Positions 1 through 64,000 of a DNA stretch of 64,000 bases are shown here, piece after piece (the first letter of the stretch is position 1; each line of letters opens with the position of its first letter). Both the position numbers and the translations under genes were made by a program. The notes under the pieces were generated by a model, which was not told the origin of the DNA, did no database searches, and saw only the letters and a list, made by a program, of their open reading frames with translations. The stretch lies in assembly GCA_041690135.1 (NCBI GenBank), contig JAWLHY010000001.1:960001-1024000 (forward strand). Direction: 5' to 3'. This stretch comes from Armatimonadota bacterium (lineage in GTDB: Bacteria > Armatimonadota > SYMT01).

Positions 1-207
1 TGTGCATCTTCTATCCCCGAACCGCCTGGTATATCGGGGTCTGGTTGATGCCTCGAGTTTAGGTAAGGGCGACCAGATCTGCAACTTCGCGTATGCGACG
101 CCGTAAGTTGCGCGCCAGTGCCGTGCCGGCGGAATCTGATGACGAGCGCCCCCGAACTCCGGATAACCTCACTCGCGAGATTCCTAAGCTGGTCCGACGG
201 GCTTTTT

Positions 208-269
208 GTAAATGCTAGATAGGAAGGCCCGCCGGATACGTCCGGCGGGCCTTCCTATCTAGCATTTAC
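208..269. repeat. Perfect 29-bp inverted repeat with 4-nt loop downstream of tRNA-Val (possible terminator/processing hairpin)
   Basis: GTAAATGCTAGATAGGAAGGCCCGCCGGA (208-236) - TACG - exact reverse complement (241-269). Confidence 0.85.
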
Positions 270-283
270 GCACGATTTCAAGA

Positions 284-355
284 TGGGCGGTGAGGGACTT
301 GAACCCCCGACAGCCTGTGTGTAAGACAGGTGCTCTACCACTGAGCTAACCGCCC
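284..355 (-). tRNA. tRNA-Val (anticodon TAC), CCA not encoded
   Basis: Minus strand GGGCGGTTAGCTCAGTGGTAGAGCACCTGTCTTACACACAGGCTGTCGGGGGTTCAAGTCCCTCACCGCCCA: acceptor stem GGGCGGT/ACCGCCC, anticodon arm CCTGT-CTTACAC-ACAGG, T-loop GTTCAAGTC. Confidence 0.97.
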
Positions 356-365
356 CTGCACCGCA

Positions 366-374
366 AGTATACCA
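366..374 (-). promoter_or_regulatory. Extended -10 promoter for tRNA-Val
   Basis: Minus strand TGgTATACT about 10 nt upstream of the tRNA 5' end. Confidence 0.55.
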
Positions 375-394
375 CGAGCGCACCGCCATGGATA

Positions 395-1861
395 GTGCGG
401 ATCGTTCCAGGCCAGGACACTACAGGTCCCAACGCGTTTGGTGCGCAGGACGTTACTGTCGGCCCCGCTAACTCGTCATTTCCACCAGGGGCGACGGACC
501 TCCATAGAATCTGGAAGGCAGGGCATGCAGGCACAAGGAACCAGGGGAAACGGCGGCGCTGGCTTGTGCCCACGGTGACCCTGCTTTCGGTTGGGATCCT
601 CTGTGCGGTTGCGGTCCTGATGCGCCAGCCTTGGCGGCAGGTATGGGTCTTCCCTAGCGGTCGGGTTCTCGGTCTGGAAGGAGTGACCTTCACACACGGG
701 CACCAGCATCAACGGGCTGTGGGGCAGTGGTGGCAGAAGGCGCTGGGGCCGCTCCTCCCGCCGGAACTGCGACCACGCGAGATCACCGTCGGCGCGCCCA
801 GCGGACCTAATCGATCCAGCCTCATCTTCTGGTTTTCCATACAGAAGGAGGCGCGCCCGTTGCCCCGAAGTGCGCAGGCCGCGCAACTCCGGCTTGCTAG
901 CGAACCCTATCCCTGTGCCGAAGCGACGGATGAGACCGGAGATACCGTGGGGCCACAGAGTGGCGCCAGGCTCAACGCCTTGCGACAGGAAGGGGCCTAC
1001 ATCATTCCCGTTGAGGTGTTTCCTCGACGGGGTCGGGAGGTGAGACTGCGGTTCAATCGTCGAGACCGGAACTTGCCGGCCGTAGAATTTCGAATTCCCA
1101 ACCCGGTGCCTGATCCGTATCCGGTCTGGAGACCGGAGGCTTTCCCCATCCACCGAAGGACGGACGACTTCAGCTGTACCCTTACGAGCCTGGTCACAGG
1201 CCTGGGGGACATCGAGTCCAACGAGCGGGCCGTACCAGGAGTCCCCCCGCTCACCCGGGCAACTTTCCGAATGCGACGCGGGACCCTTGCGACCCGTGAG
1301 TGGGAGCCGGTGGGCGTGACTCTCTCCGATGCCACGGGTAATGTGCTGTCTTTCGAAGATGAGGCTCTCATCCGCCGAGGTAACGAGCAGAGTCTTTACT
1401 TCCGGGGCGCATTATCTCTTCGGGAGGCGGCCTGGAAGTTGCGGGTAGAGCTCTCTCGAACGGCGACCGCATCCTTCTCTCCGGAGGAGTCCTGGACGGT
1501 GCGCGGTGTTGCCGTACCCGCCGCGCGACAATCCACGCCTTCCGGCGAGGTCGTCACCCGCAAAGGCGTGCGGGTCCGCTTCCTGGAGTTGGCCGGCACG
1601 GACCGGGCCTGGTACAAGCCGCGCGTCCGCTTGACGGTGGAGGGCCGGATGGACGACCTCCGGCTCACCGTCCGCGCCCGCGACCAGAAGGGTCGGGTCT
1701 ACGCGGGGTACGGAACCTCGACCCATGGTCGCCAGCAACTCCGGAAGACGCGGTGCGACTACTTCCTCAACCTGCCGCCCGATGCCCGCGTGCTCGATCT
1801 CACCTTCGCCGTTCACCGCAGCCGCTACGTCGAATTCCTCGCCCGCCCCACCCCTCCGTAG
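395..1861 (+). CDS. Hypothetical membrane-anchored/exported protein (true start probably downstream of 395)
   Basis: 488-codon ORF; basic-then-hydrophobic segment RRRWLVPTVTLLSVGILCAVAVL; beta-rich remainder; no family recognised. Confidence 0.7.
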   Translation: MRIVPGQDTTGPNAFGAQDVTVGPANSSFPPGATDLHRIWKAGHAGTRNQGKRRRWLVPTVTLLSVGILCAVAVLMRQPWRQVWVFPSGRVLGLEGVTFTHGHQHQRAVGQWWQKALGPLLPPELRPREITVGAPSGPNRSSLIFWFSIQKEARPLPRSAQAAQLRLASEPYPCAEATDETGDTVGPQSGARLNALRQEGAYIIPVEVFPRRGREVRLRFNRRDRNLPAVEFRIPNPVPDPYPVWRPEAFPIHRRTDDFSCTLTSLVTGLGDIESNERAVPGVPPLTRATFRMRRGTLATREWEPVGVTLSDATGNVLSFEDEALIRRGNEQSLYFRGALSLREAAWKLRVELSRTATASFSPEESWTVRGVAVPAARQSTPSGEVVTRKGVRVRFLELAGTDRAWYKPRVRLTVEGRMDDLRLTVRARDQKGRVYAGYGTSTHGRQQLRKTRCDYFLNLPPDARVLDLTFAVHRSRYVEFLARPTPP

Positions 1862-1992
1862 CAGCTTGCCCTGCGTTAGACACTTCGCTGTCTGCCGAAG
1901 CTGCGAGTGGAAGTTCTCCCGAACGGGCGCCCGTCATCTCCTTTGCGGCCCTCTCCGCGTCCTCTGCGTCTCTGCGGTGAGTCGGTCCGGAA

Positions 1993-2700
1993 TCACAGGT
2001 GTGTTTGCCGGGGGAGGGTGGGTTCCGGCAGCACGTCGCCGCGGTGGGCGAGATGACCGGCTTCGGCGACGGGGCGCACGGGTGGGTGCTCGGCCAGGCG
2101 GCGCAATCGTTTGGGGGCACAATGGCGCCAGCGGATGCGGAACCGCTCTCCAATTAGCTTGAACCCGAGCCAACTCCACCAGTTGGGAAACTGGCCCAGC
2201 CGCCAGCGTGCCTGGAGGGTGAACCGTACGTCTCCGGTCTCATGGTCTTTGGTCAGTAGGAACCATTCCATCCCCTGCTCGATGTGACCATCCAGGGTGT
2301 CATAGCGATAGCCGAAGACCGTCCCCTCGGCACAGGTCTCCTCCCGCACGGCCGTTACGCGTGCCCCGCACAGGTAGCGGAGGCCGAACACCTTGATCTC
2401 CAGCAGGATGTTCCGCTGTCCCAGCGGCACGTTCGGGTCGAAGTGGCCTTCCACGATGCGGGGGTCGGAGAAGTCGTAGTTCACCAGGCCGAGCCGGGCT
2501 CGCTCGAACAGGCCGTCCGGCACCGGAGGGCCGGGCGGCTCGCGGCCGAGGACCTCCTCGATGCCGTCCACCGTCCAGCCGTTTTCCGGGATCATCGCCG
2601 CGGGATCCGCGTCGAAGCTGATCTCCTTACCGGCGAGACCCGCCAGCGTCCGCTTCAGGAATGTCTCCGACCAGCCCTGCCCGTACCGCCACACCGCCAT
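1993..2700 (-). CDS. DUF1990 family protein
   Basis: Motifs YDFSDPRIV and FGYRYDTLDGHIEQGMEWF typical of DUF1990; SD-like GGGAGG upstream. Confidence 0.75.
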   Translation of the reverse strand: MAVWRYGQGWSETFLKRTLAGLAGKEISFDADPAAMIPENGWTVDGIEEVLGREPPGPPVPDGLFERARLGLVNYDFSDPRIVEGHFDPNVPLGQRNILLEIKVFGLRYLCGARVTAVREETCAEGTVFGYRYDTLDGHIEQGMEWFLLTKDHETGDVRFTLQARWRLGQFPNWWSWLGFKLIGERFRIRWRHCAPKRLRRLAEHPPVRPVAEAGHLAHRGDVLPEPTLPRQTHL

Positions 2701-2742
2701 CGTCCGCTCTTGCCTCCCGTCCGTTCCACCAACCGGCCCGTA

Positions 2743-2768
2743 TTACCCGCGGCTGCCACCGATGGAAC
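2743..2768 (-). promoter_or_regulatory. SigB/SigF-like promoter for DUF1990 gene
   Basis: Minus strand GTTCCA-N14-GGGTAA. Confidence 0.45.
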
Positions 2769-2778
2769 CCCGAACCGA

Positions 2779-3504
2779 TCAGACCTCGCGCACTACCCAG
2801 ACATTGCGGAAGCGCACCCGATTGCCATGGTCTTGCAGCAGCAGGGGGCCGGGCTTGGTGAAGTCGCCCGGGAGGCCGGAGGTGGTGACCTTGGCTTCGA
2901 AGGCCTGGTTCTGGTGGATGAGGTAGCCGTTCAGGTAAACGGTGACGCTGCCCTTCTGCGTGGTCGTCTTCCCGTCCGGGCCGACTTTCGGCGCGCGGAA
3001 GAAGATGTCGTACGACTGCCACTGCTCCGGTCGCTTGCAGGCGTTCCCCATCGGAGCGTTGATGCTGTAGAGGCCGCCGCAGTCACTCATGGTCGGGTTG
3101 GCCAGGCCATGGGAGTCGAGGACCTGCAGTTCGTAGCGCCCCTGGATGTACACCCCGCTGTTGGAGCGGGTCTGGCCCCGGGCTTCCGGCATGTGGGGCA
3201 GCCAGAACTCCACGTGGGTCCAGGAGTCGCCGAAGCCCTCCCGGGAGATGATGTCGCCGTTGCCCGGCGCCACCTCCATATAGCCGTTCTCTACCTTCCA
3301 CCCGGCCGGCTTGCCGTCTTTGCGATTGACCCATCGGGAAAGGTCTTTCCCGTCGAACAGCACCACGGCCCCTGTCGGCGCGGGGCTCATCGGCATGTCT
3401 TCGTTATCCGCCAGTTGCGACCAGGCCGGCCGGCCGGATACCAGGGCCGTCAGCGCCGGGCCGCACAAGGCCGCGCTCGCGGCCAGGAAGTCGCGTCGCT
3501 TCAT
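2779..3504 (-). CDS. DUF1080 (3-keto-disaccharide hydrolase-like) protein with Tat signal
   Basis: KRRDFL twin-arginine signal; LFDGKDL, NSGVYIQGRYELQVLDS, LLQDHGNRVRFRNVW motifs. Confidence 0.9.
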   Translation of the reverse strand: MKRRDFLAASAALCGPALTALVSGRPAWSQLADNEDMPMSPAPTGAVVLFDGKDLSRWVNRKDGKPAGWKVENGYMEVAPGNGDIISREGFGDSWTHVEFWLPHMPEARGQTRSNSGVYIQGRYELQVLDSHGLANPTMSDCGGLYSINAPMGNACKRPEQWQSYDIFFRAPKVGPDGKTTTQKGSVTVYLNGYLIHQNQAFEAKVTTSGLPGDFTKPGPLLLQDHGNRVRFRNVWVVREV

Positions 3505-3647
3505 TCTCAATCACTCCCCGGCGGGCTACACCGCCCACCCTCTCACTCGGTTGAGGAGTCGTTCACCGCGATCGTCTCAGATTCCGCCTCGGTGTTGGAA
3601 TGGGGCCCCGCAGGAGGTGGATGAAGACACATTTTCCGTCCCCTGGG

Positions 3648-3672
3648 GTTCGCCCCCACGGCGCATGGGTAA
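3648..3672 (+). promoter_or_regulatory. SigB/SigF-like promoter for APC permease-methyltransferase operon
   Basis: GTTCGC-N13-GGGTAA. Confidence 0.45.
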
Positions 3673-3770
3673 CTGTCGCTCGTCAACGGTGGGGCGCTCT
3701 CCATCGGGAGAGAGCGCCCTGGGACCGGCAGTCGGCCCGGGGATTTGAGCGTGCTCGAGTGGGAGCGGAG

Positions 3771-5117
3771 ATGGAGCAGAACACGGCACAGCCGAACCGT
3801 CATCTATCCGTAGCCGATGCGGTCGCCATGATCGTGGGTGTAGTGGTGGGGGCCGGGATTTTCCGCACTCCCTCGCTGGTGGCGGCCAATGCGGGGAGCG
3901 AGTGGGCCGTCCTTCTATTCTGGGCCGCCGGCGGCGGGATCTCCCTGGTAGGGGCGCTTTGCTATGCCGAACTGGCCTCCGCCTATCCGCATGCCGGCGG
4001 GGACTACCACTACCTGCGCCGGGCGTTCGGGGGCGGCCTGTCGTTCCTGTTCGCCTGGGCGCGCGTGGCGGTGATCCAGACCGGCGCCATTGCCATGCAG
4101 GCCTTCCTCATCGGCGACTACGCCTCGCAGGTCTTCCCATTGGGGGAGTACTCGGCGGCCTGGTATGCCGCCGTGGTCGTGGTGGCGCTCACCGGCGCCA
4201 ACGTGGTGGGTCTCCGTGCCGGTCCGTGGATGCAGAACCTGCTCTCCGGATTGATCCTCTTCGGCCTGGCGGGGATCTGCTTCGTGGGTTTGCTCTGGCA
4301 GCCCGCGCCGCCGGAGGCGCCGTCGGCCGGCACCGTGAGGCCGGAATTTACCGCCGGCATGGCGATGATCTTCGTGCTGCTGACTTACGGCGGCTGGAAC
4401 GAGGCCGCCTACCTCTCCGCCGAGATTCGCGGCCAGCGGGCTGCCATTGCCCGCGCCCTTTTCTGGAGCATCGGCATCATCACTGCCGTCTACCTGCTCA
4501 CCAACCTCGCTTTCCTGCGCGTGCTGGGAGTGGGGGCGATGTCCGGCTCGGAGGCCGTGGCGGCGGATGCCATGCGACGCATTGCCGGCGAAGAGGGGGC
4601 TCGCGCCGTCAGCCTGCTGATCGTGGTGGCTGCGTTGAGCACCATCAACGCGACGATCTTCACCGGAGCCCGCACCAACGTCGCTTTTGGCCAGGACTTC
4701 CCTACCTTGCGTGCGCTGGGCACCTGGCACACCCGCGCCAGTACTCCAGCCAATGCGTTGTGGGCGCAGGGGGCCGTGACTCTGGTGTTAATCTTCCTCG
4801 GCGCCTTCACCCGCGACGGGTTCGCCACGATGGTGGAGTACACCGCGCCGGTTTTCTGGTTTTTCCTCTTGATGGCGGGGGTCTCGCTGTTCGTCCTCCG
4901 CCGTCGAGACCCGCACACGCCTCGTCCCTTTTCGGTGCCGGGGTACCCGTTCACACCCGTGCTGTTTTGCCTGGTGTGTTTCTACATGCTCCGCGCCAGC
5001 ATCGCCTACACCGGGGTCGGCGCCCTGGTGGGGGTGCTCGTGCTGCTGCTGGGCATACCGCTCTACCTGGCGGCTCGCACTACCGCGCCCGTGCGGCGCC
5101 GGGCCGCGGGGAGTTAA
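3771..5117 (+). CDS. APC-superfamily amino acid permease
   Basis: ATG at 3771 after purine-rich SD; GVVVGAGIF, CYAELASAYPHAGGDYHYL, TYGGWNEAAY motifs; many hydrophobic TM segments. Confidence 0.93.
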   Translation: MEQNTAQPNRHLSVADAVAMIVGVVVGAGIFRTPSLVAANAGSEWAVLLFWAAGGGISLVGALCYAELASAYPHAGGDYHYLRRAFGGGLSFLFAWARVAVIQTGAIAMQAFLIGDYASQVFPLGEYSAAWYAAVVVVALTGANVVGLRAGPWMQNLLSGLILFGLAGICFVGLLWQPAPPEAPSAGTVRPEFTAGMAMIFVLLTYGGWNEAAYLSAEIRGQRAAIARALFWSIGIITAVYLLTNLAFLRVLGVGAMSGSEAVAADAMRRIAGEEGARAVSLLIVVAALSTINATIFTGARTNVAFGQDFPTLRALGTWHTRASTPANALWAQGAVTLVLIFLGAFTRDGFATMVEYTAPVFWFFLLMAGVSLFVLRRRDPHTPRPFSVPGYPFTPVLFCLVCFYMLRASIAYTGVGALVGVLVLLLGIPLYLAARTTAPVRRRAAGS

Positions 5118-5143
5118 CCGTTCATAGCATAAGGACCTATCTG

Positions 5144-6019
5144 ATGAATATTCGACATCCATTCATTCCGCTGCTCGCGTTGTTCGGATTGGCGACGGCA
5201 TCTTGCTCCCCGAGTGCCGGGATCGGGCGCCAGGCTACCGTGCTCGCGGAGGACGCGCAGGCCGCCGTCCGCCGGGACGTGCCCTACGTTCCCACACACC
5301 AGAGTGTCGTCAACCGGATGCTGCAGATGGGCCAGGTCGGTGAGGGGGATCTACTCTACGATCTGGGTTGCGGCGACGGCCGCATCGTGATAACGGCCGC
5401 CCGAGACTACGGCGCTCGTGGGGTGGGCGTGGATATCGATCCCCGCCGCATTCGGGAAAGCAACGCCAACGCTCGGGAGGCCGGGGTGACCGATCGGGTG
5501 AGATTCTACCAGCGGGACCTTTTCCAGGTGGACCTCCAGGACGCCGACGTGGTCACGCTCTACCTCCTCCCTTCCGTGAACCTGCGGCTGCGCCCGAAGC
5601 TCCTCAACGAGCTGCGGCCCGGCACGCGCGTGGTCTCGCACGACTTCCACATGGAAGACTGGGAGCCGGACCAGTCGGTGGAGGTGAAGTCCCCCACCCG
5701 GACCCACAACCTTTACATGTGGATTATTCCCGCCGACGCAGAAGGCGCCTGGCAGGGCCGGAACGGTGCGGGATTGCAACTGGATCAGAACTTCCAGAAG
5801 GTGGAAGGCCGCGTCCGGATCAACGGCCGGGAGATTCCCATCTCGGAAGGCGAACTGGAAGGTCGCACGCTGCGGTTTACGGCCGTGCCCGGTGCGAGCG
5901 GAACGCCGGAGATGCTGCGCTTTGAGGGGGTAGTGAACGGCAGCGAAATCCGGGGTACGCTCCACCGCCAGGGCGGCGCGAACCCCGGTACGCAGGAGTG
6001 GGTGCTCCGCAAAGGGTAG
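5144..6019 (+). CDS. Class I SAM-dependent methyltransferase with N-terminal signal/lipoprotein peptide and C-terminal beta domain
   Basis: 3' part of ORF 3902..6019; ATG 5144 after AAGGA; LLALFGLATASC signal; DVPYVPT, YDLGCGDGRIV, GVGVDID, RVVSHDF motifs. Confidence 0.88.
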   Translation: MNIRHPFIPLLALFGLATASCSPSAGIGRQATVLAEDAQAAVRRDVPYVPTHQSVVNRMLQMGQVGEGDLLYDLGCGDGRIVITAARDYGARGVGVDIDPRRIRESNANAREAGVTDRVRFYQRDLFQVDLQDADVVTLYLLPSVNLRLRPKLLNELRPGTRVVSHDFHMEDWEPDQSVEVKSPTRTHNLYMWIIPADAEGAWQGRNGAGLQLDQNFQKVEGRVRINGREIPISEGELEGRTLRFTAVPGASGTPEMLRFEGVVNGSEIRGTLHRQGGANPGTQEWVLRKG

Positions 6020-6042
6020 CCACTGATCCGCGGCTTGAACCC

Positions 6043-6084
6043 ACGTTGCAGCCGGACGACTTTCGTCACGTCCGGCTGCAACGT
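6043..6084. terminator. 16-bp perfect hairpin between convergent genes (bidirectional terminator or REP-like)
   Basis: ACGTTGCAGCCGGACG-N10-CGTCCGGCTGCAACGT. Confidence 0.65.
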
Positions 6085-7122
6085 TCACCGGTGCGGTCGC
6101 GCGTGCGGCGGCGGCGCGTACCCTACACGCCCGATGAGGGGAACCCGCAGCACCGGCCGGGAGAGCGAATCGCTCCGGAGGATCAACGTCTCGTAGTAGA
6201 ACCGCTTGTCTTCCGGAGTAAAGGAGACCTCGATCGCGACCGATTCGCCGGGGCCGAGCGACGGCGGAGCGCCGCTTGCGGAAACCGCGAAGGGTGACGG
6301 CGGCGTCTCCGCGGTGAGGGTGACGGTGTTGCCACGTGTGTTCGTCACGGTCAAGATGCGGGTCTGCGTTTCCCCCACCCGCGCCTGGTAGAACTCCAGC
6401 ACGGGTGGTTCGACATGGAACTGCCGGGGATAGCTGGTCACGTCGAGACTTAGGGCTCCGACGGTCTGCTTTTCTCCGTTGAAGATAGCCTCCTGGAGGT
6501 AGCCGTCGCCGTTCGCCACCAGGTCCAGCGCGGCTTCCCGACCGCCAAACGAGAGGACCAGGCCGTTGTAGCCTCGCAGTCGCTTGGGGCTGGGAACTTC
6601 CAGGTTCTCCAGCGGGATCGGGGCGGAGGCGGGGTATTCGCCGCGGGTCGCCCGCCCGCGGATATGAACGGTCAACTGGGTGGCGTTCCAGCGCAGCGCC
6701 ACCACCAGCGTCTCCACCCCCACCTTCTCCTTATCGCGGGTCTGGAACACGAACCGGGCGGCGCGTCGCCCGCGGCGATAGCGACGGTCTTCCCCCAACC
6801 GGGCCTGAAAACAGGCGCCCACGCGCGGATCATCCCCAAAGCAAAGGAAGAACTCCGTGCGGCGGTCGAACTCGCGGATATCCACGCCGGCCAGCGGCAC
6901 CACCACCTTGCCGGCGATGGACCCCGTCCAGCGGCTCTCCCCCAGCAGGATCCCGGTCTCACGTTCGATCCGCTCGTGGATCCGGCCGTCGAGCTGCTGC
7001 GTGAAGCGTGCATACGGCTCGAAAGAACCGGCCGACGCGGGCTGCAACGCCTCCGGCAGAAGGAGGGAGGCCCACAGGCACCCCGCGGATATCAGAAACT
7101 GTCGACGCGCTACCACCAGCAA
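6085..7122 (-). CDS. Exported protein with C-terminal Ig-like (ASH/choice-of-anchor D-like) domain
   Basis: ARRQFL Tat-like signal; C-terminal LTVTNT...PFAV...LGPGESVAIEVSFTP...LILRSD...VPLIG pattern. Confidence 0.7.
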   Translation of the reverse strand: MLVVARRQFLISAGCLWASLLLPEALQPASAGSFEPYARFTQQLDGRIHERIERETGILLGESRWTGSIAGKVVVPLAGVDIREFDRRTEFFLCFGDDPRVGACFQARLGEDRRYRRGRRAARFVFQTRDKEKVGVETLVVALRWNATQLTVHIRGRATRGEYPASAPIPLENLEVPSPKRLRGYNGLVLSFGGREAALDLVANGDGYLQEAIFNGEKQTVGALSLDVTSYPRQFHVEPPVLEFYQARVGETQTRILTVTNTRGNTVTLTAETPPSPFAVSASGAPPSLGPGESVAIEVSFTPEDKRFYYETLILRSDSLSRPVLRVPLIGRVGYAPPPHARPHR

Positions 7123-7278
7123 AACCCCTCCCGCCCGGAGAACAGCCGACCGGACGGTATCTCATTCCGCCACTACTCCCGCTAAGCCCTCCATTCCTTC
7201 AGACCCTGTTTGGCAGGAGGTCGGTCGAACTCCCCTCCCGTATCATGAGCATGGTGGCCGCGAAACCGTGAAAGGGAA

Positions 7279-7968
7279 ATGCGCATGCTGCGAGAGATAG
7301 CTCCCGGAGAGGTGTGGGCAGCCGACATGCCGGTCTCCAAGGGCGGGTTCGACTTTGGCGCCCGGATGACGGTCGTCCGTCTCCCCCAGGGTGAGTTGTG
7401 GGTCCACTCCCCCATCGCCCTCGATCCGAACCTCAAGACCGCGCTCGCGGTGCTGGGTCCCGTACGCCACATCGTGGCGCCGGGTCGCTTCCACTACGAA
7501 CACCTGGCGGAGTTCGCCCAGGCCTACCCAGAGGCGCGCCTGTATTGCTCCCCCGGCCTCGCCGGTAAGCTAAAGGTCGAGCGTCCCCCGAAGGTCCTGA
7601 CCTCCCATCCCGAGCCGGACTGGCAGGGCGTGCTCGACCAGTCGCCCTTCCGCGGCAGTCCGCTCTATGAGGAGGTCGATTTCTTCCACCCCGCCACCGG
7701 CACCCTCATCGTCACCGACCTGCTCTTCAACATCCCTCAGGAAAAGGCCAGGCCCTCGACGCGTTTCTGGTCGACCGTCTGGGGGATCACCGGCGGTGTT
7801 AGCCCGTCCCGGAGCTTCCGATTCTTCGCCTGGGACCGGCAGGCCGTCCGCGAGTCGATCGAACGGATCGACACCTGGGAGTTCGACCGGATCATCCTCT
7901 CCCACGGTGAGATCGTCGAACGGGATGCGAAGAACGCGTTCGAGAAGGCCTTCGCTGCATTTCTCTAG
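7279..7968 (+). CDS. DUF4336 family protein (metallo-beta-lactamase-like fold)
   Basis: RMTVVRL..GELWVHSP, LGPVRHIVAP..FH, EVDFFH..TGTLIVTDL, WEFDRIILSHG. Confidence 0.88.
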   Translation: MRMLREIAPGEVWAADMPVSKGGFDFGARMTVVRLPQGELWVHSPIALDPNLKTALAVLGPVRHIVAPGRFHYEHLAEFAQAYPEARLYCSPGLAGKLKVERPPKVLTSHPEPDWQGVLDQSPFRGSPLYEEVDFFHPATGTLIVTDLLFNIPQEKARPSTRFWSTVWGITGGVSPSRSFRFFAWDRQAVRESIERIDTWEFDRIILSHGEIVERDAKNAFEKAFAAFL

Positions 7969-8000
7969 CGGAATGAAGAACGAACATCTGGGGCTGCTTC

Positions 8001-8029
8001 TGCAACCAACTGCCTGAACAGCGAGTCTA
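8001..8029 (+). promoter_or_regulatory. Possible ECF-sigma promoter for DUF2330 gene
   Basis: TGCAACC-N17-GTCTA. Confidence 0.3.
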
Positions 8030-8041
8030 GTAGGCAGGGGG

Positions 8042-9040
8042 ATGACAATGAGCACCAGATGGATCCGAGCCGGACGGGCTACGGCCGGCCTGTTCATTTT
8101 TGCCCTGGCGCTGGTCGCTGGGGCTTCGCAGGCCTGTATCCACGTGCCCACGGAGTATCGCGAAGCCGTCACCGAGCGGACGAAGCAGGCCCTGCTCTTC
8201 CACGACGGCACGAACGCGCACTTGGTCATCGGCACGCAGGTCGCCGCAGCGAAAAAGCTGCCGGAACACTTCTCCTGGGTACTCCCCCTCCCATCGCTTC
8301 CCAGCCGGTACGCGGAAGCGGATGCCTTCCTCTTTGAGGAGCTGTACCGCGCCACCGAGCCGCCGCGGCCCTCGTTCGGTGGCCTCCGCGGCAAGAACGC
8401 TCCCAAAGCCGGAGCCTTTTCCGGTGGGGTCGGGATCGAGGTCCACACACCGGTGACCGTCGGTCGTTACGAGATCCGGCCGGTGCAGGTGCTCCGCGAG
8501 CGTGCGGGAGACGAACTGAACCGTTGGCTAACCGGCAGCGGCTACGCTCCGGTCCCCGCCAGCATGCAGCAGTACTACCTCCGACCGGGCGCTGTCTTCC
8601 TGGCCGTTAAGGTGCGTAACCCGGGCGGGGAGAACGCAAAGCTAAAGCCGCTCCACATCGTTTACCGGTCCGAGCAGGTGGCTATGCCACTCAAGTTCGC
8701 GGAGAAATCGGGGATCTTCGACGTGCTGCTCTACACCTTTACCCCGCAGCCCCTCCGCCCCACCCACTTCGCCGCCCACAGGGTGATGGGGCTGCCCTCC
8801 GTGTCGATCCGGCCTGGCGGCTCGACCCCGCTTCTGGCCAGGATCACGGGAAACCGGCAGGGCTATCTCACTCGCTTCACCGGCTACCGGTTCAATACTC
8901 CTGGCCGCCTGGTGCGCACCCTGCGGACGGACCCCAGTCTACCGGCGCCACCCACGCGCCTGTCCGGTGGGGCTACCCATTCGGCTAAACATTGGCGGAC
9001 CGCCTCGATCCGCGTGACAAAGCCGCTGGTGATCCGATAA
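8042..9040 (+). CDS. DUF2330 family exported protein
   Basis: Signal peptide ending ASQAC; FSWVLPLPS, VGRYEI, LNRWL..GY, FLAVKV, LKPLHIVY motifs. Confidence 0.8.
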   Translation: MTMSTRWIRAGRATAGLFIFALALVAGASQACIHVPTEYREAVTERTKQALLFHDGTNAHLVIGTQVAAAKKLPEHFSWVLPLPSLPSRYAEADAFLFEELYRATEPPRPSFGGLRGKNAPKAGAFSGGVGIEVHTPVTVGRYEIRPVQVLRERAGDELNRWLTGSGYAPVPASMQQYYLRPGAVFLAVKVRNPGGENAKLKPLHIVYRSEQVAMPLKFAEKSGIFDVLLYTFTPQPLRPTHFAAHRVMGLPSVSIRPGGSTPLLARITGNRQGYLTRFTGYRFNTPGRLVRTLRTDPSLPAPPTRLSGGATHSAKHWRTASIRVTKPLVIR

Positions 9041-9371
9041 GCAGAATTGCCTTGGTTGCCTGTAGGCGTAACCGTTGCGGAACCCCAGCTCCGTAGCGAC
9101 ACCTTCCTTCCAGAACACGGCTCGCCCGCGTCGCTCCCGTCCCGGTGCCGGAAAGGCGGTGCCGGCGATCCAGCCTCCTTCCGCCATACCCTCGACCCGG
9201 GAGCACGGAACGCCCGGCAAGCGCGGCAGAGCGATGGGTACCCCCTCGGTCCAGAGGACCGCCCGCACGCCGATTTCAGGTTCTGTTAAGAAAGGCTGCG
9301 TCTCGTCTAGCGTTCAGAGACTTAAAGGAACAAAAAAGGAGCCCTCGCAGACAAGAGGGAAAGAAGGAAAC

Positions 9372-11366
9372 ATGACAGCAGACCCTGGCCAATCGGATAA
9401 TCCACGCGGATCCGGCCTCGTGATGTGCCTGTTCATTGTGCTGTTCGGGCTGGTAGTTACCTTGCCATTCGTATCGATGGGCACGTGGAGGGTGGGGCGC
9501 ACCCTGGCGGGATTGACCTGGCCCCAGCAGCCGGCCGAACTGCTGGACGCCCGCATTATCCACGAACACAACTCCGAGAGCGACAACTACTACGTTGACG
9601 TCCGCTACGCTTACGCGGTCGACGGCACGGTTCGAGAGAGCGGTCGGTGGGCGCCTGCAATCGGAAGGTGGGACTGGGGTTCCCGTTCCACCGCCGAACA
9701 TGCGCTTCAATGGCTGCGGTCCCAACCCCTCACTGTCCGGGTGAACCCATACAACCGTGGCGACGCTGCCATCTTCGTGCGCCTCGACTCGATGTCCGTA
9801 GTACTCTTCGCGTGGGGATGGGGGTTCTTTCTCGTTTTCGTAGTGGCTATCGGCTCGGCATTTGCCGCCCAGGCGTTGGATACGCGAGCGGCTGTGGCCT
9901 CTCCGGAGCCCGACGGCCGGCTCCCGCGATGTTGGAGGCGGTTGGGTGTCCGCGACGATGGCGACACGCTCCACCTGGTCTTGCCCCGGCGCTACGCAGC
10001 CGCCATCGCTTTCCCTATGGGATTGGCGCTGGTCGGCGCCGGCCTCACGGGATTCCTCACCGCCTTCAGTCCGGTTCCGGAAGGGATCTGGCAGTGGGTG
10101 ATCATCGCGGCGGCCCCCATCGCGGCGCTTCATGGGGTTCGGGACAAGCTCGCGCAGACCCACTGCACGCTCGACGCTCGGGAGCGAATGCTCTCTGTCG
10201 GCTCCACGCCGCGTGCCCTTTCGCAGGCGCGATTTTCGGAGCTTGCCGGGCCGGAACTGATGACTTCCCGCAACCCGGATCGTCCGAGCGACAGGCGGCA
10301 GCATCTGGTCTTCCGCCGCCGCGGGGAGCACCTCGCGCCGGTAGCCGTGCTCGACCTGGACGGTTGGCCCCAGCCGGCGGTACAGTCCTTGATCCGGCGC
10401 ATCGAGCGGCTCACGGGGCTTGCGTCCTGCTTCACTCCGGATGGCGCGATCGCTTCGGCGGCGCCCGCCGTCCCCGGCATCCCGCTCCAGCCCTATCGTA
10501 AGACCGTCCAGAGCCTGTGGGGGCAGTTGTTCTACTTGCTGTTCGGCTCCGTCTTCGTAGCGGGCGCCGGGACCTCGCTGGTTCGGCTTCTGCCCTGGCT
10601 CGGCCGCGAGGGATCATCATCCCTCTGGATGTTCCTCGCCGGAGCCTCGGTCGCCTTGCTCTTCGGTCTCACGATGGCCGGCGGCGCGCTCTGGGAGGCT
10701 GCCTTCATCCTCCGGCTCGGACAACCCCGGGCGAGCCTGCAGCCGGCAGCCCCGCGGTGGGACGAACCATTCCGCTTCGCATTTGAGCTGCTTTTCCGCG
10801 GGACGCAGCGGATGCGAAGCGTCAACACCGTGCTGGTCCTTCGCGAACAATTCGAGACGAAGGACCACGAAGGGAGCACCCAGGTCCGCCATGTGGACCG
10901 CCTGGTGCAACAACATCCTGGAAGTTCGCCCCTGGAGATATCCGCGCACGGCGTTACGGTCGACGTGCGGTTCCGCATTCCGGCGGATGGCCTCACACGC
11001 TACCGCAGCGGCGACCATCCTTACCTCTGGGTGGTGAAGGTGTTGCTGGACTTCGGGCGAGGCGATCTCTACACCTACGATTACCTGCTGCCGTTGGAAG
11101 ATAAGCCCGCCACGGAGACCTCCCCTTTCACGGGCTCCGCGGAACCTTACTATGACGTTCTGCTGATCGAGCCGGGTCCGGGCCTGATGAAGTTCCCCCG
11201 CGCCGTTCAGAAGGCGATGCCGTTCCTCAACTTGGCCCAAACCTCGGAGCTCTTGGTAGTCACTCCCACCCTTCTCCGCACCGGTGCGGATCGAGGCGAG
11301 GCGGAGAAGCTGCGCCGGGCGATCGAAGCGGCTGGAGGACGCGTGCTGATTCAAGAGCGATCATGA
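9372..11366 (+). CDS. Multi-pass membrane protein: N-terminal DUF3592 domain, C-terminal ribosomal L7/L12 CTD-like domain
   Basis: ATG 9372 after AAGGA; VRYAYAVDG...VRVNPYNRGDAAI (DUF3592); C-terminus YDVLLIEPG...FLNLAQTSELLVVTPTLLRTGADRGEAEKLRRAIEAAGGRVLI resembles L7/L12 CTD. Confidence 0.8.
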   Translation: MTADPGQSDNPRGSGLVMCLFIVLFGLVVTLPFVSMGTWRVGRTLAGLTWPQQPAELLDARIIHEHNSESDNYYVDVRYAYAVDGTVRESGRWAPAIGRWDWGSRSTAEHALQWLRSQPLTVRVNPYNRGDAAIFVRLDSMSVVLFAWGWGFFLVFVVAIGSAFAAQALDTRAAVASPEPDGRLPRCWRRLGVRDDGDTLHLVLPRRYAAAIAFPMGLALVGAGLTGFLTAFSPVPEGIWQWVIIAAAPIAALHGVRDKLAQTHCTLDARERMLSVGSTPRALSQARFSELAGPELMTSRNPDRPSDRRQHLVFRRRGEHLAPVAVLDLDGWPQPAVQSLIRRIERLTGLASCFTPDGAIASAAPAVPGIPLQPYRKTVQSLWGQLFYLLFGSVFVAGAGTSLVRLLPWLGREGSSSLWMFLAGASVALLFGLTMAGGALWEAAFILRLGQPRASLQPAAPRWDEPFRFAFELLFRGTQRMRSVNTVLVLREQFETKDHEGSTQVRHVDRLVQQHPGSSPLEISAHGVTVDVRFRIPADGLTRYRSGDHPYLWVVKVLLDFGRGDLYTYDYLLPLEDKPATETSPFTGSAEPYYDVLLIEPGPGLMKFPRAVQKAMPFLNLAQTSELLVVTPTLLRTGADRGEAEKLRRAIEAAGGRVLIQERS

Positions 11367-11367
11367 C

Positions 11368-11398
11368 AAAACGGGCGAGGTGCGATGCACCTCGCCCG
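11368..11398 (-). terminator. Intrinsic terminator of infC
   Basis: 12-bp stem CGGGCGAGGTGC/GCACCTCGCCCG, followed on the minus strand by TTTT. Confidence 0.75.
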
Positions 11399-11467
11399 CC
11401 GCGAAAACCACCACGATGGCGCGAGTAGTTTGGGAACACTCGGCAGCCGCCGGTAATCGGGAGTTGC

Positions 11468-12001
11468 TTACTTGGGGCTGAGCAGCATGGTCATCCGGCG
11501 TCCGTCGATGACGGGCGGCCGCTCGACGACGCTGATGTCCGATAGCGCCGCCGCCATCTTCTCCATCTGGTTGCGTCCGATTTCCGGATGGGCCATTTCG
11601 CGGCCCCGGAAGATCAGGGTCACCTGGACCTTGTTCTTCTTCTCCAGGAACTTACGCGCGTCGTCGGTCCGGTACTGGAAATCGTGCGGGTCGATACCCG
11701 GCCGGAGCCGGATGCCCTTCACCTCGACGGTGTGCGCGTTCTTACGAGCGTCCTTCTGCTTCTTGGCCTCGTCGTACTTGAACTTGCCGTAGTCCAGGAT
11801 GCGACAGACCGGAGGGCTGGCGTTGGGAGCCACCTCCACCAGGTCCAAACCCTTCTCCTGGGCCAGGGCCAGGGCCTCGCGCGTGGGCATAATGCCCAAC
11901 TGCTGCCCTTCGTCGTCGATTACCCGGATCTCCGGCACGCGGATGCGGTAGTTCGTGCGTGGCCCGAGATCGCGGCCGCGGTTGTCAGCGCCTCTGTTAA
12001 T
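11468..12001 (-). CDS. infC: Translation initiation factor IF-3 (ATT start codon)
   Basis: IRVPEIRVID..G.QLG, DLVEVAP...PPVCRILDYGKFKY, FRGREMAH; in-frame ATT at 12001 preceded by SD GAGGTG. Confidence 0.97.
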   Translation of the reverse strand: MNRGADNRGRDLGPRTNYRIRVPEIRVIDDEGQQLGIMPTREALALAQEKGLDLVEVAPNASPPVCRILDYGKFKYDEAKKQKDARKNAHTVEVKGIRLRPGIDPHDFQYRTDDARKFLEKKNKVQVTLIFRGREMAHPEIGRNQMEKMAAALSDISVVERPPVIDGRRMTMLLSPK

Positions 12002-12098
12002 GGTTGTTCACCTCGTCTCAAATCAGGCTCGACCGGATCATTCCGGCGAGAAGCCGCGGTTGCGGCATTGACGGCCATGTTATACCGAAACGACCGTT

Positions 12099-12110
12099 CC
12101 TGTATACAGG
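12099..12110. promoter_or_regulatory. Palindrome between divergent infC and metallophosphoesterase genes (candidate operator)
   Basis: CCTGTATACAGG perfect 12-bp palindrome; minus-strand TATAAC -10-like box at 12079-12084. Confidence 0.3.
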
Positions 12111-12205
12111 GCAATCGGGCACAATTAGGAATGCCCGTTCCTGCGGATCTTAAACCGGATCTCATGCAGGCGAGCGCCTGACGCCTGGTCGGCCGTTCCT
12201 CCATT

Positions 12206-14233
12206 ATGGAGTGCGGGAAGGGTCGTTCAGTTCCATATATTTCACGTGAAGATTGTAACTCCTCCGTGTGCGCCCTTGCTCTCCTCAACTGGTTGAAGGC
12301 CCCGGCTTCCCGGGAGATTATCCGGCGCTGGACGCGGGCGAGCCCGTCCGGCGAGCATTCGCTCGACCTTCGCCTGCCGGACCCTGGGGAGGCGTATGAA
12401 GTCCTGGTCGTAGGCGATACCGGAGACGCCGAAGTAACGGGGAGTGGGCTGGCCCCGCAGGATGCCGTTGCGCGCTATCTGGCGGAGGATGCATGCCTCC
12501 CTGGCTCCGCGGGAAAGGGCCTGCTGGTGCTCCACACGGGCGACGTGGTCTACATGACGGGCGAGCGCCGTCTCTACGAGCGCAACTTCCGGCGACCTTT
12601 TGCTCCCTTCCTGACGCCCGACAGCACGGTGGACCGGCTCGTGTTCCGGATTCCGTTTTTGCCGGTCCCCGGCAACCACGACTATTACGATTTTGCCCCC
12701 TGGGCGGCGGCGCTTGCTCGCGCCCCCGCGGTGGGAGCGGGACTTCGGGCCGTGGCGCGGGAGCTCTTTGCCTTCAGCGTGCCGCAGGGTGGGTCGGACC
12801 AGGGCCGTGCTTTCATGGATGCGTTTCTCCGGCCCGAGCCTTCGCCGCTGCCGGGACCGCTCCCGTACATCCCCGGTGAGATCACCCGCCTTCCGAACCG
12901 GTACTACCGCTTCCGCGTGGGGTCCGTCGACTACTTCGCGCTCGACTCGAACACCCTGGAGGCCCCATCTCCGTCGCCGGTCTTCTCCGGAGAACGGGCG
13001 CAGGCGGAACGGCGCGTGAAGCTGCTCCGGAAACACGCCCGGCAGGTGGACCATGAGCTTCGACAGCTAGAGCTGGAGTTGGAGGAATTGCAGCGCGGCC
13101 ACCGGCGCCGGGTGGCGTTGTCGCTGCGGATGCACTCGACTTTCCAACCGGCCCTGTCCGAGCTTTTGTCGGCAGCGAAAGGGATGGCAACGCTCCTGGA
13201 GCGCAACCCTGTGGACAGCACGGAGGGCACGCGGGCGCGGCGACTCCTGGAACGGACCCTCGGCGAGTGGGAACAGGTGCAGCATCGTCTCCTGGCCGCC
13301 ACGGGATCGCGTTCCTTCCGAGATGCCCTGGACCGGGCCGACACGGCTTCACGCTCCCTATCCGCAGCCCTGAAGGCTGCGGATGGATATCTCGGGCACC
13401 TACCGGAGGGCCTGCCGCACGCCGAACTCTCGACGGCCCGCGGGTCCCTGGAGGCCGCGCTCCAGGCCTGGACGCGGCTGGCCTCTCCCCCACCGCCCTC
13501 CGATCTGGCCGAACGCCTCCACCACCTCTCGGATACCGCTCTGGACATCCAGCGGACCCTGGCCGTGGAGAGGCGTCGCGCGCATTCGCAGCCGGAAGAC
13601 TTCGATCAGGCGCAAATTCGCTGGCTGGACGCGGCCCTGGCCGAGTCGGTCCGGGAACGGCCCGATAATTGGCGGGTCGTCTACCTCCACCACCCGCTGT
13701 ATTCGACCATCACCAACCACTGCGAGTTGGCGGATATTCAGGGCGTGCGCGCCAACCTGATCGGGATCCTGCGCGGTCGCGTCCATGCCGTCTTCGGCGG
13801 GCACGCCCACGCCTTCGAGTGGACTCGCTCCCGCGAGTTGCCGCATACCGGGCTCTTTGTTACGGGGGGAGGCGGCCAGGTATCGCTGCGTCGATCCATC
13901 CTCGACCCCAGGCGCTTCGCCCGCCATTCCGGACAGTACGCCGCGCTCCGGACTGCCGGCGTTACGGAAGCCGTGGTTTGCGGCCGAGGCCCCGCCGCCG
14001 CGGACGGGGAGGACGGGAACGTGTTCCACTACCTCCGGGTGCAGGTAACGCCGGAACGTCTCATCATTCGTCCGGTAGGGGTCCGGCAAACCGCCGCCGG
14101 CTTTCGGAGAGAAGAACCGGTATTGGCCTTCCACGCCTCGTCGCTTCCGGTAGGACAGCCTCCCTGGGAAGCCCGCACGCTGGAAGGTATCGCAATTCGC
14201 CGGGACCAACCGCCGGAACCGATCTGGACCTAA
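12206..14233 (+). CDS. Calcineurin-like metallophosphoesterase with large helical insertion
   Basis: GDTG, HTGDVVY, PGNHDY, LDSN, YLHHP, GHAH motifs; start uncertain. Confidence 0.88.
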   Translation: MECGKGRSVPYISREDCNSSVCALALLNWLKAPASREIIRRWTRASPSGEHSLDLRLPDPGEAYEVLVVGDTGDAEVTGSGLAPQDAVARYLAEDACLPGSAGKGLLVLHTGDVVYMTGERRLYERNFRRPFAPFLTPDSTVDRLVFRIPFLPVPGNHDYYDFAPWAAALARAPAVGAGLRAVARELFAFSVPQGGSDQGRAFMDAFLRPEPSPLPGPLPYIPGEITRLPNRYYRFRVGSVDYFALDSNTLEAPSPSPVFSGERAQAERRVKLLRKHARQVDHELRQLELELEELQRGHRRRVALSLRMHSTFQPALSELLSAAKGMATLLERNPVDSTEGTRARRLLERTLGEWEQVQHRLLAATGSRSFRDALDRADTASRSLSAALKAADGYLGHLPEGLPHAELSTARGSLEAALQAWTRLASPPPPSDLAERLHHLSDTALDIQRTLAVERRRAHSQPEDFDQAQIRWLDAALAESVRERPDNWRVVYLHHPLYSTITNHCELADIQGVRANLIGILRGRVHAVFGGHAHAFEWTRSRELPHTGLFVTGGGGQVSLRRSILDPRRFARHSGQYAALRTAGVTEAVVCGRGPAAADGEDGNVFHYLRVQVTPERLIIRPVGVRQTAAGFRREEPVLAFHASSLPVGQPPWEARTLEGIAIRRDQPPEPIWT

Positions 14234-14261
14234 AGGGCGATTCCGACAACGGGAGCGGGAA

Positions 14262-14582
14262 GTGCCAGACTCACCTCCATCAGCGCGACGGAAGCGGACT
14301 GGCACAGGTTCCGCCACGGGGCTCGTGACTGTAGGAGATGTGACGCCGTTCCATTCCGAAGGGAACGAAGTTGATCCCGTTTGGCTCAGCGGGAACACTC
14401 TTGTTCCAGGACAGCCACGGGCCTGCAGGACGCGATCAGGAGCAGTCCTGCGGAACGCTACGGTACACCCGGCGAAGTTAGGGCGAGACGTTCCCTACGG
14501 GTGCCGTACACAGAGACACGCAAGTCGGCCCCGCCGAGAACCTCTGGATTGCATGGCACCCCCGAGACCGGAGTCTCGGGAG
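14262..14582 (-). ncRNA. Candidate structured non-coding RNA or 3' UTR element (unassigned)
   Basis: Nested long-range stems plus four branch hairpins; mismatches resolve to G-U on the minus strand; c(UCCG)g and c(UUCG)g loops on the minus strand. Confidence 0.5.
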
Positions 14583-14593
14583 TTGCTAAACCG

Positions 14594-14929
14594 TTACTCG
14601 CTCTTCACGCTTCCCTCGAAGTCCGAGTGCTTCGTAATCGCCTCGGCCAACTCCTGGGGATTGGTCTTCGCCGGATCGTATTCGACCTCCACCGTCTGGG
14701 TCTTCACGTCCGCCTTCATCTTCTTAAATCCATCGACTCTGACCAGAGCCGCTTCCGCGCGGGGCGGTCAGCCGGCCGGTCAATGCATGCCCTTCGCATT
14801 CAACACCGCGGTCTTCATCCCGGGCTCGGGCGCGATCGGCTCCTGCTCGGCGGTCGGAGCACACCCCACGAACGTCCCGGAGACGACGGCGCCGGCCAGA
14901 AGGGCGAAGGCTCGCCTCGTCAGTACCAT
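14594..14929 (-). CDS. HMA (MerP/CopZ-like) domain Tat-lipoprotein with two in-frame TGA codons at the metal-binding Cys positions (putative UxxxU selenoprotein)
   Basis: Manual translation: MVLTRRAFALLAGAVVSGTFVGCAPTAEQEPIAPEPGMKTAVLNAKGMH*PAG*PPRAEAALVRVDGFKKMKADVKTQTVEVEYDPAKTNPQELAEAITKHSDFEGSVKSE-TAA; SD GAGGAG; TGA at 14780-14782 and 14768-14770. Confidence 0.85.
14734..14762 (-). promoter_or_regulatory. Candidate bacterial SECIS elements
   Basis: CCGC-GCGGAA-GCGG (loop 21 nt after first UGA) and CGGCUCU-GGUC-AGAGUCG (loop 23 nt after second UGA). Confidence 0.55.
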
Positions 14930-15007
14930 CCGCTTCTCCTCGGTAGTCGGAAAGCGGACCCATTCCTTGCCGCCTTCCCTTCCCTTATCCTACGCGCATC
15001 GAGGCAA

Positions 15008-16462
15008 TTAATCACCTGTCGTTCCACTATCGATTGCCTCTATACCTACCGCGGGGAATTCCACGCGGAAGGTGCTGCCTTTTCCCGGGCGGCTCTCGCA
15101 CGAGATGGCCCCCTCATGGGCTTCCACCGCCCAGCGGGTGATGCTGAGCCCCAGGCCCGTGCCTCCGGCGGCGCGGGCGCGGCCCTTGTCCACGCGATAG
15201 AACCGGTCGAAAATGTGCGGCAGGTGTTCGGCCGGGATGCCGATGCCGGTATCCCGTACCTCGAGGATCGCTTTGGATTCGTGCTTCCGCAGCGAGAGGG
15301 TCACGCAGCCCCCTTCCGGCGTGTACTTGATCCCGTTGCTGAGGAGGTTGGTGACCACCTGGTTCAGCCAGAGCGCATCGCCGGCCACGGTAGCGTCTTC
15401 CACCTCGGCCAAGTCCAGCCGCACTCCGTGGCGGGCTGCGAGGGGCTCCAGGCTCTCCATCGCCACCAGCACCAGGCCGGGAAGCTCCACGGGCTCCTTG
15501 CGGATCAACTCCACCCCGGCGTCGGTGCGGGCCAGCAGCAGCAGGCTATCGACGATCTCCGACATCCGCTCCGCCGATTCGAGGATGCTGCCGAGGGAGC
15601 GCCGGTACGCGGCGGCGTCCTGCTCCTCCATCAACGCGACCTCGGCTTCACCGCGGATCGCCGTCAGGGGAGTTTTTAATTCGTGGGAGGCATCCGCGCT
15701 GAACTGGCGGACCTGCTGGAAGCTGCGGTCGAGGCGGGCGATCATCTGGTCGAAGGCCTGCGCCAGGCGACCGATTTCGTCTTCGGGTCCCTCGTGCTGA
15801 AGGCGCCGCTGCAAGTTGGTACTCTGGATATCGAGGGCGGTGCGGGTGAGGCTGTCGACCCGCCGGAGCGCGCGACCCACGACGAGCCAGTTGCCCCCCA
15901 GCGCCAGCAGGAAGACGCCCGGGGTGAGGCCGATCAGGATCCACCGCGCTCGCTGGAGGGCCGCCTCCACCCCTTCTAGTGAGGTGCCGGCCTGAACGAG
16001 GTAGGGGATGCGCGACCCCATGCGCACCGGCACGGTGGCGATGCGGACCGGATGCTCACCCAGCCCGTGGACCGTTTCCAGGTGCGCCCGTCCCGCCAGC
16101 CCCGCCCGCAGCGCGGGCGCGAGCACCGGCAGCGGGTTGGTCTGCAGTCCGTCGGACTTCTCGCGGATGTTCCCCTGGGGGTCCACCACCTGGATGTAGC
16201 GTCCCCAGGTGCGCAGGTCGTTCGCAAGAAACTGCGGAAGAGGGGCGGCCATTCCGGCGTCGTGGGCGGTCTCCAGGCGGTACAGCGTCGTCGCCATCTG
16301 GCGGGCAGTGGTGTCGGCATGCTCCAGAAGTGCCTGATCCGCGCGAGAGTAAAGTACGCGGAAAAGGAGGGCGTAGGTGAGCCCTCCCAGCCCCAGCAGC
16401 GTGAGGCCCATCAGGCCCGCATGCCACAGGGCCAGCTGCGCGCGCAAACCGCCGATCTTCAC
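15008..16462 (-). CDS. Heavy-metal-sensor-type (CusS/CzcS-like) histidine kinase
   Basis: Two TM segments, HAMP (EDEIGRLAQAFDQM), FSADASHELKTPL H-box, NLLSNGIKY, DTGIGI, IFDRFYRVD, GTGLGL. Confidence 0.92.
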   Translation of the reverse strand: MKIGGLRAQLALWHAGLMGLTLLGLGGLTYALLFRVLYSRADQALLEHADTTARQMATTLYRLETAHDAGMAAPLPQFLANDLRTWGRYIQVVDPQGNIREKSDGLQTNPLPVLAPALRAGLAGRAHLETVHGLGEHPVRIATVPVRMGSRIPYLVQAGTSLEGVEAALQRARWILIGLTPGVFLLALGGNWLVVGRALRRVDSLTRTALDIQSTNLQRRLQHEGPEDEIGRLAQAFDQMIARLDRSFQQVRQFSADASHELKTPLTAIRGEAEVALMEEQDAAAYRRSLGSILESAERMSEIVDSLLLLARTDAGVELIRKEPVELPGLVLVAMESLEPLAARHGVRLDLAEVEDATVAGDALWLNQVVTNLLSNGIKYTPEGGCVTLSLRKHESKAILEVRDTGIGIPAEHLPHIFDRFYRVDKGRARAAGGTGLGLSITRWAVEAHEGAISCESRPGKGSTFRVEFPAVGIEAIDSGTTGD

Positions 16463-17136
16463 GCCGGCTCTTCCCGCAAGACGTAGCCCACGCCGCGGAT
16501 GGTGTGCAGGAGCTTGCGCCCCGCGGCGGGATCGATCTTCTTCCGGAGAAAGTTCATGTACACTTCGAGCACGTTCGACTGCGTTTCGAAGTCGTAGCCC
16601 CAGATGTTCGACAGCAGCTCCTCGCGGGTCAGGGTTTTCTCCGGGAACCGCATCATGTACTCCAGCAGCGCATACTCCTTGTTGGTGAGCTCGATCCGCT
16701 TTCCGTTCCGCGTGACGGTGCGGGAAACGGGATCTAGCACCAATCCCGCGTATTCCAGCGCGGGTACCCGCACCGCCGTGGCCCGGCGCAGCAGCGCCCG
16801 TAGCCGGGCCAGGAGCTCGCCGAACGCGAACGGCTTCGGCAGGTAGTCGTCGCAGCCGGCGTCCAGACCCTCGATCCGGTCCTCCGTGCTGCCGAGGGCC
16901 GTGAGAGCCAGCACGGGGACTTCCATCCGCATACGGCGGATCTCCCGCACCACGTCCAGGCCGCCGATCCCGGGCAGCATCAGGTCCAGTACCACTGCGT
17001 CGTAGCTGGTCGCTTTCAGGCGTTCCAGCGCGGCTTCTCCACTCGCTGCGACTTCCGCTTCGAAGTCGGACTGCTCCAGGCCGCGCCGGATCACGTCCGA
17101 GACCTTTTCCTCGTCCTCCACCACCAGGATCCGCAT
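16459..17136 (-). CDS. OmpR-family (CusR/CzcR-like) response regulator
   Basis: MRILVVEDE, LDLMLP, GCDDYLPKPF, LTNKEYALLEY, NVLEVY..FLRKKID, TIRGVGY. Confidence 0.95.
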   Translation of the reverse strand: MRILVVEDEEKVSDVIRRGLEQSDFEAEVAASGEAALERLKATSYDAVVLDLMLPGIGGLDVVREIRRMRMEVPVLALTALGSTEDRIEGLDAGCDDYLPKPFAFGELLARLRALLRRATAVRVPALEYAGLVLDPVSRTVTRNGKRIELTNKEYALLEYMMRFPEKTLTREELLSNIWGYDFETQSNVLEVYMNFLRKKIDPAAGRKLLHTIRGVGYVLREEPA

Positions 17137-17138
17137 GG

Positions 17139-18875
17139 TTACTGTCCCTTCCCCTCTCCCTCGATGAGGACGACTTCCCGGTCCGGCTGCGGACCGGGGA
17201 AACTCTCGACCGCGCCGCTGGGCCAGCGCACCTCGATCTCTTCCACAGTGGTGTGTTGGCCCAGTCCGAAGGTGAGCCGCAAATCGGACTGCGAAAGATA
17301 GCTGGAGCCGCCGCGGACCATCCGGTACTGGTCGGTGCCCCCGCTCCGCACCCTTACGCCGGCTCCGATCGCGCTCCGGTTGCCGCGCCGTCCTTCTAAC
17401 CGCAGTCGCAGCCAGTGGTGGGCCGGACGCCCGGCCTGCCGCAGCAGCGCCGGCGGTCCGCCGTTCGCGCTCAAGAGCACGTCCAGGTCGCCGTCGTTGT
17501 CGTAATCTCCATAGGCGGCGCCGCGGGCCACGCGCGGCTCACGCAGGGCGCCGATCTCGTCCCCCACCGGCTCGAACCGGCCCTCCCCCAGGCCCCGGAA
17601 GAACAGGCCCGGCTGTGCGTGGGTAACCCCACTGCTGCGGACCTCGATATCGTCCTGGATGTGCCCGTTCGCCACCAGAATATCCTGGTTCCCGTCCAGG
17701 TCGGCGTCGAAGAAAAAAGCACCGAACCCGAGGAACTGCTGGCTGGGGGTGCCGATGCCGGCCCGTGCCGCCACGTCGGTGAAGAGCCCCGAGGGGTCTC
17801 GCCGGTAGAGGCTCAACTGCTCGCCCGTGAAGTTGGTGATCAGGACGCCATCCCGGCCGGCGTTCTCGTAGTCCGCGACGTCGATGCCCATCCCCGCTTT
17901 GGCGATCCCGCCTTCGGCCACCGCCATCCCCGCCTGTACCGCTACTTCCTTGAAAGTAGCGCGCTCGCCCTGGTTGTGGAAGAGGAAGTTGGGCACCATG
18001 TCGTTGCTCACCGCCAGGTCCACCCAGCCGTCCCGGTCGAAATCGCAGAGCGCCACTCCCAGGGCTTTCGAGTTCGCCAGGCCGATCCCCACCCGCGCGG
18101 ACACGTCTTCGAACCGGCCTCTCCGATTGCGGAAGAGCTGACACGGCTCCCCCGAATAGTTGTCCGGCCGCGCGTAGGACTTCCGGACCCCGTCCAGCGA
18201 AGCGAACACGTCCGACTCCGGGGTCCACTTTACATAATGACATACGAACAGGTCGAGGCGGCCGTCCCGATCGTAGTCCAGAAGGGCCGCGCTGGTCGGC
18301 CAGCCAGGCGTAGCAAGCCCCCAGCGCTTCGTGACGTCCTCGAACCGCCGGCCGTTCACATTTCGGAGCAGGCGGGACCCACCCAGCGCCGTGAGGACCA
18401 GGTCGCAGAAGCCGTCGTTGTCTACGTCTCCCGCGGTGACTCCCATTCCGTAGATTCCGACCGGCATGTTGTATTCCCGGGAGACATCCGCAAAGGTCCC
18501 GTCCTTCCGGTTCCGGTAGAGGCGACACCTTCCGGGAGGCAACGGGCTGCCGGGCCAGGGCGTCGAGTCGACCAGCACCAGGTCGAGCCAGCCATCGTTA
18601 TCGACATCCATCCACGCGCAGCCCGCGCCCATCGTCTCCGGCATCCACTTCCGGCCTTCCGCCCCCGTGGTGTGCCGGAACGTGATACCCGCCGAAGCGG
18701 TCACGTCCTCGAACCGCACCGGCGCCCGCTGCGCCGCCGGCTCCGTCTTCGGCACAGGCCGAGCAGGACCGCAGCCTACAGCAAGAAGCGCTATCGCCGG
18801 AAGCGCTCCCCAAATTGCAAATTGCAATTTGCAATTTGCAACTGACAATAGCTCTCTCTTGCAGTTGCCGCTCAT
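17139..18875 (-). CDS. CRTAC1-family FG-GAP repeat lipoprotein with ASPIC/UnbV C-terminal domain
   Basis: LAVGC lipobox; FEDVT..AGI, repeated D.DNDG..DL motifs; NRSAIGA...GSSYLSQS...FGLG..WPSG. Confidence 0.92.
   Translation of the reverse strand: MSGNCKRELLSVANCKLQFAIWGALPAIALLAVGCGPARPVPKTEPAAQRAPVRFEDVTASAGITFRHTTGAEGRKWMPETMGAGCAWMDVDNDGWLDLVLVDSTPWPGSPLPPGRCRLYRNRKDGTFADVSREYNMPVGIYGMGVTAGDVDNDGFCDLVLTALGGSRLLRNVNGRRFEDVTKRWGLATPGWPTSAALLDYDRDGRLDLFVCHYVKWTPESDVFASLDGVRKSYARPDNYSGEPCQLFRNRRGRFEDVSARVGIGLANSKALGVALCDFDRDGWVDLAVSNDMVPNFLFHNQGERATFKEVAVQAGMAVAEGGIAKAGMGIDVADYENAGRDGVLITNFTGEQLSLYRRDPSGLFTDVAARAGIGTPSQQFLGFGAFFFDADLDGNQDILVANGHIQDDIEVRSSGVTHAQPGLFFRGLGEGRFEPVGDEIGALREPRVARGAAYGDYDNDGDLDVLLSANGGPPALLRQAGRPAHHWLRLRLEGRRGNRSAIGAGVRVRSGGTDQYRMVRGGSSYLSQSDLRLTFGLGQHTTVEEIEVRWPSGAVESFPGPQPDREVVLIEGEGKGQ
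18811..18838. repeat. Perfect 28-bp palindrome of heptamers inside the CRTAC1 5' region
   Basis: CAAATTG CAAATTG CAATTTG CAATTTG. Confidence 0.85.
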
Positions 18876-21220
18876 GGCACCATCACTAACTCATGCACAT
18901 GCAGAGGCCGTTCTTCCGTCGCTTCCGGACCGGATGCCACACCCTGCTTCAGGGAAGGTGCGCCGCTATCCGCCAGGAGCCGGTACATCGCCTCTTCGCG
19001 CTGCGCCGCCGTCAACCGGTTCAGGCGCTGCTGGCAGAGCATCAGGTTGTAGTGCGCCGAAACGTCGAGCGGGTCGACGTCGAGCATCGCTTCGAACTCC
19101 CGCGCCGCTTCCTGATGCTTCAGGAGCGCCATTAGCGTGAGACCCAGCTCGAAGCGTAGCTGCCGGTCTCGTGGAAAGCGCTTCGCCAGTACTCGCAACT
19201 CGCGCGCGGCCGCGTCCGGCTGCCCCATCCGGCGAAGGACGGCCGCCTCCCAGGCCCGAGCACGCAGCGTGGTGGGTACTCCGGCGTGGGTGCTCTCGAC
19301 TCGGGTTCCGGCTGCGCGCCGGAACGCGTCTCGGGCCGCCAGCAGGTCTCCCTCTCGCAGATAGACTTGCCCCAGGGCCAGTTCCGTCTCCCCGGTTTGC
19401 GCTTCACTGTCCCGTGCCCGGAGCAGGTACCGGATCGCCTCGGGGTAGGCCTTCACCGCTGCGAGAGCCATGCCGTAACACCGCAAGCGCTCGCTCGCCG
19501 CAGAGGTTTCTGCGTCGAACGAATGCAGTTCGGCGCTTGTCTCGGCCAAGACCTCCGGCGCCCCTGCCGTCTCCCCCGCCCACCGGGAGAATTCGGGCCG
19601 CCGTCGCCGGAGAAGCCGCACGCGGGCTCTCCCTCCATTCGCCGGAATCTCGGGGAGGCGGTAGCGGGCCAGGTCGCTTTCTCCCGCCGGGATCCTCCGC
19701 CACTCCCGCACCGCCACCATCTCATCCAGGTTGCCGTGCTCAACCCACTTCCCCCGGCGATCGAGGGCCACCAGGCGGTAGACGTGCGCCTCCGGATCGA
19801 GGGCGCCGTCCGGCCGGATTGCGCCACTCCGGGCCCGCAGTCGCCCTTCCCGATCCCTCACCTCCACTTCCAGCCATGCCTCGTGGAGATCCGGCATGCC
19901 ATAGGGGAAGTCATGCCCGACCCCGCTGTTGTGCACTACGACATCCAGGATTCCACCCAGCCGATGGTCTTCCTTCTCCCAGTCCGGCGAGCTTCCGGTA
20001 TCCCGCGGAACAGGCGGGCTGGGGCGCAGAAAGAGGTCGAGGCGCAGCGGCGCCGGGCGCCCGGCGATCTTCTGGGTTGTACCGTGGGGATTGTGACAAC
20101 CGGTGCAACTTCGCGCTGCCGCGCCTTCGCCCGCAGCGAACAGCGAGGTCCCGGAGAACCGGCTCGCCTGCCAGGCCCGGTATTCATCCGGACCCTCCAT
20201 CCACCGGAACTGGTTCTGCGGCAGGTTCCAGTGTTTCCGGTGACAGCTCCCGCAGAACTCGGCGGAGCGGTGCAAGGCCGGGCGCAGCATTTGTGTGGCA
20301 TGGCTGCGTGGTCGCAGGCGGGTGTCCAGGTCGCTCCAGAACGCCCGCAGCCCCCCGGCCTTTCGCTGGCTCGCGGCGCCGTCCAGGACCAGCGCCCCGC
20401 TTCCGAAGCCGGCGTGGACCTCCTCTGCGGTGTGGCAGGCAGCACACCCCACGGATTGCCGGGCCGCATCCGGCTCGTGGCAACCCCGGCACCAGCCTGC
20501 TGCCTCGCTGCCCTTGCGCCGCTCGAAATCGGCCAGGGTCGCGCGGTACGCGGGGTTCCGCATACCGGCGGCGTGTCCCCGGGTGGCGTGTTCCTCGCCT
20601 ACTCCCGGGTGGCAGCCGGCCTGCTCGCAGCTCGCCTCGGGGACCCCCGTCCGTCGCAACGCGGTCGGGAATCCCGCTTCGCCGGCCTGCTCCGCGGTGG
20701 TTGCGGTGAGGAAGCGGTAACAGGCGACCGCATCATAACCCGGCGGTTGCCAACCGGACGTCCGGCGCTCCCCGGCTAGCGAGGCGAATGCCGGGCTCAG
20801 GCAAGCCAGCAGGCACGCCAGGCCGACCGCATGGCGCGCCGCGGGTGTTCTTGCGTGGGTGAACAACCATCCCGCCACGACCAGCAGCACTCCGCCGCCG
20901 GCAAACGCGTGGGCCAACAGCACACCCCCTCGCGCCGCTCCGGGTGGCAGCGGCCAGAGACTACCCATCCCGAAGAGAAGGGTGAGCGCACTCCCGATGA
21001 CGGCGAGGGATCTTGCCCGCAAGCCGAGGCGTGGAACTGTCAGAACCACCACCGCCAGGAACCCCAGGGCGTGGAGGAGTAGGAGGGCCAGGCTCCCGGT
21101 CCCGGCGACGCGATCCCCCACTCCGGCTAGCATCGATGCCGTCGCACCCGCCAGTGCGCAGCAGGCTGCGACCGGGAAACGGATGGGCCGGAGCTTTTTC
21201 GGGGTGTTTGGGAGATCCAC
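18872..21220 (-). CDS. Membrane-anchored multiheme c-type cytochrome with C-terminal TPR repeats
   Basis: N-terminal TM helices; CRGCH, CAACH, CGSCH, CTGCH plus CEQAGCH; GHDFPYG motif; TPR region ending AHYNLMLC. Confidence 0.88.
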   Translation of the reverse strand: MDLPNTPKKLRPIRFPVAACCALAGATASMLAGVGDRVAGTGSLALLLLHALGFLAVVVLTVPRLGLRARSLAVIGSALTLLFGMGSLWPLPPGAARGGVLLAHAFAGGGVLLVVAGWLFTHARTPAARHAVGLACLLACLSPAFASLAGERRTSGWQPPGYDAVACYRFLTATTAEQAGEAGFPTALRRTGVPEASCEQAGCHPGVGEEHATRGHAAGMRNPAYRATLADFERRKGSEAAGWCRGCHEPDAARQSVGCAACHTAEEVHAGFGSGALVLDGAASQRKAGGLRAFWSDLDTRLRPRSHATQMLRPALHRSAEFCGSCHRKHWNLPQNQFRWMEGPDEYRAWQASRFSGTSLFAAGEGAAARSCTGCHNPHGTTQKIAGRPAPLRLDLFLRPSPPVPRDTGSSPDWEKEDHRLGGILDVVVHNSGVGHDFPYGMPDLHEAWLEVEVRDREGRLRARSGAIRPDGALDPEAHVYRLVALDRRGKWVEHGNLDEMVAVREWRRIPAGESDLARYRLPEIPANGGRARVRLLRRRRPEFSRWAGETAGAPEVLAETSAELHSFDAETSAASERLRCYGMALAAVKAYPEAIRYLLRARDSEAQTGETELALGQVYLREGDLLAARDAFRRAAGTRVESTHAGVPTTLRARAWEAAVLRRMGQPDAAARELRVLAKRFPRDRQLRFELGLTLMALLKHQEAAREFEAMLDVDPLDVSAHYNLMLCQQRLNRLTAAQREEAMYRLLADSGAPSLKQGVASGPEATEERPLHVHELVMVP

Positions 21221-21256
21221 GCGTCTACAGCCTGAGTGCTGTCTCCGGACCGGTCG

Positions 21257-22168
21257 TTACCGCATGAGACGAAGACCGGGCACGTTCACATCCAACCGGA
21301 AAAGGCCGCCCGGTTCGCCGCCGGTGGCGTAGAGCGTCGCCCCCTTGGGTCCCGCGAAACAAAGATTACTGGTGGTCCGGTTGCCGCCATCGTAGCTCAT
21401 CAGTAGCCGGCCCCGGGCACCCAGCACGTGGATCGCTTTCATGCCGTAGTGGGCTACCCACAGCCGGCCCTCCGCGTCCAGGGCCACCCCATCCGGTTGA
21501 TTCCACTCCTTGCCCGGTCGCTCCGTGTTGCGCGGCAACTCGGCGAAGAAGCGCGGCTCCCCCTCCGGCACTCCCGGCGCCTTGAGCGGAATGACCAGGA
21601 TACGGTTCTCCAGGCTCTCCGCCACGTACAGCCGCTTCCGGTCCGCCGAAAGGGCGATCCCGTTCGCGAAGTTGATGTCTTTCGCTACCAGCCGCTTGGT
21701 CCCGTCCGGAGCCACGTAGTGGACGGCGCCGGTCTGCGGCACCGAGTCGGTGAAATAGAAGCCGCCCTGGGGGTCCAGCGTCAGGTCGTTCGGCGTGCGG
21801 ATCTCCAGGCCGCCCGACTGCCCCTCGGCCGCGACGCCAAGCACCTTTCCGGAGGCATCCAGCCGCAGCACGGCTTTACGACTGCCGTCGCAGACCAGGT
21901 GCTCCCCATTGGGGAGAATCTTGTGTCCGTTCGGGGCGCCCGTTTCCGCCCAGGTGGCCGCTTTGCCGTCGGGCGTGGTCTTGGTGATGATCTTGCCGTG
22001 CGAGAAATAGAGGTTCCCTTCCCGGTCCACCACCACCCCTTCGGTGTAGTCGTTGGTGATGACCACCGGGGTCGGCTTGATGCGGGCGCGCTCGGGAAGC
22101 GGAGTGGCCGCGGGTACGGCCGCCGCCAGCAACATCAGGGCGCCGGATGCGAGGGTCAGGTGTTTCAT
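21257..22168 (-). CDS. SMP-30/gluconolactonase/LRE family exported protein
   Basis: Signal peptide; TEG.V.D..GNLYF, PNDL..D..G.FYFTD, ANGIALS, PDGVALD.EGRLWVA, SNLCFAG. Confidence 0.92.
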   Translation of the reverse strand: MKHLTLASGALMLLAAAVPAATPLPERARIKPTPVVITNDYTEGVVVDREGNLYFSHGKIITKTTPDGKAATWAETGAPNGHKILPNGEHLVCDGSRKAVLRLDASGKVLGVAAEGQSGGLEIRTPNDLTLDPQGGFYFTDSVPQTGAVHYVAPDGTKRLVAKDINFANGIALSADRKRLYVAESLENRILVIPLKAPGVPEGEPRFFAELPRNTERPGKEWNQPDGVALDAEGRLWVAHYGMKAIHVLGARGRLLMSYDGGNRTTSNLCFAGPKGATLYATGGEPGGLFRLDVNVPGLRLMR

Positions 22169-22324
22169 CCCGGTTCCTCCAGACCGCTCACGGGCAGGGT
22201 CGAGCGCAAAAGGCGCCCGACTGTGGTTACGTTCGGATCACCCCCACCGGGTTCCTTTCCGGCCCACGGCCTACGGCCGATAAAGATAAGGAAGGAGCCG
22301 GAGGATAAGGAAAGGACGTCGAGG

Positions 22325-22987
22325 TCACCCTGTGCCTTCATCGCTTTCCAACCCCTCGCCATCGCCCCTTTCCCCTTCCACAACCTCATCGTCGAAGCCG
22401 CTGAAGTGCGGAATCTCCGGCTGGGGAAGATGCCGGTCCCGGTCGAACGGCCGTGGTTTCCGCGGGGGCATCGGGTAGGTGGGGAAGTCCTTGAGCCAGC
22501 TGGCGCGGGTATCGTCATCGGCGTAATAGGTCATCCAGATCGTGATGTCTTCCTCGCTGCCGGAGCCCGCGAAATCGATACCCCGGAAGGCATTCGGACT
22601 GCACGGAAAGTCCTTCACGGCTTCGTGGAGCGCTTCCCGATAGAGGCGGGTGTACAGCTCCCGGTCACTCAGGTGGTCCGTGGAGTGCAGGTAGACCCGC
22701 CGGCGGGCCAGCGCTCCGATCAACATCCACAGCGCCTTGCCGACGCTTTCGTCGTCCAGATCATCCGGCGGAGGCAGTTTCACCCCATCCTTACCGAGCA
22801 ACTCGGCGTCCGTGGTCCATTCGGCTTCCTCATACGCCGCCACCGTGCGCCAGAACGTCTCCTCGATCTCGATAGGCGTTTCGGGTGCCTGCGAAGTGGA
22901 AAACTCCGAACCGGCGGCTTCCGCGGCACGCCTTTTGAGGCCCAGGATCTCGATCTCCCGCTCGATCCGGCTCTTATCTTCAGACAT
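22325..22987 (-). CDS. Acidic hypothetical protein
   Basis: ATG 22987 after AAAGGAGG; LHSTDHLSDRELY motif; no family assigned. Confidence 0.8.
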   Translation of the reverse strand: MSEDKSRIEREIEILGLKRRAAEAAGSEFSTSQAPETPIEIEETFWRTVAAYEEAEWTTDAELLGKDGVKLPPPDDLDDESVGKALWMLIGALARRRVYLHSTDHLSDRELYTRLYREALHEAVKDFPCSPNAFRGIDFAGSGSEEDITIWMTYYADDDTRASWLKDFPTYPMPPRKPRPFDRDRHLPQPEIPHFSGFDDEVVEGERGDGEGLESDEGTG

Positions 22988-23029
22988 GGAGGCCCTCCTT
23001 TCACCTATATCCGGTCGCTCCACTCGCAC

Positions 23030-24118
23030 TCACAGCACCTTGGCTTGGAGCCACTCCACCACCTTGGATTTACCTTTGGCGAGCGCGATGTCGAGCGGCG
23101 TCCGGCCCTGGCCGTCCCGCGCGGTCACGTCGGCGCCGGCCCGGACCAGGGCCTCCAGCAGCCGCGGCGCCGCACCACGAGCCGCCGCATAGTGGAGCGC
23201 CGTGCTGCCGTCGGGGTCCTTCCGGTTCGGGTCCGCGCCCCGCTCCAACAGCCACAATACCACGGTGGTGTGCCCCCAGTGCACCCGGCTGTGGAGCAAG
23301 GGGATGCCCTTCTCTTCCACCCCGTTCGGGTCGCCGCCCCGCGCGTGGAGTAGCTCCGTCACGTCGTTCGGCTCGCCCCAGAGGAAGCTCTCGAAGCCCG
23401 TGTTCGGGTCCACACCGGCATCGAGCAGCACCTCCACCACCGCGCGATTCCGCGGAGCGGCGAAATGCAGCACCGGCAGCCCCCGGTAGGAGGCCACGTC
23501 CGCTCGGGAGTGGGGGTCCGCGCCGTGGGCCAGCAGCAGCTCGGTCACCCGCCGCAGCCGTATAGCGCACTCCGGGTCCGCGTCTCCCATCCCGGAGGCC
23601 GCGGCGTAGTGGAGCGCCGTCATGCTGTTTGTGTCGCGACTGGATGCTTGCTCCGGCTCCGCCGACAGAATCGCTTCAACCTGCTCCGGGCGGGCGATGG
23701 AGCAGGCGGCGTAAAGGTCCACGTTCGCTCCCGAGGCCAGCAGCATGTTGACAAGCTCCGCGTCGCCTACCCGCCCCGCCGTCGCCAGGGCCGTCATCCG
23801 CTGCCAGCAGCCGCGCGCTTCCGGATTCGCCCCGGCCCGAAGGAGAACTTCCACCACCTCCCGGTGCCCCGGGCACTTGGGGACCCCTTTGTGCTCGATC
23901 GCCCGGTGGAGCGGACGGTACTGGTGTTCCGAGCGCGAAACCGTCTCGGGGTCCGCGCCGTGCGCCAGCAGGAGCCGAACCACTTCCGCATGGCCGTGGA
24001 GACACGCCTCGAGGATCGGCTGCCAGTGCCGCGCCAACTCCGCGTCCTCCCGCAGGAGCGCCGCGACTTCCGCCGCATTCCCGCGGGCTGCCGCCGCCGT
24101 CAGGTGCTTGTAGGTCAT
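23030..24118 (-). CDS. Ankyrin repeat protein
   Basis: Repeated TALHYAA, LLAHGADP, GRTPLDIA; ATG 24118 after GAGGGA. Confidence 0.9.
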   Translation of the reverse strand: MTYKHLTAAAARGNAAEVAALLREDAELARHWQPILEACLHGHAEVVRLLLAHGADPETVSRSEHQYRPLHRAIEHKGVPKCPGHREVVEVLLRAGANPEARGCWQRMTALATAGRVGDAELVNMLLASGANVDLYAACSIARPEQVEAILSAEPEQASSRDTNSMTALHYAAASGMGDADPECAIRLRRVTELLLAHGADPHSRADVASYRGLPVLHFAAPRNRAVVEVLLDAGVDPNTGFESFLWGEPNDVTELLHARGGDPNGVEEKGIPLLHSRVHWGHTTVVLWLLERGADPNRKDPDGSTALHYAAARGAAPRLLEALVRAGADVTARDGQGRTPLDIALAKGKSKVVEWLQAKVL

Positions 24119-24180
24119 GAATCTGCCGTTTCCCTCACAGGAATCCCGCCCCGGACCGGGAAATGGTGTATAGTGGGTCA

Positions 24181-24279
24181 GCGCTGAACCGTACTGCAGC
24201 CGAACCTTCACGATCCAATAGTGACTTCACCGTCCTCGGTTAGCAGTCGGACGGTTTACGGTAGTTACCCGTTCAGCGC
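24181..24279 (+). ncRNA. Candidate structured leader RNA upstream of MEDS histidine kinase
   Basis: 9-bp closing stem GCGCTGAAC/GTTCAGCGC; competing internal pairings; TATAGT -10-like box at 24168-24173. Confidence 0.35.
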
Positions 24280-24317
24280 CCCGCAGCGGATGCGGTTGAT
24301 CCGCCCGGGAGGTGACC

Positions 24318-26117
24318 ATGGCGCGAGTTTGCGATCATACGACTGAGAGCGGGATTCCCGTGGTCGGTCAACTCGGTTGGGGCGCGCACTTCTGTCAGTT
24401 CTACCGCACCCGGGAGGACCTCGCCGACATCCTGGCCCCCTACTTCATCGCCGGCCTCCGGCAGCACGAGCAGTGTCTCTGGATCGCCTCTCCCCCACTT
24501 TCCGCGGAAGATGCCTGCGACCTGATGCGGGAAGCCTTGCCGGGCTTCGAGGCCTATCTGCAGCAGGGCCAGATCGAGATTCTGGATTATCAGGACTGGT
24601 ACCTCCGCACCGCGGGCTTCAGCACCAGCGACGTCCTCCGGATGTGGGTCGAGCGGCAGGAGCGGGCGCTGGAGCAGGGCTACCATGGGCTGCGCCTCAC
24701 GGGCAATACCTTCTGGCTCGATCGGAGCGGTTGGGACAGCTTCATGGAATATGAGGCGGAGGTCAACCGCACCTTCCGCAGTTTCCGCATCGTGGGTCTC
24801 TGCACCTATTCATTGGATCGGTGCGGCGGCGAGGACGTGCTGGACGTGGTCCGGAACCACCAGTTTGCCCTCGCCCGTCGCCAGGGCGAGTGGGATCTTC
24901 TGGAGAACGCTTCGCTCAAGATCGCCAAGGACGAGCTGCGCCGCCTGAACGAGGAACTGGAGCAGCGCGTCGAAGAGCGGACCCGCGAACTGGAGCGAGC
25001 TCTGCGCGGTCGGGACGAGTTCCTGGCCATGCTGGCCCACGAGCTCCGGAACCCCCTTGCGCCGATCCGGAATGCCGCACACGTGCTGCGGCAGGTCCAG
25101 CCCAGCGAAACGACCCTGCAGTGGGCGCGCGAGCTGGTGGACCGCCAGGTCCAGACCTTGTCCCGCCTGGTGGACGACCTGCTGGATGTCGCCCGGATCA
25201 CCGGAGGAAAAGTACGCCTGGAACGGGAGCGAGTGGAGGTGGCGCAGGTGGTGGCCCGCGCAATCGAGACCGTGCGCCCCACCCTCGACCGCAAGGGCCA
25301 GACGCTGGAGGTGTCCCAGCCCGGTGGCTCGCCCGTCATCCAGGGGGATGCGACCCGGCTCGCCCAGGCGCTGGGAAACCTCCTGCACAATGCCTCCAAG
25401 TACAGTCCCGAAGGCGCTCGCATCCATCTGGAGGTGACCGACCCCACCTTAACCGACCCCTCCCGCGACGCGACCGAGCTGGCTATCCGGGTCCGGGACG
25501 AAGGGGTCGGCATCTCTCCCGAAATGCTGCCGCACGTCTTCGACCTGTTCACCCAGGCCGACCGTTCTCTGGACCGTTCCGAGGGCGGCCTGGGGGTAGG
25601 CCTGACCCTGGCTCGCGGTCTTATTGAGCTGCACGGGGGCCGGATCGAAGTTCGGAGCGAGGGCCCAGGCCGGGGGAGCGAGTTCACGATCTTCCTCCCG
25701 CTTCCGGGAGGCGCCGCGCAAGAAGGGGAGGCGGGTTCCGTCGAGGCGGGGCCGGCAACCGGACGTCGGAGCGTGCTGGTGGTGGACGACAACGTGGATG
25801 CGGCCGAGAGCCTGACGGTGCTGTTGGGGCTGTTCGGGCACTCCGTGGGGGCCGCCCACAGCGGGCGAACTGCCCTGGAGAAAGCCGCCCGAGAGCAGCC
25901 CGACGCCGTGGTGCTGGACATCGGACTACCGGACCTGGACGGCTACGAGGTGGCCCGCCAACTCCGCGCCCAGCCCGGCGGAGAGCGGCTGCTGTTGATT
26001 GCCCTGACCGGCTACGGCCGGGAGGAGGACCAGTGCCGTAGTCGCGAGGCCGGCTTCGATTTCCACATGATCAAGCCGGCCGATCCCGAGCAATTGCGGC
26101 GGCTTTTGCAAGATTAG
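24318..26117 (+). CDS. Hybrid sensor kinase: MEDS domain - HisKA - HATPase - receiver
   Basis: WGAHFCQFY...GLRLTGN...YEAEVN...CTY (MEDS); FLAMLAHELRNPL; NLLHNASKY; GGLGVGL; VDDN..LDIGLP..KP; SD GGAGGT. Confidence 0.93.
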   Translation: MARVCDHTTESGIPVVGQLGWGAHFCQFYRTREDLADILAPYFIAGLRQHEQCLWIASPPLSAEDACDLMREALPGFEAYLQQGQIEILDYQDWYLRTAGFSTSDVLRMWVERQERALEQGYHGLRLTGNTFWLDRSGWDSFMEYEAEVNRTFRSFRIVGLCTYSLDRCGGEDVLDVVRNHQFALARRQGEWDLLENASLKIAKDELRRLNEELEQRVEERTRELERALRGRDEFLAMLAHELRNPLAPIRNAAHVLRQVQPSETTLQWARELVDRQVQTLSRLVDDLLDVARITGGKVRLERERVEVAQVVARAIETVRPTLDRKGQTLEVSQPGGSPVIQGDATRLAQALGNLLHNASKYSPEGARIHLEVTDPTLTDPSRDATELAIRVRDEGVGISPEMLPHVFDLFTQADRSLDRSEGGLGVGLTLARGLIELHGGRIEVRSEGPGRGSEFTIFLPLPGGAAQEGEAGSVEAGPATGRRSVLVVDDNVDAAESLTVLLGLFGHSVGAAHSGRTALEKAAREQPDAVVLDIGLPDLDGYEVARQLRAQPGGERLLLIALTGYGREEDQCRSREAGFDFHMIKPADPEQLRRLLQD

Positions 26118-26208
26118 CCTGCCGGCGAAGTTACCGCAGGTTAATTGCTTGAACAGCGTGCTGGTTCGCGGCATCTGAGGGAGGGCGCTCGCCGGGATAC
26201 CCCTCTAC

Positions 26209-28203
26209 TTGTCGCAGCGAACCTATATGCCAGCCGCCTCGCCTGCTGATCAGCTTCGCCGGAACAATCTCCACGATCTGCCCCATTCCCTCGCCGGTCG
26301 TGGGATACCGCCGCCACCCGGTTTCCTCCCTGTTGCCCAGGAAGATGCTCTTCAGACGATTCCGTCGCGCCTTCGCCAGATTGCCCGGCGACATCCGGAG
26401 CGGCCAGCAGTGCACACGCCCGCCGGCACGCTGACCTACCGGGAGCTGGACCGGGTAACGGACGGTGTTGCCCGGGCTCTCCTCGCCTGCGGGCTCCAGC
26501 GCGGCACACCGATTGGGTTGCTCCTGGATCAGAATGCGACCTCCGGCGCGGTGGGGGTGGTCGGTGCGCTCAAATCCGGCTTTCCCTACCTGCCTTTGGA
26601 CCCCCGGTTCCCGCCGGAACGACTTCGGTTCATGGTGGAGCAATCCGGAACGGCCTTGCTGGTGGCGGATGCCCCTTCGGCGGAGTTCGCCGCGCGATTG
26701 GCCGCCGAGCAGGGGCTTCCGTTACTCCACCTCGAGACACTCTCGTCCGACCCGGAAGCCGCCGCGCCGGAGGTCGAGATCGGTCTCGATGATCCCGCCT
26801 ACCTCTTCTTCACCTCGGGATCGACGGGACGCCCCAAGGGAGTACCGCAGACGCACCGCAACCGGCTGCAGAACATGCGGAACTTCATGAACCTGCTCCA
26901 GGTCTCCCCGGAAGACCGGTTCAGCATGCTCCACTCCTTCGGCTTCAGTGCCTCGGCTTCCGAGTTGTTCGGCGCGTTGATGGCGGGGGCATGCGTCTAC
27001 CCTTACGACGTCCGGCGACAGGGACTTGCCGGTCTCTCCGATTGGCTGGACGAAACCGGGATCTCCGTATTCCAGTGGATTCCCAGCGCACTCCGGGCCC
27101 TCGCCGCGAGTTTGGAGCCTGCCCGTGTGTTCCCGTCGGTGCGGGTCCTCCAGCTCAGCAGCGAGCCCGTTACCGAGACCGAGGTGGTCTTGTTCCGCCG
27201 GCACTTCCGGCCCGGCAGCGTCCTGGTCAACCGCTACGGCACCACCGAGACCAGCATCGTCACGCAGTTCCTCGTCGATCACGACACCACGCTCGATGGG
27301 CCTCTCGTTCCTTCCGGTTACCCGCTTCCGGGGAAAGAGGTTCTGATCCTGGATGAACAGGGCGCCGCATGCCCGCCGGGCACCCCAGGAGAGATCGCGA
27401 TCCGGAGCGCTTTCCACTCCCCTGGCTACTGGCGGGCTCCCGAACTCACCGCGCAGCGTTTCCGGGAGCTTGAAGGAACGGACGACCGCCTCTATTTCAC
27501 CGGCGACCGGGGCCGCCTGCGGCCGGACGGCTGCCTGGAACATCTGGGCCGGCTCGATCAGCAGGTGAAAGTGCGTGGCTACCGGGTGGAGATTGCGGAA
27601 GTAGAAGCGGCGCTGCGGCGGATCGAGGGCGTCCGGGATGCGGCGGTTCTCGCACGCGTGGATGACGCCCAGGGGGATGGTGAGGTGGAATTGGTCGCCT
27701 ACGTCGTGCGGCAGGAGGCGACTACCCATACCCGGTTGCGAACCGTGCTGGCCGGTCTTCTCCCGGAGGGGCTGCTCCCCCGCCGGTACATCTTCCTTCC
27801 CCACCTGCCCATCACGCCCACGGGTAAACTCGACCGGTCCGCCCTTCCGGACCCCGGGGCGTCCCGTCCCGATCTGGACGGACCTTACATTCCGCCGGAG
27901 ACCCCGCTGGAAGAAGAGCTTGCCGGTCTCTGGTCCGAGACCCTGGGCGTACGTCCGGTCGGGCGGCACGACTCGTTCCTGGAATTGGGCGGCAATTCTC
28001 TCCGGGCGGCCAAGCTCCTCGCGCGTATCGGGGAGCGCTGGGGAGTGCGTCTGGCTCCGGTGGACCTTTTTGCCCGGCCGACGGTCGCCCAGACCGCCAC
28101 CGCCATCCTCTGCCATGTGGCTGAAGAGGCGGGCGCGCCGTCCCTGGAAGCACTACTCTCTGAACTGGATGACGACGAGCCACAAGGGGAGGCGCGACCA
28201 TGA
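26209..28203 (+). CDS. NRPS-like A-T didomain protein 1
   Basis: FTSGSTGRPKG, NRYGTTE, YFTGDRG, QVKVRGYRVE, TGKLDR; carrier motif LGGNSL; start may be ATG 26227. Confidence 0.92.
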   Translation: MSQRTYMPAASPADQLRRNNLHDLPHSLAGRGIPPPPGFLPVAQEDALQTIPSRLRQIARRHPERPAVHTPAGTLTYRELDRVTDGVARALLACGLQRGTPIGLLLDQNATSGAVGVVGALKSGFPYLPLDPRFPPERLRFMVEQSGTALLVADAPSAEFAARLAAEQGLPLLHLETLSSDPEAAAPEVEIGLDDPAYLFFTSGSTGRPKGVPQTHRNRLQNMRNFMNLLQVSPEDRFSMLHSFGFSASASELFGALMAGACVYPYDVRRQGLAGLSDWLDETGISVFQWIPSALRALAASLEPARVFPSVRVLQLSSEPVTETEVVLFRRHFRPGSVLVNRYGTTETSIVTQFLVDHDTTLDGPLVPSGYPLPGKEVLILDEQGAACPPGTPGEIAIRSAFHSPGYWRAPELTAQRFRELEGTDDRLYFTGDRGRLRPDGCLEHLGRLDQQVKVRGYRVEIAEVEAALRRIEGVRDAAVLARVDDAQGDGEVELVAYVVRQEATTHTRLRTVLAGLLPEGLLPRRYIFLPHLPITPTGKLDRSALPDPGASRPDLDGPYIPPETPLEEELAGLWSETLGVRPVGRHDSFLELGGNSLRAAKLLARIGERWGVRLAPVDLFARPTVAQTATAILCHVAEEAGAPSLEALLSELDDDEPQGEARP

Positions 28204-30206
28204 TCACCCCCGTAATCCGCGAGCGGAACGCTCGGTTCGAAGCGGTGCACTCGCTCCGCGCGCGCGGGATCCCGCCCCCACCCGGCTATCGGCCGATGGC
28301 GGAAGAAGAGGCTCGTCTGTCCGTAGCAGACCGCATCCGCCAGATAGGAGAGCGCTATCCCCACCGGCCCGCGTTCCACACCGAGGAGGAAGTGGTTACT
28401 TACGCGGAGCTCAACCGGCGAGCCAATCAGGTGGCAAGGGCCATCCACGCGATGCAGCCGGAGGCCCTCGCCCCTATCGGCCTCTGTTTTGCACCCACCC
28501 GCCCGCCGATGGCTATTGGCCATGTGGGTGCGGTTAAGACAGGTCGGCCTTACGTGGCGCTCGACCCCGGTTTCCCCCGCGACCGCCTGGTGTACGCGCT
28601 CCGCCACTCCGGCGCCTCGCTGATCCTGACCGACACTTCCTCCTCGGCGCTGGCGCATGACCTGGCGCGAGAAAGTGGAGCAGCGGTCATCGATACGGAA
28701 ACGCAGGCGGGGGCCTTCCCCGACACCGATTTTCGCGTGGAGATCGGTCCCAACGATCCGATCTACATCGTTTACACCTCGGGTTCCACCGGAGAACCAA
28801 AAGGCGTCTGGTGGCCGAACCGGTCTCGAATGGTCGCCACCTGGCTCTTTAACCGGCACTTTCACTGCAGTCCGGAAGACCGGTTTACCATGCTCCACTC
28901 CTACGGCTTCGCCGCCTCCAAACCGGAGTTCTGGGGCGCGTTACTGGAAGGAGCGTGCGTCTACCCTTACGACTTCCGCCGGCGGGGTGTTCAGGACCTG
29001 GCGGCGTGGCTCCAAGAGCAGCGGGTCACGATTTTCCAGTGGATTCCCAGTGCACTGCGGGCTTTCGCCGCGGAACTCCCTCCGGAGGTAACGTTTCCCT
29101 CGCTGCGGCTGCTGCTCTTGATCAGCGAGCCGGTCACGGAACGGGAGGTCGCCATCTACCGCGAGCGCTGCTTGCCGCCGTGTGTGCTCGGCAACCGGTA
29201 CGGCAGCACCGAAGCCGGTCTCACCACCCATTTCCTCGTCGACTTCCATACCCCCCTGGAAGGGCCGGCGGTGCCTTCCGGGTACCCGCTGCCAGGAAGG
29301 TCGGTGCAGATCGTGAACCCGCAGGGCGCACAACTTCCCCCCGGCCAGGATGGAGAGATCATCGTCCAGTCGGCGTTGACCTCGGGCGGTTACTGGCGGG
29401 ATCCGGCGTTGACAGCGGCCCGCTTCACACCGGTTCCGGGTTCGGACGAGCGAGTCTTCGCCACTGGCGACCGGGGCCGCCTGCGACCGGACGGCTGCCT
29501 GGAACACCTGGGGAGGCTCGACGCGCAGGTCAAGGTCCGCGGTCACCGGGTGGAAGTCGCCGAAGTGGAAGCGGCCCTCCGCCGGCTGCCGCGGGTGGCC
29601 GACGCCGTGGTCCTGCCGCGGCAGGTTGACGAGGAGGTGGCCCTGACTGCTTACCTGGTGGCCACCGGCGGCGCCGCACTCCCCGTATCGGAAGTGCGGA
29701 GCGCCCTCGCCGCGAGTCTCCCCTCCGGCTTCGTCCCCGACCGCTATGTGCTGCTTCCGGACCTGCCCCGCACCGCTACGGGCAAGGTCAACCCGAGCGC
29801 GCTCCCGGACCCGGACGACTCGCGGCCGAATCTGCCGCAGCCGTTCGCAGCCCCAGAAACCCCGCTGGAGGAGCAAATCGCCACCCTGTGGTCCGAGATG
29901 CTCCGAGTCTTCCCGGTCGGTCGCCACGACTCGTACCTCGACCTGGGCGGCAACTCGCTCCGGGCCGCCCGCATCGCCGTCAGGCTCTCACAGGAGTGCG
30001 GTGTGAGTCTCACTCCCGTGGATCTGTTCGCTCATCCTACCGTGGCTCAGCTCGCGTCCCACATCCTGTCGCTGCTGATGGACCAGGAGGCCCCGGAGGC
30101 ACTGGATGAATTCCTTTCAAGCTTCCGCGAACCGGAAAGTCACTCCTCCGGGAGTGATGCGGCCCCTAGCCTACCCTCCCCCGTATTGCCCGCCGCCAAC
30201 GTGTGA
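28200..30206 (+). CDS. NRPS-like A-T didomain protein 2
   Basis: ATGA overlap; YTSGSTGEPKG, NRYGSTE, TGDRG, TGKVN; LGGNSL. Confidence 0.92.
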   Translation: MITPVIRERNARFEAVHSLRARGIPPPPGYRPMAEEEARLSVADRIRQIGERYPHRPAFHTEEEVVTYAELNRRANQVARAIHAMQPEALAPIGLCFAPTRPPMAIGHVGAVKTGRPYVALDPGFPRDRLVYALRHSGASLILTDTSSSALAHDLARESGAAVIDTETQAGAFPDTDFRVEIGPNDPIYIVYTSGSTGEPKGVWWPNRSRMVATWLFNRHFHCSPEDRFTMLHSYGFAASKPEFWGALLEGACVYPYDFRRRGVQDLAAWLQEQRVTIFQWIPSALRAFAAELPPEVTFPSLRLLLLISEPVTEREVAIYRERCLPPCVLGNRYGSTEAGLTTHFLVDFHTPLEGPAVPSGYPLPGRSVQIVNPQGAQLPPGQDGEIIVQSALTSGGYWRDPALTAARFTPVPGSDERVFATGDRGRLRPDGCLEHLGRLDAQVKVRGHRVEVAEVEAALRRLPRVADAVVLPRQVDEEVALTAYLVATGGAALPVSEVRSALAASLPSGFVPDRYVLLPDLPRTATGKVNPSALPDPDDSRPNLPQPFAAPETPLEEQIATLWSEMLRVFPVGRHDSYLDLGGNSLRAARIAVRLSQECGVSLTPVDLFAHPTVAQLASHILSLLMDQEAPEALDEFLSSFREPESHSSGSDAAPSLPSPVLPAANV

Positions 30207-32092
30207 GAGTGCTTGTGATTGCAGTTGATCCCCGCCCGCAACTCGTCCCGTCCCCCATACATGCCACAATCCATGCCCGCATCACCACCATTGCCCGTAT
30301 GCATTCCCAACGTCGGGCGCTGGTTTTTCACGGAGGTAGCTGGAGCCACGGACAACTCGATCGGACTGCCGCGCAAGTAGCCCGCGTGCTGATAGAGGAA
30401 GGTGTCGCCCCTGGGGAGCCGGTGGCGGTTGGTATGGGGCAGTCGCCGTTCACCATTGCCGCTTTCCTCGGAATTGCAAAAGCCGGCGGCGCGTGGGTAC
30501 CGATCGACCCGGCGGCGCCCCCCGAAGCCTGGGAAAGCGTACTTCAAGACACCGGCGCCCGGGTGGTGCTTGCCGGGAAAGAAGCCCCTGGCGCCCTACA
30601 GCAGGATCTCGCGCGGTGGTGGGTGCCGCTTCCGGAGGCGCTGGACGGCGTGGCCCCGGATCCGCCGGAAGTTTCCGGCTCGGCCCACCTGCCCATGTCG
30701 ATCATGTACAGCTCGGGCTCCACGGGCCGGCCGAAGGGGATCATCCAGACACATTGGTCTCGCCTGCATCAACTCGACGCGCACCTCCGGACGCTGGAGG
30801 TGACCGAGACGGATCGCTTCACCCTGCTGCACCAACTCCACTTCGCTACCTCGTCTTCCGACGTGTTCGGCGCGTTACTCTCCGGCGCGGAACTGCACAT
30901 GTTCGATCTCCTCGCGGAAGGCATGGAGAGCCTCGCAGGGTGGCTCCTCGCCTCCCGAGCCACCATCTATGCGTGGACACCGAGTGCCTTCCGGGCGTTC
31001 ACACGCGGGTTGCCGCCGGGGACCCACTTTCCGGACGTCCGGCGGGTGATCCTGGGGAGCGAACCGGTACTGCGTTCGGATATCGAAGCCTTCCGCCGGC
31101 ATTTCCCCGCCTCCTGCCAATTCGTCAACCGCCTCGGTTCGGCGGAAGCTGGGAACTACGCCTATTACTTCGCGGGATCGGAAGAAGAGCCACCGGACGA
31201 TATCGTGCCGGCAGGTCGAGCTCCCGTCGGCTGGGACGTGAGCGTGGTTGACGAGCGCGGCAGCCCGGTGCCGGACGGTGAAACAGGCGAGATCCAGGTT
31301 CGGAGCGCCTATCTCTCTCCCGGCTATTGGCGAAGACCGGAGTTAACGGAAGAGGTGTTCCGCCCGGATGGCGAGCGTGACGTACAGGTGATCCGGACGG
31401 GCGACATGGGTCGCTTCCTCCCTGATGGAAACCTCCTCCACCTGGGGCGCAAAAACTTTCAGGTGAAGATCGGCGGTGTGACCATCCATCCGCTGGAAGT
31501 GGAAGCTGCACTGGCACAGCTTCCCGGCATCGTGGAAGCTGCCGTCGCGGCCTATCTGGATCGGGGTGGAAGCTCCGTTCTGGCCGCGTATCTCGTAGGC
31601 GAGGCCGGCGGTCGCCCGTATACCACCAGTCGTCTCCGGTCTATCCTGGGAGAGAAGCTCCCTCCTGCCGCCATACCAACGTCGTTTCAGTACCTGGAAA
31701 GTCTCCCGCGAACGCACGTGGGTAAGGTCGACCGCCTCGAATTGCCACGGCCGGCAGGTGAGCGGCCGGAACTGGACACACCTTTCGCACCGCCAGAAGG
31801 CCCCACGGAGGGACACCTCGCCCGGATCTGGTCGGAAGTGCTGGAGGTCTCGCCGGTCGGAAGACACGACCCATTCCTCGAGTTGGGTGGCAGCTCGCTC
31901 CGGGCCGTGCAGATCCTGGCGCGAGTTTCTGAACAGTGGGGAGTTACTCTCCCGCTGACCGTGCTCTTCGCCGATCCGACCGTGGCCGGGCTCGCCCAGG
32001 CCGTGGCCTCGACCGTGGCCGCCGGCGCCTCCGAAGCCGAGCTTCTTTCACTCCTGAACGAACTGGATGCTGCCGAGGTATGGGACCCATGA
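30203..32092 (+). CDS. NRPS-like A-T didomain protein 3
   Basis: GTGA overlap; YSSGSTGRPKG, NRLGSAE, RTGDMG, VGKVDR; LGGSSL. Confidence 0.9.
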   Translation: MRVLVIAVDPRPQLVPSPIHATIHARITTIARMHSQRRALVFHGGSWSHGQLDRTAAQVARVLIEEGVAPGEPVAVGMGQSPFTIAAFLGIAKAGGAWVPIDPAAPPEAWESVLQDTGARVVLAGKEAPGALQQDLARWWVPLPEALDGVAPDPPEVSGSAHLPMSIMYSSGSTGRPKGIIQTHWSRLHQLDAHLRTLEVTETDRFTLLHQLHFATSSSDVFGALLSGAELHMFDLLAEGMESLAGWLLASRATIYAWTPSAFRAFTRGLPPGTHFPDVRRVILGSEPVLRSDIEAFRRHFPASCQFVNRLGSAEAGNYAYYFAGSEEEPPDDIVPAGRAPVGWDVSVVDERGSPVPDGETGEIQVRSAYLSPGYWRRPELTEEVFRPDGERDVQVIRTGDMGRFLPDGNLLHLGRKNFQVKIGGVTIHPLEVEAALAQLPGIVEAAVAAYLDRGGSSVLAAYLVGEAGGRPYTTSRLRSILGEKLPPAAIPTSFQYLESLPRTHVGKVDRLELPRPAGERPELDTPFAPPEGPTEGHLARIWSEVLEVSPVGRHDPFLELGGSSLRAVQILARVSEQWGVTLPLTVLFADPTVAGLAQAVASTVAAGASEAELLSLLNELDAAEVWDP

Positions 32093-34032
32093 GCGCAATG
32101 CCTGCTCCATGCAACAATGACACTGGCGCTTCCCCCCGGTCCTCGGTCCATCGGCTGGCTCTACCGCTGGTGTCCCCGGCAGCTGGTTATATGCCTTTCT
32201 TTTCCTCGGGGAAGACGCGGACGATCCACGGCCGGTTCGAAGAGGTGGTGCAGCGAAACCCGTCCGCTGCCGCCCTGCTGCACGATGGTGATTCTTGGAC
32301 ATACCGGCGCCTGAATGCCGCGGCTAACCGGATCGCCCACCAGCTTCTAACATTCGGTGTCCGTCCCGGACAACCGGTGCCACTGGTTGCCGGACATCAT
32401 CCCCAGGCAGTGGCCGCTTACCTGGGAATCTGCAAGGCCGGAGGCATCGTGGTTCCCCTCGACCGGAAGAGCCCCACGGGTCTCTTGTCGCGGTTTCAGG
32501 CAGACTGCAACGCGCCGTTGTTGGTGGCCGACTCCGCGAGTGCGGGGAACCTCCGGAGCCTGGCGGACTCCGCCGGATGTCGGGTCATGGTCCTGGGGAG
32601 TGAAGTGGACCAGCCGGAACGGAGCCCGGGAGTACCGGTAAGCCCGGATGATCCCTTTGCAATCGTCTACAGTTCGGGGACCACCGGCGCTCCCAAGGGA
32701 GTCCTGCTCACCCATGCACAGCGGTTCTACCAGACGGGGCACTACGCGGACGCAATCGGGATCGGTCCCGGCGACCGGTTCTCCTTTCTTCACCCACTCC
32801 ACTCCGCCGCAGCGATGGCCGATTTCGTGACCGGTCTGCTGGTCGGAGCGACGATGGTGATGTACGATGTGCAGGAGCAAGGGCTGGAGCCGCTGGCGCG
32901 CTGGGTGCGCCGGTCGGAGTTGACGGTGTTCCACTGGATGCCGGGCGGCTTCCGGAGGTTTGCGGCCACGCTGGCTCCGGAAGACCGTTTCACCGGTCTC
33001 CGGCTCGTTATGTTGGGAAGCGAGCCGGCGCTCGATAGCGACCTGGCGGCCTACCAGCACCATTTCGCACCCCCCTGCCGCTTTATCAACCGCTTCGCGG
33101 CCGCCGAGTCGGGCTGCTTTTCCTATTTCACCGCGGATCATTCCACCCCTTCGCCGGGTCCCGTCCTCCCCATTGGCGCCTGCATCGATGGCTGGCAGGT
33201 GGAGGTCGTTGATGGCGAGGGGCAGGCTCTCCCTCCCGGTGTAGAGGGGCGGCTTTTCATCCGCAGCGCGTTTCTCAGCTCCGGGTACTGGCAGCGACCC
33301 GACCTCACCTCCACCGCATTTGCCGAGGCGCCGGGCACGCACGAAAGGCTCTGGAAAACGAGCGATCTGGCTGTCTTCCGCGCCGATGGAAACCTCGTCC
33401 ACCTCGGCCGCGGCGATGCGGTGGTCAAGGTCAGCGGGCGCAACGTGGCGCTGCTGGAAGTGGAGGCTGTGCTGCAGCGGCACCCGCAGGTGGCCGAGGC
33501 GGCCGTGGTTGGCCAGTCGCGGCCGGGTCGCGAGCCTCGGATCGTGGCCTACGTTGTCCCGTCCGAGCACCCAGCGCCGTCTTCCACCGATTTGCGGCAG
33601 TTCGCGGCATCCCAGTTGATCCCGGCCGCCGTGCCGGCGCGCTTCGTCTACCTGTCGGCCTTTCCCCACACGCGTACGGGCAAAGTCGACCGGAAGGGGC
33701 TTCCGGATCCCGGCCGGGGTCGCCCCGACCTGGCCCAGGAGTTTGTCCCCGCGGCGAGCCCGATCGAAGCCGCCCTCGCCGAGATCTGGTCCGAGGTCCT
33801 GGACGTTTCGCCGATCGGCCGCCTCGATCCGTTCCTGGAGCTGGGCGGCTCCTCCCTGATGGCGGCACAGATTGTCGCTCGCCTCGCCGAACGGTGCGAG
33901 GTGCGCCTGACGCCGGCCCAGGTGTTCACCGCCGGGACCCTCGCCGCGCTGGCGCAGTTGGTGGTGGCGGAGTTGACCAGCGGCCTGGACTCGACCCTCC
34001 TGGATGAGTTGCTGGGCGAGGCCGGAGAGTAA
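32089..34032 (+). CDS. NRPS-like A-T didomain protein 4
   Basis: ATGA overlap at 32089; YSSGTTGAPKG, NRFAAAE, WKTSDL, TGKVDR; LGGSSL. Confidence 0.9.
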   Translation: MSAMPAPCNNDTGASPRSSVHRLALPLVSPAAGYMPFFSSGKTRTIHGRFEEVVQRNPSAAALLHDGDSWTYRRLNAAANRIAHQLLTFGVRPGQPVPLVAGHHPQAVAAYLGICKAGGIVVPLDRKSPTGLLSRFQADCNAPLLVADSASAGNLRSLADSAGCRVMVLGSEVDQPERSPGVPVSPDDPFAIVYSSGTTGAPKGVLLTHAQRFYQTGHYADAIGIGPGDRFSFLHPLHSAAAMADFVTGLLVGATMVMYDVQEQGLEPLARWVRRSELTVFHWMPGGFRRFAATLAPEDRFTGLRLVMLGSEPALDSDLAAYQHHFAPPCRFINRFAAAESGCFSYFTADHSTPSPGPVLPIGACIDGWQVEVVDGEGQALPPGVEGRLFIRSAFLSSGYWQRPDLTSTAFAEAPGTHERLWKTSDLAVFRADGNLVHLGRGDAVVKVSGRNVALLEVEAVLQRHPQVAEAAVVGQSRPGREPRIVAYVVPSEHPAPSSTDLRQFAASQLIPAAVPARFVYLSAFPHTRTGKVDRKGLPDPGRGRPDLAQEFVPAASPIEAALAEIWSEVLDVSPIGRLDPFLELGGSSLMAAQIVARLAERCEVRLTPAQVFTAGTLAALAQLVVAELTSGLDSTLLDELLGEAGE

Positions 34033-34037
34033 ACCCT

Positions 34038-37000
34038 ATGAGTGACCTGCAAGAACGCCTGGCCCGCCTGACCCCCGCGCAGCGCGCCGAATTGGAGCGA
34101 CGCCTGCTGCAGCGTGCTTCAGCCGGAGCCGTCGCGAGCCACATTCCCCGGCGAGACCCGGAAGTCCCCTGCCCGCTTTCGTTCTCGCAGCGTCGACTCT
34201 GGTTCATGGAGCAGTTGGAGCCCGGCAACGCCGCCTACCACATCGCCGTTCGGTGGGAGCTCCGCGGCGCCCTGGAGCCGTCGGCCCTCCGCGCCGCGTT
34301 CGAGGCGGTGGTCCGCCGGCACGAGGCCCTGCGCACCGTTTTCCGCCTGGAGGGAGGCGAGCCGGTCCAGGTTGTGGTCGACCACTGCTCCGGCTACTTT
34401 GCGGAACAGGACCTGCGCACCGTGGCGGAGGAGCAGCGTCAGGCGGCATGGGAAGAGGCCTGCCAGGGACAGATCCGGACCCCGTTCGATCTGGTTCAAA
34501 GCCCGCTCTTCCGGGTGCTGCTGGGACGGCTGGCCGACCAGGAGTACCGGATGTGCGTGGTGATCCACCACATCATCGGCGATGGGTGGACCATGGGCAT
34601 CCTGTGGAAGGAGCTGTCCCAGGCCTATACGGCCCAGGTGACCGGAGCCGCGCCGGGTTGGCCGGAGTTGGAAATCCAGTTCCCGGACTATGCCCAGTGG
34701 CAGCGAGATCATCTCCAGGGCTCCGAGTTGGAAAAACATCTGGAGTTCTGGAAAGAGGAACTGGCTGGCGCCCCGACCGTGATCGACCTCCCTTACGACC
34801 GACCGGTTCCACCTGCTCGCGACCATGCCGGATCCCGGTATCACTTCCCGATGTCCAGCGAGTTGCTGGAAGAGCTCCGGGGTCTTGCCCGGACCGAAGG
34901 GGTGAGCCTGTTCATGCTGCTGCTGGCGGCCTTCCAGGTGCTCCTCCACCGCTATACCGGTCAAGACGATCTCCTGGTAGGCACCCCCGTGGCGAACCGT
35001 GGCCGCACGGAGGTCGAGCCGCTGATAGGATTCTTCGTCAACACCCTCGTGCTGCGCGGGCGCCTGGAGGGTGATCCTTCCTTCCGGGCGTTCCTGCGGC
35101 GGACGCGGGAGATCTGCCTGCGCGCGTTTGGCCATCAGGACCTGCCGTTCGAACGGATGATCGAGGACCTCCACCAGGAGCGCAGCCTGGGCCACAACCC
35201 GGTGTTCCAGGTGATGTTCAGCCTCCAGAACGCCCCCCGGACCTTTCTGGAGCTGCCGGAGGTACAGGCCGCGCGTGAGGTCGTCCCGCGTGAGACCTCG
35301 ATGTTCGACCTGACCTTCGATCTCACGGAAACCGCCGAAGGTCTCTGGTGCTGGATGGAGTACGCGGCCGATGTGTTCGATCGCCCCACGATTGCGCGCA
35401 TGGCAGGCCATTACGAGACCCTCCTGCGAGCCATTGTCACCGATCCCGAGAGACCGATCTCCGCGCTTCCGCTGCTCCCGGAAGCGGAGCGCCGGCAACT
35501 GCTGGTCGCGTGGAACGCTACGGAAGCTCCGCTCCTAGCAGGAACGTGTCTCCACCAGCTCTTTGCGGAGCAGGTTGGGCGTACTCCGGACGCGCCGGCC
35601 GTGGTGTGGCAGGGACGGACCTGGACCTACGCCGAGCTGGACTTGCGAGCGGAGACTCTGGCCCGGCGTTTGCTCGCCCAAGGGGTGGGTCCGGAAAGCC
35701 GTGTGGGGATCTGCCTGGAACGCACCCCGCAGATGATCGCGGCGGTGCTGGGCGTGCTCAAGGCGGGTGGCGCCTACGTGCCCCTGGACCCTGCCTATCC
35801 CCGGGACCGTCTCGACTTCATGCTCCAGGACGCGGAGGTAGCTGTTCTCATCTCCGAGCGGGAACTGGCTTGCGGTTTCGCGCAATGCCCCGCCCCCGTG
35901 CTCTTCATCGACGGTGACGAAGAGCCTTTCGCGCGTGACCCTGCGAACCTCCCGGAAGTTTCCGACCGCAACCTCGCCTACGTGATGTACACCTCCGGCT
36001 CCACGGGGAGGCCGAAGGGAGTGGCGGTGGAGCACCGGAGCGTGGTCGCTCTGGTCGAGTGGTCGAAGAGCCTGGTCGGCCCGGAGGAGATCGCGGGCAT
36101 GCTGGCCTCCACTTCCCTCTGCTTTGACCTTTCCGTCTTCGAGATCTTCGCCACGCTCTGTCGCGGCGGCGCGGTCATCCTGGCGAAGAACCTGCTGGAG
36201 CTGCCGGAACTCCCGGATGCCCTCCGGGTGACGCTGGTCAATACCGTTCCCTCCATCCTGGCCGAGCTCTTGCGCCGCCACACTCTCCCGACGGGAGTGC
36301 TCACCACCATCCTTTGCGGCGAGCCCCTCTCCACGGAGCTCGTGGATACGCTTTACGCGCAGGGGGTGGAGCGCGTCTACGATCTCTACGGTCCCACGGA
36401 AGACACGGTTTACTCCACGTGGGTGCTGCGCCGGGCCGGGGGACCGGCGACGATCGGGCGGCCGATCGCTAACTCGCAGGCCTACGTTCTCGACCCCCGG
36501 CGGGAGCCGGTTCCCATCGGCGTGCCCGGTGAGCTGTACCTGGGCGGGGCCGGGCTGGCGCGGGGCTATTTGCACCGGCCAGAATTGACCGCCGAGCGGT
36601 TCGTCCCCCATCCCTTCAACCAGGACCCGGAAGCTCGCCTCTACCGCACGGGCGACCGGGTCCGGTTTCTCCCGGATGGCCAGCTACAGTTCCTGGGGCG
36701 GCTCGACAACCAGGTGAAGCTTCGCGGTTTCCGGATCGAATTGGGCGAGATCGAAGCGCTGCTGCGTGCCCATCCGGCATTGGCTGAAGTCGCCGTCCTG
36801 CTGCGGGAAGACGCGGGGGAGAAGCGGATCGTGGCCTACTGCATTGCGGGTGAGGCGGCCCCCACCGCTTCCGACCTGCGCTCGCTGCTGCGCGAGCGCC
36901 TTCCGGAGCATGTGATTCCCTCGGCTTTTGTCTTCCTGGATCGCCTGCCGCTGCTGCCCAACGGAAAGCTCGACCGGCGGGCGCTCCCGGCGCCACAAGT

Positions 37001-38147
37001 CAAGGCCCTGGCAGTGGATACTCACGCCGGCAATTCCGGACCGCGCGACGTGCTGGAACGGCAGCTCCTGGCCGTCTGGAAGCGGACCCTCGGTGCCGGC
37101 CAGGTCGGCACCCGGGACAGCTTCTTCGATTTGGGGGGGCATTCACTGCTAGCGCTGCGGTTGTTCGACGAAATCGAGCGGACGCTGGAGCGGCGCTTGC
37201 CGCTTTCACTGATCTTCCAGGCGCCGACCGTGGAGCAGATGGCGGAAGTCTTGCGTAAGGACGGCTATCAACCCCGCTGGACCTCCCTCGTCCCGATCCA
37301 GCAGCAGGGGAGTCGTCTCCCATTCTTTTGTGTCCACGGCGGCGGTGGTTACGTGGTCTTCTTGAAAGATCTGGTGGCGCGGCTCGGTCCCGACCAGCCG
37401 TTCTTCGGCCTGCAACCGGCCTACTTGGGAGGTGGCCCGCGTCACCAATCCATCGGGGAGATGGCGGCGCACTACCTCCACGAAATCCGCCAGGCTCAAC
37501 CGGAGGGGCCGTACCAATTGGGCGGCGCGTCATACGGAGGCGTCATAGCGTATGAGATCGCGCAGCGACTCATGGCTGCCGGGGAAGAGGTGAGTCTACT
37601 CGCCCTGTTCGACACCCATGCTCCCGGATACGGTCGCTCCCGTCCGGGCTTGGGCCGCTGGGTGCGGCGCCTGCTGGCCCAGGCCTACCGGGTAGAGCAC
37701 CACGTGGTGAGCGTCCTCTTGCTGGAACAGGAGCGGCGTGGGAAATACATCCGCGAGAAGCTAGAGCGAGTCCGCTACGAAGCGGAAACGGGTGTGATAG
37801 GGCTTAAAAGGCGTGTGACCCGGGAACAGGTCCGCTTATCCGGTGCGAGCGAAGGTTCCCTCGCACCCGAGGCTACGACCTACGTCGACCTCTTGCGGCG
37901 CTACGAGCCTGAGCCCTATCCTGGTAAAGTGACCCTGTTCCGCGCGGGGCGGCAGTGGCCGGTGGAGCGCCCCTTACCGTGTCTGGGTTGGAGCGCCCTG
38001 GCGGAAGGTGGTCTGGAGATCATTCCCGTTCCCGGTTTCCACGCCGCCCTCCTTCAGGAGCCTCATGTCCGCACCACCGCCGAAAAGCTCCGGGAACGGA
38101 TTACTGTGTCGGCTCATACTGAACGTGTCCATCCACAAACAGGTTGA
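34038..38147 (+). CDS. NRPS termination module C-A-T-TE
   Basis: LSFSQRRLWF, HHIIGDG (C); YTSGSTGRPKG, FDLS, LYGPTE, YRTGD, NGKLDR (A); FFDLGGHSL (T); GASYG (TE). Confidence 0.96.
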   Translation: MSDLQERLARLTPAQRAELERRLLQRASAGAVASHIPRRDPEVPCPLSFSQRRLWFMEQLEPGNAAYHIAVRWELRGALEPSALRAAFEAVVRRHEALRTVFRLEGGEPVQVVVDHCSGYFAEQDLRTVAEEQRQAAWEEACQGQIRTPFDLVQSPLFRVLLGRLADQEYRMCVVIHHIIGDGWTMGILWKELSQAYTAQVTGAAPGWPELEIQFPDYAQWQRDHLQGSELEKHLEFWKEELAGAPTVIDLPYDRPVPPARDHAGSRYHFPMSSELLEELRGLARTEGVSLFMLLLAAFQVLLHRYTGQDDLLVGTPVANRGRTEVEPLIGFFVNTLVLRGRLEGDPSFRAFLRRTREICLRAFGHQDLPFERMIEDLHQERSLGHNPVFQVMFSLQNAPRTFLELPEVQAAREVVPRETSMFDLTFDLTETAEGLWCWMEYAADVFDRPTIARMAGHYETLLRAIVTDPERPISALPLLPEAERRQLLVAWNATEAPLLAGTCLHQLFAEQVGRTPDAPAVVWQGRTWTYAELDLRAETLARRLLAQGVGPESRVGICLERTPQMIAAVLGVLKAGGAYVPLDPAYPRDRLDFMLQDAEVAVLISERELACGFAQCPAPVLFIDGDEEPFARDPANLPEVSDRNLAYVMYTSGSTGRPKGVAVEHRSVVALVEWSKSLVGPEEIAGMLASTSLCFDLSVFEIFATLCRGGAVILAKNLLELPELPDALRVTLVNTVPSILAELLRRHTLPTGVLTTILCGEPLSTELVDTLYAQGVERVYDLYGPTEDTVYSTWVLRRAGGPATIGRPIANSQAYVLDPRREPVPIGVPGELYLGGAGLARGYLHRPELTAERFVPHPFNQDPEARLYRTGDRVRFLPDGQLQFLGRLDNQVKLRGFRIELGEIEALLRAHPALAEVAVLLREDAGEKRIVAYCIAGEAAPTASDLRSLLRERLPEHVIPSAFVFLDRLPLLPNGKLDRRALPAPQVKALAVDTHAGNSGPRDVLERQLLAVWKRTLGAGQVGTRDSFFDLGGHSLLALRLFDEIERTLERRLPLSLIFQAPTVEQMAEVLRKDGYQPRWTSLVPIQQQGSRLPFFCVHGGGGYVVFLKDLVARLGPDQPFFGLQPAYLGGGPRHQSIGEMAAHYLHEIRQAQPEGPYQLGGASYGGVIAYEIAQRLMAAGEEVSLLALFDTHAPGYGRSRPGLGRWVRRLLAQAYRVEHHVVSVLLLEQERRGKYIREKLERVRYEAETGVIGLKRRVTREQVRLSGASEGSLAPEATTYVDLLRRYEPEPYPGKVTLFRAGRQWPVERPLPCLGWSALAEGGLEIIPVPGFHAALLQEPHVRTTAEKLRERITVSAHTERVHPQTG

Positions 38148-39468
38148 TGCGGCCCCCCGCTACAGGGGCATAGCCCAACAGCGTCTTCGAAGGCTCCGTG
38201 ATGTCCACAAGTCTGCTGCCAGGGTATGTGTAGGTGAACCCTTCCAGCACGGTCTCCTGTTTCAGGTAGGGGTTGAGGAGCGTACGCAAGTCCGCGTCGC
38301 TGCTCGGGAGCGTCTCCTGGTGGTCCTGCGCGTAAATGAGCAGGGCGGTGCCTAAATGTTTCAGGTTCGACATCACCGTAGTTCTCTCGGCTTCCGCTTT
38401 CGCAAGTAGGTAAAGCTTCCGATCCATGCGCACCAGGCGCCGGACGTAAGCGGTCCCCTCACTCGTGTACAGCACGGCATCACCCTTCGGCGAGAGGAAC
38501 CCTCCCGGGCTGTCGGCAGCCACCAGAACACGGGGGCGCTCGCTGACCTCTACGGACTCCAGCCAGAGTGGCTGGAGTTTTCGCGCCGTCTCGCCTTCCC
38601 TTACCGTAACTGTTCCGGTGCGGATCCGGAAGGGCTGGCTTGCGGGCGGCGGCGGTGTGACTCTCCGAGGACGCGTGGGAGACGGAGTAATCTTGCCGGA
38701 GACCGCATCCAGCAGGTGCCAGCGCAGCTTGGGGCGCATCGCGCCCGCTCCGCTGCGGTCGTTGAGGACAAACGCAACGTGGCTCCCCCCTTCGGCCCAG
38801 TAAATGGTCGTGATCTGCTCCTCTGCCTTTGGCGCACTGTATTCTCGCACGGCCCCCGAAGCGCTGATGAGGCGCAAGGTATTCCGCTCCAGGCTGGAGA
38901 GGTAGGCTAGGGGGTGGGTGGGCGACGCGCGCATCCGCGTATCTCCCGGCACGCGGAAGAGCAGGTGAAAGGAAGATCGGCGGGCATCGATCCGCAGCAG
39001 CCAGTGCTCGACGGGGCGAGGCGCCGCAGTCGTGGGGGTTCCCTTGGGAAGTGGTGGCACCACCTGGACCAGCGCCAGGGCGATCTCCGAGTTCGGTAGC
39101 CAGGTGAACTGGATGAGTTCGGGGTCGGCGCTATCGGACTTCCACACCTCGCGGGAGCGGCCTCCTTCAGATTTCCAGTGCACGAGCGCCGTGTGGATGG
39201 AAGGTCGCCCTGCCAGGCCGGCCCGTAGGTTCGGTTTCACACGGAGCGCCAAAATGTGCGCCCCCGACGGTGACCAGAGCGCCAGCGGCACCGGGCCCTG
39301 TGCCACGACCTCGGGAGTATCCAGCACGAAGGCATCCGTGCGAGTGAGCAGACAGAGATCCGGGTTCGGCAGCGATACCGGGGCTGCTGCTACGGGAGCG
39401 AGGGCGCCAAGCACCAGGCAGAGCCCGGTGAGTTTGAGCGGATGCGGGTGCCGCAGACGAAATCTCAT
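38101..39468 (-). CDS. Exported beta-propeller-like protein with C-terminal DUF1559-like domain
   Basis: Signal peptide; WSPSG/LSPKGD TolB-like motifs; C-terminus SNLKHLGTALLIYAQDH...NLFVDGHV; 47-nt convergent overlap with the NRPS. Confidence 0.75.
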   Translation of the reverse strand: MRFRLRHPHPLKLTGLCLVLGALAPVAAAPVSLPNPDLCLLTRTDAFVLDTPEVVAQGPVPLALWSPSGAHILALRVKPNLRAGLAGRPSIHTALVHWKSEGGRSREVWKSDSADPELIQFTWLPNSEIALALVQVVPPLPKGTPTTAAPRPVEHWLLRIDARRSSFHLLFRVPGDTRMRASPTHPLAYLSSLERNTLRLISASGAVREYSAPKAEEQITTIYWAEGGSHVAFVLNDRSGAGAMRPKLRWHLLDAVSGKITPSPTRPRRVTPPPPASQPFRIRTGTVTVREGETARKLQPLWLESVEVSERPRVLVAADSPGGFLSPKGDAVLYTSEGTAYVRRLVRMDRKLYLLAKAEAERTTVMSNLKHLGTALLIYAQDHQETLPSSDADLRTLLNPYLKQETVLEGFTYTYPGSRLVDITEPSKTLLGYAPVAGGRINLFVDGHVQYEPTQ

Positions 39469-39512
39469 GACGGGTACCTCTGGGAACGAGGAGTGGCTGT
39501 TCTGTCGTGATA

Positions 39513-39537
39513 AACGTTGCGGTGCCGGGGTGGTTTC
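39513..39537 (-). promoter_or_regulatory. ECF-sigma-type promoter
   Basis: Minus strand GAAAC-N16-CGTT upstream of the 39468 start. Confidence 0.45.
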
Positions 39538-39574
39538 GCCTGGCAAGGCGCGTCCCTTCCACCCCTGCTATCCC

Positions 39575-39583
39575 TGCTATAAT
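39575..39583 (+). promoter_or_regulatory. Extended -10 housekeeping promoter
   Basis: TGcTATAAT about 50 nt upstream of ATG 39635. Confidence 0.6.
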
Positions 39584-39634
39584 TCAGCCGTCCGTTCCGA
39601 TCTTCCGGTCGATCTTCCGGCCCTGAAATCCACT

Positions 39635-40606
39635 ATGATGACCCGACGTCTTCTCCTCTTCCCGGCGGCACTGGCTCTCGTAGCCGGAACGCCCCAGCTC
39701 TTCGCCGCCCCGCCTTCGGGCGCCTCCCCCGTGATCGGGCGGTGGGACATCACCGTGAGAAACCCCGGGGGTGGGACCTCCCCTTCCTGGCTCGACATCC
39801 AACTTTCCGGCCGCTCGACCCTGGTGGGCTACTACGTGGGCCGGGGCGGCAGTGTCCGACCGATCTCCCGCATCCACCAGCAGGGGGACCGCATCCACTT
39901 CTCCGTTCCGGTCCAGTGGGAAGAGCCGGACCGCGATCTTACCTTCGAAGCGCGGCTGGCCGACGGCAAGCTGGTTGGTAAGCACACGGATCAGAACGGC
40001 AAGCAGTTCGAATGGACGGGGGTACGCGCGCCCGCCCTCCGGCCGGAAGGCGAGCCTCGTTGGGGTACGCCCATCGAACTGTTCAACGGGAAGGATCTCT
40101 CCGGCTGGCGTCCCCGCCATACCGGCCGCCAGCATGGGTGGAAGGTGGAAAACGGAATGCTCCGCAACCTGAAGCCTGGGGTGGACCTGGTCACCACCGA
40201 TACCTTCGGAGACTTCAAAGTTCACGCGGAGTTCCGCTATCCCAAGGGCAGTAACAGCGGTCTCTACCTCCGCGGCCGGTACGAGGCCCAGATCGAAGAC
40301 AACTACGGGCGCCCGCCCGAAAGCCACCTGATCGGCGGCATCTACGGATTCCTCACCCCACGGATCAATGCCGCGAAGCCGGCCGGTGAGTGGCAGACCT
40401 ACGACGTTACCCTGGTGGGCCGCTACGTCACCGTGGTCCTCAACGGCCAGGAAGTGATCGACCGGCAGGAGATCCCCGGCATTACCGGTGGCGCGCTCGA
40501 CAGCAACGAGGGCGAGCCCGGCCCCATCATGCTCCAGGGCGATCACGGTCCCATCGACTTCCGCAAGGTCACCCTCACCCCCGCCCTGAACACCGCGGCC
40601 AATTGA
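39635..40606 (+). CDS. DUF1080 family protein with N-terminal beta-barrel extension
   Basis: Signal MMTRRLLL...; ELFNGKDL, NSGLYLRGRYEAQI, MLQGDHGPIDFRK. Confidence 0.9.
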   Translation: MMTRRLLLFPAALALVAGTPQLFAAPPSGASPVIGRWDITVRNPGGGTSPSWLDIQLSGRSTLVGYYVGRGGSVRPISRIHQQGDRIHFSVPVQWEEPDRDLTFEARLADGKLVGKHTDQNGKQFEWTGVRAPALRPEGEPRWGTPIELFNGKDLSGWRPRHTGRQHGWKVENGMLRNLKPGVDLVTTDTFGDFKVHAEFRYPKGSNSGLYLRGRYEAQIEDNYGRPPESHLIGGIYGFLTPRINAAKPAGEWQTYDVTLVGRYVTVVLNGQEVIDRQEIPGITGGALDSNEGEPGPIMLQGDHGPIDFRKVTLTPALNTAAN

Positions 40607-40626
40607 GTCCACCCACGCGCCGCCGG

Positions 40627-41646
40627 TCACTCATCGGCGGCGCGCCCGGTCACAAACAAATCCGTGGGCGGTTCCGGCCACGACTCCAGAATGGTCGCAA
40701 CTAACCTCCGGGTGTTGGGAACGTTGTCCCGCTCCAGATATCCGGTGAGCGTGCGTTCCAGCTCTTCCGTACCGGGATCTTGCAGCAGCTCGGGCTGATA
40801 CCGGTGGAGCAAGGGGGTATTGTAGCGGCGCAGCACCACCAGGGCTTCCAGCGCAATCAGGCTGAGTGGGCGACCCGCCTCCAGCCACCGGACCACCCGA
40901 GGCCAGGAGAGCGCCGACAGCGCCGCCAGTTGTCCCCACAAGTTGTAATGCACTCCTTCCAGGTGGTTTTCTATCCAGGCCAGCGTGTCGGATGACCGGA
41001 AATGCGCCAGCGCCAGGGCCGCGTTCTTGAGCTCGGAAGCAGGTAGTGGCTCGAGTGCTGCTGTTACACGTGTGAAGCCTTCTTCCGGTGGGAGGCAGGC
41101 AGCGGAAGCATCCGCCAACGAGAAGAGCACTACCGGCCGGTAGCTTTCCCACCGCGACTGAATCCAATCCCCAGCCACCTCGCCGAGCACCCGCGCGCAG
41201 ATTTCGTAGGCGCGCGTTTCGATTCCCAGGCTGCGACAGGAGGCCACGCGTTGTTGCAGCACCGCCAGCAGGATCCGGGTGTCCTGCGCCCGGAGCGCCT
41301 CCACCTGCTCGTCCGTCAGCCAGTAATCGGCCATCACCCGGTCCACGAGCCGCTCCGGGTTCCGCGCGGCTTCTTCCAGCGTGGGGGCCGGATACTTCTC
41401 GGGCTCCTCCACGTCTTCGTCGGATGCGTACGCCACGCCGTTCTCGTCATAGAAATCGTCGTGGAGCAGGAACTTGTCCGGACCGTGTAGGGCCGCCAGG
41501 TTGAACCACTCCAGCGGCCGCAAAGCCATCGTCTCCAGCCGCCGGGCGCACTCCCTGCACACCCGGTAAGGCTGGCGCGGCTCTTCGTTCTCCACATTCA
41601 TTTCCACCGGCCGTAACCGGCACGCCTCACACACGGATAGTTCCAT
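40627..41646 (-). CDS. Hypothetical protein with N-terminal CxxC...CxxC and helical repeats
   Basis: CEAC...CREC; LRPLEWFNLAALHG..FLLHDDFYDENG; SD-like GGAG. Confidence 0.75.
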   Translation of the reverse strand: MELSVCEACRLRPVEMNVENEEPRQPYRVCRECARRLETMALRPLEWFNLAALHGPDKFLLHDDFYDENGVAYASDEDVEEPEKYPAPTLEEAARNPERLVDRVMADYWLTDEQVEALRAQDTRILLAVLQQRVASCRSLGIETRAYEICARVLGEVAGDWIQSRWESYRPVVLFSLADASAACLPPEEGFTRVTAALEPLPASELKNAALALAHFRSSDTLAWIENHLEGVHYNLWGQLAALSALSWPRVVRWLEAGRPLSLIALEALVVLRRYNTPLLHRYQPELLQDPGTEELERTLTGYLERDNVPNTRRLVATILESWPEPPTDLFVTGRAADE

Positions 41647-41763
41647 TCCGCTCCCGCCTCCATACGGGTGAGTATGACAGCCTCATCAGATTCCCGTATC
41701 TGCCATCCACCCTCTTCCACGCCTGAAACGCCACTTCCTTTCCCCCGCGGACCCTCCGTTCTC

Positions 41764-41853
41764 CCCTGCCAACTATCCAACCTCCGGCCCTCGTGGGGGC
41801 ATCAACTTTCAACCTGCCAACCTTCCACCCTGCAAACTTTCCAACTTTCCACC
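41764..41853. repeat. Degenerate short tandem repeat (~8-mer, CTTCCAAC-like)
   Basis: ctgccaac/tatccaac/ctttcaac/cttccacc/tttccaac units. Confidence 0.7.
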
Positions 41854-41925
41854 CAGCGATGGTTGAATTGGCGAGAAATCGCGCCCAACGTGGGTATACA
41901 CGCATGACCGAAGGAGGCAGACACC

Positions 41926-43497
41926 ATGGCGACCCAACTCCCCGGCCGCCGGCGCGAGACGGACCGCGAGGTCCCAAAGCGCTCGGCCGAGGGTACTTCA
42001 CGTACCCCCCACCGTCTCTCTACCGGCGTCCCCGGTTTGGACGAGGTGCTTTCCGGAGGCTTGATTCCCGACCGGGCCTACCTGCTCCGTGGCGGGCCGG
42101 GTAGCGGTAAGACGACCCTCGGCCTGCACTTTCTCGCCGCCGGAGCGGTGACTGGAGAGCCGGTGTTGTTCCTGACGCTGGCGGAGCCGGAAGCGCAGAT
42201 TCGCCAGACGGCGGAGGGTCAGGGGTTCGACCTGACGGGTGTCTCCTTCCTGGATCTTTCACCAGGGTCCGAGTATTTCTCCGAGAGCCGCGCCTACGAC
42301 GTTTTCAGCCCGTCCGAGGTGGAGCGGGAGCCGACTACGCAGCGCATCGTGGAGACCGTCAAAGAGCTCCAACCCCGCAGAGTGTTCCTGGATGCTATCA
42401 CCCAGCTCCGGTATCTCTCGCCCGATGCCTTCGAGTTCCGGAAGCAGGCGCTCTCCTTTCTCCGCTTCCTCGTCGAGCAGAATGCCACGGTACTCTTCAC
42501 TTCGGAAGCCAGCGAAGCGGCACCCGATGACGACCTTCAGTTCATGGCCGATGGGGTCCTGCACCTGACCGCGGCCCAGGAGGGGCGGAACGTCCAGGTC
42601 GAAAAGTTCCGCGGCTCCGGGTTCCGCACCGGCCGTCACGCGCTGCGCCTGAGTCAACGTGGGATGGAGGTCTTTCCACGGCTGTTGCCGCCCCTGCGGA
42701 CCGCGCGTCCGGATTTCGGGATGATGCCCTCCGGCGTGCCCTATCTCGACGAGATGCTCCACGGGGGATTGGAGCGCAGCACCATCACCATCATCAGCGG
42801 CCCGAGCGGGGTGGGCAAGACCACCCTGGGTCTTCAGTTCATGAAAGAAGCCGCGGGCCGTGGGGAGCGGTCGGTAGTGTATCTCTTCGAAGAGGCGCCC
42901 GAGGTCCTGATCGAGCGCAGCGAAAACGTGAACATCCCGGCCCGCGCGATGGTGGAACGCGGGACGCTCTCCCTGGTGGCGGTGGAGCCTCTCCGGTTCT
43001 CCCCGGACGAGTTCGCCAGCATGGTGCGCCGCGACGTGGAAGAGCGCGGCACACGCATCGTGATGATCGACAGCGTCGGTGGCTATCGGCTTTCCCTTCA
43101 GGGGGAAGACCTGGTCGTGGCGCTTCACGCGCTCGGCAAGTACCTCAGCAGCCACCAGGTCTCACTCGTGCTGATCAATGAGATCGAGAACGTCACCGGC
43201 GATTTCCGCCCCACGGATGCCGGGATCAGCTACCTGGCGGACAACATCCTGTTCCTGCGGTTTCTGGAGATCAATGGGGAACTGCGGAAGGCCATCGGCG
43301 TCCTGAAGAAGCGCCTGGGGGACTTCGAGAAGGCGATGCGCCAGATCGAGATCAGCCGGTATGGGCTCAAAGTCGGGCCACCGCTCACCGGGCTTCGGGG
43401 CCTGCTTAAGGGCACCCCCGAATGGAGTCAGAGCCCCGAATCCACGGGTGCCGACGGGGGCGCCTCCTGGGACCCTCTGCGTATGCCGCGGTCGTGA
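41926..43497 (+). CDS. KaiC-like double-domain RecA-family ATPase
   Basis: Two Walker A motifs (GGPGSGKT, GPSGVGKT); STGVPGLDE; GISYLADNILFLRF; GVLKKR. Confidence 0.92.
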   Translation: MATQLPGRRRETDREVPKRSAEGTSRTPHRLSTGVPGLDEVLSGGLIPDRAYLLRGGPGSGKTTLGLHFLAAGAVTGEPVLFLTLAEPEAQIRQTAEGQGFDLTGVSFLDLSPGSEYFSESRAYDVFSPSEVEREPTTQRIVETVKELQPRRVFLDAITQLRYLSPDAFEFRKQALSFLRFLVEQNATVLFTSEASEAAPDDDLQFMADGVLHLTAAQEGRNVQVEKFRGSGFRTGRHALRLSQRGMEVFPRLLPPLRTARPDFGMMPSGVPYLDEMLHGGLERSTITIISGPSGVGKTTLGLQFMKEAAGRGERSVVYLFEEAPEVLIERSENVNIPARAMVERGTLSLVAVEPLRFSPDEFASMVRRDVEERGTRIVMIDSVGGYRLSLQGEDLVVALHALGKYLSSHQVSLVLINEIENVTGDFRPTDAGISYLADNILFLRFLEINGELRKAIGVLKKRLGDFEKAMRQIEISRYGLKVGPPLTGLRGLLKGTPEWSQSPESTGADGGASWDPLRMPRS

Positions 43498-43509
43498 GGA
43501 GAACCCGGA

Positions 43510-44844
43510 ATGAGCCGAATCGCCCTGTTGGTCGACCGGAAAGAGAACCGGCGGATACTCGGTCAATGGTTAGCTTCGCGTTACGAAGTGCACGATGCGC
43601 ACCAGGAGCTCAACGGTACGGCGCCCGACCTGGTGCTGGTGGACGGTCCTGCCCTCTCCCGGCTATGCGAGCAGTTGATCGCTCGCCGTGAGAACGAACG
43701 ACCAGTGACTCTACCGGTACTGCTGATCGCTTCCAGCGGCGAGGGACCCGTGCCGCGTTGGGTCTGGAATTGTGTCGATGAAGTGATCCGGGCTCCAATC
43801 GAGAAGGTGGAGCTCCAGGCTCGGGTGGAGGTGCTTTTGCGCCTCCGCCGGCTCTCGCTGCAACTCCACGAACGGGCGGAGGCCCTGGCCAGCCGGCTGG
43901 GCCGCGTCCTCGACGACTCGCCGAACGGCATCTTTATCTTCGACGCTGGGTCACTTCGCTTTGTACAGGTAAATCACGGGGCCTCACGTGCTCTCGGCTA
44001 TACCGCCGACGAACTCCTGGGGATGACGCTCCAGGATCTCCAGCCCGAACTGACGATGGAACAACTGCGCGAGGTGCTGGAGCCGCTTCGCACCGGCGAA
44101 CAGGAACAGGCCGTATTCGAGACGACCCAGCAACGCAAAGACGGATCCAGTTTTCCTGTCGAGTACCGCATTCGCCATTCTCCGGGCGAGAGCCCCCCCG
44201 TGTTCGTGGCGGTGGTCCAGGACATCACCGAGCGGCGCCGGGCCGAGGAACTGGAGCAGGAGGCGCATCTTCGAGCCCTGCAGGGGGAGGTGGAAAAACG
44301 CCGCTTTGCCCGGGACGTGCTGTGCGCCGTTACCCAGCGGAAGTTTCTCCTGGTGGATCGTTCGGAGATTCCCACCGAGGGCCGGCTGGTCCTGGACCTC
44401 CCCACCGAGAACGGCCAGCAATACCGGCAGGCGCGCCATGCGTTGGAGACGGTAGCACTGGACTGCGGAATGTCGGACGAGCGGGCCGCCAACCTGGTGC
44501 TGGCGGTGGGAGAAGCCATTGGGAATGCTCTCAAACACGCCACCCACGGTCGCTGTCAGGTCTACGTGAAGGAAGGCGCCCTTCTGGTCCGCGTGTCCGA
44601 CCGCGGCCAGGGGATGCGTTGGCAGGATCTCCCCGCCACGGTGCTCACCGCTGGTTACTCCACCAAGATCTCCCTGGGCGTGGGCTACACCCTCATGCTG
44701 GAACTGGCGGACCAGATCTGGCTCAGCACGGGCCCGGAAGGCACCATTGTCCAGCTTGCCTGCTCCGTCGAACCGCAACCCGAACTGGAGCCCGCCGAGC
44801 TCCTCGCCTCCGCCATGGACCGGCTTGGAAACGACGGCTGGTAG
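43510..44844 (+). CDS. Degenerate receiver - PAS - HATPase (RsbW/anti-sigma-type) signalling protein
   Basis: PDLVLVD; PAS with RKDGSSFPVE..VQDITE; AVGEAIGNALKHA, VSDRGQG, SLGVGY; no HisKA H-box. Confidence 0.85.
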   Translation: MSRIALLVDRKENRRILGQWLASRYEVHDAHQELNGTAPDLVLVDGPALSRLCEQLIARRENERPVTLPVLLIASSGEGPVPRWVWNCVDEVIRAPIEKVELQARVEVLLRLRRLSLQLHERAEALASRLGRVLDDSPNGIFIFDAGSLRFVQVNHGASRALGYTADELLGMTLQDLQPELTMEQLREVLEPLRTGEQEQAVFETTQQRKDGSSFPVEYRIRHSPGESPPVFVAVVQDITERRRAEELEQEAHLRALQGEVEKRRFARDVLCAVTQRKFLLVDRSEIPTEGRLVLDLPTENGQQYRQARHALETVALDCGMSDERAANLVLAVGEAIGNALKHATHGRCQVYVKEGALLVRVSDRGQGMRWQDLPATVLTAGYSTKISLGVGYTLMLELADQIWLSTGPEGTIVQLACSVEPQPELEPAELLASAMDRLGNDGW

Positions 44845-44861
44845 CGCCTATACTCGGAGCA

Positions 44862-45512
44862 CTAGCTTGACCTGGACGCCAACCTGGCTTCCACCGCCTG
44901 CTCGTATGCCTCCAGCGGCACGGTCCCCACCAGCACTTCCTCGCCGATCAACACCGTGGGTACGGCGCTAATCCCCAGGGCCAGCGCATCCTCGTGCTCC
45001 GCCAGCACGCGGCCATCGAACTCCCCGTCTTCCACGGCCGCCATCAGTCGTTCGGCGGGAAGCCCCACCTGCTCCGCCAGGTCCGCGAGCACCTCCGGAT
45101 CGCTGATGTCCGCCGTTTCCCGGAAGAACGCATCGTACAGCGAGAGGTCGAACTCGTCGAAGTGCTCCGGATACTCGTGCTGCACCCACCGTGCCGCCGA
45201 CAGCGCCGGCAGGGACGACGTGGGATAGGGGCTGCCCACCGGCGGCAGGTCGTAGGGCAGGCCGGACATTTTCCACGCCGCCCGCCGGTGCTCCAGGTGA
45301 TACTCGGTAAAGGTCCGCGACGCCCCCTCCGGAAGCAGCAGGAAACTGCGGTGTTCCAGCTCGATGGCACCCGGACGACGGTCGCGCAGTTCTCGCAGCC
45401 GGACGGCCGGCGGCCAGCACCAGGGACAGAGGTAATCGGCAAAGATGGTGACGCGCACCTGGATCTCGGCGCCGCTGTGGAATCCCTCTGCGCGCTGGAA
45501 GCGGGTCGACAT
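44862..45512 (-). CDS. DsbA/FrnE-family thiol oxidoreductase
   Basis: FADYLCPWC, DISDPEVL, GISAVPT. Confidence 0.9.
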   Translation of the reverse strand: MSTRFQRAEGFHSGAEIQVRVTIFADYLCPWCWPPAVRLRELRDRRPGAIELEHRSFLLLPEGASRTFTEYHLEHRRAAWKMSGLPYDLPPVGSPYPTSSLPALSAARWVQHEYPEHFDEFDLSLYDAFFRETADISDPEVLADLAEQVGLPAERLMAAVEDGEFDGRVLAEHEDALALGISAVPTVLIGEEVLVGTVPLEAYEQAVEARLASRSS

Positions 45513-45560
45513 GTCTCGTACTCCTCGGGACGACGTATCGCTGTCGCTGTTCCGAACAGT

Positions 45561-45585
45561 TTTCCCATCTCCGCCCGGATGAAAC
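45561..45585 (-). promoter_or_regulatory. SigB-like promoter for DsbA/FrnE gene
   Basis: Minus strand GTTTCA-N13-GGGAAA. Confidence 0.55.
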
Positions 45586-45658
45586 CTTGGAAACCGGCCC
45601 TGCGACCGGAGCCGGGTGACGAAGAGGGCAATCCCCGCAGGGTAGAGAAAGGTATTGC

Positions 45659-47095
45659 ATGCACCGATCCCTTCTCTGCCTCCTGGCGACGGCTATCGGC
45701 ATTGTGGCCATGGGCGTGCCCGGGCGCGCGCAGCCGCCGGGTACGGAACGCCCCAACGTCCTGTTCATTTCGGTGGACGATATGAACAATGACCTGGGCT
45801 GCTACGGCCACCCGCTCGTGAAATCGCCGCACATCGATCGGCTCGCGAACCGGGGCGTGCGGTTCGACCGGGCTTACTGCCAGCTACCACTGTGCAGCCC
45901 CAGTCGCTCCTCGGTGATGACGGGTCTCCGCCCGGACACTACCCGCGTCTACAACCTCACCTACCACTTCCGGAAGGGGCTGCCGGACGTAGTCACGCTG
46001 CCGCAGGTGTTTAAGAACCACGGCTACTTCGCCGCAAGGGTGGGCAAGATCTACCACTACGGCAACCCGGGACAGATCGGTACGAGCGGCCTGGACGACC
46101 CGCCCTCCTGGAACCAGGTCGTCAACCCGGCCGGGGTCGACAAGACGCTCCTCGAACCGGAGATCGTCAATCACACGCCGAAACGCGGCCTCGGCAGCGC
46201 CCTGTCGCTCCTGGCCGACCCGCGGCATCCCGATGAGGAGCACACCGACGGCAAGGTTGCGACCGAGACCATCCGGCTTTTGGAGCAAAACCGGGACCGG
46301 CCGTTTTTCATTGCCGCGGGGTTCTACCGGCCACACACCCCCTACGTGGCGCCAAAGAAGTACTTCGACCTCTATCCGCCCGCGGAGATCCGCCTCCCGG
46401 AGGAACCGGCGGAGCACCTTAAAGCCATCCCCGCGCCCGCTCTCGCTTCCACCCGCCCCTGGCCCCTTCTGGGGGTGACCCGCGAACAGGCCCTCGAAGG
46501 GAAGCGGGCCTATTACGCGTCGATCTCGTTTGTGGATGCCCAGGTCGGGCGGCTCCTCGACGCCCTGGATCGCCTGAAGCTCCGCGAGAAGACCCTCATC
46601 GTCTTCTGGAGCGATCACGGTTACCACCTGGGCGAACATGGATTGTGGCTGAAGCAGAGCCTTTTCGAAGAATCCGCGCGCGTCCCGCTGATCGTGGCCG
46701 GCCCCGGCATCCAGGCCGCCGGAAAGGCGAGCCCGCGGATCGTGGAACTCGTCGACCTGTACCCCACCCTGGCGGATCTCGCCGGTCTAAAGCCGCCGGG
46801 CAACCTGGAAGGAGCCAGCCTACGACCGCTTCTCGGCAATCCGCAGCGGAAGTGGGAACGTCCCGCCTTCACCCAAACGCCTCGCGGCCGGTTCTCGGGC
46901 TACTCCGTGCGCACCGAGCGCTGGCGCTACACCGAATGGGATGAGGGGCGTGCCGGGGTCGAGCTCTACGACCACGAGAAAGACCCGCGCGAATACCGCA
47001 ACCTGGCTTCCGTGCCCGAGTACGCCGCCATGCTGGCGCAAATGAAGGCGCTCCTGGCCCAAACCCGGCGCCCTCCCGCAAACGAGAAACCCTGA
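45659..47095 (+). CDS. Sulfatase (iduronate-2-sulfatase-like)
   Basis: Signal; [34 protein letters not shown]. Confidence 0.93.
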
Positions 47096-48639
47096 TGAAA
47101 CTGATCCAGCCACTCCTGACCCTGGCGGGCGCGATGGCGCTCACCGTCACGCTCGGCAGCCGCACCCAGGCGCAGAACCCGGCGGCGCAGCGGCCGAACA
47201 TCGTCTTCATCTTCTCGGACGACCACGCCTACCAGGCGATCGGCGCTTACGGCTCGAAGCTGAACCAGACGCCGAACCTGGACCGCATTGCGCGGGAGGG
47301 GATGCGGTTCGACCGCTGCCTGGTGCCCAACTCCATCTGCGGCCCCAGCCGGGCCACCATCCTCACCGGCAAGTACTCCCACCTCAACGGCTTCTACAAC
47401 AACGCCCGCAACCGCTTCGACGGCTCGCAGACCACCTTCCCCAAGCTCCTCCAGAAGCAGGGGTACCAGACGGCCATGATCGGCAAGTGGCACCTGGTGA
47501 CGAACCCGACGGGTTTCGACCACTGGGATATCCTGCCCGGCCAGGGCCAGTACTACAATCCGCCGATGATCCGGAACGGCGAACGCCTGAAGCGCGAGGG
47601 CTACACCACGGACATCATCACGGACCTCTCTCTCGACTGGCTGCAGAAGCGGGACCCGAACAAGCCGTTCATGTTGATGTGCCAGCACAAGGCCCCGCAC
47701 CGGGAGTGGGCTCCCAACCTCAAGTACCTGGGCAAGTACTCTGAAGGGAAGATCCCCGAGCCCGACACCCTGTTCGACGATTACGCGGGGCGAGGGGCGG
47801 CCGAGAAGTCCCAGGACATGACCATCGAGAAAACGATGACGCCGAAGGACCTGAAGCTGACCCCTCCGCCTTACTTGAATGCGGAACAGCGGAAGGTGTG
47901 GGACGCTTATTACGAGCCCCGTAACGCGGCCTTCCGCAAGGCCAACCCGCAGGGAAAGGATCTCATCCGGTGGAAGTACCAGCGCTACATGCACGATTAC
48001 CTGGGCAGCGTTGCTTCCGTGGATGAGAGCGTCGGCCGCGTGCTCGACTACCTGAAAGATACGGGCCTCGATAAGAACACCATCGTCGTCTACTCCTCGG
48101 ACCAGGGCTTCTACCTGGGTGAGCACGGTTGGTTCGACAAACGGTGGATCTACGAGGAGTCGCTCCGCACGCCGCTGCTGGTCCGCTGGCCGGGCGTAAC
48201 GAAGCCGGGCAGCGTCAACCGGGATATGGTCTCCAACGTGGACTTCGCCCAGACCTTCCTGGAAGCCGCCGGCGTCTCCTCCCCCGCCGACATGCAGGGC
48301 CGCAGCCTCGTCTCCGTGCTCAAGGGCAAGACCCCGAAGGATTGGCGGCAGAGCTTCTACTATCACTACTACGAATACCCCGGCGCTCATAGCGTGCGCA
48401 AGCACTATGGCGTGGTCACCGACCGGTACAAGCTGGTCCGCTTCTACGAACCCGATGTGGACTACTGGGAGCTCTTCGACCGCAAGACCGACCCGAAGGA
48501 AATGCGCAGCGTCTACGGACAGGCTTCTTACGCCAAGGTCCAGAAGGATCTGGAGCGGGAGTTGGCCCGCCTCCGCAAAGAGCTGAAGGTCACCGAGCAA
48601 GACCCGCCGGACTCCTTCACCCGCGTCCCCCGCCAATGA
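47095..48639 (+). CDS. Sulfatase (N-acetylglucosamine-6-sulfatase-like)
   Basis: [41 protein letters not shown]. Confidence 0.93.
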
Positions 48640-48644
48640 ATGGC

Positions 48645-48678
48645 TGAGGGCATCGCCCACGAGTGGGCGGTGCCCTCA
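48645..48678 (+). terminator. 15-bp hairpin right after sulfatase stop (no U tract)
   Basis: TGAGGGCATCGCCCA-CGAG-TGGGCGGTGCCCTCA. Confidence 0.55.
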
Positions 48679-48813
48679 CGGTCACGGCATGGGCGCTGGC
48701 GCACCAAATTCCTTCACGGAATCCGGAGCCGTGTGCCGATGCTCTGCCGATTCCCGCTCTCCCGGAAGAGTGACTGTCGGTTTGGCCTCCTCAATTGTGC
48801 CGCGCTAACCTCT

Positions 48814-48855
48814 CCTGACCCCTGGCCCCTGGCCCCTGGCCCCTGGCCCCTGGCC
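48814..48855. repeat. Heptamer tandem repeat (CCTGGCC)x5 plus one variant
   Basis: cctgacc followed by five exact cctggcc. Confidence 0.9.
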
Positions 48856-49174
48856 CCCGTCCTTCACCATCCCACGTGCGTCGTGTCCGGCCCCCAGCCA
48901 CCTCGAGGCCAGTTCTGCTGCCCCGCGTCAGACGGCTTCCCCACTTCTTGAGGGATTTGCTAAACACACGTGCAGAACAGCACAATTATTGGGATTCGGC
49001 TAAAAAATTACAGATCTGTTAAACAGTTCTACTTCTGAAGGAATGACCTGAAGTCAGGACGAACTGCTCCCATCGGACCGGGGAAGGCGGGTCTCCGTCC
49101 TGGTCCGGTGCTCGCGGAGTGGCGAGCGCGTGCTACTGCGGCTCAGTCGCCGCATCGCCTTCATTGGAGAACTC

Positions 49175-49864
49175 ATGTTACGGAATCCTCGACGCGGCTT
49201 CACTCTAATCGAATTGCTCGTGGTGATTGCCATTATCGCCATCCTCGCCGCCATCCTTTTTCCCGTCTTCGCCCAGGCCCGCGAGAAGGCCCGTTCCATC
49301 AACTGCCTGAACAACATGCGTCAGCTCGGCACGGGCTTCGCGATGTACACGCAGGACTACGACGAGTGCCTGATCCCGCTCGCCATCGGCCAGCCCGCGC
49401 CGGCCGGTTCCATCATCGCCTCTGCGCAAACGTGGTGGCCCGACCTGCTCCAGCCCTACGTCAAGAACCGCCAGATCTTCCGCTGTCCGAGCCTACCGCC
49501 GAACCGCTTCGGTATTGCCTACAACCATCCGGAGTTGGGTTACTGGTTGGGTGGCGGGCTCTCGCTCGCCAGCATCGATAAACCGACCGACACCGCCGCA
49601 CTCGCGGACGCCGCCACGATTGCCAACCCCAATGAGCCGGACCCCGACAAGTGGGTGGCCGCCTCCGGCAACAGTGACAGCTACTTCTTCCGAACCCCGA
49701 ATAACGTGCCCCATTACACGGACAGTCCCTCGCGGGTCGTTAACCGGCATCAAGGAATGACCAACGTGGTCTTCGTGGATGGGCACGCCAAGGCGATGAA
49801 GACCAGTGCGCTCGGCTTCCAGTTCCCGGCGGGAGATGCCCGCGCCCTCTGGGATAAGCGATAA
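49175..49864 (+). CDS. Prepilin-type N-methylation / DUF1559 / H-X9-DG protein
   Basis: [34 protein letters not shown]; YTQDYDE; [16 protein letters not shown]; SD GGAGA. Confidence 0.95.
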
Positions 49865-49908
49865 CCACCGCCGCGGCTAGGTCCGACTACCTCGCCGACC
49901 AACATGAA

Positions 49909-49955
49909 AAGCCCGGACCAGGATGATAAGCCGTCCCGGTCCGGGCTTCTCTTTT
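49909..49955 (+). terminator. Intrinsic terminator
   Basis: AAGCCCGGACC...GGTCCGGGCTT followed by CTCTTTT. Confidence 0.75.
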
Positions 49956-50089
49956 GCCGTGAAGGAGTGCCCCAGCGAAGAGACGAACAGCCCGGCAACG
50001 TGCGGTGAACGGTGAGTTCCGTCCATTGCCGGACAGTTCCATTGACTCCAAGACGGACACCACGGCGCCGCCGCCAACCTGGAAACCCC

Positions 50090-50836
50090 ATGTCACTCCC
50101 CCACCTCTACACCGTCAAAGACGGCGCGGTACTTTGGAACGGCAAACCCACCAAGGCGGACGTCGCCAGTTTCACTCCCCTGGGAGGCGCCTGGGCGCGC
50201 GATGCCTCCCACATCTTCGTTCAGGGCGCTCCCCGGCGGGGCATCGACCTGGCGACCTTTCAATACCTGAACCCCGTTTTCGTGAAGGATGCCTGCGCCG
50301 TTTATGACTGGGAAGGGACGATCAAGGGCGCCAATCCGGCCACATTCGTTATCCTCGACCCGGGCGTTTTCATCCAGGACGAGATCGTTCCACAGGCCTG
50401 GGCTCGGGGCTACGCACGGGATGCGGATGCCGTTTACTACCACGACCAGATGTTCGGCCGTGCTACCGCGCTGCGCGGCGCGGACCCCGGCAGCTTTGTC
50501 TCGCTGCGCAACGATTACGGCCTGGATGTCCAGGGCGTGTGGCACCAGAAGTCCCGGCTGCCGAAAGCGGCTCCCGCCACATGGGTGTACCTGGGTCGCC
50601 TGTGGAGTCGCGACCAGACCCGCGTCTTTTACGCGGAACGCGAGGTGACCGGCCTCGACCGCGAGCGGTTCGCTCCGGTCCTGGCCCCCACAATCGGCAA
50701 CTTCGCCACCGACGGGAAGCGCTTCTTCAACGCCGATCGCGAGATCCCGGAAGAGGAGTTCTGGGCCGAACTGGCGGAGAACTTCGGCGCCTTCGAACAG
50801 CGCCTCCGCGTGGCCCGTCGCCGTTTTATTCGCTAA
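50090..50836 (+). CDS. DKNYY-repeat family protein
   Basis: Repeats of the type ADVASF..L...WARD...I/V; DLATF..L...FVKD..VY; ADPGSF. Confidence 0.8.
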   Translation: MSLPHLYTVKDGAVLWNGKPTKADVASFTPLGGAWARDASHIFVQGAPRRGIDLATFQYLNPVFVKDACAVYDWEGTIKGANPATFVILDPGVFIQDEIVPQAWARGYARDADAVYYHDQMFGRATALRGADPGSFVSLRNDYGLDVQGVWHQKSRLPKAAPATWVYLGRLWSRDQTRVFYAEREVTGLDRERFAPVLAPTIGNFATDGKRFFNADREIPEEEFWAELAENFGAFEQRLRVARRRFIR

Positions 50837-50928
50837 GGAGCGGCTTGGATCGGTAAGAATCTCGGCTCCGCGTCCGCTACAAGAACAGGCGTGGCGAGTG
50901 TCCCAGGCAGGCGTAAAGGATCAGCTCC

Positions 50929-52284
50929 ATGGACGACCGCATCGACATCAGTTCCTATCCTCTTAACTCCCGCCTCCGGATAGCCGTATCGACGGGGGAC
51001 GTCGGCATCGTGCGGGAACTGATCGCCCAGGGGGCCGACGTGAACTCGACCGATGAAGACGGCTGGAGCCTCCTGGAGTGGGCGGTCAACCGCAATCATT
51101 TGGATGTAGTGGAGATCCTGCGGGCAGCGGGCGCTCAAGACACGCTCCAGTCGGCGGCTGCGTTGGGCGATGTGGAGTTGGTGCGCCGGCTGCTGGATGA
51201 GGGCGCCTCGCTTGCGGAAACAAACTCCGATGGCACTTCCCCGCTCATGTGGGCGGCTTCGGAAGGCCACGTCGAAGTTGTGCGGATCCTCCTCGAAAGA
51301 GGAGCGGATGTTCATCACCGCAACCATTTCGGCGATGACGTCCTCCGCTGGATGGGCGGACGTAACGTATCGGCCATGATGGAACTCCTTCGGCAGGCGG
51401 GCGCCCACCTGGGATTGGCCGATTTCGCGCACGGCGATAACCGACCGGCGGTTGAGGAATTGCTCCGCGACGGCGAGGATGCAAACCGCCGTGACGAAGG
51501 CGGCACTACGCCGTTAATCGGCGCCGTGTGCAGTGAGGGCAAGACTTGCCTGGATCTGCTACTGCAGCATGGCGCAGATATTAATGGGACGGATGTTCAC
51601 GACAACACTCCTCTCACTTACGCGGCAAGACTGGGGGATGTGGACCTGATCCACTATCTGGTTGAGCGCGGTGCCAGGGTTAACCCGGAGACCGGGAGTT
51701 CGTCACCGCTGTCGGATGCCGTATGGTGGGAGCGTGTCGATGCCGTCCGGACGCTGTTGGACCTTGGCGCGCAGTTCGAACCCGCGGGCTTTCAAGGTTC
51801 AGGTCCCTTACCGAGATTCCTCGGCAGGGTCACCCCTGACACAATTACGATCGCGGAGTTGCTCATTGCCGCAGGGGCGGACGTCAACGCACGCTCCACC
51901 ACCGATGGGAAACAACCACTCCATGAAGCAGCGAAGAAAGGGAGTAATGAACTTGTCGCCTTGCTCCTTGAACATGGGGCGGACCCTAATGGACGCGACA
52001 AGTTTCAGCAGACCCCCTTGTTCGACGCGGTGGATCGGGGGCATCTGGAGACTGCCGAGTTACTTCTCTGCGGTGGAGCGGACCTGAATGCGGAGACTTC
52101 CCCCGGCGTGACGGTTCTATCCAACGCAGCTTACTTTGGTCGCCTGCAAACCGTGAAGCGGTTGCTGGCCTGGGGGATTTCCCTGGAAGGAAAGCGAGGA
52201 TGGCTGCCATTGAACAAGGCTCGCTGGCGAGGCCACACCCAAGTCGTCGAACTGCTGCTACAAGCAGGGGTGCGCCAGGAGTGA
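50929..52284 (+). CDS. Ankyrin repeat protein
   Basis: Many GADVN..D..G.TPL..A repeats. Confidence 0.92.
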   Translation: MDDRIDISSYPLNSRLRIAVSTGDVGIVRELIAQGADVNSTDEDGWSLLEWAVNRNHLDVVEILRAAGAQDTLQSAAALGDVELVRRLLDEGASLAETNSDGTSPLMWAASEGHVEVVRILLERGADVHHRNHFGDDVLRWMGGRNVSAMMELLRQAGAHLGLADFAHGDNRPAVEELLRDGEDANRRDEGGTTPLIGAVCSEGKTCLDLLLQHGADINGTDVHDNTPLTYAARLGDVDLIHYLVERGARVNPETGSSSPLSDAVWWERVDAVRTLLDLGAQFEPAGFQGSGPLPRFLGRVTPDTITIAELLIAAGADVNARSTTDGKQPLHEAAKKGSNELVALLLEHGADPNGRDKFQQTPLFDAVDRGHLETAELLLCGGADLNAETSPGVTVLSNAAYFGRLQTVKRLLAWGISLEGKRGWLPLNKARWRGHTQVVELLLQAGVRQE

Positions 52285-52444
52285 TGTCGCGTGGCAGCCA
52301 GCCCCTATAGCCCCAGAAATAGCAAAAATTTGTTCTGTAATGCCGAAACTTGCACCACCCGGCGGGTTCCTATTCCGGTGATGATGGACGGCCGACCGCA
52401 GCCGTGAAAGGATGCCGTTGCCAGGAGGTGCAACATTAGCTACT

Positions 52445-53929
52445 ATGAATATCCGGAACCTCATCCCGTCTACCCTTGCGGTCACCGCCGGTCTCTTCCT
52501 GACCGCGGCCGCCCATACCCGGGTCCAGGCACAGGCGCCGGACCGGCCCAACATCTTGCTTGTTCTCTCGGACGACCACAGCGCCGCGCACCTGGGCTGC
52601 TACGGTAACCCGGACATCAAGACGCCCAACTTCGACCGGTTCGCGGCCCAGGGCATACGCTTCGACCGCGCCTACGTCGCCTCTCCCCAATGCGTGCCCT
52701 CGCGCGCTTCCATCATGACCGGTCGCTCTCCCGTGGCGATCGGCATGACCCGCTTCTCGGCGCCCCTGCCGCGCGAGGTGGTTACCTATCCGGAGGTGCT
52801 GCGGGCCGGCGGCTACTTCACGGGCGTGGCCGGCCGCACCTATCACCTGGACGGCAGCCGGATGCCCCCCGCCACGCAGAAGGTGGTGGAAGAGCGGAAG
52901 CTCCGGACCTTTCCCGACCGCCTCGACTACGTGAAAACGGCCGGGCAGGGCGCGCAGTCGCTCTCCCAGTACCGGGAGTTTCTAGACCTGGCCCAGGGCA
53001 AGCCGTTCTTTCTCCAGCTCTGCTTTAGCGAGCCGCACCGGCCGCTGGACCGGAACGCCATTCCCCAGCCGCACGACCCTGCGAAGCTGAAACTCCCCGT
53101 CTTCTACCCGGACACTCCCGGCGTGCGGGACGACTTCGCCCGCTACTACGACGAGATCGCCCGGTTGGACGGCTACTTCGGCGAGGTGCTGGCGGAGCTG
53201 GAAAAGCGCGGGCTGGCCAACAACACCCTGGTGGCATTCATGGGCGACAACGGCGCGGCGCAATTCCGGGGCAAGGGCACCCTCTACGAGTTCGGCGTCC
53301 GGGTTCCGCTCCTGGTCCGCTGGCCGGGTAAGGTCAAACCCGGCGAGGTGGCCGCGGAGCTGGTCTCCGGTGAGGATCTCGCCCCTACGTTCCTGGAAGC
53401 CGCCGGGCGTCCCGCGCCGAAGGAGATGACCGGCCGCAGCTTCCTGAAGCGTCTCCGCGGCGAGCCCTACGAGGTTCGGCGCCATGTCTTTGCAGAGCGC
53501 GGCGCGCACGGCAGCGGCCTCCCCACGAACTCGGCCGCCTTCGACCTGGGTCGCTGCGTCGTCACCCCCACGCACAAGCTGATCTACAACGCCCTTTGGC
53601 AGCTCCCCTACCACCCGGTCGACTTCGCCGGGGATCCGTTCTTCAAGGAAGTGCAGCGTCTGCATACGGAGGGGAAGCTCGACCCGAAGCTGTCGCAGCT
53701 CTATTTCTCCCCCACCCGCCCCATGTTCGAGCTGTACGACCTCCGGCAGGACCCGAACGAGCTGAACAACCTGGCCGGAAAACCGGAAGCCGCCGTCGTG
53801 GAGCGCGAGTTGAAGGCGGCGCTCCAGGAGTGGATGTTGCTGGAACGCGATTACGTCCCCCTCCCCATCCCCCCACCCGCCCAGATGCGCCGGGCCAGAC
53901 AAAGGATGAAGAGTGCCTTCGGCCGATAA
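52445..53929 (+). CDS. Sulfatase (sulfamidase/heparan N-sulfatase-like)
   Basis: PNILLVLSDD, CVPSR, EPHR, GDNG..FRGKGTLYE. Confidence 0.9.
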   Translation: MNIRNLIPSTLAVTAGLFLTAAAHTRVQAQAPDRPNILLVLSDDHSAAHLGCYGNPDIKTPNFDRFAAQGIRFDRAYVASPQCVPSRASIMTGRSPVAIGMTRFSAPLPREVVTYPEVLRAGGYFTGVAGRTYHLDGSRMPPATQKVVEERKLRTFPDRLDYVKTAGQGAQSLSQYREFLDLAQGKPFFLQLCFSEPHRPLDRNAIPQPHDPAKLKLPVFYPDTPGVRDDFARYYDEIARLDGYFGEVLAELEKRGLANNTLVAFMGDNGAAQFRGKGTLYEFGVRVPLLVRWPGKVKPGEVAAELVSGEDLAPTFLEAAGRPAPKEMTGRSFLKRLRGEPYEVRRHVFAERGAHGSGLPTNSAAFDLGRCVVTPTHKLIYNALWQLPYHPVDFAGDPFFKEVQRLHTEGKLDPKLSQLYFSPTRPMFELYDLRQDPNELNNLAGKPEAAVVERELKAALQEWMLLERDYVPLPIPPPAQMRRARQRMKSAFGR

Positions 53930-54001
53930 GGACGGGTTGCGGCCGATAAAGATAAGGATAAAGAGGGACCTGCGGAGGAATTACGGCGGAAGGTCAGCCC
54001 C

Positions 54002-54109
54002 AACACCTGAAGGCCGAACACCCGAACGCCTGAGCACCCAACGCCCAACACCCGAACACCGGAACACCTGAAAACCCGAATACCTGAAAACCCGAACACC
54101 CGAACCCCG
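54002..54109. repeat. Degenerate octamer tandem repeat (AACACCCG-like)
   Basis: aacacctg/aacacccg/aacgcctg/aaaacccg/aatacctg units. Confidence 0.85.
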
Positions 54110-54123
54110 ATTGGAGGATAACG

Positions 54124-54552
54124 ATGTCCCCGACACTCACAGTCGAAGCAAAGATGCTGGGTCAGCGAAAACCGCTGATCTCCGATTGGCACATCACTCT
54201 CCCCCCCGAGCTTGGGGAGCGAACGACGCTCCGCCAATTGATCACGCAGGTGGTCCTGGCGGAAGTGGCCGCCTTCAACGAGCGCCAGGAGCAGCGTCGG
54301 TTTACCCAGGTACTGTCGGCGGAGCAGATTCAGGCGGGTGTGGCGGCCGGAAAGATCGATATGGGAGGCCGGGAGGAAGTCACGCCGGCCGACGCCGAGG
54401 CAGCCATATCGACGGCGATCCAGGCCTTCGCGGACGGCCTCTACTTCGTCTTCCTGGATGACGAACAGCAGACGGAACTGGATCGCGAGGTCTCCCTCAA
54501 ATCGGCCAGCCGCCTTCTGTTTCTGCGTCTCGTAGCGCTGGCGGGAGGGTAG
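54124..54552 (+). CDS. Small protein with C-terminal Gly-Gly (possible ubiquitin-like beta-grasp protein) preceding DUF4132 gene
   Basis: SD GGAGG; ends YFVFLDDEQQTELDREVSLKSASRLLFLRLVALAGG-stop. Confidence 0.8.
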   Translation: MSPTLTVEAKMLGQRKPLISDWHITLPPELGERTTLRQLITQVVLAEVAAFNERQEQRRFTQVLSAEQIQAGVAAGKIDMGGREEVTPADAEAAISTAIQAFADGLYFVFLDDEQQTELDREVSLKSASRLLFLRLVALAGG

Positions 54553-54554
54553 CC

Positions 54555-57500
54555 ATGCTGAACCCACAGGAAGCCGAGCGCCGGCTCAAGGAGTTCAAGG
54601 TCAAGGATGGCAAGGGCCGGCGCCTCGCGCGGATCGCGGAGTTGCCGGAAGCCTTGCGCGCTATCGGCTACGGAATGTATGGGGCGGCTGCGGACGGCGG
54701 GCACGTGAAGGGCACGGATGCTCGTGAGAAATTGGTGGAAGCCTCTTTCCGCGCACTGGACGAGTTGTCTCAGGCGGACCGGGAGCAGCTCTTTGAGGTC
54801 CTTTTTCCTCAACTCGGCCGCTACGTGGAAGGTGCCTGGCAGATGTTAGGCCAGCGGCCGTATCAGCACGGATGGGAGCGCCGGGCCTTCCGCGCCCCAG
54901 GTGACAACGAGCGCTCACGGGCTATTCGCCGGGCTCGCCTGGACCAGTATCTGGAGCAGCTCAAAGGTTACGAGCAGGACATCACCTGGCTGGCCGCCTG
55001 GACCCCCTACATCTTCCATTATTGGGCGGAGAGTGTAGCGGAATTGCTGGCCGCGGCGATCGACGCGGGCGGCTCAGCGGGTAACGAAGTCTTCGAGATC
55101 CTCTGTGCTTCCGCCCGGGGTGAGCACCCGATCGGCGCCATGGGAAGGCATGTCACCGGGGCGCTTCTCTGCGCTTCCCGGCCGGACGGCTGGGAGTTTG
55201 TGGAGCGACTCTTGCTGGCGGCACAGCGAGAAGAGGGGCTGCGGCAGACCATTCTGGAAAGCGTGGACCAGGCGCATCCGGAGGCGTTCCGGCGAATGGT
55301 GCGCCTGATCCTGGACCATGACCTTCTGCGGTTCAGTGCGACCATCCGCGCGGTGGACGTCTGGTTCGGCTTCCAGTTGGAAGCGACGGATGCGCGGGTG
55401 GCTCGCGGCATTCTGGAGCAAGTCCTCCGGTTCATGGAAGATCCGGCCGCTAGGGAGGCGGCGATCCACGGGGGCGACGCCCGCTCCGCCTATCTCGCCC
55501 TTTGGGCGACTGCGTTTGAGAATGCTCCGGCCGCGGTCGCGCCGGCCACCCATCTGCTGAGCACTGGAGCGCTGGAAGGTCGCTACGCGGCCGCGCTCCT
55601 TTTGTCGCAACTCGCCCTTTCCGAATCCCGGTCGGCACTGGTGTCCGCGCTGGATGACCCCGACCTGCGGGTTGCCCTCACCGCCTTCTCCGGCCTGGGT
55701 CTGGGTGGCTACTACGGCGGCTACTCCGACGACGATGAAGACGAGGACATCGCTCCGGAGAAGCAGCCTGGTGTTTTCGAGGCGCTGACGCGGCTAGTGG
55801 CCCGGGTCCCGAAGAAAGAAAACACCATCGCGGACCTGGTGTGGCCCGGCAACGTGCTCCAGGCCGACCAGGCCACCGTCGCCGGCGCGCTGCTTTCCAC
55901 CCTCGGCCAACGTTCCCCGACCGAGCTGATTCCCTTCTTGCCACTGATGGAGCCGTATACCCGGAGCAGCGTGGCCGGCCTTCTGAGCAAGAAGAAGCTG
56001 CGCAACCTCCCGGAGGTCCGCGACACTCTGCTGTCCATGGCTGGGGATGCCGCGGAAGGGGTTCGCGAGGAAGCGCTCAAGGCTCTCGGCAAGCAGAAGA
56101 TCAACCCAGAGGAAGCTCCCCGACTGGAAGGCTTGCTGACCCGGAAGGCCGCGGACCTGCGCCGGGGCGTGATCGGGCTCCTTCTCAACCAGGAAGATGA
56201 GGCGGCTTTGGCCAGTGCCGAGCGCTTGGCGAGCGCAAAGAACGTCAACCAGCGCACCGCCGGGCTGGAAGTCCTCCAGCAGCTCTGCCAGAGCGATCGC
56301 CAGGCGGAGGCCTGCCGCCGCCTGGCCTCGGAGTACCCCGCCCGGCAGAAAGCTCTTTCCGATGCGGAGAAGCAGCTCCTCGATACCCTCACGGAAGAGG
56401 CGGCCGCCGCGCCGGAGGTCACGCTCAAGGACGGCCTGGGCCTCTTCGATCCGGCCCACCTCACCCCGGTGGAGCGGCCCCTGGAGGTGCCGGGGCTGCA
56501 ACTGGAGTCGGAAGCAGCCGGAGCGCTCCTCCAGTCCCTGGACGATCTGGTTCACCAGCATCGCGAAGTGCCGGTGCGCCTCTGGTACGCCCATCAGATC
56601 GACGAGGATGACGAGGATGCGGAACCGGGAGTGGAGCCGGATGAGGGCAATTCCGTCTTGCTCGGCGACCTCACTTGGGGGCTCCCGTCTCCCTACCCCA
56701 ACGTCCCGGTGGAGAAAGATGCCGCGCGTCTGCCACTCCGGCAGGTCTGGGAGGACTGGTGGGCCGTCCGGCCGACGGAAATGCAGGATCCCGACGGGAT
56801 GGAGCTGCTCCGGGCTCTGGCGATGGTTCAGGACCTCTCGAAGAAGAAGCTCCGGCATCGCGAGGTGACCCAGAGCGTCCTCGAGTGGCTTTTCCGTCTG
56901 AACCCTCCAGCGGAGGCGCTGCCGTTCCTCCTGGGAGCTGCGGAGACCATCTTCGCACGGGTCCCGGAGGAGAAGATCCGCAAGGCCCCCAACCCCAACC
57001 GGCCCTGGGCGGCACTAGGCTGGCGGAATAATGAAGCGCGCCTCTTCTGGCTGCAGTTGGCGCGGACCCATCGAAAGTACCGTCCGGAAGACTGGCGCGA
57101 CGAGGACCACAACCGCTTGTGGCGGCTCCTTCGCTGGTTGGACAAGCCCACGCCGGAAGCGCCCCGCTTCAACATCGAACTCGAGGAGGTGCTGCGGGCC
57201 TGGCGGGCCGGCAGCGCCACCGAGGCGGACCTCATCGAGATGCTGCTGGCGACCCGCGGGGAAGGCAACGAGTACTACTACGGAAACCGGCACTCCGAGC
57301 TGCAGTTGCTGACCGGCCGGAAACCGTCTCCTCTGTTCGAGCAGTACCCCGGCCTCCGCGAGATCGTTGTGCGGTGCCGCGACCGGGTGCTGGAGGTGGA
57401 ACTCGCGCGCGGTGAACTGCCCAGCCCGGCCACTCCTGCCGCGCTTTGTTTGCGGAGTGCAGGCGGTCTCGATACGCTGATCCGGCTCCTGAAAGCCCTG

Positions 57501-59531
57501 GGACGGACCGGATTCATCCGCGGTTGGATCTACAACGACCAGGGGCGCACGGCCGTCTTCAGCAAGCTGCTGCGGAGCACCTTTCCGGAGGAGGGCGATA
57601 CTCCCGAACGGTTCCGCGAGGCGGTGGAAGCGGCGAAGATCCCGGCGAAACGGCTGGTGGAAGTGGCGGTATACACGCCGCAGTGGGCGCGGTACGTGGA
57701 ACACGCCCTGGGCTGGCCGGAGTTCGAGGAGGCCGTCTGGTGGGTGCACGCCCACACCAAGGATGACCGCTGGAGCGTGGATGAAGACATCCGCGAGACC
57801 TGGACGGCACAGGCCAGCGAACGCACTCCGCTCACGGCGCAGAACCTGATCGATGGCGCGGTCGACGTGACCTGGTTCCACCGGGTGTATCAGGGGCTGG
57901 GAGCGGATCGTTGGAGTATTCTCGACGACGCGGCCAAGTACGCTTCCGGCGGCGGCGGGCATAAGCGCGCCCAGCTCTTCGCTGATGCGATGCTGGGCCG
58001 GGTAGCGCGAGAGTCGCTCGTGTCGCGCATCCAGGAGAGCCGCAACCAGGACTCGCTGCGCGCCCTGGGGCTCCTGCCCCTGCCGGACTCGGCGGCCGAG
58101 CGGGAGGCGGAGGTGTTGGAGCGCTACCGCATCATCCAGGAGTTCCTCCGCACCAGCCGCCAGTTCGGCTCGCAGCGCCAGGCCAGCGAGAAACTGGCGT
58201 CGGGGATCGCCATGGAAAACCTCGCCCGTACTGCCGGCTATGCCGACCCGGTCCGGCTCGAATGGGCCATGGAAGCGCGCGCGATCGCCGACCTGGCCGG
58301 TGGAGCCCTGGTTGCCACGGCGGCGGAGGTCACGGTCACGTTGAGTATCAACGACCTGGGTGAGCCGGACCTCACTTTCGTCAAGAACGGCAAATCCCTG
58401 AAGGCCCTACCGGCGGCGGCGAAGAAGGACCCGGACGTGGCGGCCCTGGTCGCCCGCAAGCGCGACGTGCAGCGGCAGGCCTCGCGTATGCGTCTCTCGC
58501 TTGAGAACGCCATGTGCCGGGGCGACCGGTTCACGGGGGCGGAGTTACACACCCTGTCCGGTCACCCGGTCCTGGCCCCCATGCTCCGCAACCTGGTCTT
58601 CCTGGTCGAACCGACCACCGGAGGCGAAGGGGGCGTATGCGGGGCCGGTTACCCGGTTGAGGGCGGCCGGGAGTTGGAAGCGCACGACGGTAGCCGCTAC
58701 CCGGTGGGCGAAACGGATCCGCTGCGGCTGGCGCACCCGCACGACCTGTTGAGAACCGGCGAGTGGCACCTCTGGCAGCGTGAGTGTTTCCGGCGCGAGC
58801 GGGTCCAGCCGTTCAAGCAGGTATTCCGGGAGTTGTACGTTCTCACGGAGGCCGAACAGCAGGGCGGCATTCGTTCTGTCCGTTATGCCGGCCACCAGAT
58901 CCAGAACCGCCGGGCCATGGCGTTGTTGGGCAAGCGCGGATGGGTGAGCAATTACGAAGAGGGGGATGTCCGCCGGACCTTCCACGCCGAAGGTCTCACG
59001 GCCTGGCTGGAGTTCGACGCCGGCATCACCACGCCTGCCGAGGTGGAGGGCCTCACGGTCGAGCACGTCGGCTTCACCCGGCGCGGCGAGTGGAAGCCCC
59101 TTCGCCTTGAGGAAGTACCCCCACGGATCTTCAGCGAAGTGATGCGCGACGTGGACCTGATCGTCAGCGTCGCCCACGCGGGCGGAGTCGATCCGGAAGC
59201 CACCCAGTCCACGGTGGAGATGCGCGCGTCGCTCCTGCGCGAGACCTGCGGGCTGCTCAAGCTGGAGAACGTACGCCTCCAGAACACCCACGCGCTCATC
59301 GACGGCAAGCTGGGGACCTACTCGGTCCACCTGGGCAGCGCCGTGGTGCACCGCCAGCCGGGGGGACACCTCTGTATCGTGCCGGTTCACTCCCAGCACC
59401 GGGGCCGCCTCTTCCTGCCCTTCGCGGACAACGACCCGCGTACGGCGGAAGTGGTCTCCAAAGTGCTGCTGCTGGCCCGCGATCACGAAATCAAGGACCC
59501 CACTATCCTCGAACAGATCTACGCGCAGTAG
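54555..59531 (+). CDS. Large HEAT-like repeat / DUF5724-DUF4132 (MolR/YehI-related) protein
   Basis: LLLAAQREEGLRQTILES, SRQFGSQRQASEK, ENLARTAGY, LAHPHDL, QPFKQVFRELY, FSEVMRDVDLIVSVAH, VHSQHRGRLFLPFAD.DP. Confidence 0.9.
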   Translation: MLNPQEAERRLKEFKVKDGKGRRLARIAELPEALRAIGYGMYGAAADGGHVKGTDAREKLVEASFRALDELSQADREQLFEVLFPQLGRYVEGAWQMLGQRPYQHGWERRAFRAPGDNERSRAIRRARLDQYLEQLKGYEQDITWLAAWTPYIFHYWAESVAELLAAAIDAGGSAGNEVFEILCASARGEHPIGAMGRHVTGALLCASRPDGWEFVERLLLAAQREEGLRQTILESVDQAHPEAFRRMVRLILDHDLLRFSATIRAVDVWFGFQLEATDARVARGILEQVLRFMEDPAAREAAIHGGDARSAYLALWATAFENAPAAVAPATHLLSTGALEGRYAAALLLSQLALSESRSALVSALDDPDLRVALTAFSGLGLGGYYGGYSDDDEDEDIAPEKQPGVFEALTRLVARVPKKENTIADLVWPGNVLQADQATVAGALLSTLGQRSPTELIPFLPLMEPYTRSSVAGLLSKKKLRNLPEVRDTLLSMAGDAAEGVREEALKALGKQKINPEEAPRLEGLLTRKAADLRRGVIGLLLNQEDEAALASAERLASAKNVNQRTAGLEVLQQLCQSDRQAEACRRLASEYPARQKALSDAEKQLLDTLTEEAAAAPEVTLKDGLGLFDPAHLTPVERPLEVPGLQLESEAAGALLQSLDDLVHQHREVPVRLWYAHQIDEDDEDAEPGVEPDEGNSVLLGDLTWGLPSPYPNVPVEKDAARLPLRQVWEDWWAVRPTEMQDPDGMELLRALAMVQDLSKKKLRHREVTQSVLEWLFRLNPPAEALPFLLGAAETIFARVPEEKIRKAPNPNRPWAALGWRNNEARLFWLQLARTHRKYRPEDWRDEDHNRLWRLLRWLDKPTPEAPRFNIELEEVLRAWRAGSATEADLIEMLLATRGEGNEYYYGNRHSELQLLTGRKPSPLFEQYPGLREIVVRCRDRVLEVELARGELPSPATPAALCLRSAGGLDTLIRLLKALGRTGFIRGWIYNDQGRTAVFSKLLRSTFPEEGDTPERFREAVEAAKIPAKRLVEVAVYTPQWARYVEHALGWPEFEEAVWWVHAHTKDDRWSVDEDIRETWTAQASERTPLTAQNLIDGAVDVTWFHRVYQGLGADRWSILDDAAKYASGGGGHKRAQLFADAMLGRVARESLVSRIQESRNQDSLRALGLLPLPDSAAEREAEVLERYRIIQEFLRTSRQFGSQRQASEKLASGIAMENLARTAGYADPVRLEWAMEARAIADLAGGALVATAAEVTVTLSINDLGEPDLTFVKNGKSLKALPAAAKKDPDVAALVARKRDVQRQASRMRLSLENAMCRGDRFTGAELHTLSGHPVLAPMLRNLVFLVEPTTGGEGGVCGAGYPVEGGRELEAHDGSRYPVGETDPLRLAHPHDLLRTGEWHLWQRECFRRERVQPFKQVFRELYVLTEAEQQGGIRSVRYAGHQIQNRRAMALLGKRGWVSNYEEGDVRRTFHAEGLTAWLEFDAGITTPAEVEGLTVEHVGFTRRGEWKPLRLEEVPPRIFSEVMRDVDLIVSVAHAGGVDPEATQSTVEMRASLLRETCGLLKLENVRLQNTHALIDGKLGTYSVHLGSAVVHRQPGGHLCIVPVHSQHRGRLFLPFADNDPRTAEVVSKVLLLARDHEIKDPTILEQIYAQ

Positions 59532-59541
59532 GCGCTAACCG

Positions 59542-60115
59542 CAAGGGGCGGGCGTCTCGCCCGCCCCACTGACCCGGGTCTTCCCCGCACTTGTACTGCA
59601 CCACGGTAGCCGCAATGGTGGCAGTAGGGTCGTGGTCGCCGTCCCCGACCAGCACTACGATCCCGCACCCGTACTGCACCGCGAACCGCCGTCTCGAGCT
59701 CCAGCCGAATCCGCCGCATGGGGGCCGATCCCGTCCCGCACCACGCGCCACCGTCACGGACTACAACCGGATCCGGGGCATTGGTCCTGCTGTGCACCAT
59801 ACGCCACCGTCCCCACTGCTTTCAGGAGGCGCTGCACGGTGGGCCGACGGGTGCCGGACCATACTCTGGGGAAGGGATAGCGACCGTTCCCCTACCTCCA
59901 CCAGGCCGGCTACATGGTGGGCCGACAGGTGCGGTAGCAGGGTCGGCTCGGGACGTGTGGTAACCGCCATGCCTACCCAAATCCCCCACGAGCGAGGGTA
60001 GGGTCGCGGTCGTACTCCCGGCGAAGTGAGAGCAGTACCCGACCAGGATCATGCCTCCGCACCCGGAATGCATCCCGGTAGTAGCGCAGTGGGGCGGGCG
60101 TCTCGCCCACCCTTG
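59542..60115. repeat. REP/BIME-like mosaic bounded by inverted GTGG-hairpin repeats
   Basis: GGGGCGGGCG-TCT-CGCCCGCCCC palindromes at 59542-59570 and 60088-60115 in inverted context; several internal duplicated motifs. Confidence 0.65.
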
Positions 60116-60233
60116 GAGCGACCAAGACTGTGTTTCCACCTCCCGATGGCAATCCCCAAAGGGTCCCTTTTTCCCTTCCCTTTCCCCTTCTTTGCGTCTT
60201 GGCGTCTTTGCGAGAGATTCGTCCCCCAGCGCT

Positions 60234-62033
60234 TCAAAGCTGATCCAGGATTCCCTCCCACTGCGCGCGTTCCTCCTCCGCCAGGTGGGGCCGCTGCAGG
60301 GCACAGTAACAGAGGGTATTCAGATAGCAGACGTATCCCTCTCGGGGCGCCTGTCGGAGCAGTTCCACATGGAGGGCCGCGATCTCCCTTTCGGCCGCCG
60401 GGTCCTCGGGGGCGATGCCGGCCAGGGCCAGGAGTGCGGCTTCCACCGACCAATCCACCGGCCCCCGCGCGAGGGAGAGCAGCACGCGGCGTCGCTCGCT
60501 TCCCTCCCAGCTATCCTCCCGACCGGCGAGCACCATCGCGGCCGCAACCTGAAGGCGATAGATCCAGGTCCACCACCGCATCCCATCCGGAGCTTCCGGT
60601 GGGTGCGTCATCACCGCCAGGATGTCGTTGACCGGATACTCCCGTAGGCAGCCAGACGCGTCCCGTGCCTGCGCGCGCCAGCCCTCGAAGGAATAGGGCG
60701 TGCGCGCGAGGTCCGCCACTTGCTCCGCGACTTCCGGTGATGGAGGCGTGAGAACCGGGGTGGCTTCGGAGTCCCGGTATGTCCACAGCCGGTACTCCAG
60801 GCGCGCTTTCAGTCTTCGCGGGTCGGGCTCGGCGATCTTGCCGACCTTCAGGCGTGGCTTCACATTCAATCCGAGTGCACGCAGTTGGCGCTCCACGGAC
60901 AGCAGGGCGCTGGGGCACTCCAGGTAGTTCACCGTGATCTCGAAGGGGTCGTCCAGCCCCAATTCTTTGCCCTCTTCCACGGCTGCAGCCAGGTCGCGTG
61001 TCAGGTTGATAATCGCCTCGCTGGGATCAGGGAGGTAGCTGCCGAAGTACGGGAGAAAGCGACGCATGAGCATGGCGGCCCGCTGGTTGTCCGGATGAGA
61101 CGCCGCAAACGTCTCCAGCTTCTGTCGCCACTCGTCAGCGCCCGTCAACTCGTGCTGCACCACCCACCAGGAGGGCAACGCCCAGGGATGCTCCGGTTCC
61201 TTACCGAGCACCCGCTCGTACTGCCGGGCCGCCTCGCGAGGGTCGCCGGTCTCCCAATAGAGATCCGCCAGGCTGAGCCAGATCGACTCCTCCTGCGGCC
61301 GGAACCGCTCCGCTTCGCGGAACACCGCAATCGCCTCCGCTGGTCGCTCCAGGTCCTGGAGAGCCGAGCCCACCGCCACCGCCGTCTCGAAAGAAGGCGC
61401 CGCCGCGTGCGCAGTGCGGGCGAGCGCCAGGGCCTCATCCTTCTCCCCCAGGCGTCTCAGCAGGCTTGCGCTGAGGAACGGGAGATATTCGCCCCAGGGC
61501 GACGGCGTGAGGACGGTTCGGATCAGCAACGGCAGACGCTGCAGCGTGGCTTCCCCGCTTCGCAGGTCGGATTGGAGCGCCGGTAACTGCTGCAGCAACT
61601 GCGTGTAGAACCCGATGAGCGGCTGCTCTGGTACCTTCCCCCGGTGCTCCGCCTTCTGCAGCCACTCAATGGCCCAGTCGAGGTACGAGGCGTCCGGTTT
61701 GGTCAACACCACCTGGAACAGGACTTCCAGCGCCTCCCCCAGGCGGTTGAGGCGCTCCAGCAGGTAAGCGCGCACCGCCACGGTGGCGAAGTAGTTCTCT
61801 TTCGCCAGGGGTGCCAGTTGGAGAGGGTCCGGGGCCACGTCGCTGATCCGCTCCAGCAGATTCCGCCACTCCGCCCGCATCGGGTCGTGGGCCAGGGCGC
61901 AGCCGGCATGGAAGGCGGCGTGCTGCAGGTCATTGGCTTTGAACGCCGCCTCCGCCAGCCGGATATCCTCCTCGGGTGTCGTCGCCGGCTTCGGCCGCTT
62001 CCTTCCAAAGAGCGCCTTGAACTGTTCGAACAT
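60234..62033 (-). CDS. TPR-containing protein
   Basis: Helical TPR-like repeats (AVGSALQDLERPAEAIAVF..AERFRP; WLSLADLYWETGD...AARQYERVL..EPEHPWA). Confidence 0.8.
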   Translation of the reverse strand: MFEQFKALFGRKRPKPATTPEEDIRLAEAAFKANDLQHAAFHAGCALAHDPMRAEWRNLLERISDVAPDPLQLAPLAKENYFATVAVRAYLLERLNRLGEALEVLFQVVLTKPDASYLDWAIEWLQKAEHRGKVPEQPLIGFYTQLLQQLPALQSDLRSGEATLQRLPLLIRTVLTPSPWGEYLPFLSASLLRRLGEKDEALALARTAHAAAPSFETAVAVGSALQDLERPAEAIAVFREAERFRPQEESIWLSLADLYWETGDPREAARQYERVLGKEPEHPWALPSWWVVQHELTGADEWRQKLETFAASHPDNQRAAMLMRRFLPYFGSYLPDPSEAIINLTRDLAAAVEEGKELGLDDPFEITVNYLECPSALLSVERQLRALGLNVKPRLKVGKIAEPDPRRLKARLEYRLWTYRDSEATPVLTPPSPEVAEQVADLARTPYSFEGWRAQARDASGCLREYPVNDILAVMTHPPEAPDGMRWWTWIYRLQVAAAMVLAGREDSWEGSERRRVLLSLARGPVDWSVEAALLALAGIAPEDPAAEREIAALHVELLRQAPREGYVCYLNTLCYCALQRPHLAEEERAQWEGILDQL

Positions 62034-62126
62034 CAACCCACCCCCCCTGCACTACTGTGCCCACGCCACCCTCGCAGTTCTCTCATCCACCGGCCCTAAT
62101 CGTAATCATAGCCCTAATCGACCGAA

Positions 62127-62270
62127 GGCCCCCTTCAACCCCTCGACCCCAAGGGGGCTTCAACCCCTGGCCCCCGCGGGGGGCTTCAACCTTCAACCTT
62201 CCAACCTCCAACCCCTGGCCCCCGAGGGGGGCTTCAACCTTCAACCTGCCAACCTTCAACCTTCAACCCG
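62127..62270. repeat. Composite repeat: CTTCAAC heptamers interleaved with GCCCCC-N-GGGGGC hairpin units
   Basis: caacccctggcccccg(c/a)ggggggcttcaaccttcaacct occurs twice, plus a degenerate third copy. Confidence 0.8.
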
Positions 62271-62273
62271 ACC

Positions 62274-62714
62274 TCACATCCGTCGCAGCAGTACGACTCC
62301 GGCGGCAATCAACGCCGCACCCAGCAGGCGGCCGGCCGAAATTGGTTGACGCTCTACCCCTAGCCAGCCGAAGTGGTCCAGCACCAGCGACATTCCCATC
62401 TGTCCGGCAACCACGAGCCCCAGCGTCACCGCGATGCCCAGCCGCGGCGGCGCGATGATCGCCACCACCACGTAGAAGGCGCCCAGCAGACCGCCGGTCC
62501 ATGCCCAGGAAGGGATACGCTGCAGCACCACCGCCGTAGGAAGAGGAGGCCGGGCCAGGGCCAGGTAGAGAAGTATCCCGGCGGTGCCCACGAGGAACGA
62601 GACCAGGCCGGCCAGCACCGGATGCCCTAACTCCCGGCCCAGGCGCGCATTCACGCCCACCTGCAGCCCCACCGCCGCCCCCGCTGCCGCCACCAGCAAC
62701 ATGAACCAGGCCAT
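62274..62714 (-). CDS. DMT-superfamily transporter (YdcZ/DUF606-like)
   Basis: LQVGVNARL...SFLVGT...WAWTGGLLGA..V...PRLG...GQM..SLVLDHFGWLG. Confidence 0.9.
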   Translation of the reverse strand: MAWFMLLVAAAGAAVGLQVGVNARLGRELGHPVLAGLVSFLVGTAGILLYLALARPPLPTAVVLQRIPSWAWTGGLLGAFYVVVAIIAPPRLGIAVTLGLVVAGQMGMSLVLDHFGWLGVERQPISAGRLLGAALIAAGVVLLRRM

Positions 62715-62841
62715 CCGTTCTACGCCTTTCCGCCCACTGGAGGTATACTCGTTTCTCCGGTGAATGTTACGACAGTCTCCGCCCAGGACGCCATCCGGGC
62801 ACCCGTTTCCTGGCGTTCGGCCGGCTGGACCCGTAGGAGCA

Positions 62842-63819
62842 ATGGATACTTCGCACTCCGCCGAATCCCTCATTGAACAGGGTTGTGACCTTCTGGAGCA
62901 GGAACGCTTCCAGGAAGCCATCGCCTGTTTCGATTTCGCCCTCCGGTTCGATTCCGACTCCGCTTACGCCTGGTATTGCCGGGGCTGCGCCCTTTCCTCG
63001 CTGGAGCGATACGCGGAAGCCGCCGAGTCGTACTTGAAGGTCACGAAGCTGGCCCCGGAACGCAGCATCGCCTGGTACAACCTCGGTAACGCGCTCCAGC
63101 AACTCGGCCAGGTCGAGCAGGCGCTGCAGTGCTTCGACGCGGCTACCCACCTCGACCCGGAAGACGCCGATGCCTGGATCAACAAAGGCCGGCTCCTCGA
63201 CGATGCGGGTGACCCTTCGCAAGCCATCGAATGCTACGACCGCGCCCTGGACCTCGCCCCGGAGGACCTGGTCGCCTGGTCCAATCGCGGGAATAGCTTG
63301 AAAGATCTGGAACAGTTCGAGGCGGCCCTGGAGAGCTACCAGGAGGCCTTGAGGCTGCAGGCTCACCATTGGCCCGCCCTGTTCGGCGCCGGGGATTGCC
63401 TGATGGCTCTGGACCGGCCGCAGGAGGCCCTCGGTTTCCTGGAGCGGGGTCTTCGGTACAACCCGGAATGGGCGGCCGGTTGGTGCAACCGCGGCGTGGT
63501 GCTGGGCCAGCTCGGACTGGATACGGAGGCGCTATTGTCCCTTCAAGAGGCGGTGAAACGGGAGCCGGATGAACCGGCGGTTTGGAACAATCTGGCGGAA
63601 ATCCACGCGCGTCTGGAGCAATCCGAAGAAGCGATCCAGGCTTTCGACCGCGCCCTGGCCCTCTCCAACTCTTACGCTCCCGCCTGGTTCGGAAAGGCAC
63701 GTCTCCTCTACCACCTGGGTCAACAGGACCAGGCGCGCAGAGCGTACCAGCAGTACGTCACCCACGGCGATCCCGAAGACCCGCATGTCCGCCAGGTCCG
63801 TCAGTGGCTTGCCTCCTGA
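62842..63819 (+). CDS. TPR repeat protein
   Basis: SD AGGAG; regular AW.N.G..L..L....EA...YD.AL...P repeats. Confidence 0.93.
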   Translation: MDTSHSAESLIEQGCDLLEQERFQEAIACFDFALRFDSDSAYAWYCRGCALSSLERYAEAAESYLKVTKLAPERSIAWYNLGNALQQLGQVEQALQCFDAATHLDPEDADAWINKGRLLDDAGDPSQAIECYDRALDLAPEDLVAWSNRGNSLKDLEQFEAALESYQEALRLQAHHWPALFGAGDCLMALDRPQEALGFLERGLRYNPEWAAGWCNRGVVLGQLGLDTEALLSLQEAVKREPDEPAVWNNLAEIHARLEQSEEAIQAFDRALALSNSYAPAWFGKARLLYHLGQQDQARRAYQQYVTHGDPEDPHVRQVRQWLAS

Positions 63820-63820
63820 G

Positions 63821-64000
63821 ATGGAAGAACCCACCCACGAAGATCGTCAGCTTTCGCTCTCACTCCGCGACGAAGCAGGCTTGCGCGCCATGTTGGAAGC
63901 CGTGGTGGACCAGCTTCCGGCGGGAGTTATCCTGGCTGAGGCGCCCTCCGGGCGCCTCATCTTGGGAAACCGGGAAGTAGAGCGCATCTTCCGTCAGTCT
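63821..64000 (+). CDS. 5' part of a PAS-domain protein (truncated by window end)
   Basis: MEEPTHEDRQLSLSLRDEAGLRAMLEAVVDQLPAGVILAEAPSGRLILGNREVERIF, open to window end. Confidence 0.7.
   Translation, partial: MEEPTHEDRQLSLSLRDEAGLRAMLEAVVDQLPAGVILAEAPSGRLILGNREVERIFRQS

Follow-up and report, generated by a model that had tools for sequence, protein, structure and literature searches.

A candidate exported HMA-domain selenoprotein with selenocysteine at both metal-ligand positions in an Armatimonadota genome

Introduction

In the genome of an Armatimonadota bacterium, a short minus-strand reading frame is interrupted by two TGA codons four residues apart, raising the question of whether it is the remnant of a broken gene or a selenoprotein gene, and what its product would do. 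An earlier note on this DNA had proposed a hidden gene for an exported metal-binding lipoprotein of the HMA type, with both ligand cysteines replaced by selenocysteine (Sec). Here we describe the frame, its encoded fold, its neighbourhood and its relatives within and beyond the 64,000-nt stretch that was analysed (the window). Taken as a whole, the locus is likely to be an intact, translated selenoprotein gene for an exported di-Sec HMA protein resembling MerP and the metallochaperones.

Reading frame and signals

The features of the gene are as follows.

14594-14929, minus strand: putative HMA selenoprotein gene, 111 codons plus TAA, with Sec at residues 50 and 54
14929-14927, minus strand: start codon ATG, with an SD-like GAGGAG (14936-14941, read directly) six nt 5' of it
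14861-14929, minus strand: predicted signal peptide, residues 1-23, with TRRAF near the N-terminus and ending in a lipobox-like FVGC (14861-14872)
14606-14818, minus strand: HMA domain, residues about 38-108, ferredoxin-like beta-alpha-beta-beta-alpha-beta fold in the AF2 model
14780-14782, minus strand: first in-frame TGA, residue 50, at the first HMA ligand Cys position, putatively read as Sec
14768-14770, minus strand: second in-frame TGA, residue 54, at the second HMA ligand Cys position and the start of helix 1, putatively read as Sec
14596-14594, minus strand: stop codon TAA, the end of the frame
14556-14586, minus strand: G+C-rich hairpin, 8 nt past the TAA, without a U tract

Re-reading of the minus strand from ATG 14929, with its GAGGAG, two TGA codons and TAA, returned the frame of 111 residues that had been proposed. 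The coding part without the stop (14597-14929) contains exactly two in-frame TGA codons and no other stop or frameshift, and no further in-frame ATG, GTG or TTG lies upstream of the ATG. The GC3 of the frame is 0.82, and that of the neighbouring genes 0.84 and 0.86. In the mechanical ORF list the frame appears as no more than two pieces, 14780-14929 (49 aa) and 14594-14719 (41 aa); the gene as a whole is absent, as the earlier note had pointed out.

The FVGC motif (residues 20-23) follows a hydrophobic stretch, and a lipobox-like [x][x][GAS]C in the same setting recurs in orthologs (LVGC, LLGC, LSGC, GAGC, AVGC, LAGC and others); a rough regular expression, which makes a few false calls and misses a few, detects it in 26 of 57 sequences. 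Of the proposal that this is a Tat-exported lipoprotein, the lipobox-like Cys of the window protein and its relatives favours the second half. TRRAF is indeed present, but export by the Tat route is not supported, since no Tat-signal profile is found among the Pfam or NCBIfam matches of the window protein at E ≤ 1 and the RR motif is not kept in relatives, being missing from the orthologs in genomes G005, G004 and G293. The product is predicted to be exported and, in the source genome, probably lipid-anchored at Cys23.

The hairpin past the stop codon (-23.9 kcal/mol, z -4.70) is matched by none of 200 shuffles and probably marks the end of the transcription unit; it goes uncalled by the consensus terminator scan because it lacks a T run.

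HMA domain and ligand spacing

The read-through protein matches the Pfam HMA family (PF00403) with 39.2 bits (cut-off 24.8) over residues 43-100. Its AF2 model, with a pLDDT of 81.9 and values of 89-97 over residues 31-110, places strands at residues 39-46, 68-74, 79-84 and 105-108 and helices at 54-62 and 91-101, which is the HMA topology. Of its 46 PDB matches at E ≤ 0.001, all among the matches listed are HMA domains, the best being the mercury-binding protein MerP (1osd_A; TM 0.88 on the target, rmsd 1.4 Å, E 5.5e-8, 32% identity), and among single-domain chains MerP likewise ranks first by profile (70.8 bits). The HMA identity first read from the motif is thus borne out by domain profile and predicted structure.

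When the protein is aligned by profile to HMA domains of solved structure, the two TGA codons fall on both ligand Cys, with one extra residue between them. The window motif is GMH-U-PAG-U-P and the family motif GM-x-U-P-x-G-[U/C]-P, giving a ligand spacing of C-P-x-G-C (CxxxC) against the canonical C-x-x-C; in place of the canonical GMxCxxC spacing, HMMER opens a one-residue gap. The statement that the TGA codons fall exactly on the ligand Cys therefore holds for both sites only with this insertion. The product would be a single HMA domain with two selenolate metal ligands in an enlarged loop, GMH-U-P-A-G-U-P.

Neighbourhood and inferred function

A two-component system lies directly upstream of the HMA gene.

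15008-17136, minus strand: two-component system, same strand as the HMA gene
16459-17136, minus strand: response regulator by Pfam domains, best NCBIfam match TIGR01387 (226.3 bits, cut-off 279.2)
15008-16462, minus strand: histidine kinase by Pfam domains, best NCBIfam match TIGR01386 (266.2 bits, cut-off 292.55)

TIGR01386 describes heavy-metal sensor kinases and TIGR01387 heavy-metal response regulators, both matches falling below the cut-off. The kinase and the HMA gene are separated by 78 nt, in which a scan gave no sigma-70-like promoter, although the promoter type of this organism may differ. The same kinase-then-HMA order is present in G005, G001 and the metagenome contig L151, and a two-component system adjoins the HMA gene in three of the six gene-holding genomes of the window's own family; none was found beside it in G002 or G003, and the contig from G004 is not long enough to show either case. 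The HMA gene is probably expressed with, or under, the upstream heavy-metal-type two-component system. Its other neighbours in the window are an FG-GAP/ASPIC gene and a TPR gene.

In relatives, the Sec-containing HMA domain is fused to the metal transporter MerT in G007 and in the metagenome contig L133 (with Sec at both sites in L133), the gene stands beside a MerT::HMA gene in G293, and it lies near a MerT-like match in the contig L127. Further neighbours in relatives include ArsR, ECF sigma and anti-sigma genes. A classical mer operon or pathway is not supported in the source genome (97% complete), which gives no MerT match and no MerA above the cut-off.

The function that best fits the fold and these associations is a periplasmic MerP-like or metallochaperone role, in which the protein would capture soft metal ions (Cu(I), Ag(I), Hg(II) or similar) by two-coordinate selenium ligation. 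The captured metal would then be sequestered or handed to a membrane partner.

The main alternative for the function is that the protein is a real selenoprotein whose U-x-x-x-U pair alternates between the diselenide and diselenol states, serving for instance as a periplasmic reductant or an oxidant sensor, without a part in metal trafficking. Under the oxidising conditions of the periplasm, the selenol pair could exist as a diselenide. The closest match by structure is MerP in its oxidised, disulfide form, the enlarged C-P-x-G-C loop differs from the canonical metal site, and a CMD (AhpD-like) gene adjoins the ortholog in G293. Review tables, as far as available, also list most known bacterial selenoproteins as redox proteins with UxxC or CxxU motifs. 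Against this, the fold is that of an HMA domain and not thioredoxin-like, the solved relatives among the matches listed are all named as metal-binding domains, metallochaperones or metal-transport proteins, the Sec domain is fused to or placed beside MerT in relatives, and the neighbouring regulators resemble metal sensors. We consider a purely redox role improbable and retain metal capture as the preferred function of the exported HMA protein.

Distribution of Sec and Cys in relatives

In the 401 phylum genomes that were compared, a clear group of 16 high-scoring places (at least 76 bits) stands out, below which the next best (70.6 bits) are P-type ATPase domains. Two TGA codons are present at eight of these places (spread over seven genomes), one at seven and none at one. 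The first site is TGA at 15 of the 16, and its column was read directly as U in 13 orthologs, whose translations carry GM-x-U-P-x-G-U-P or the same motif ending in G-C-P. The second site is divided equally between TGA (8) and a Cys codon (8), the kind of TGA/Cys alternation that the earlier note had proposed to look for. The G001 ortholog has Cys at both sites (C-Q-G-S-C, in MNCQGSC), while one family place with a single TGA (G385:C48) did not match the motif regular expression used for reading the orthologs.

A metagenome scan with a 48-nt degenerate motif recovered 54 stretches. Three are chance matches, and the other 51 are HMA domains that score 45-151 bits with the family profile; across 47 distinct sequences, the second site reads U in 30 cases and C in 17. 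Proteins with Cys at both sites and the motif MTCP[VTA]GC are present in protein databases (P0004, P0005, P0006 and P0019). The M-x-C-x-x-x-C motif occurs in at least one copy in 33 of the best 150 representative matches to the family profile, a set that is of no use for counting Cys forms because multi-HMA-domain proteins dominate it.

Over the 52 codons past the second TGA, comparison with four orthologs gave dN/dS values of 0.15-0.42 (dN and dS of 0.137/0.912, 0.277/0.998, 0.392/1.273 and 0.53/1.262), indicating purifying selection.

Hairpins downstream of the UGA codons

The two UGA codons are only 12 nt apart, and no single hairpin can therefore be equidistant from both. Decoding may be directed by hairpins within 60 nt past the first UGA, where two candidates are found.

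14740-14782, minus strand: hairpin i, candidate SECIS for the first UGA, 43 nt, with UGACC at its 5' base paired with GGUCA
14734-14751, minus strand: hairpin ii, candidate SECIS for the second UGA, with a 6-7 bp stem and a GGUC loop

Hairpin i has a folding energy of -22.7 kcal/mol (z -1.73). Hairpin ii, whose stem begins 20 nt past the second UGA, has one of -9.0 kcal/mol (z -2.71), and three of 200 shuffles fold as well. Paired cells for hairpin i make up 80.8% on 13 genome sequences (22-48% in slid controls) and 66.2% on 57 sequences (28-44%), and those for hairpin ii 75.1% on 57 sequences (26-56%), counts that are inflated by the location in conserved coding sequence and that come from the same sequences from which the hairpins were derived. 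The covariation of hairpin ii is 0.321 against 0.159 in shuffles, with none of 500 as high and 33 cells changed on both sides. Because hairpin ii overlaps the 3' arm of hairpin i, the two cannot coexist.

More general searches at this site returned little: an Rfam scan of 14550-14950 at E ≤ 10 gave two chance-level matches and no SECIS family, RNAalifold on 13 sequences predicted four pairs only, and the 91-nt stretch round the TGA codons folds no better than shuffles (z 0.10). Some metagenome clades show striking hairpins at alignment columns 30-44 and 50-66, which lack support across the family as a whole, with 47.2% of cells paired against 32-52% in slid controls. In the selD gene of the source genome, which itself carries one in-frame TGA, an 8-bp hairpin with a GUG loop begins 28 nt past the UGA.

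One way in which two overlapping hairpins might serve two neighbouring codons is a relay, which we put forward tentatively and think rather unlikely to be correct in this form. Hairpin i, with the first UGA at its 5' base, would direct the first Sec; the ribosome would then melt the 5' arm of hairpin i, and the freed 3' arm would refold into hairpin ii, which would direct the second Sec, amounting to a ribosome-driven SECIS switch. If true, this would permit a di-selenolate metal site in an exported protein.

The short spacing could also mean that the first UGA is read as Sec while the second mostly terminates, giving a 53-residue lipopeptide, with the full-length protein made only when selenium is plentiful; the second UGA would then work as a switch that depends on selenium. 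The distance to any one hairpin differs between the two codons, and roughly half of the relatives have Cys at the second site, the first being Sec in nearly all of them. We give this possibility little chance: most of the HMA fold is encoded past the second UGA, in sequence under purifying selection, and a separate covarying hairpin follows this codon. Decoding of both codons in the full-length selenoprotein is the reading carried forward here.

Sec machinery and authenticity of the TGA codons

The source genome encodes the components of Sec synthesis and insertion that the earlier note had named for checking, namely selA (481.1 bits), selB (383.6 bits), selD (369.6 bits) and a tRNA-Sec with anticodon tca (UCA) at C1:1152265-1152363. 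Both UGA codons of the HMA gene would accordingly be within reach of the genome's own SelA, SelB, SelD and tRNA-Sec, by which they are probably decoded as Sec. The use of TGA as a genome-wide sense codon was set aside, with several orthologs ending their own frames at TGA and the genome having a dedicated tRNA-Sec.

There is a very small chance that the locus is a pseudogene, once coding for a Cys-type HMA lipoprotein and now decaying with two nonsense mutations. The frame does contain two in-frame stops under the standard code, gene callers skip it, and databases hold only C-terminal tails of such proteins, of 54-55 residues (e.g. P0064 and P0066); as a single query, the read-through protein has no match at E ≤ 1e-5 in a collection of 5.8 billion protein clusters. 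Decay is contradicted by the recurrence of TGA at both codons in other genomes and of U at the second site in most of the distinct metagenome sequences, by a frame that is otherwise free of lesions and under constraint past the TGA codons, and by the full Sec machinery of the genome. Together with the covarying downstream hairpins, the machinery, the TGA/Cys pattern and the purifying selection support, at the level of sequence, a real selenoprotein gene with Sec recoding at both ligand positions, in line with the earlier judgement that recoding was likelier than two independent nonsense mutations.

The chance that the TGA codons are in truth TGC or TGT, altered by an error of sequencing or assembly, is negligible; no point in favour was found, TGA occupies the same columns in dozens of independent assemblies, and independent contigs from other public runs that span the two codons show no change there (X2 record 9, covering 14654-14804, has 0 differences, and X1 record 2, covering 14650-14902, lists none at 14768-14782). 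This speaks to the concern over sequencing error that the earlier note had raised. The public DNA runs that hold the window sequence do so in small shares only (0.10-0.13), and no RNA run is listed among them.

Significance

The family appears to be a widespread and apparently undescribed branch of exported HMA selenoproteins, a kind of protein that is itself known. Because both ligand codons are TGA, members of this branch are missing from or truncated in public protein sets, and a profile for GM-x-U-P-x-G-[U/C]-P would recover the missed genes. An extracytoplasmic two-selenolate site should bind soft metals, Hg, Cu, Ag and Au among them, more tightly than a dithiolate and exchange them faster, with a bearing on metal resistance, metal sensing and bioremediation. 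With the first ligand almost always Sec and the second either Sec or Cys, the family offers a natural series for assessing the contribution of each selenium. Sec codons 12 nt apart, followed by overlapping covarying hairpins, likewise make a compact natural system for studying SelB and SECIS function at closely spaced UGA codons.

Comparison with known systems

Cys-only HMA domains with M-x-C-x-x-x-C (e.g. MMCQKNC and MSCAKNC) have the same enlarged ligand loop as the window protein; they occur mostly within multi-domain proteins, and the P-x-G-[U/C]-P signature is absent from them. The CopZ/Atx1 chaperones and the HMA domains of P-type ATPases share its fold and ligand positions, but are cytoplasmic and have CxxC spacing, and the window protein scores 33-34 bits against CopZ models with cut-offs of 91-95.

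MerP (TIGR02052; PDB 1osd and 1afi), the best structural and single-domain profile match, is likewise an exported single HMA domain, against whose model the window protein scores 41.3 bits (cut-off 92.55). The ligands of MerP are Cys in a CxxC motif, whereas those of the window protein are putatively Sec with CxxxC spacing, and MerP is not a lipoprotein, while the window protein has the lipobox-like FVGC. The mer operon context (merT, merA and a regulator) is not found in the source genome, and some relatives have MerT as a fusion partner or neighbour.

Fusions of this last type recall two families of MerT fusion proteins, the MerT/CopZ fusion-like heavy-metal transport selenoproteins (NF045683) and MerTP (NF033556), the likeness lying in the relatives G007 and L133, which are MerT::HMA proteins with U-P-V-G-[C/U]-P. 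The G007 fusion falls below both cut-offs (79.5 of 375 bits for NF045683 and 121.1 of 180 for NF033556). Against NF045683 (cut-off 375), the window protein, in which a MerT part is absent, scores 23.9 bits.

The closest counterpart in kind is the metal-binding (seleno)protein family NF041115, also a small single HMA domain in which both ligand Cys can be Sec and, like the window protein, predicted by bioinformatics only. The spacing in NF041115 is the canonical two residues (UxxU), against three in the window family, and the window family, unlike NF041115, has a conserved Pro after each ligand (P-x-G, then P or A). A member named by NCBI (P0023) has GMTCGGC and an N-terminal SICDLC that is absent from the window protein. 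The window protein scores 38.4 bits and its relatives 38-63 bits against a cut-off of 95, and no NCBIfam HMA selenoprotein model reaches its cut-off with the window protein.

Judging from the accessible portions of the literature and NCBI models, previous work already covers HMA selenoproteins with a Sec pair (UxxU, NF041115) as well as MerT-related selenoproteins, and review tables include a Sec-for-Cys replacement at the first ligand (UxxC) of an E1-E2 cation-transporting ATPase. The kind of selenoprotein therefore counts as known, and the possible novelty raised in the earlier note has to be narrowed. The U-x-x-x-U HMA subfamily was not found in the accessible text of the literature searched, which included PMC13188914, PMC9312934, PMC2398784, PMC12013277 and bioRxiv 10.1101/2022.07.06.499078. 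Within that literature, what appears to be undescribed is the U-x-x-x-U spacing and the subfamily that carries it, set beside a known group of two-Sec HMA proteins with U-x-x-U.

Gene and reading frame

On the minus strand of the window, an ATG at 14929, preceded by a GAGGAG box, opens a frame of 111 codons that ends at a TAA (14596-14594) and is interrupted solely by TGA codons at 14782-14780 and 14770-14768 (residues 50 and 54). The mechanical ORF list has just two flanking fragments in its place, so that frame and list together bear out the earlier note, which had described a gene absent from the ORF track with two in-frame TGAs. The GAGGAG box it named is also found, and so is the FVGC it read as a lipobox, at the end of the hydrophobic signal sequence with which the read-through protein begins. 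This protein matches the heavy-metal-associated (HMA) domain family (PF00403, 39.2 bits, cut-off 24.8). GC3 is 0.82 in the HMA frame, 0.84 and 0.86 in the upstream kinase and regulator genes, and 0.63-0.69 in the plus-strand ORFs overlapping the gene.

Predicted selenocysteine at the ligand positions

The earlier note was right in its observation and in its main inference, recoding to selenocysteine (Sec, U) at both ligand sites, as judged from the TGA/Cys pattern of orthologs, the Sec machinery and dN/dS. The window genome (9.1 Mb, 97% complete) encodes the full machinery, and all four sel components proposed for checking are present:

C1:1149693-1152363 (cluster): selA, 481 bits
C1:1149693-1152363 (same cluster): selD, 370 bits, in-frame TGA in the context KCGGUASK
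C1:1149693-1152363 (same cluster): tRNA-Sec
Contig C8, apart from this cluster: selB, 384 bits

The cluster lies ∼175 kb from the window, and selD itself encodes a selenoprotein (TGA at C1:1150907).

Against four orthologs, the codons that follow the second TGA give dN/dS values of 0.15, 0.28, 0.31 and 0.42, and that part is therefore translated. Decay into a pseudogene is excluded for practical purposes by these values (0.15-0.42) and by the retention of TGA in orthologs and metagenomes. Sequencing error, which the earlier note wished to see checked, is likewise excluded for practical purposes, since contigs from other public runs carry both TGA codons unchanged.

Orthologs and metagenomic relatives

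An initial survey of 41 related genomes found two-TGA orthologs in four other genomes of the window's family (48-68% identity), one-TGA forms at greater distance, and a Cys/Cys form in genome G001. When 401 genomes of the phylum were searched with a profile built from nine orthologs, 16 places scoring ≥76 bits stood clearly apart from the next matches (≤70.6 bits), which were HMA domains of 700-900-residue P-type ATPases. The 16 places carry two TGAs (8), one (7) or none (1). The motif in 13 translated orthologs is GM-x-U-P-x-G-U-P or GM-x-U-P-x-[GS]-C-[PA], while G001 reads C-Q-G-S-C. The alternation that the earlier note suggested looking for is thus seen as TGA or Cys at the second site and as Cys at both in G001; no Cys-first/Sec-second form occurs among the family places read directly, which do not include contig C48 of genome G385.

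Metagenomes were scanned with a 48-nt degenerate motif from the ortholog alignment, which matched 13/13 known Sec forms. Of the 54 stretches it matched, three are chance matches and 51 encode HMA domains, with family-profile scores of 45-151 bits. Among 47 distinct sequences, 30 have Sec and 17 have Cys as the second ligand; the pattern presets the first ligand as TGA, and these counts inform the second only. Cys/Cys proteins with a C-P-x-G-C motif are present in protein databases (P0004, P0005, P0006 and P0019).

At metagenome loci L122, L131 and L139/L149, a double-Sec HMA domain is followed by a C-terminal extension of ∼100-150 residues without assigned function (e.g. ...YAQFDGPYGRVVAQAAVKK...). 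A more distant exported HMA lipoprotein with one Sec (L025, G016:C373) has the canonical spacing (GMT-U-GS-C) and is matched best by NF041115 (62.7 bits, cut-off 95).

Fold, ligand loop and export

An AlphaFold2 model built with a 41-sequence alignment (pLDDT 81.9) has HMA topology, with residue 50 placed in loop 1 and residue 54 where helix 1 begins. Among solved structures, MerP of Ralstonia metallidurans matches best (1osd_A, E 5.5e-8, rmsd 1.4 Å, 32% identity), ahead of the HMA domains of copper ATPases and of CopZ; profile comparison likewise ranks MerP first among single-domain chains (70.8 bits). In every solved relative the alignment needs a gap of one residue between the ligands, which makes the site an enlarged loop of the C-x-x-x-C type. 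The placement of the TGAs on the two ligand cysteines thus holds for the positions but not for CxxC spacing. The loop has Pro-x-Gly inside and Pro or Ala following. A three-residue spacer also occurs in Cys-only HMA domains, in 33 of the best 150 representative matches.

A signal-like hydrophobic segment opens nearly every family member; many have a lipobox-like Cys, some have ordinary signal peptides, and in some the domain is joined to MerT or to an N-terminal domain of no assigned kind. From these N-termini and fusions, the HMA domain is predicted to be extracytoplasmic across the whole family. Tat export, as earlier claimed, is not supported by profile matches or by the orthologs' sequences.

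Candidate SECIS structures

Two overlapping hairpins can form downstream of the first UGA, and are mutually exclusive because they share nucleotides:

14740-14782, minus strand: hairpin i, UGACC of the first UGA at the 5' base pairing with GGUCA
14734-14751, minus strand: hairpin ii, 6-7 bp stem beginning 20 nt past the second UGA, GGUC loop

Hairpin i folds in the window at -22.7 kcal/mol (z -1.73); 80.8% of cells pair in 13 genome sequences (22-48% in slid controls) and 66.2% in 57 distinct sequences (28-44%). Hairpin ii folds at -9.0 kcal/mol (z -2.71), with 75.1% of cells pairing in the 57 sequences (26-56% in slid controls) and a covariation score of 0.321 against 0.159 for shuffles (0/500 as high). 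Changes on both sides are seen in 33 of its cells (e.g. CCCU/AGGG, CUCU/AGAG and CCUU/AAGG), several arising via synonymous changes. RNAalifold alone found little structure in the region of the HMA gene, no Rfam family matched it, a 91-nt stretch around the TGAs folds no better than shuffles, and both hairpins were derived from the same coding sequences used to score pairing; a SECIS after the UGAs is therefore graded as likely, with hairpins i and ii as candidates for either UGA. The selD of the same genome has a comparable layout, an 8-bp hairpin with a GUG loop beginning 28 nt after its UGA. With UGAs 12 nt apart, how both are decoded becomes a specific, testable question.

Striking covariation also marks a 6-bp hairpin in one clade of the family (metagenome loci L099, L105, L106, L110, L117, L120, L125 and L126), as in CUGUAC/GUACAG, CCGUAC/GUACGG and CCUUGC/GCAAGG. 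Its loop is 5 nt long (CGNGN), it lies ∼31 nt past the second ligand codon, and the family as a whole does not share it.

Gene neighbourhoods

Upstream of the HMA gene on the same strand, at a distance of 78 nt, are the genes of a histidine kinase and of an OmpR-type regulator; downstream of the HMA gene is a very stable hairpin (-23.9 kcal/mol, z -4.70). Among NCBIfam models, the kinase and regulator fit best to heavy-metal sensor kinase and heavy-metal response regulator, both somewhat below cut-off. Further upstream are:

17139-21220, minus strand: FG-GAP/ASPIC-UnbV protein (578 aa) and TPR protein (782 aa), upstream of the two-component system

The order TPR, FG-GAP/ASPIC, regulator, kinase, HMA recurs in genomes G005 and G001, and kinase-then-HMA on metagenome contig L151; the window order was not found in G002 or G003. 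In G005, a second HMA-like lipoprotein gene (L040, G005:C16:38340-38621, minus strand) lies between the kinase gene and the double-Sec ortholog. It reads GLKAESERVE in place of GM-x-U-P-x-G-U, with both ligand positions lost, and may be a degenerate paralog or a non-metal-binding partner.

In genome G007 and metagenome locus L133, the Sec domain forms the C-terminus of a fusion with MerT, with Sec at both ligands in L133. At both loci (L079, G007:C165, and L133) the genes for an ArsR-family regulator, a CopZ-N-terminal-domain protein (NF047645, 136 bits, cut-off 100) and MerT::HMA lie in an operon-like row. In G293, the Sec domain lies behind an ECF sigma/anti-sigma pair, beside a MerT::HMA gene. 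Such a pair also precedes a Sec-HMA fused to an unassigned domain on G385-like contigs L107, L129 and L152, the anti-sigma alone being seen on the short contig L147. The N-terminal domain of these fusions (∼190 residues; also in L053/L083, G385:C23) has no Pfam or NCBIfam match and contains CLGC and a Cys/His-rich stretch. The window genome (97% complete) has no MerT match and no MerA over cut-off. The recurring theme of these neighbourhoods is, by predicted gene function, envelope metal handling under dedicated regulators.

Comparison with known HMA selenoproteins

The large protein collection lacks the full read-through protein and has C-terminal tails alone. P0064 and P0066, 54-55-residue 'proteins' starting at an internal Met just past the second TGA (MEKALVRVDG...), are truncated calls of Sec-form members and illustrate the annotation gap.

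In the parts of the literature covered, predicted HMA-type selenoproteins include a MerP-like protein from an ocean sampling study (PMC2398784), a two-Sec UxxU 'putative mercuric reductase / metal-binding protein' (NF041115; PMC9312934, PMC13188914), a UxxC cation ATPase and MerT-related proteins (bioRxiv 10.1101/2022.07.06.499078). Metal-binding HMA selenoproteins with two Sec are thus already known from predictions, and the novelty earlier supposed does not extend to the kind. It appears to stand for the spacing and subfamily: no description of UxxxU or of the window subfamily was found in the covered literature on selenoproteins of the MerP, CopZ or heavy-metal-associated type. The window protein and its relatives score well under the cut-offs of all the corresponding models, and one NF041115 member named by NCBI differs from the family in its canonical spacing and N-terminus. 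What appears to be new is the exported U-P-x-G-[U/C]-P subfamily, which is widespread in metagenomes.

Follow-up and report, generated by a model that had tools for sequence, protein, structure and literature searches.

A five-gene operon with four stand-alone A-T proteins and one C-A-T-TE module: a candidate fan-in NRPS in Armatimonadota

Introduction

In enterobactin assembly, the ligase EntE and the ArCP domain of EntB present a non-amino acid in trans to EntF, a lone C-A-T-TE protein that condenses it onto a small amino acid. FrsA is reportedly a stand-alone enzyme as well, with the domain order C(starter)-A-T-TE. It makes a side chain of FR900359 that is an N-acyl amino acid (PMC7794379). 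For the anabaenopeptin synthetases AptA1/AptA2 of Anabaena sp. 90 (Rouhiainen et al. 2010), PMC8402340 reports alternative starter modules.

Here we analyse an operon that appears to combine features of these systems. It lies in a window of 64,000 nucleotides, the whole stretch of DNA analysed, from the genome of an Armatimonadota bacterium. A previous, sequence-only reading of the window had pointed to the presence of four A-T proteins beside a single condensation (C) domain and had proposed two explanations: either the four paralogues are interchangeable starters, yielding N-acyl amino acids, or bonds are formed by a non-canonical route.

Results

Pfam searches and translation bear out the architecture initially described, that is, four A-T proteins (AT1 to AT4) followed by one C-A-T-TE protein, all with an intact carrier serine (Table 1). 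AMP-binding (E-values from 5e-68 to 3e-60), AMP-binding_C and PP-binding domains are found in each of the four A-T ORFs, and the ORF at 34038-38147 matches Condensation (5.7e-111), AMP-binding (2.5e-84), AMP-binding_C, PP-binding and Thioesterase (2.4e-22). The carrier serine lies within GGNSL in AT1 and AT2, GGSSL in AT3 and AT4, and GGHSL in C-A-T-TE. The proposed translational coupling holds for the four A-T genes, which are joined by ATGA overlaps at 28200-28203 (AT1/AT2) and 32089-32092 (AT3/AT4) and by GTGA at 30203-30206 (AT2/AT3, provided that GTG 30203 is the true start); AT4 and C-A-T-TE do not overlap, the TAA being followed by 5 nt and then by the ATG at 34038. The ATG at 26227 is the more likely start of AT1 than the TTG at 26209, since the resulting 658 aa correspond to the length of the orthologue P0002 (77% identity). 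AT4 starts at 32089 and not at GTG 31936 further upstream.

Table 1. Features of the operon and of its upstream flank (positions in the window).
Feature	Position	Strand	Remarks and basis
Hybrid sensor kinase, MEDS-HisKA-HATPase-REC, upstream of operon	24312..26117	+	Pfam
AT1, stand-alone A-T loader	26227..28203	+	658 aa; alternative start TTG 26209; Pfam, translation
AT2, stand-alone A-T loader	28200..30206	+	668 aa; 53% identity to AT1; Pfam, translation
AT3, stand-alone A-T loader	30203..32092	+	629 aa; Pfam, translation
AT4, stand-alone A-T loader	32089..34032	+	647 aa; Pfam, translation
C-A-T-TE N-terminal extension, candidate docking head	34038..34169	+	44 residues (MSDLQERLARLTPAQRAELERRLLQR...); translation
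Condensation domain	34170..35504	+	HHIIGDG; Pfam, PDB search
A domain of C-A-T-TE	35562..36968	+	Pfam, pocket code
T (carrier) domain of C-A-T-TE	37062..37250	+	GGHSL; Pfam, translation
Thioesterase domain	37323..38147	+	GASYG nucleophile motif, long insertion; Pfam, translation

The immediate flanks had been described as lacking additional genes for C or KS domains, tailoring enzymes, MbtH, a PPTase or an exporter, and Pfam scans of all sizeable ORFs detected none of these in the window. No KR was found in the five operon proteins or elsewhere in the window, nor does the window contain an EntE-type aryl-acid ligase, an isochorismatase-ArCP or aryl-acid biosynthesis genes. The one isochorismatase domain matched lies in a different genome (locus L043). 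The 9.1-Mb genome, which is 97% complete, has a single Condensation match, namely that of this operon; it has no MbtH and one PPTase, of the Sfp type, on a different contig. Its second A-domain locus, encoding A-T-R together with a methyltransferase and AsnB, was judged unrelated. The sensor kinase encoded upstream on the same strand is a possible regulator of the operon. The transporter-like gene nearest to the operon specifies an amino-acid permease (3600-5117). Scans for promoters and terminators, and an Rfam scan, around the operon yielded nothing above chance.

The concern that the locus might be an assembly artefact was not substantiated. The window contains no N and lies within a 1.62-Mb contig, every ORF encodes a complete A-T protein with its own start and stop, and orthologues of similar length occur in another assembly. 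Moreover, the paralogues are merely 36-53% identical to one another and therefore do not represent a collapsed or duplicated repeat. The chance that C domains were lost through misassembly, or that a single gene was split by annotation, is thus practically nil.

The orthologue search covered AT1, AT2, AT4 and C-A-T-TE. It identified P0002 for AT1 (77%), P0004 for AT2 (76%), P0176 for C-A-T-TE (83%) and P0124 for AT4, the latter 73% identical in a global alignment and 76% in the search listing. All come from a contig, or contigs, of 19,601 bp, a common size which suggests that a single contig carries all four. The C-A-T portion is 83-87% conserved and P0124 retains the odd motifs of AT4 and most of its pocket. 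Judging from these identities and from the retained AT4 motifs, we take AT1, AT2, AT4 and C-A-T-TE to be under purifying selection.

Asp235 of an A domain binds the alpha-amino group of the substrate. When pocket positions were assigned by alignment (235, 322 and 517 in GrsA numbering), this residue was found to be absent from all four loaders, being replaced by Ser in AT1 and by Ala in AT2, AT3 and AT4. Ser or Ala at position 235, taken alone, is still compatible with unusual amino acids, such as those of the beta or the aromatic type. Motif A5 has likewise lost its conserved Pro, which is replaced by T, S, S and A in AT1 to AT4, respectively, and Arg occupies pocket position 322 in every loader. 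The pocket codes read SASQQSRIVK in AT1 (A4 FSASASE, A5 NRYGTTE), AAPQLIRLTK in AT2 (A4 FAASKPE, A5 NRYGSTE), ATSAIGRNYK in AT3 (A4 FATSSSD, A5 NRLGSAE, with a degenerate A8, GRKNFQVKIGG) and AAAHMGRCFK in AT4 (A4 SAAAMAD, A5 NRFAAAE, A7 WKTSD, and further on VKVSG). All four codes differ, as expected if the substrates differ. The P-loop, the A7 Asp, the A10 Lys and the carrier Ser are intact throughout. As regards a possible kinship with fatty acyl-AMP ligases (FAALs), the loaders find their top NCBIfam and PDB matches among NRPS A domains and not among ligases for fatty acids; against the curated cut-off of the amino-acid adenylation model TIGR01733 (317.4 bits), AT1 scores above (335.8) and AT2, AT3 and AT4 below (305.4, 278.7 and 274.0). 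According to PMC11253843, hydroxy- and keto-acid A domains carry a small residue in place of Asp235 and the keto-acid domain StsA has its A5 Pro replaced too. Because both residues are lost in 4/4 loaders, these proteins probably activate acids without an alpha-amine. The premise that they are ordinary amino-acid modules, each in need of a C domain, does not hold for A domains of this kind.

The loaders belong to a very large family. Among 123 aligned domains, 110 lack both hallmark residues, while Lys517 is kept in all 123. The Asp235-less clade has a support of 100 in both trees, and the four loaders form a single clade within it (support 85 and 88.6). Their nearest relatives are orphan A-T-TE proteins, with 43-44% identity within the phylum and with P0006/P0008 as the sister branch in the FastTree tree. 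Clade members occur as stand-alone A-T proteins, as orphan A-T-TE proteins and as fusions to sulfotransferase or acyltransferase domains; at position 235 they have Ser, Ala or Gly, and their pocket holds an Arg, a Lys or a His. Database and literature searches found no characterised member. A tblastn search of plasmids with AT1, aimed at the ralfuranone A-T-TE enzyme RalA, gave large Ralstonia NRPS/PKS genes as best matches (38%). The ESM Atlas returned A-T clusters with generic names only, and a scan of metagenome contigs with the AT1/AT2 alignment a single, uninformative 2.2-kb locus (36% identity).

The C domain of C-A-T-TE contains the catalytic HHxxxDG motif (VIHHIIGDGW). Its best solved relatives in a PDB search include Txo1 (3e-104), DhbF C2 (4e-86), TycC6 (1.5e-81) and Txo2, all of which are ordinary elongation (LCL-type) domains, and no solved chain recognised as a starter C domain matched at 1e-10. 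The domain thus most resembles the elongation type, not a starter C. These solved relatives use aminoacyl or peptidyl donors, which counts against non-amino starters. The in-cis A domain keeps Asp235 (FDLSVFE), the A5 Pro (YGPTE) and Lys517 (NGKLDR) and scores 427 bits with TIGR01733. Its code is DLFNICLVYK and its nearest solved single domain the L-Ala-activating McyA2; a small, Ala-like residue is the best reading of its substrate. Among the solved structures related to the A-T part, EntF comes far down the ranking, and for the C domain it does not reach 1e-10. Within the set compared, the TE is closest to the TEs of orphan A-T-TE proteins (36-41% identity, full length), and it is also 37% identical to the TEs of two multimodular NRPSs, P0247 and P0236. 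A comparison of C-A-T-TE with genome contigs returned 25 loci with generic NRPS modules (28-48% identity), none of which was taken as an orthologue.

An acidic C-terminal tail of the LLxEL type (LLSEL, LLNEL, LLDEL) is present in three of the four loaders, as against 38 of 1300 control windows. AT1 ends in ...LEALLSELDDDE..., AT3 in ...ELLSLLNELDAAE... and AT4 in ...LLDELLGEAGE; the AT2 tail is a variant, ...EALDEFLSSF..., that fits LLxEL loosely. At the other side of the presumptive junction, C-A-T-TE opens with a LTPAQRAELERRL helix. P0176 shares 84% of this head, and only two of the first 31 residues differ (29 identical). A tail and head pair of this kind is found on the two sides of the split T|C junctions inspected in four other genomes of the phylum (G001, G266, G019 and G183), the head being on the C-starting partner. 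The 44-residue head is accordingly a candidate docking site for the four loader tails. A predicted complex of the AT1 tail (residues 612-658) with residues 1-495 of C-A-T-TE obtained a score of 0.01, which counts neither way on binding.

Discussion

Of the two explanations offered originally, interchangeable starters leading to N-acyl amino acids would seem to fit the evidence best. Our favoured interpretation, in which we place somewhat more trust than doubt, is that alternative starter modules feed a single LCL-type C domain paired with an A domain for a small, Ala-like residue. The system would be a split, two-module "fan-in" NRPS. Each A-T paralogue would adenylate its own carboxylic acid lacking an alpha-amine, in a polar or cationic pocket with Arg322, load it onto its own carrier domain, and dock, by way of its acidic tail, at the helix that heads the lone C-A-T-TE. 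The C domain would then couple the acyl group to the small amino acid supplied by the in-cis A domain, and the TE would free the resulting N-acyl amino acid through hydrolysis or cyclisation, or by handing it to an acceptor. The operon would yield at most four different N-capped amino acids rather than a pentapeptide. Since units that lack an alpha-amine can serve only as chain starters, a single C domain suffices, and the apparent shortage of C domains is probably no real gap. We infer substrate class, docking and product alike from sequence.

A bolder extension, which we regard as speculative and rather doubtful, is that the clade as a whole activates polar or anionic non-amino acids (e.g., dicarboxylic, keto or sugar acids) new as NRPS units, and that the operon is a combinatorial device in which four loaders that share one docking code compete for the one site of condensation.

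The kinship of the loaders with orphan A-T-TE proteins, P0006/P0008 in particular, and the full-length similarity of the TE to TEs of that family leave room for a chemistry that bypasses the C domain. The A-T proteins would then be A-T-TE enzymes minus their TE, and the acyl group would go straight to the TE of C-A-T-TE or to some other acceptor, producing esters, dimers or acylated acceptors that would accompany or replace N-acyl amino acids. This is unlikely, however, as the TE is just as close to those of P0247 and P0236, the tail and head motifs fit T|C junctions and not T|TE junctions, and a working C-A-T portion would be superfluous, yet it is highly conserved. That a single depsipeptide-like molecule incorporates several of the units, through iterative use of the C domain (or TE) or through non-canonical bonds such as hydroxy-acid esters or A-domain amidation, we consider improbable. 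Translational coupling suggests stoichiometric co-expression, and hydroxy acids, if these are the substrates, would bring the nucleophile for ester formation; but neither a KR nor an additional C domain nor a domain that forms esters is present, the in-cis carrier is the only acceptor site, and comparable loci in relatives all consist simply of a loader and a module. The non-canonical alternative as first proposed gains no positive support, and its variant that invokes a C domain acting in trans is weakened by the detection of only one such domain in the 97%-complete genome. Should one product nonetheless hold all four units, it would need a bond-forming route invisible in the sequence, a more surprising outcome.

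It is also hard to credit that only some loaders are catalytic, with AT3 and AT4 being relics, scaffolds or regulators. What invites this idea is the degeneration of motifs A5 and A8 in these two, which may make them weak or inactive: AT3 has GRKN for the canonical GRxD and KIGG for the canonical KIRG, and AT4 has NRFAAAE, WKTSD and VKVSG. Against it, the odd motifs of AT4 persist in its 73-76% identical orthologue, the catalytic and carrier residues are intact in all four proteins, and loss of the A5 Pro is clade-wide.

If the fan-in interpretation is correct, this would be the most compact natural NRPS of its kind known to us after limited literature searches: four loaders, one head and one C domain. 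It would offer a ready system in which to study how docking tails and the donor site of a C domain deal with starters in competition, and in which N-capped amino acids could be engineered. Assigning substrates to the clade would improve automated NRPS prediction, which otherwise reports "amino acid adenylation" and missing C domains.

Literature searches found no paper on an operon of this type or on this A-domain clade, and the comparison with described systems is one of partial likenesses. Enterobactin synthesis shares with our scheme the in-trans delivery of a non-amino acid to a lone C-A-T-TE (EntF, PDB 5T3D/5JA1) and its condensation onto a small amino acid; it relies on an EntE-type ligase, whereas here the loaders are NRPS-type A-T fusions, without aryl-acid genes in the window or MbtH in the genome. 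FrsA is likewise a single C-A-T-TE module whose TE handles an N-acylated amino acid, but it takes an acyl-CoA thioester through a starter C domain, in contrast to the elongation-type C and the carrier-bound acids, from dedicated A-T proteins, envisaged here. The N-acyl tyrosines of planctomycetes (stieleriacines) were ruled out as a model since they are made by NasY-type synthases and not by NRPSs (PMC12479983). StsA/cereulide and the enniatin synthetase EnSynA1 (PMC11253843) also have a small residue for Asp235 and a replaced A5 Pro; their modules have an embedded KR or hydrophobic pockets, while the present loaders have no KR, Ser or Ala at position 235, and Arg322. The anabaenopeptin synthetases (PMC8402340) similarly place paralogous starters of differing specificities side by side ahead of one downstream line, giving product variants. 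There, two bimodular amino-acid starters serve a multi-module line and the variants have been seen; here, four single A-T loaders, probably for non-amino acids, would feed a single terminal module.

The closest parallels lie in the same phylum, making the architecture less isolated than it had appeared: a single non-amino loader with a C-A-T-TE recurs as A-KR-T plus C-A-T-TE in G001 (locus L053), as A-T plus C-A-T-TE plus PPTase in G266 (L057) and as a fused A-T-C-A-T-TE in G303 (L048). All three, though uncharacterised, follow the same two-module logic with the same tail and head motifs at the junction, and their C-A-T-TE parts are 38-44% identical to ours over the full length, that of G001 (44%) belonging to the same family. 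The loaders of G001 and G266 are distant ligases, 24-27% identical to AT1, unlike the first A domain of G303, which falls within the Asp235-less clade. All three have one loader each, and the unusual feature of the present operon is that it has four.

Results

Operon and surroundings

ORF listing, Pfam matches and direct reading of the sequence all bear out the arrangement proposed in the sequence-only reading: four genes for stand-alone A-T proteins (the loaders AT1 to AT4), then one for a C-A-T-TE protein, all in the same direction. Each loader contains AMP-binding, AMP-binding_C and PP-binding domains only, and the fifth protein contains Condensation, AMP-binding, AMP-binding_C, PP-binding and Thioesterase domains. 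The proposed coupling by overlaps holds at the first three junctions (ATGA, GTGA and ATGA), but AT4 and the C-A-T-TE gene are separated by a 5-nt gap. The carrier serine is intact in all four loaders as claimed (GGNSL in AT1 and AT2, GGSSL in AT3 and AT4), and likewise in the C-A-T-TE protein (GGHSL), where direct reading also identified the motifs of the C domain (HHIIGDG) and TE (GASYG).

Features discussed in the text, with window positions unless a locus (L) is named
Feature	Position	Strand	Content or context
AT1	26227 (or 26209)-28203	+	
AT2	28200-30206	+	
AT3	30203-32092	+	
AT4	32089-34032	+	
C-A-T-TE	34038-38147	+	1369 aa
Hybrid histidine kinase	24312-26117	+	MEDS-HisKA-HATPase-REC, MEDS N-terminal; ends ~100 nt upstream of AT1
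Stretch downstream of C-A-T-TE	38148-39031		~880 bp; no Pfam-matched or typical-GC3 ORF, Rfam match or terminator-like site
KaiC-type signalling pair (outside cyanobacteria)	41926-44844	+	KaiC-like double ATPase, directly followed by PAS/HATPase_c_2 protein
1658-aa protein	54555-59531	+	DUF5724, DUF4132, DUF7737, HEAT repeats; preceded by 142-aa ORF without Pfam match
NRPS-like cluster, contig 16	L038:7723-14442		A-T-R (1042 aa), SAM methyltransferase, 296-aa unannotated ORF, asparagine-synthase homologue
Two-gene locus of G001	L053:2656-11061		A-KR-T (1399 aa), then C-A-T-TE (1395 aa)

Pfam analysis of all sizeable ORFs in the 64-kb window revealed no other C, KS, MbtH, PPTase, tailoring or export gene, in agreement with what had been said of the flanks. 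The MEDS sensor kinase may regulate the operon. Beyond the downstream stretch lies a gene for a DUF1080-type protein. Elsewhere the window includes many sulfatase, FG-GAP/ASPIC and DUF1559 (N-terminal methylation motif) genes, a content that we take to be planctomycete-like.

The search was extended to the rest of the genome (G000; 9,098,857 bases, 25 contigs, 97.17% complete). It contains exactly one Condensation match, that of the operon, along with ten carrier domains and one PPTase of the Sfp type (AASDHPPT_N plus ACPS); at this completeness, no MbtH was found. Since the Condensation match is the only one, a C domain acting in trans from elsewhere is unlikely, barring the unassembled 3%. 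The A-T-R cluster of contig 16, a second A-domain locus of the genome that adjoins an alcohol-dehydrogenase-like gene and a GntR/aminotransferase fusion, was judged unrelated.

Loader adenylation domains

The position aligned with Asp235 in motif A4 (placed by HMMER alignment to LgrA and by MAFFT; GrsA numbering) is occupied by a small residue in every loader, and the proline of motif A5 (YGPTE) is replaced. The adenylation domain within the C-A-T-TE protein (in-cis A) keeps this proline and has a usual A4 motif, FDLSVFE. Arg322 and Lys517 are present in all four loaders. Of the loaders, only AT1 reaches the cut-off of the NCBIfam amino-acid-adenylation model, and just so.

Adenylation domains of the operon: aligned residues, 10-residue pocket codes taken from the alignment, NCBIfam scores (cut-off 317.4) and orthologues
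Domain	Position 235	A5 Pro position	Pocket code	Score	Orthologue of the protein (identity)
AT1	Ser	Thr	SASQQSRIVK	335.8	P0002 (77%)
AT2	Ala	Ser	AAPQLIRLTK	305.4	P0004 (76%)
AT3	Ala	Ser	ATSAIGRNYK	278.7	
AT4	Ala	Ala	AAAHMGRCFK	274.0	P0124 (73% by global alignment, 76% in search listing)
In-cis A		Pro	DLFNICLVYK	427.2	P0176 (83%)

PMC11253843 describes hydroxy-acid and keto-acid A domains as having a small residue where others have Asp235, and reports replacement of the same A5 proline in the keto-acid domain StsA and increased keto-acid activation upon mutation of this proline in LgrA. We infer that AT1 to AT4 activate carboxylic acids lacking an alpha-amino group, their specificity being read here from the alignment-based code. 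Arg322 and the Ser/Gln-rich pocket of AT1 invite the speculation that these substrates may be polar or anionic.

A search with AT1 against 5.8 billion proteins yielded many stand-alone A-T (~600-700 aa) and A-T-TE (~830-940 aa) proteins at 36-45% identity. A few others were C-A-T proteins or carried a fused sulfotransferase or acyltransferase domain. An alignment of 123 domains (AT1 to AT4, in-cis A and 118 matches) has Ser at position 235 in 44 of them, Ala in 24 and Gly in 22, with Asp in only 4; 110 have neither Asp235 nor the A5 proline, and Lys517 is invariant. The Asp235-less domains form a clade apart from conventional A domains with support of 100 (FastTree, 125 rows; IQ-TREE quick tree, 35 rows), for which a limited literature search found no characterised member. 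Clade members P0040, P0152 and P0027 are fused to a sulfotransferase (PF13469/PF00685) or lipid-A-type acyltransferase (PF03279) domain; such fusions hint that acids carried by the clade may be passed to diverse acceptors. Within the clade, AT1 pairs with AT2 and AT3 with AT4 (support 99-100). Because the four and their orthologues fall in one group (moderate support, 85 and 88.6), their genes most likely arose through duplication within the lineage.

C-A-T-TE module

The best solved relatives of the C domain are ordinary elongation C domains, which we take to be LCL-type: Txo1 (3e-104), Txo2 (3e-102), DhbF C2 (4e-86) and TycC6 (1.5e-81). SrfA-C matches at 1e-34. The A-T part is closest, among single-domain solved structures, to McyA2 (8JBR; 584 bits, the next such match scoring 452), for which experimental activation of L-Ala is described (bioRxiv 10.1101/2023.11.13.566838). 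The in-cis A code, invariant in P0176, resembles that of LgrA module 2 (Gly; DIANLCIIY by alignment) and the predicted Cys code of PchE (DLFNLSLIWK; given in PMC11253843). These likenesses make a small residue the likely substrate, Ala being the best guess.

Candidate docking elements

The C-A-T-TE protein has a head of 44 residues ahead of the C domain (MSDLQERLARLTPAQRAELERRLLQR...), the first 31 being near-identical in P0176. Behind their carrier domains, the loaders end in acidic amphipathic tails: LLSEL (AT1), LDEFLSSF (AT2), LLNEL (AT3) and LLDEL (AT4). The short tail motif occurs in three of the four, compared with 38 of 1300 windows drawn at random from the interior of homologues; the full motif occurs in 9 of 65 stand-alone A-T homologues and 6 of 1300 control windows, and the head motif in 19 of 119 C-starting NRPS proteins. 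In four other genomes of the phylum, the same tail/head combination is found on either side of split junctions. All four loaders are predicted to dock onto the single head.

Tail/head pairs at split junctions in other genomes of the phylum
Genome	Upstream protein end	Downstream protein start
G001	A-KR-T, ...ELADLLDELEGLSEAEV...	C-A-T-TE, ...LEKLSPEKRALLARKL...
G266	A-T, ...ELSNLLDDLE...	C-A-T-TE, VSDLSRRIANLPPEKRALLEKRL...
G019	C-A-T, ...ELADLLDTVE...	C-A-T-TE, MSSLDDRLAGLTPAQRAALERALL...
G183	...MQRLLAELEGLTDDEV...	MSSLGDQISRLSPERRALLEQKL...

Comparable loci

When 401 genomes of the phylum were searched with AT1 (three candidates scored per genome), the closest scored matches outside G000 were A-T-TE proteins (43-44% identity). 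Orphan A-T-TE genes of the Asp235-less clade, each occurring singly, occupy seven loci (L041-L047, in G310, G196, G160, G080, G341, G234 and G283) in varied contexts, an Sfp-type PPTase adjoining two (L043, L044). At L041 the neighbouring genes encode ABC exporters and a PadR regulator. At L048, a PPTase adjoins a fused A-T-C-A-T-TE protein (1965 aa) whose first A domain belongs to the clade (36% identity to AT1) and whose C-A-T-TE portion is 38% identical to that of the operon. The locus of G001, from the same family as G000, pairs a keto-acid-type loader with one module, and the two bear the same tail and head motifs; its C-A-T-TE is 44% identical to ours over 1382 residues. G266 has A-T, C-A-T-TE and PPTase, and G019 has A-T, C-A-T, C-A-T-TE and PPTase. 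These loci thus repeat a minimal scheme of a single non-amino loader and one terminal module. The fourfold loader stands out as unusual, and no second example was seen in searches that were not built to exclude one.

Discussion

On sequence grounds, the operon somewhat more probably than otherwise encodes a two-module NRPS in which several loaders supply one downstream module (fan-in), yielding at most four N-acyl (Ala-like) amino acids. Loader units lacking an alpha-amine would be unable to act as acceptors, so that one C domain would suffice. The main weaknesses of the fan-in reading are that the C domain is of the elongation rather than the starter type, that the A8 motifs of AT3 and AT4 are degenerate, and that loader specificity is read from an alignment-based code. 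It is conceivable, if doubtful, that some loaders are inactive; the odd motifs of AT4 (NRFAAAE, WKTSD, VKVSGRNV) are kept in P0124. About as doubtful is a single multi-unit product assembled through iterative or ester-forming steps.

Chemistry centred on the TE, with the C domain bypassed, is unlikely, though a little less so than either of these. Over its full length, the TE shares 36-41% identity with those of orphan A-T-TE proteins in the loader clade, and it is similarly close to TEs of two multimodular NRPSs. An assembly artefact is scarcely credible. The orthologues of AT1, AT2, AT4 and C-A-T-TE are each on a 19,601-bp contig from one source, and presumably on one single contig, judging only from this shared length.

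Alternative starter modules are already known from anabaenopeptins (PMC8402340), and so are lone C-A-T-TE modules supplied in trans, with solved structures for EntF and AB3403. The operon would unite these two features in an extreme minimal form, with loaders from an A-domain clade for which the limited literature search gave no characterised member.
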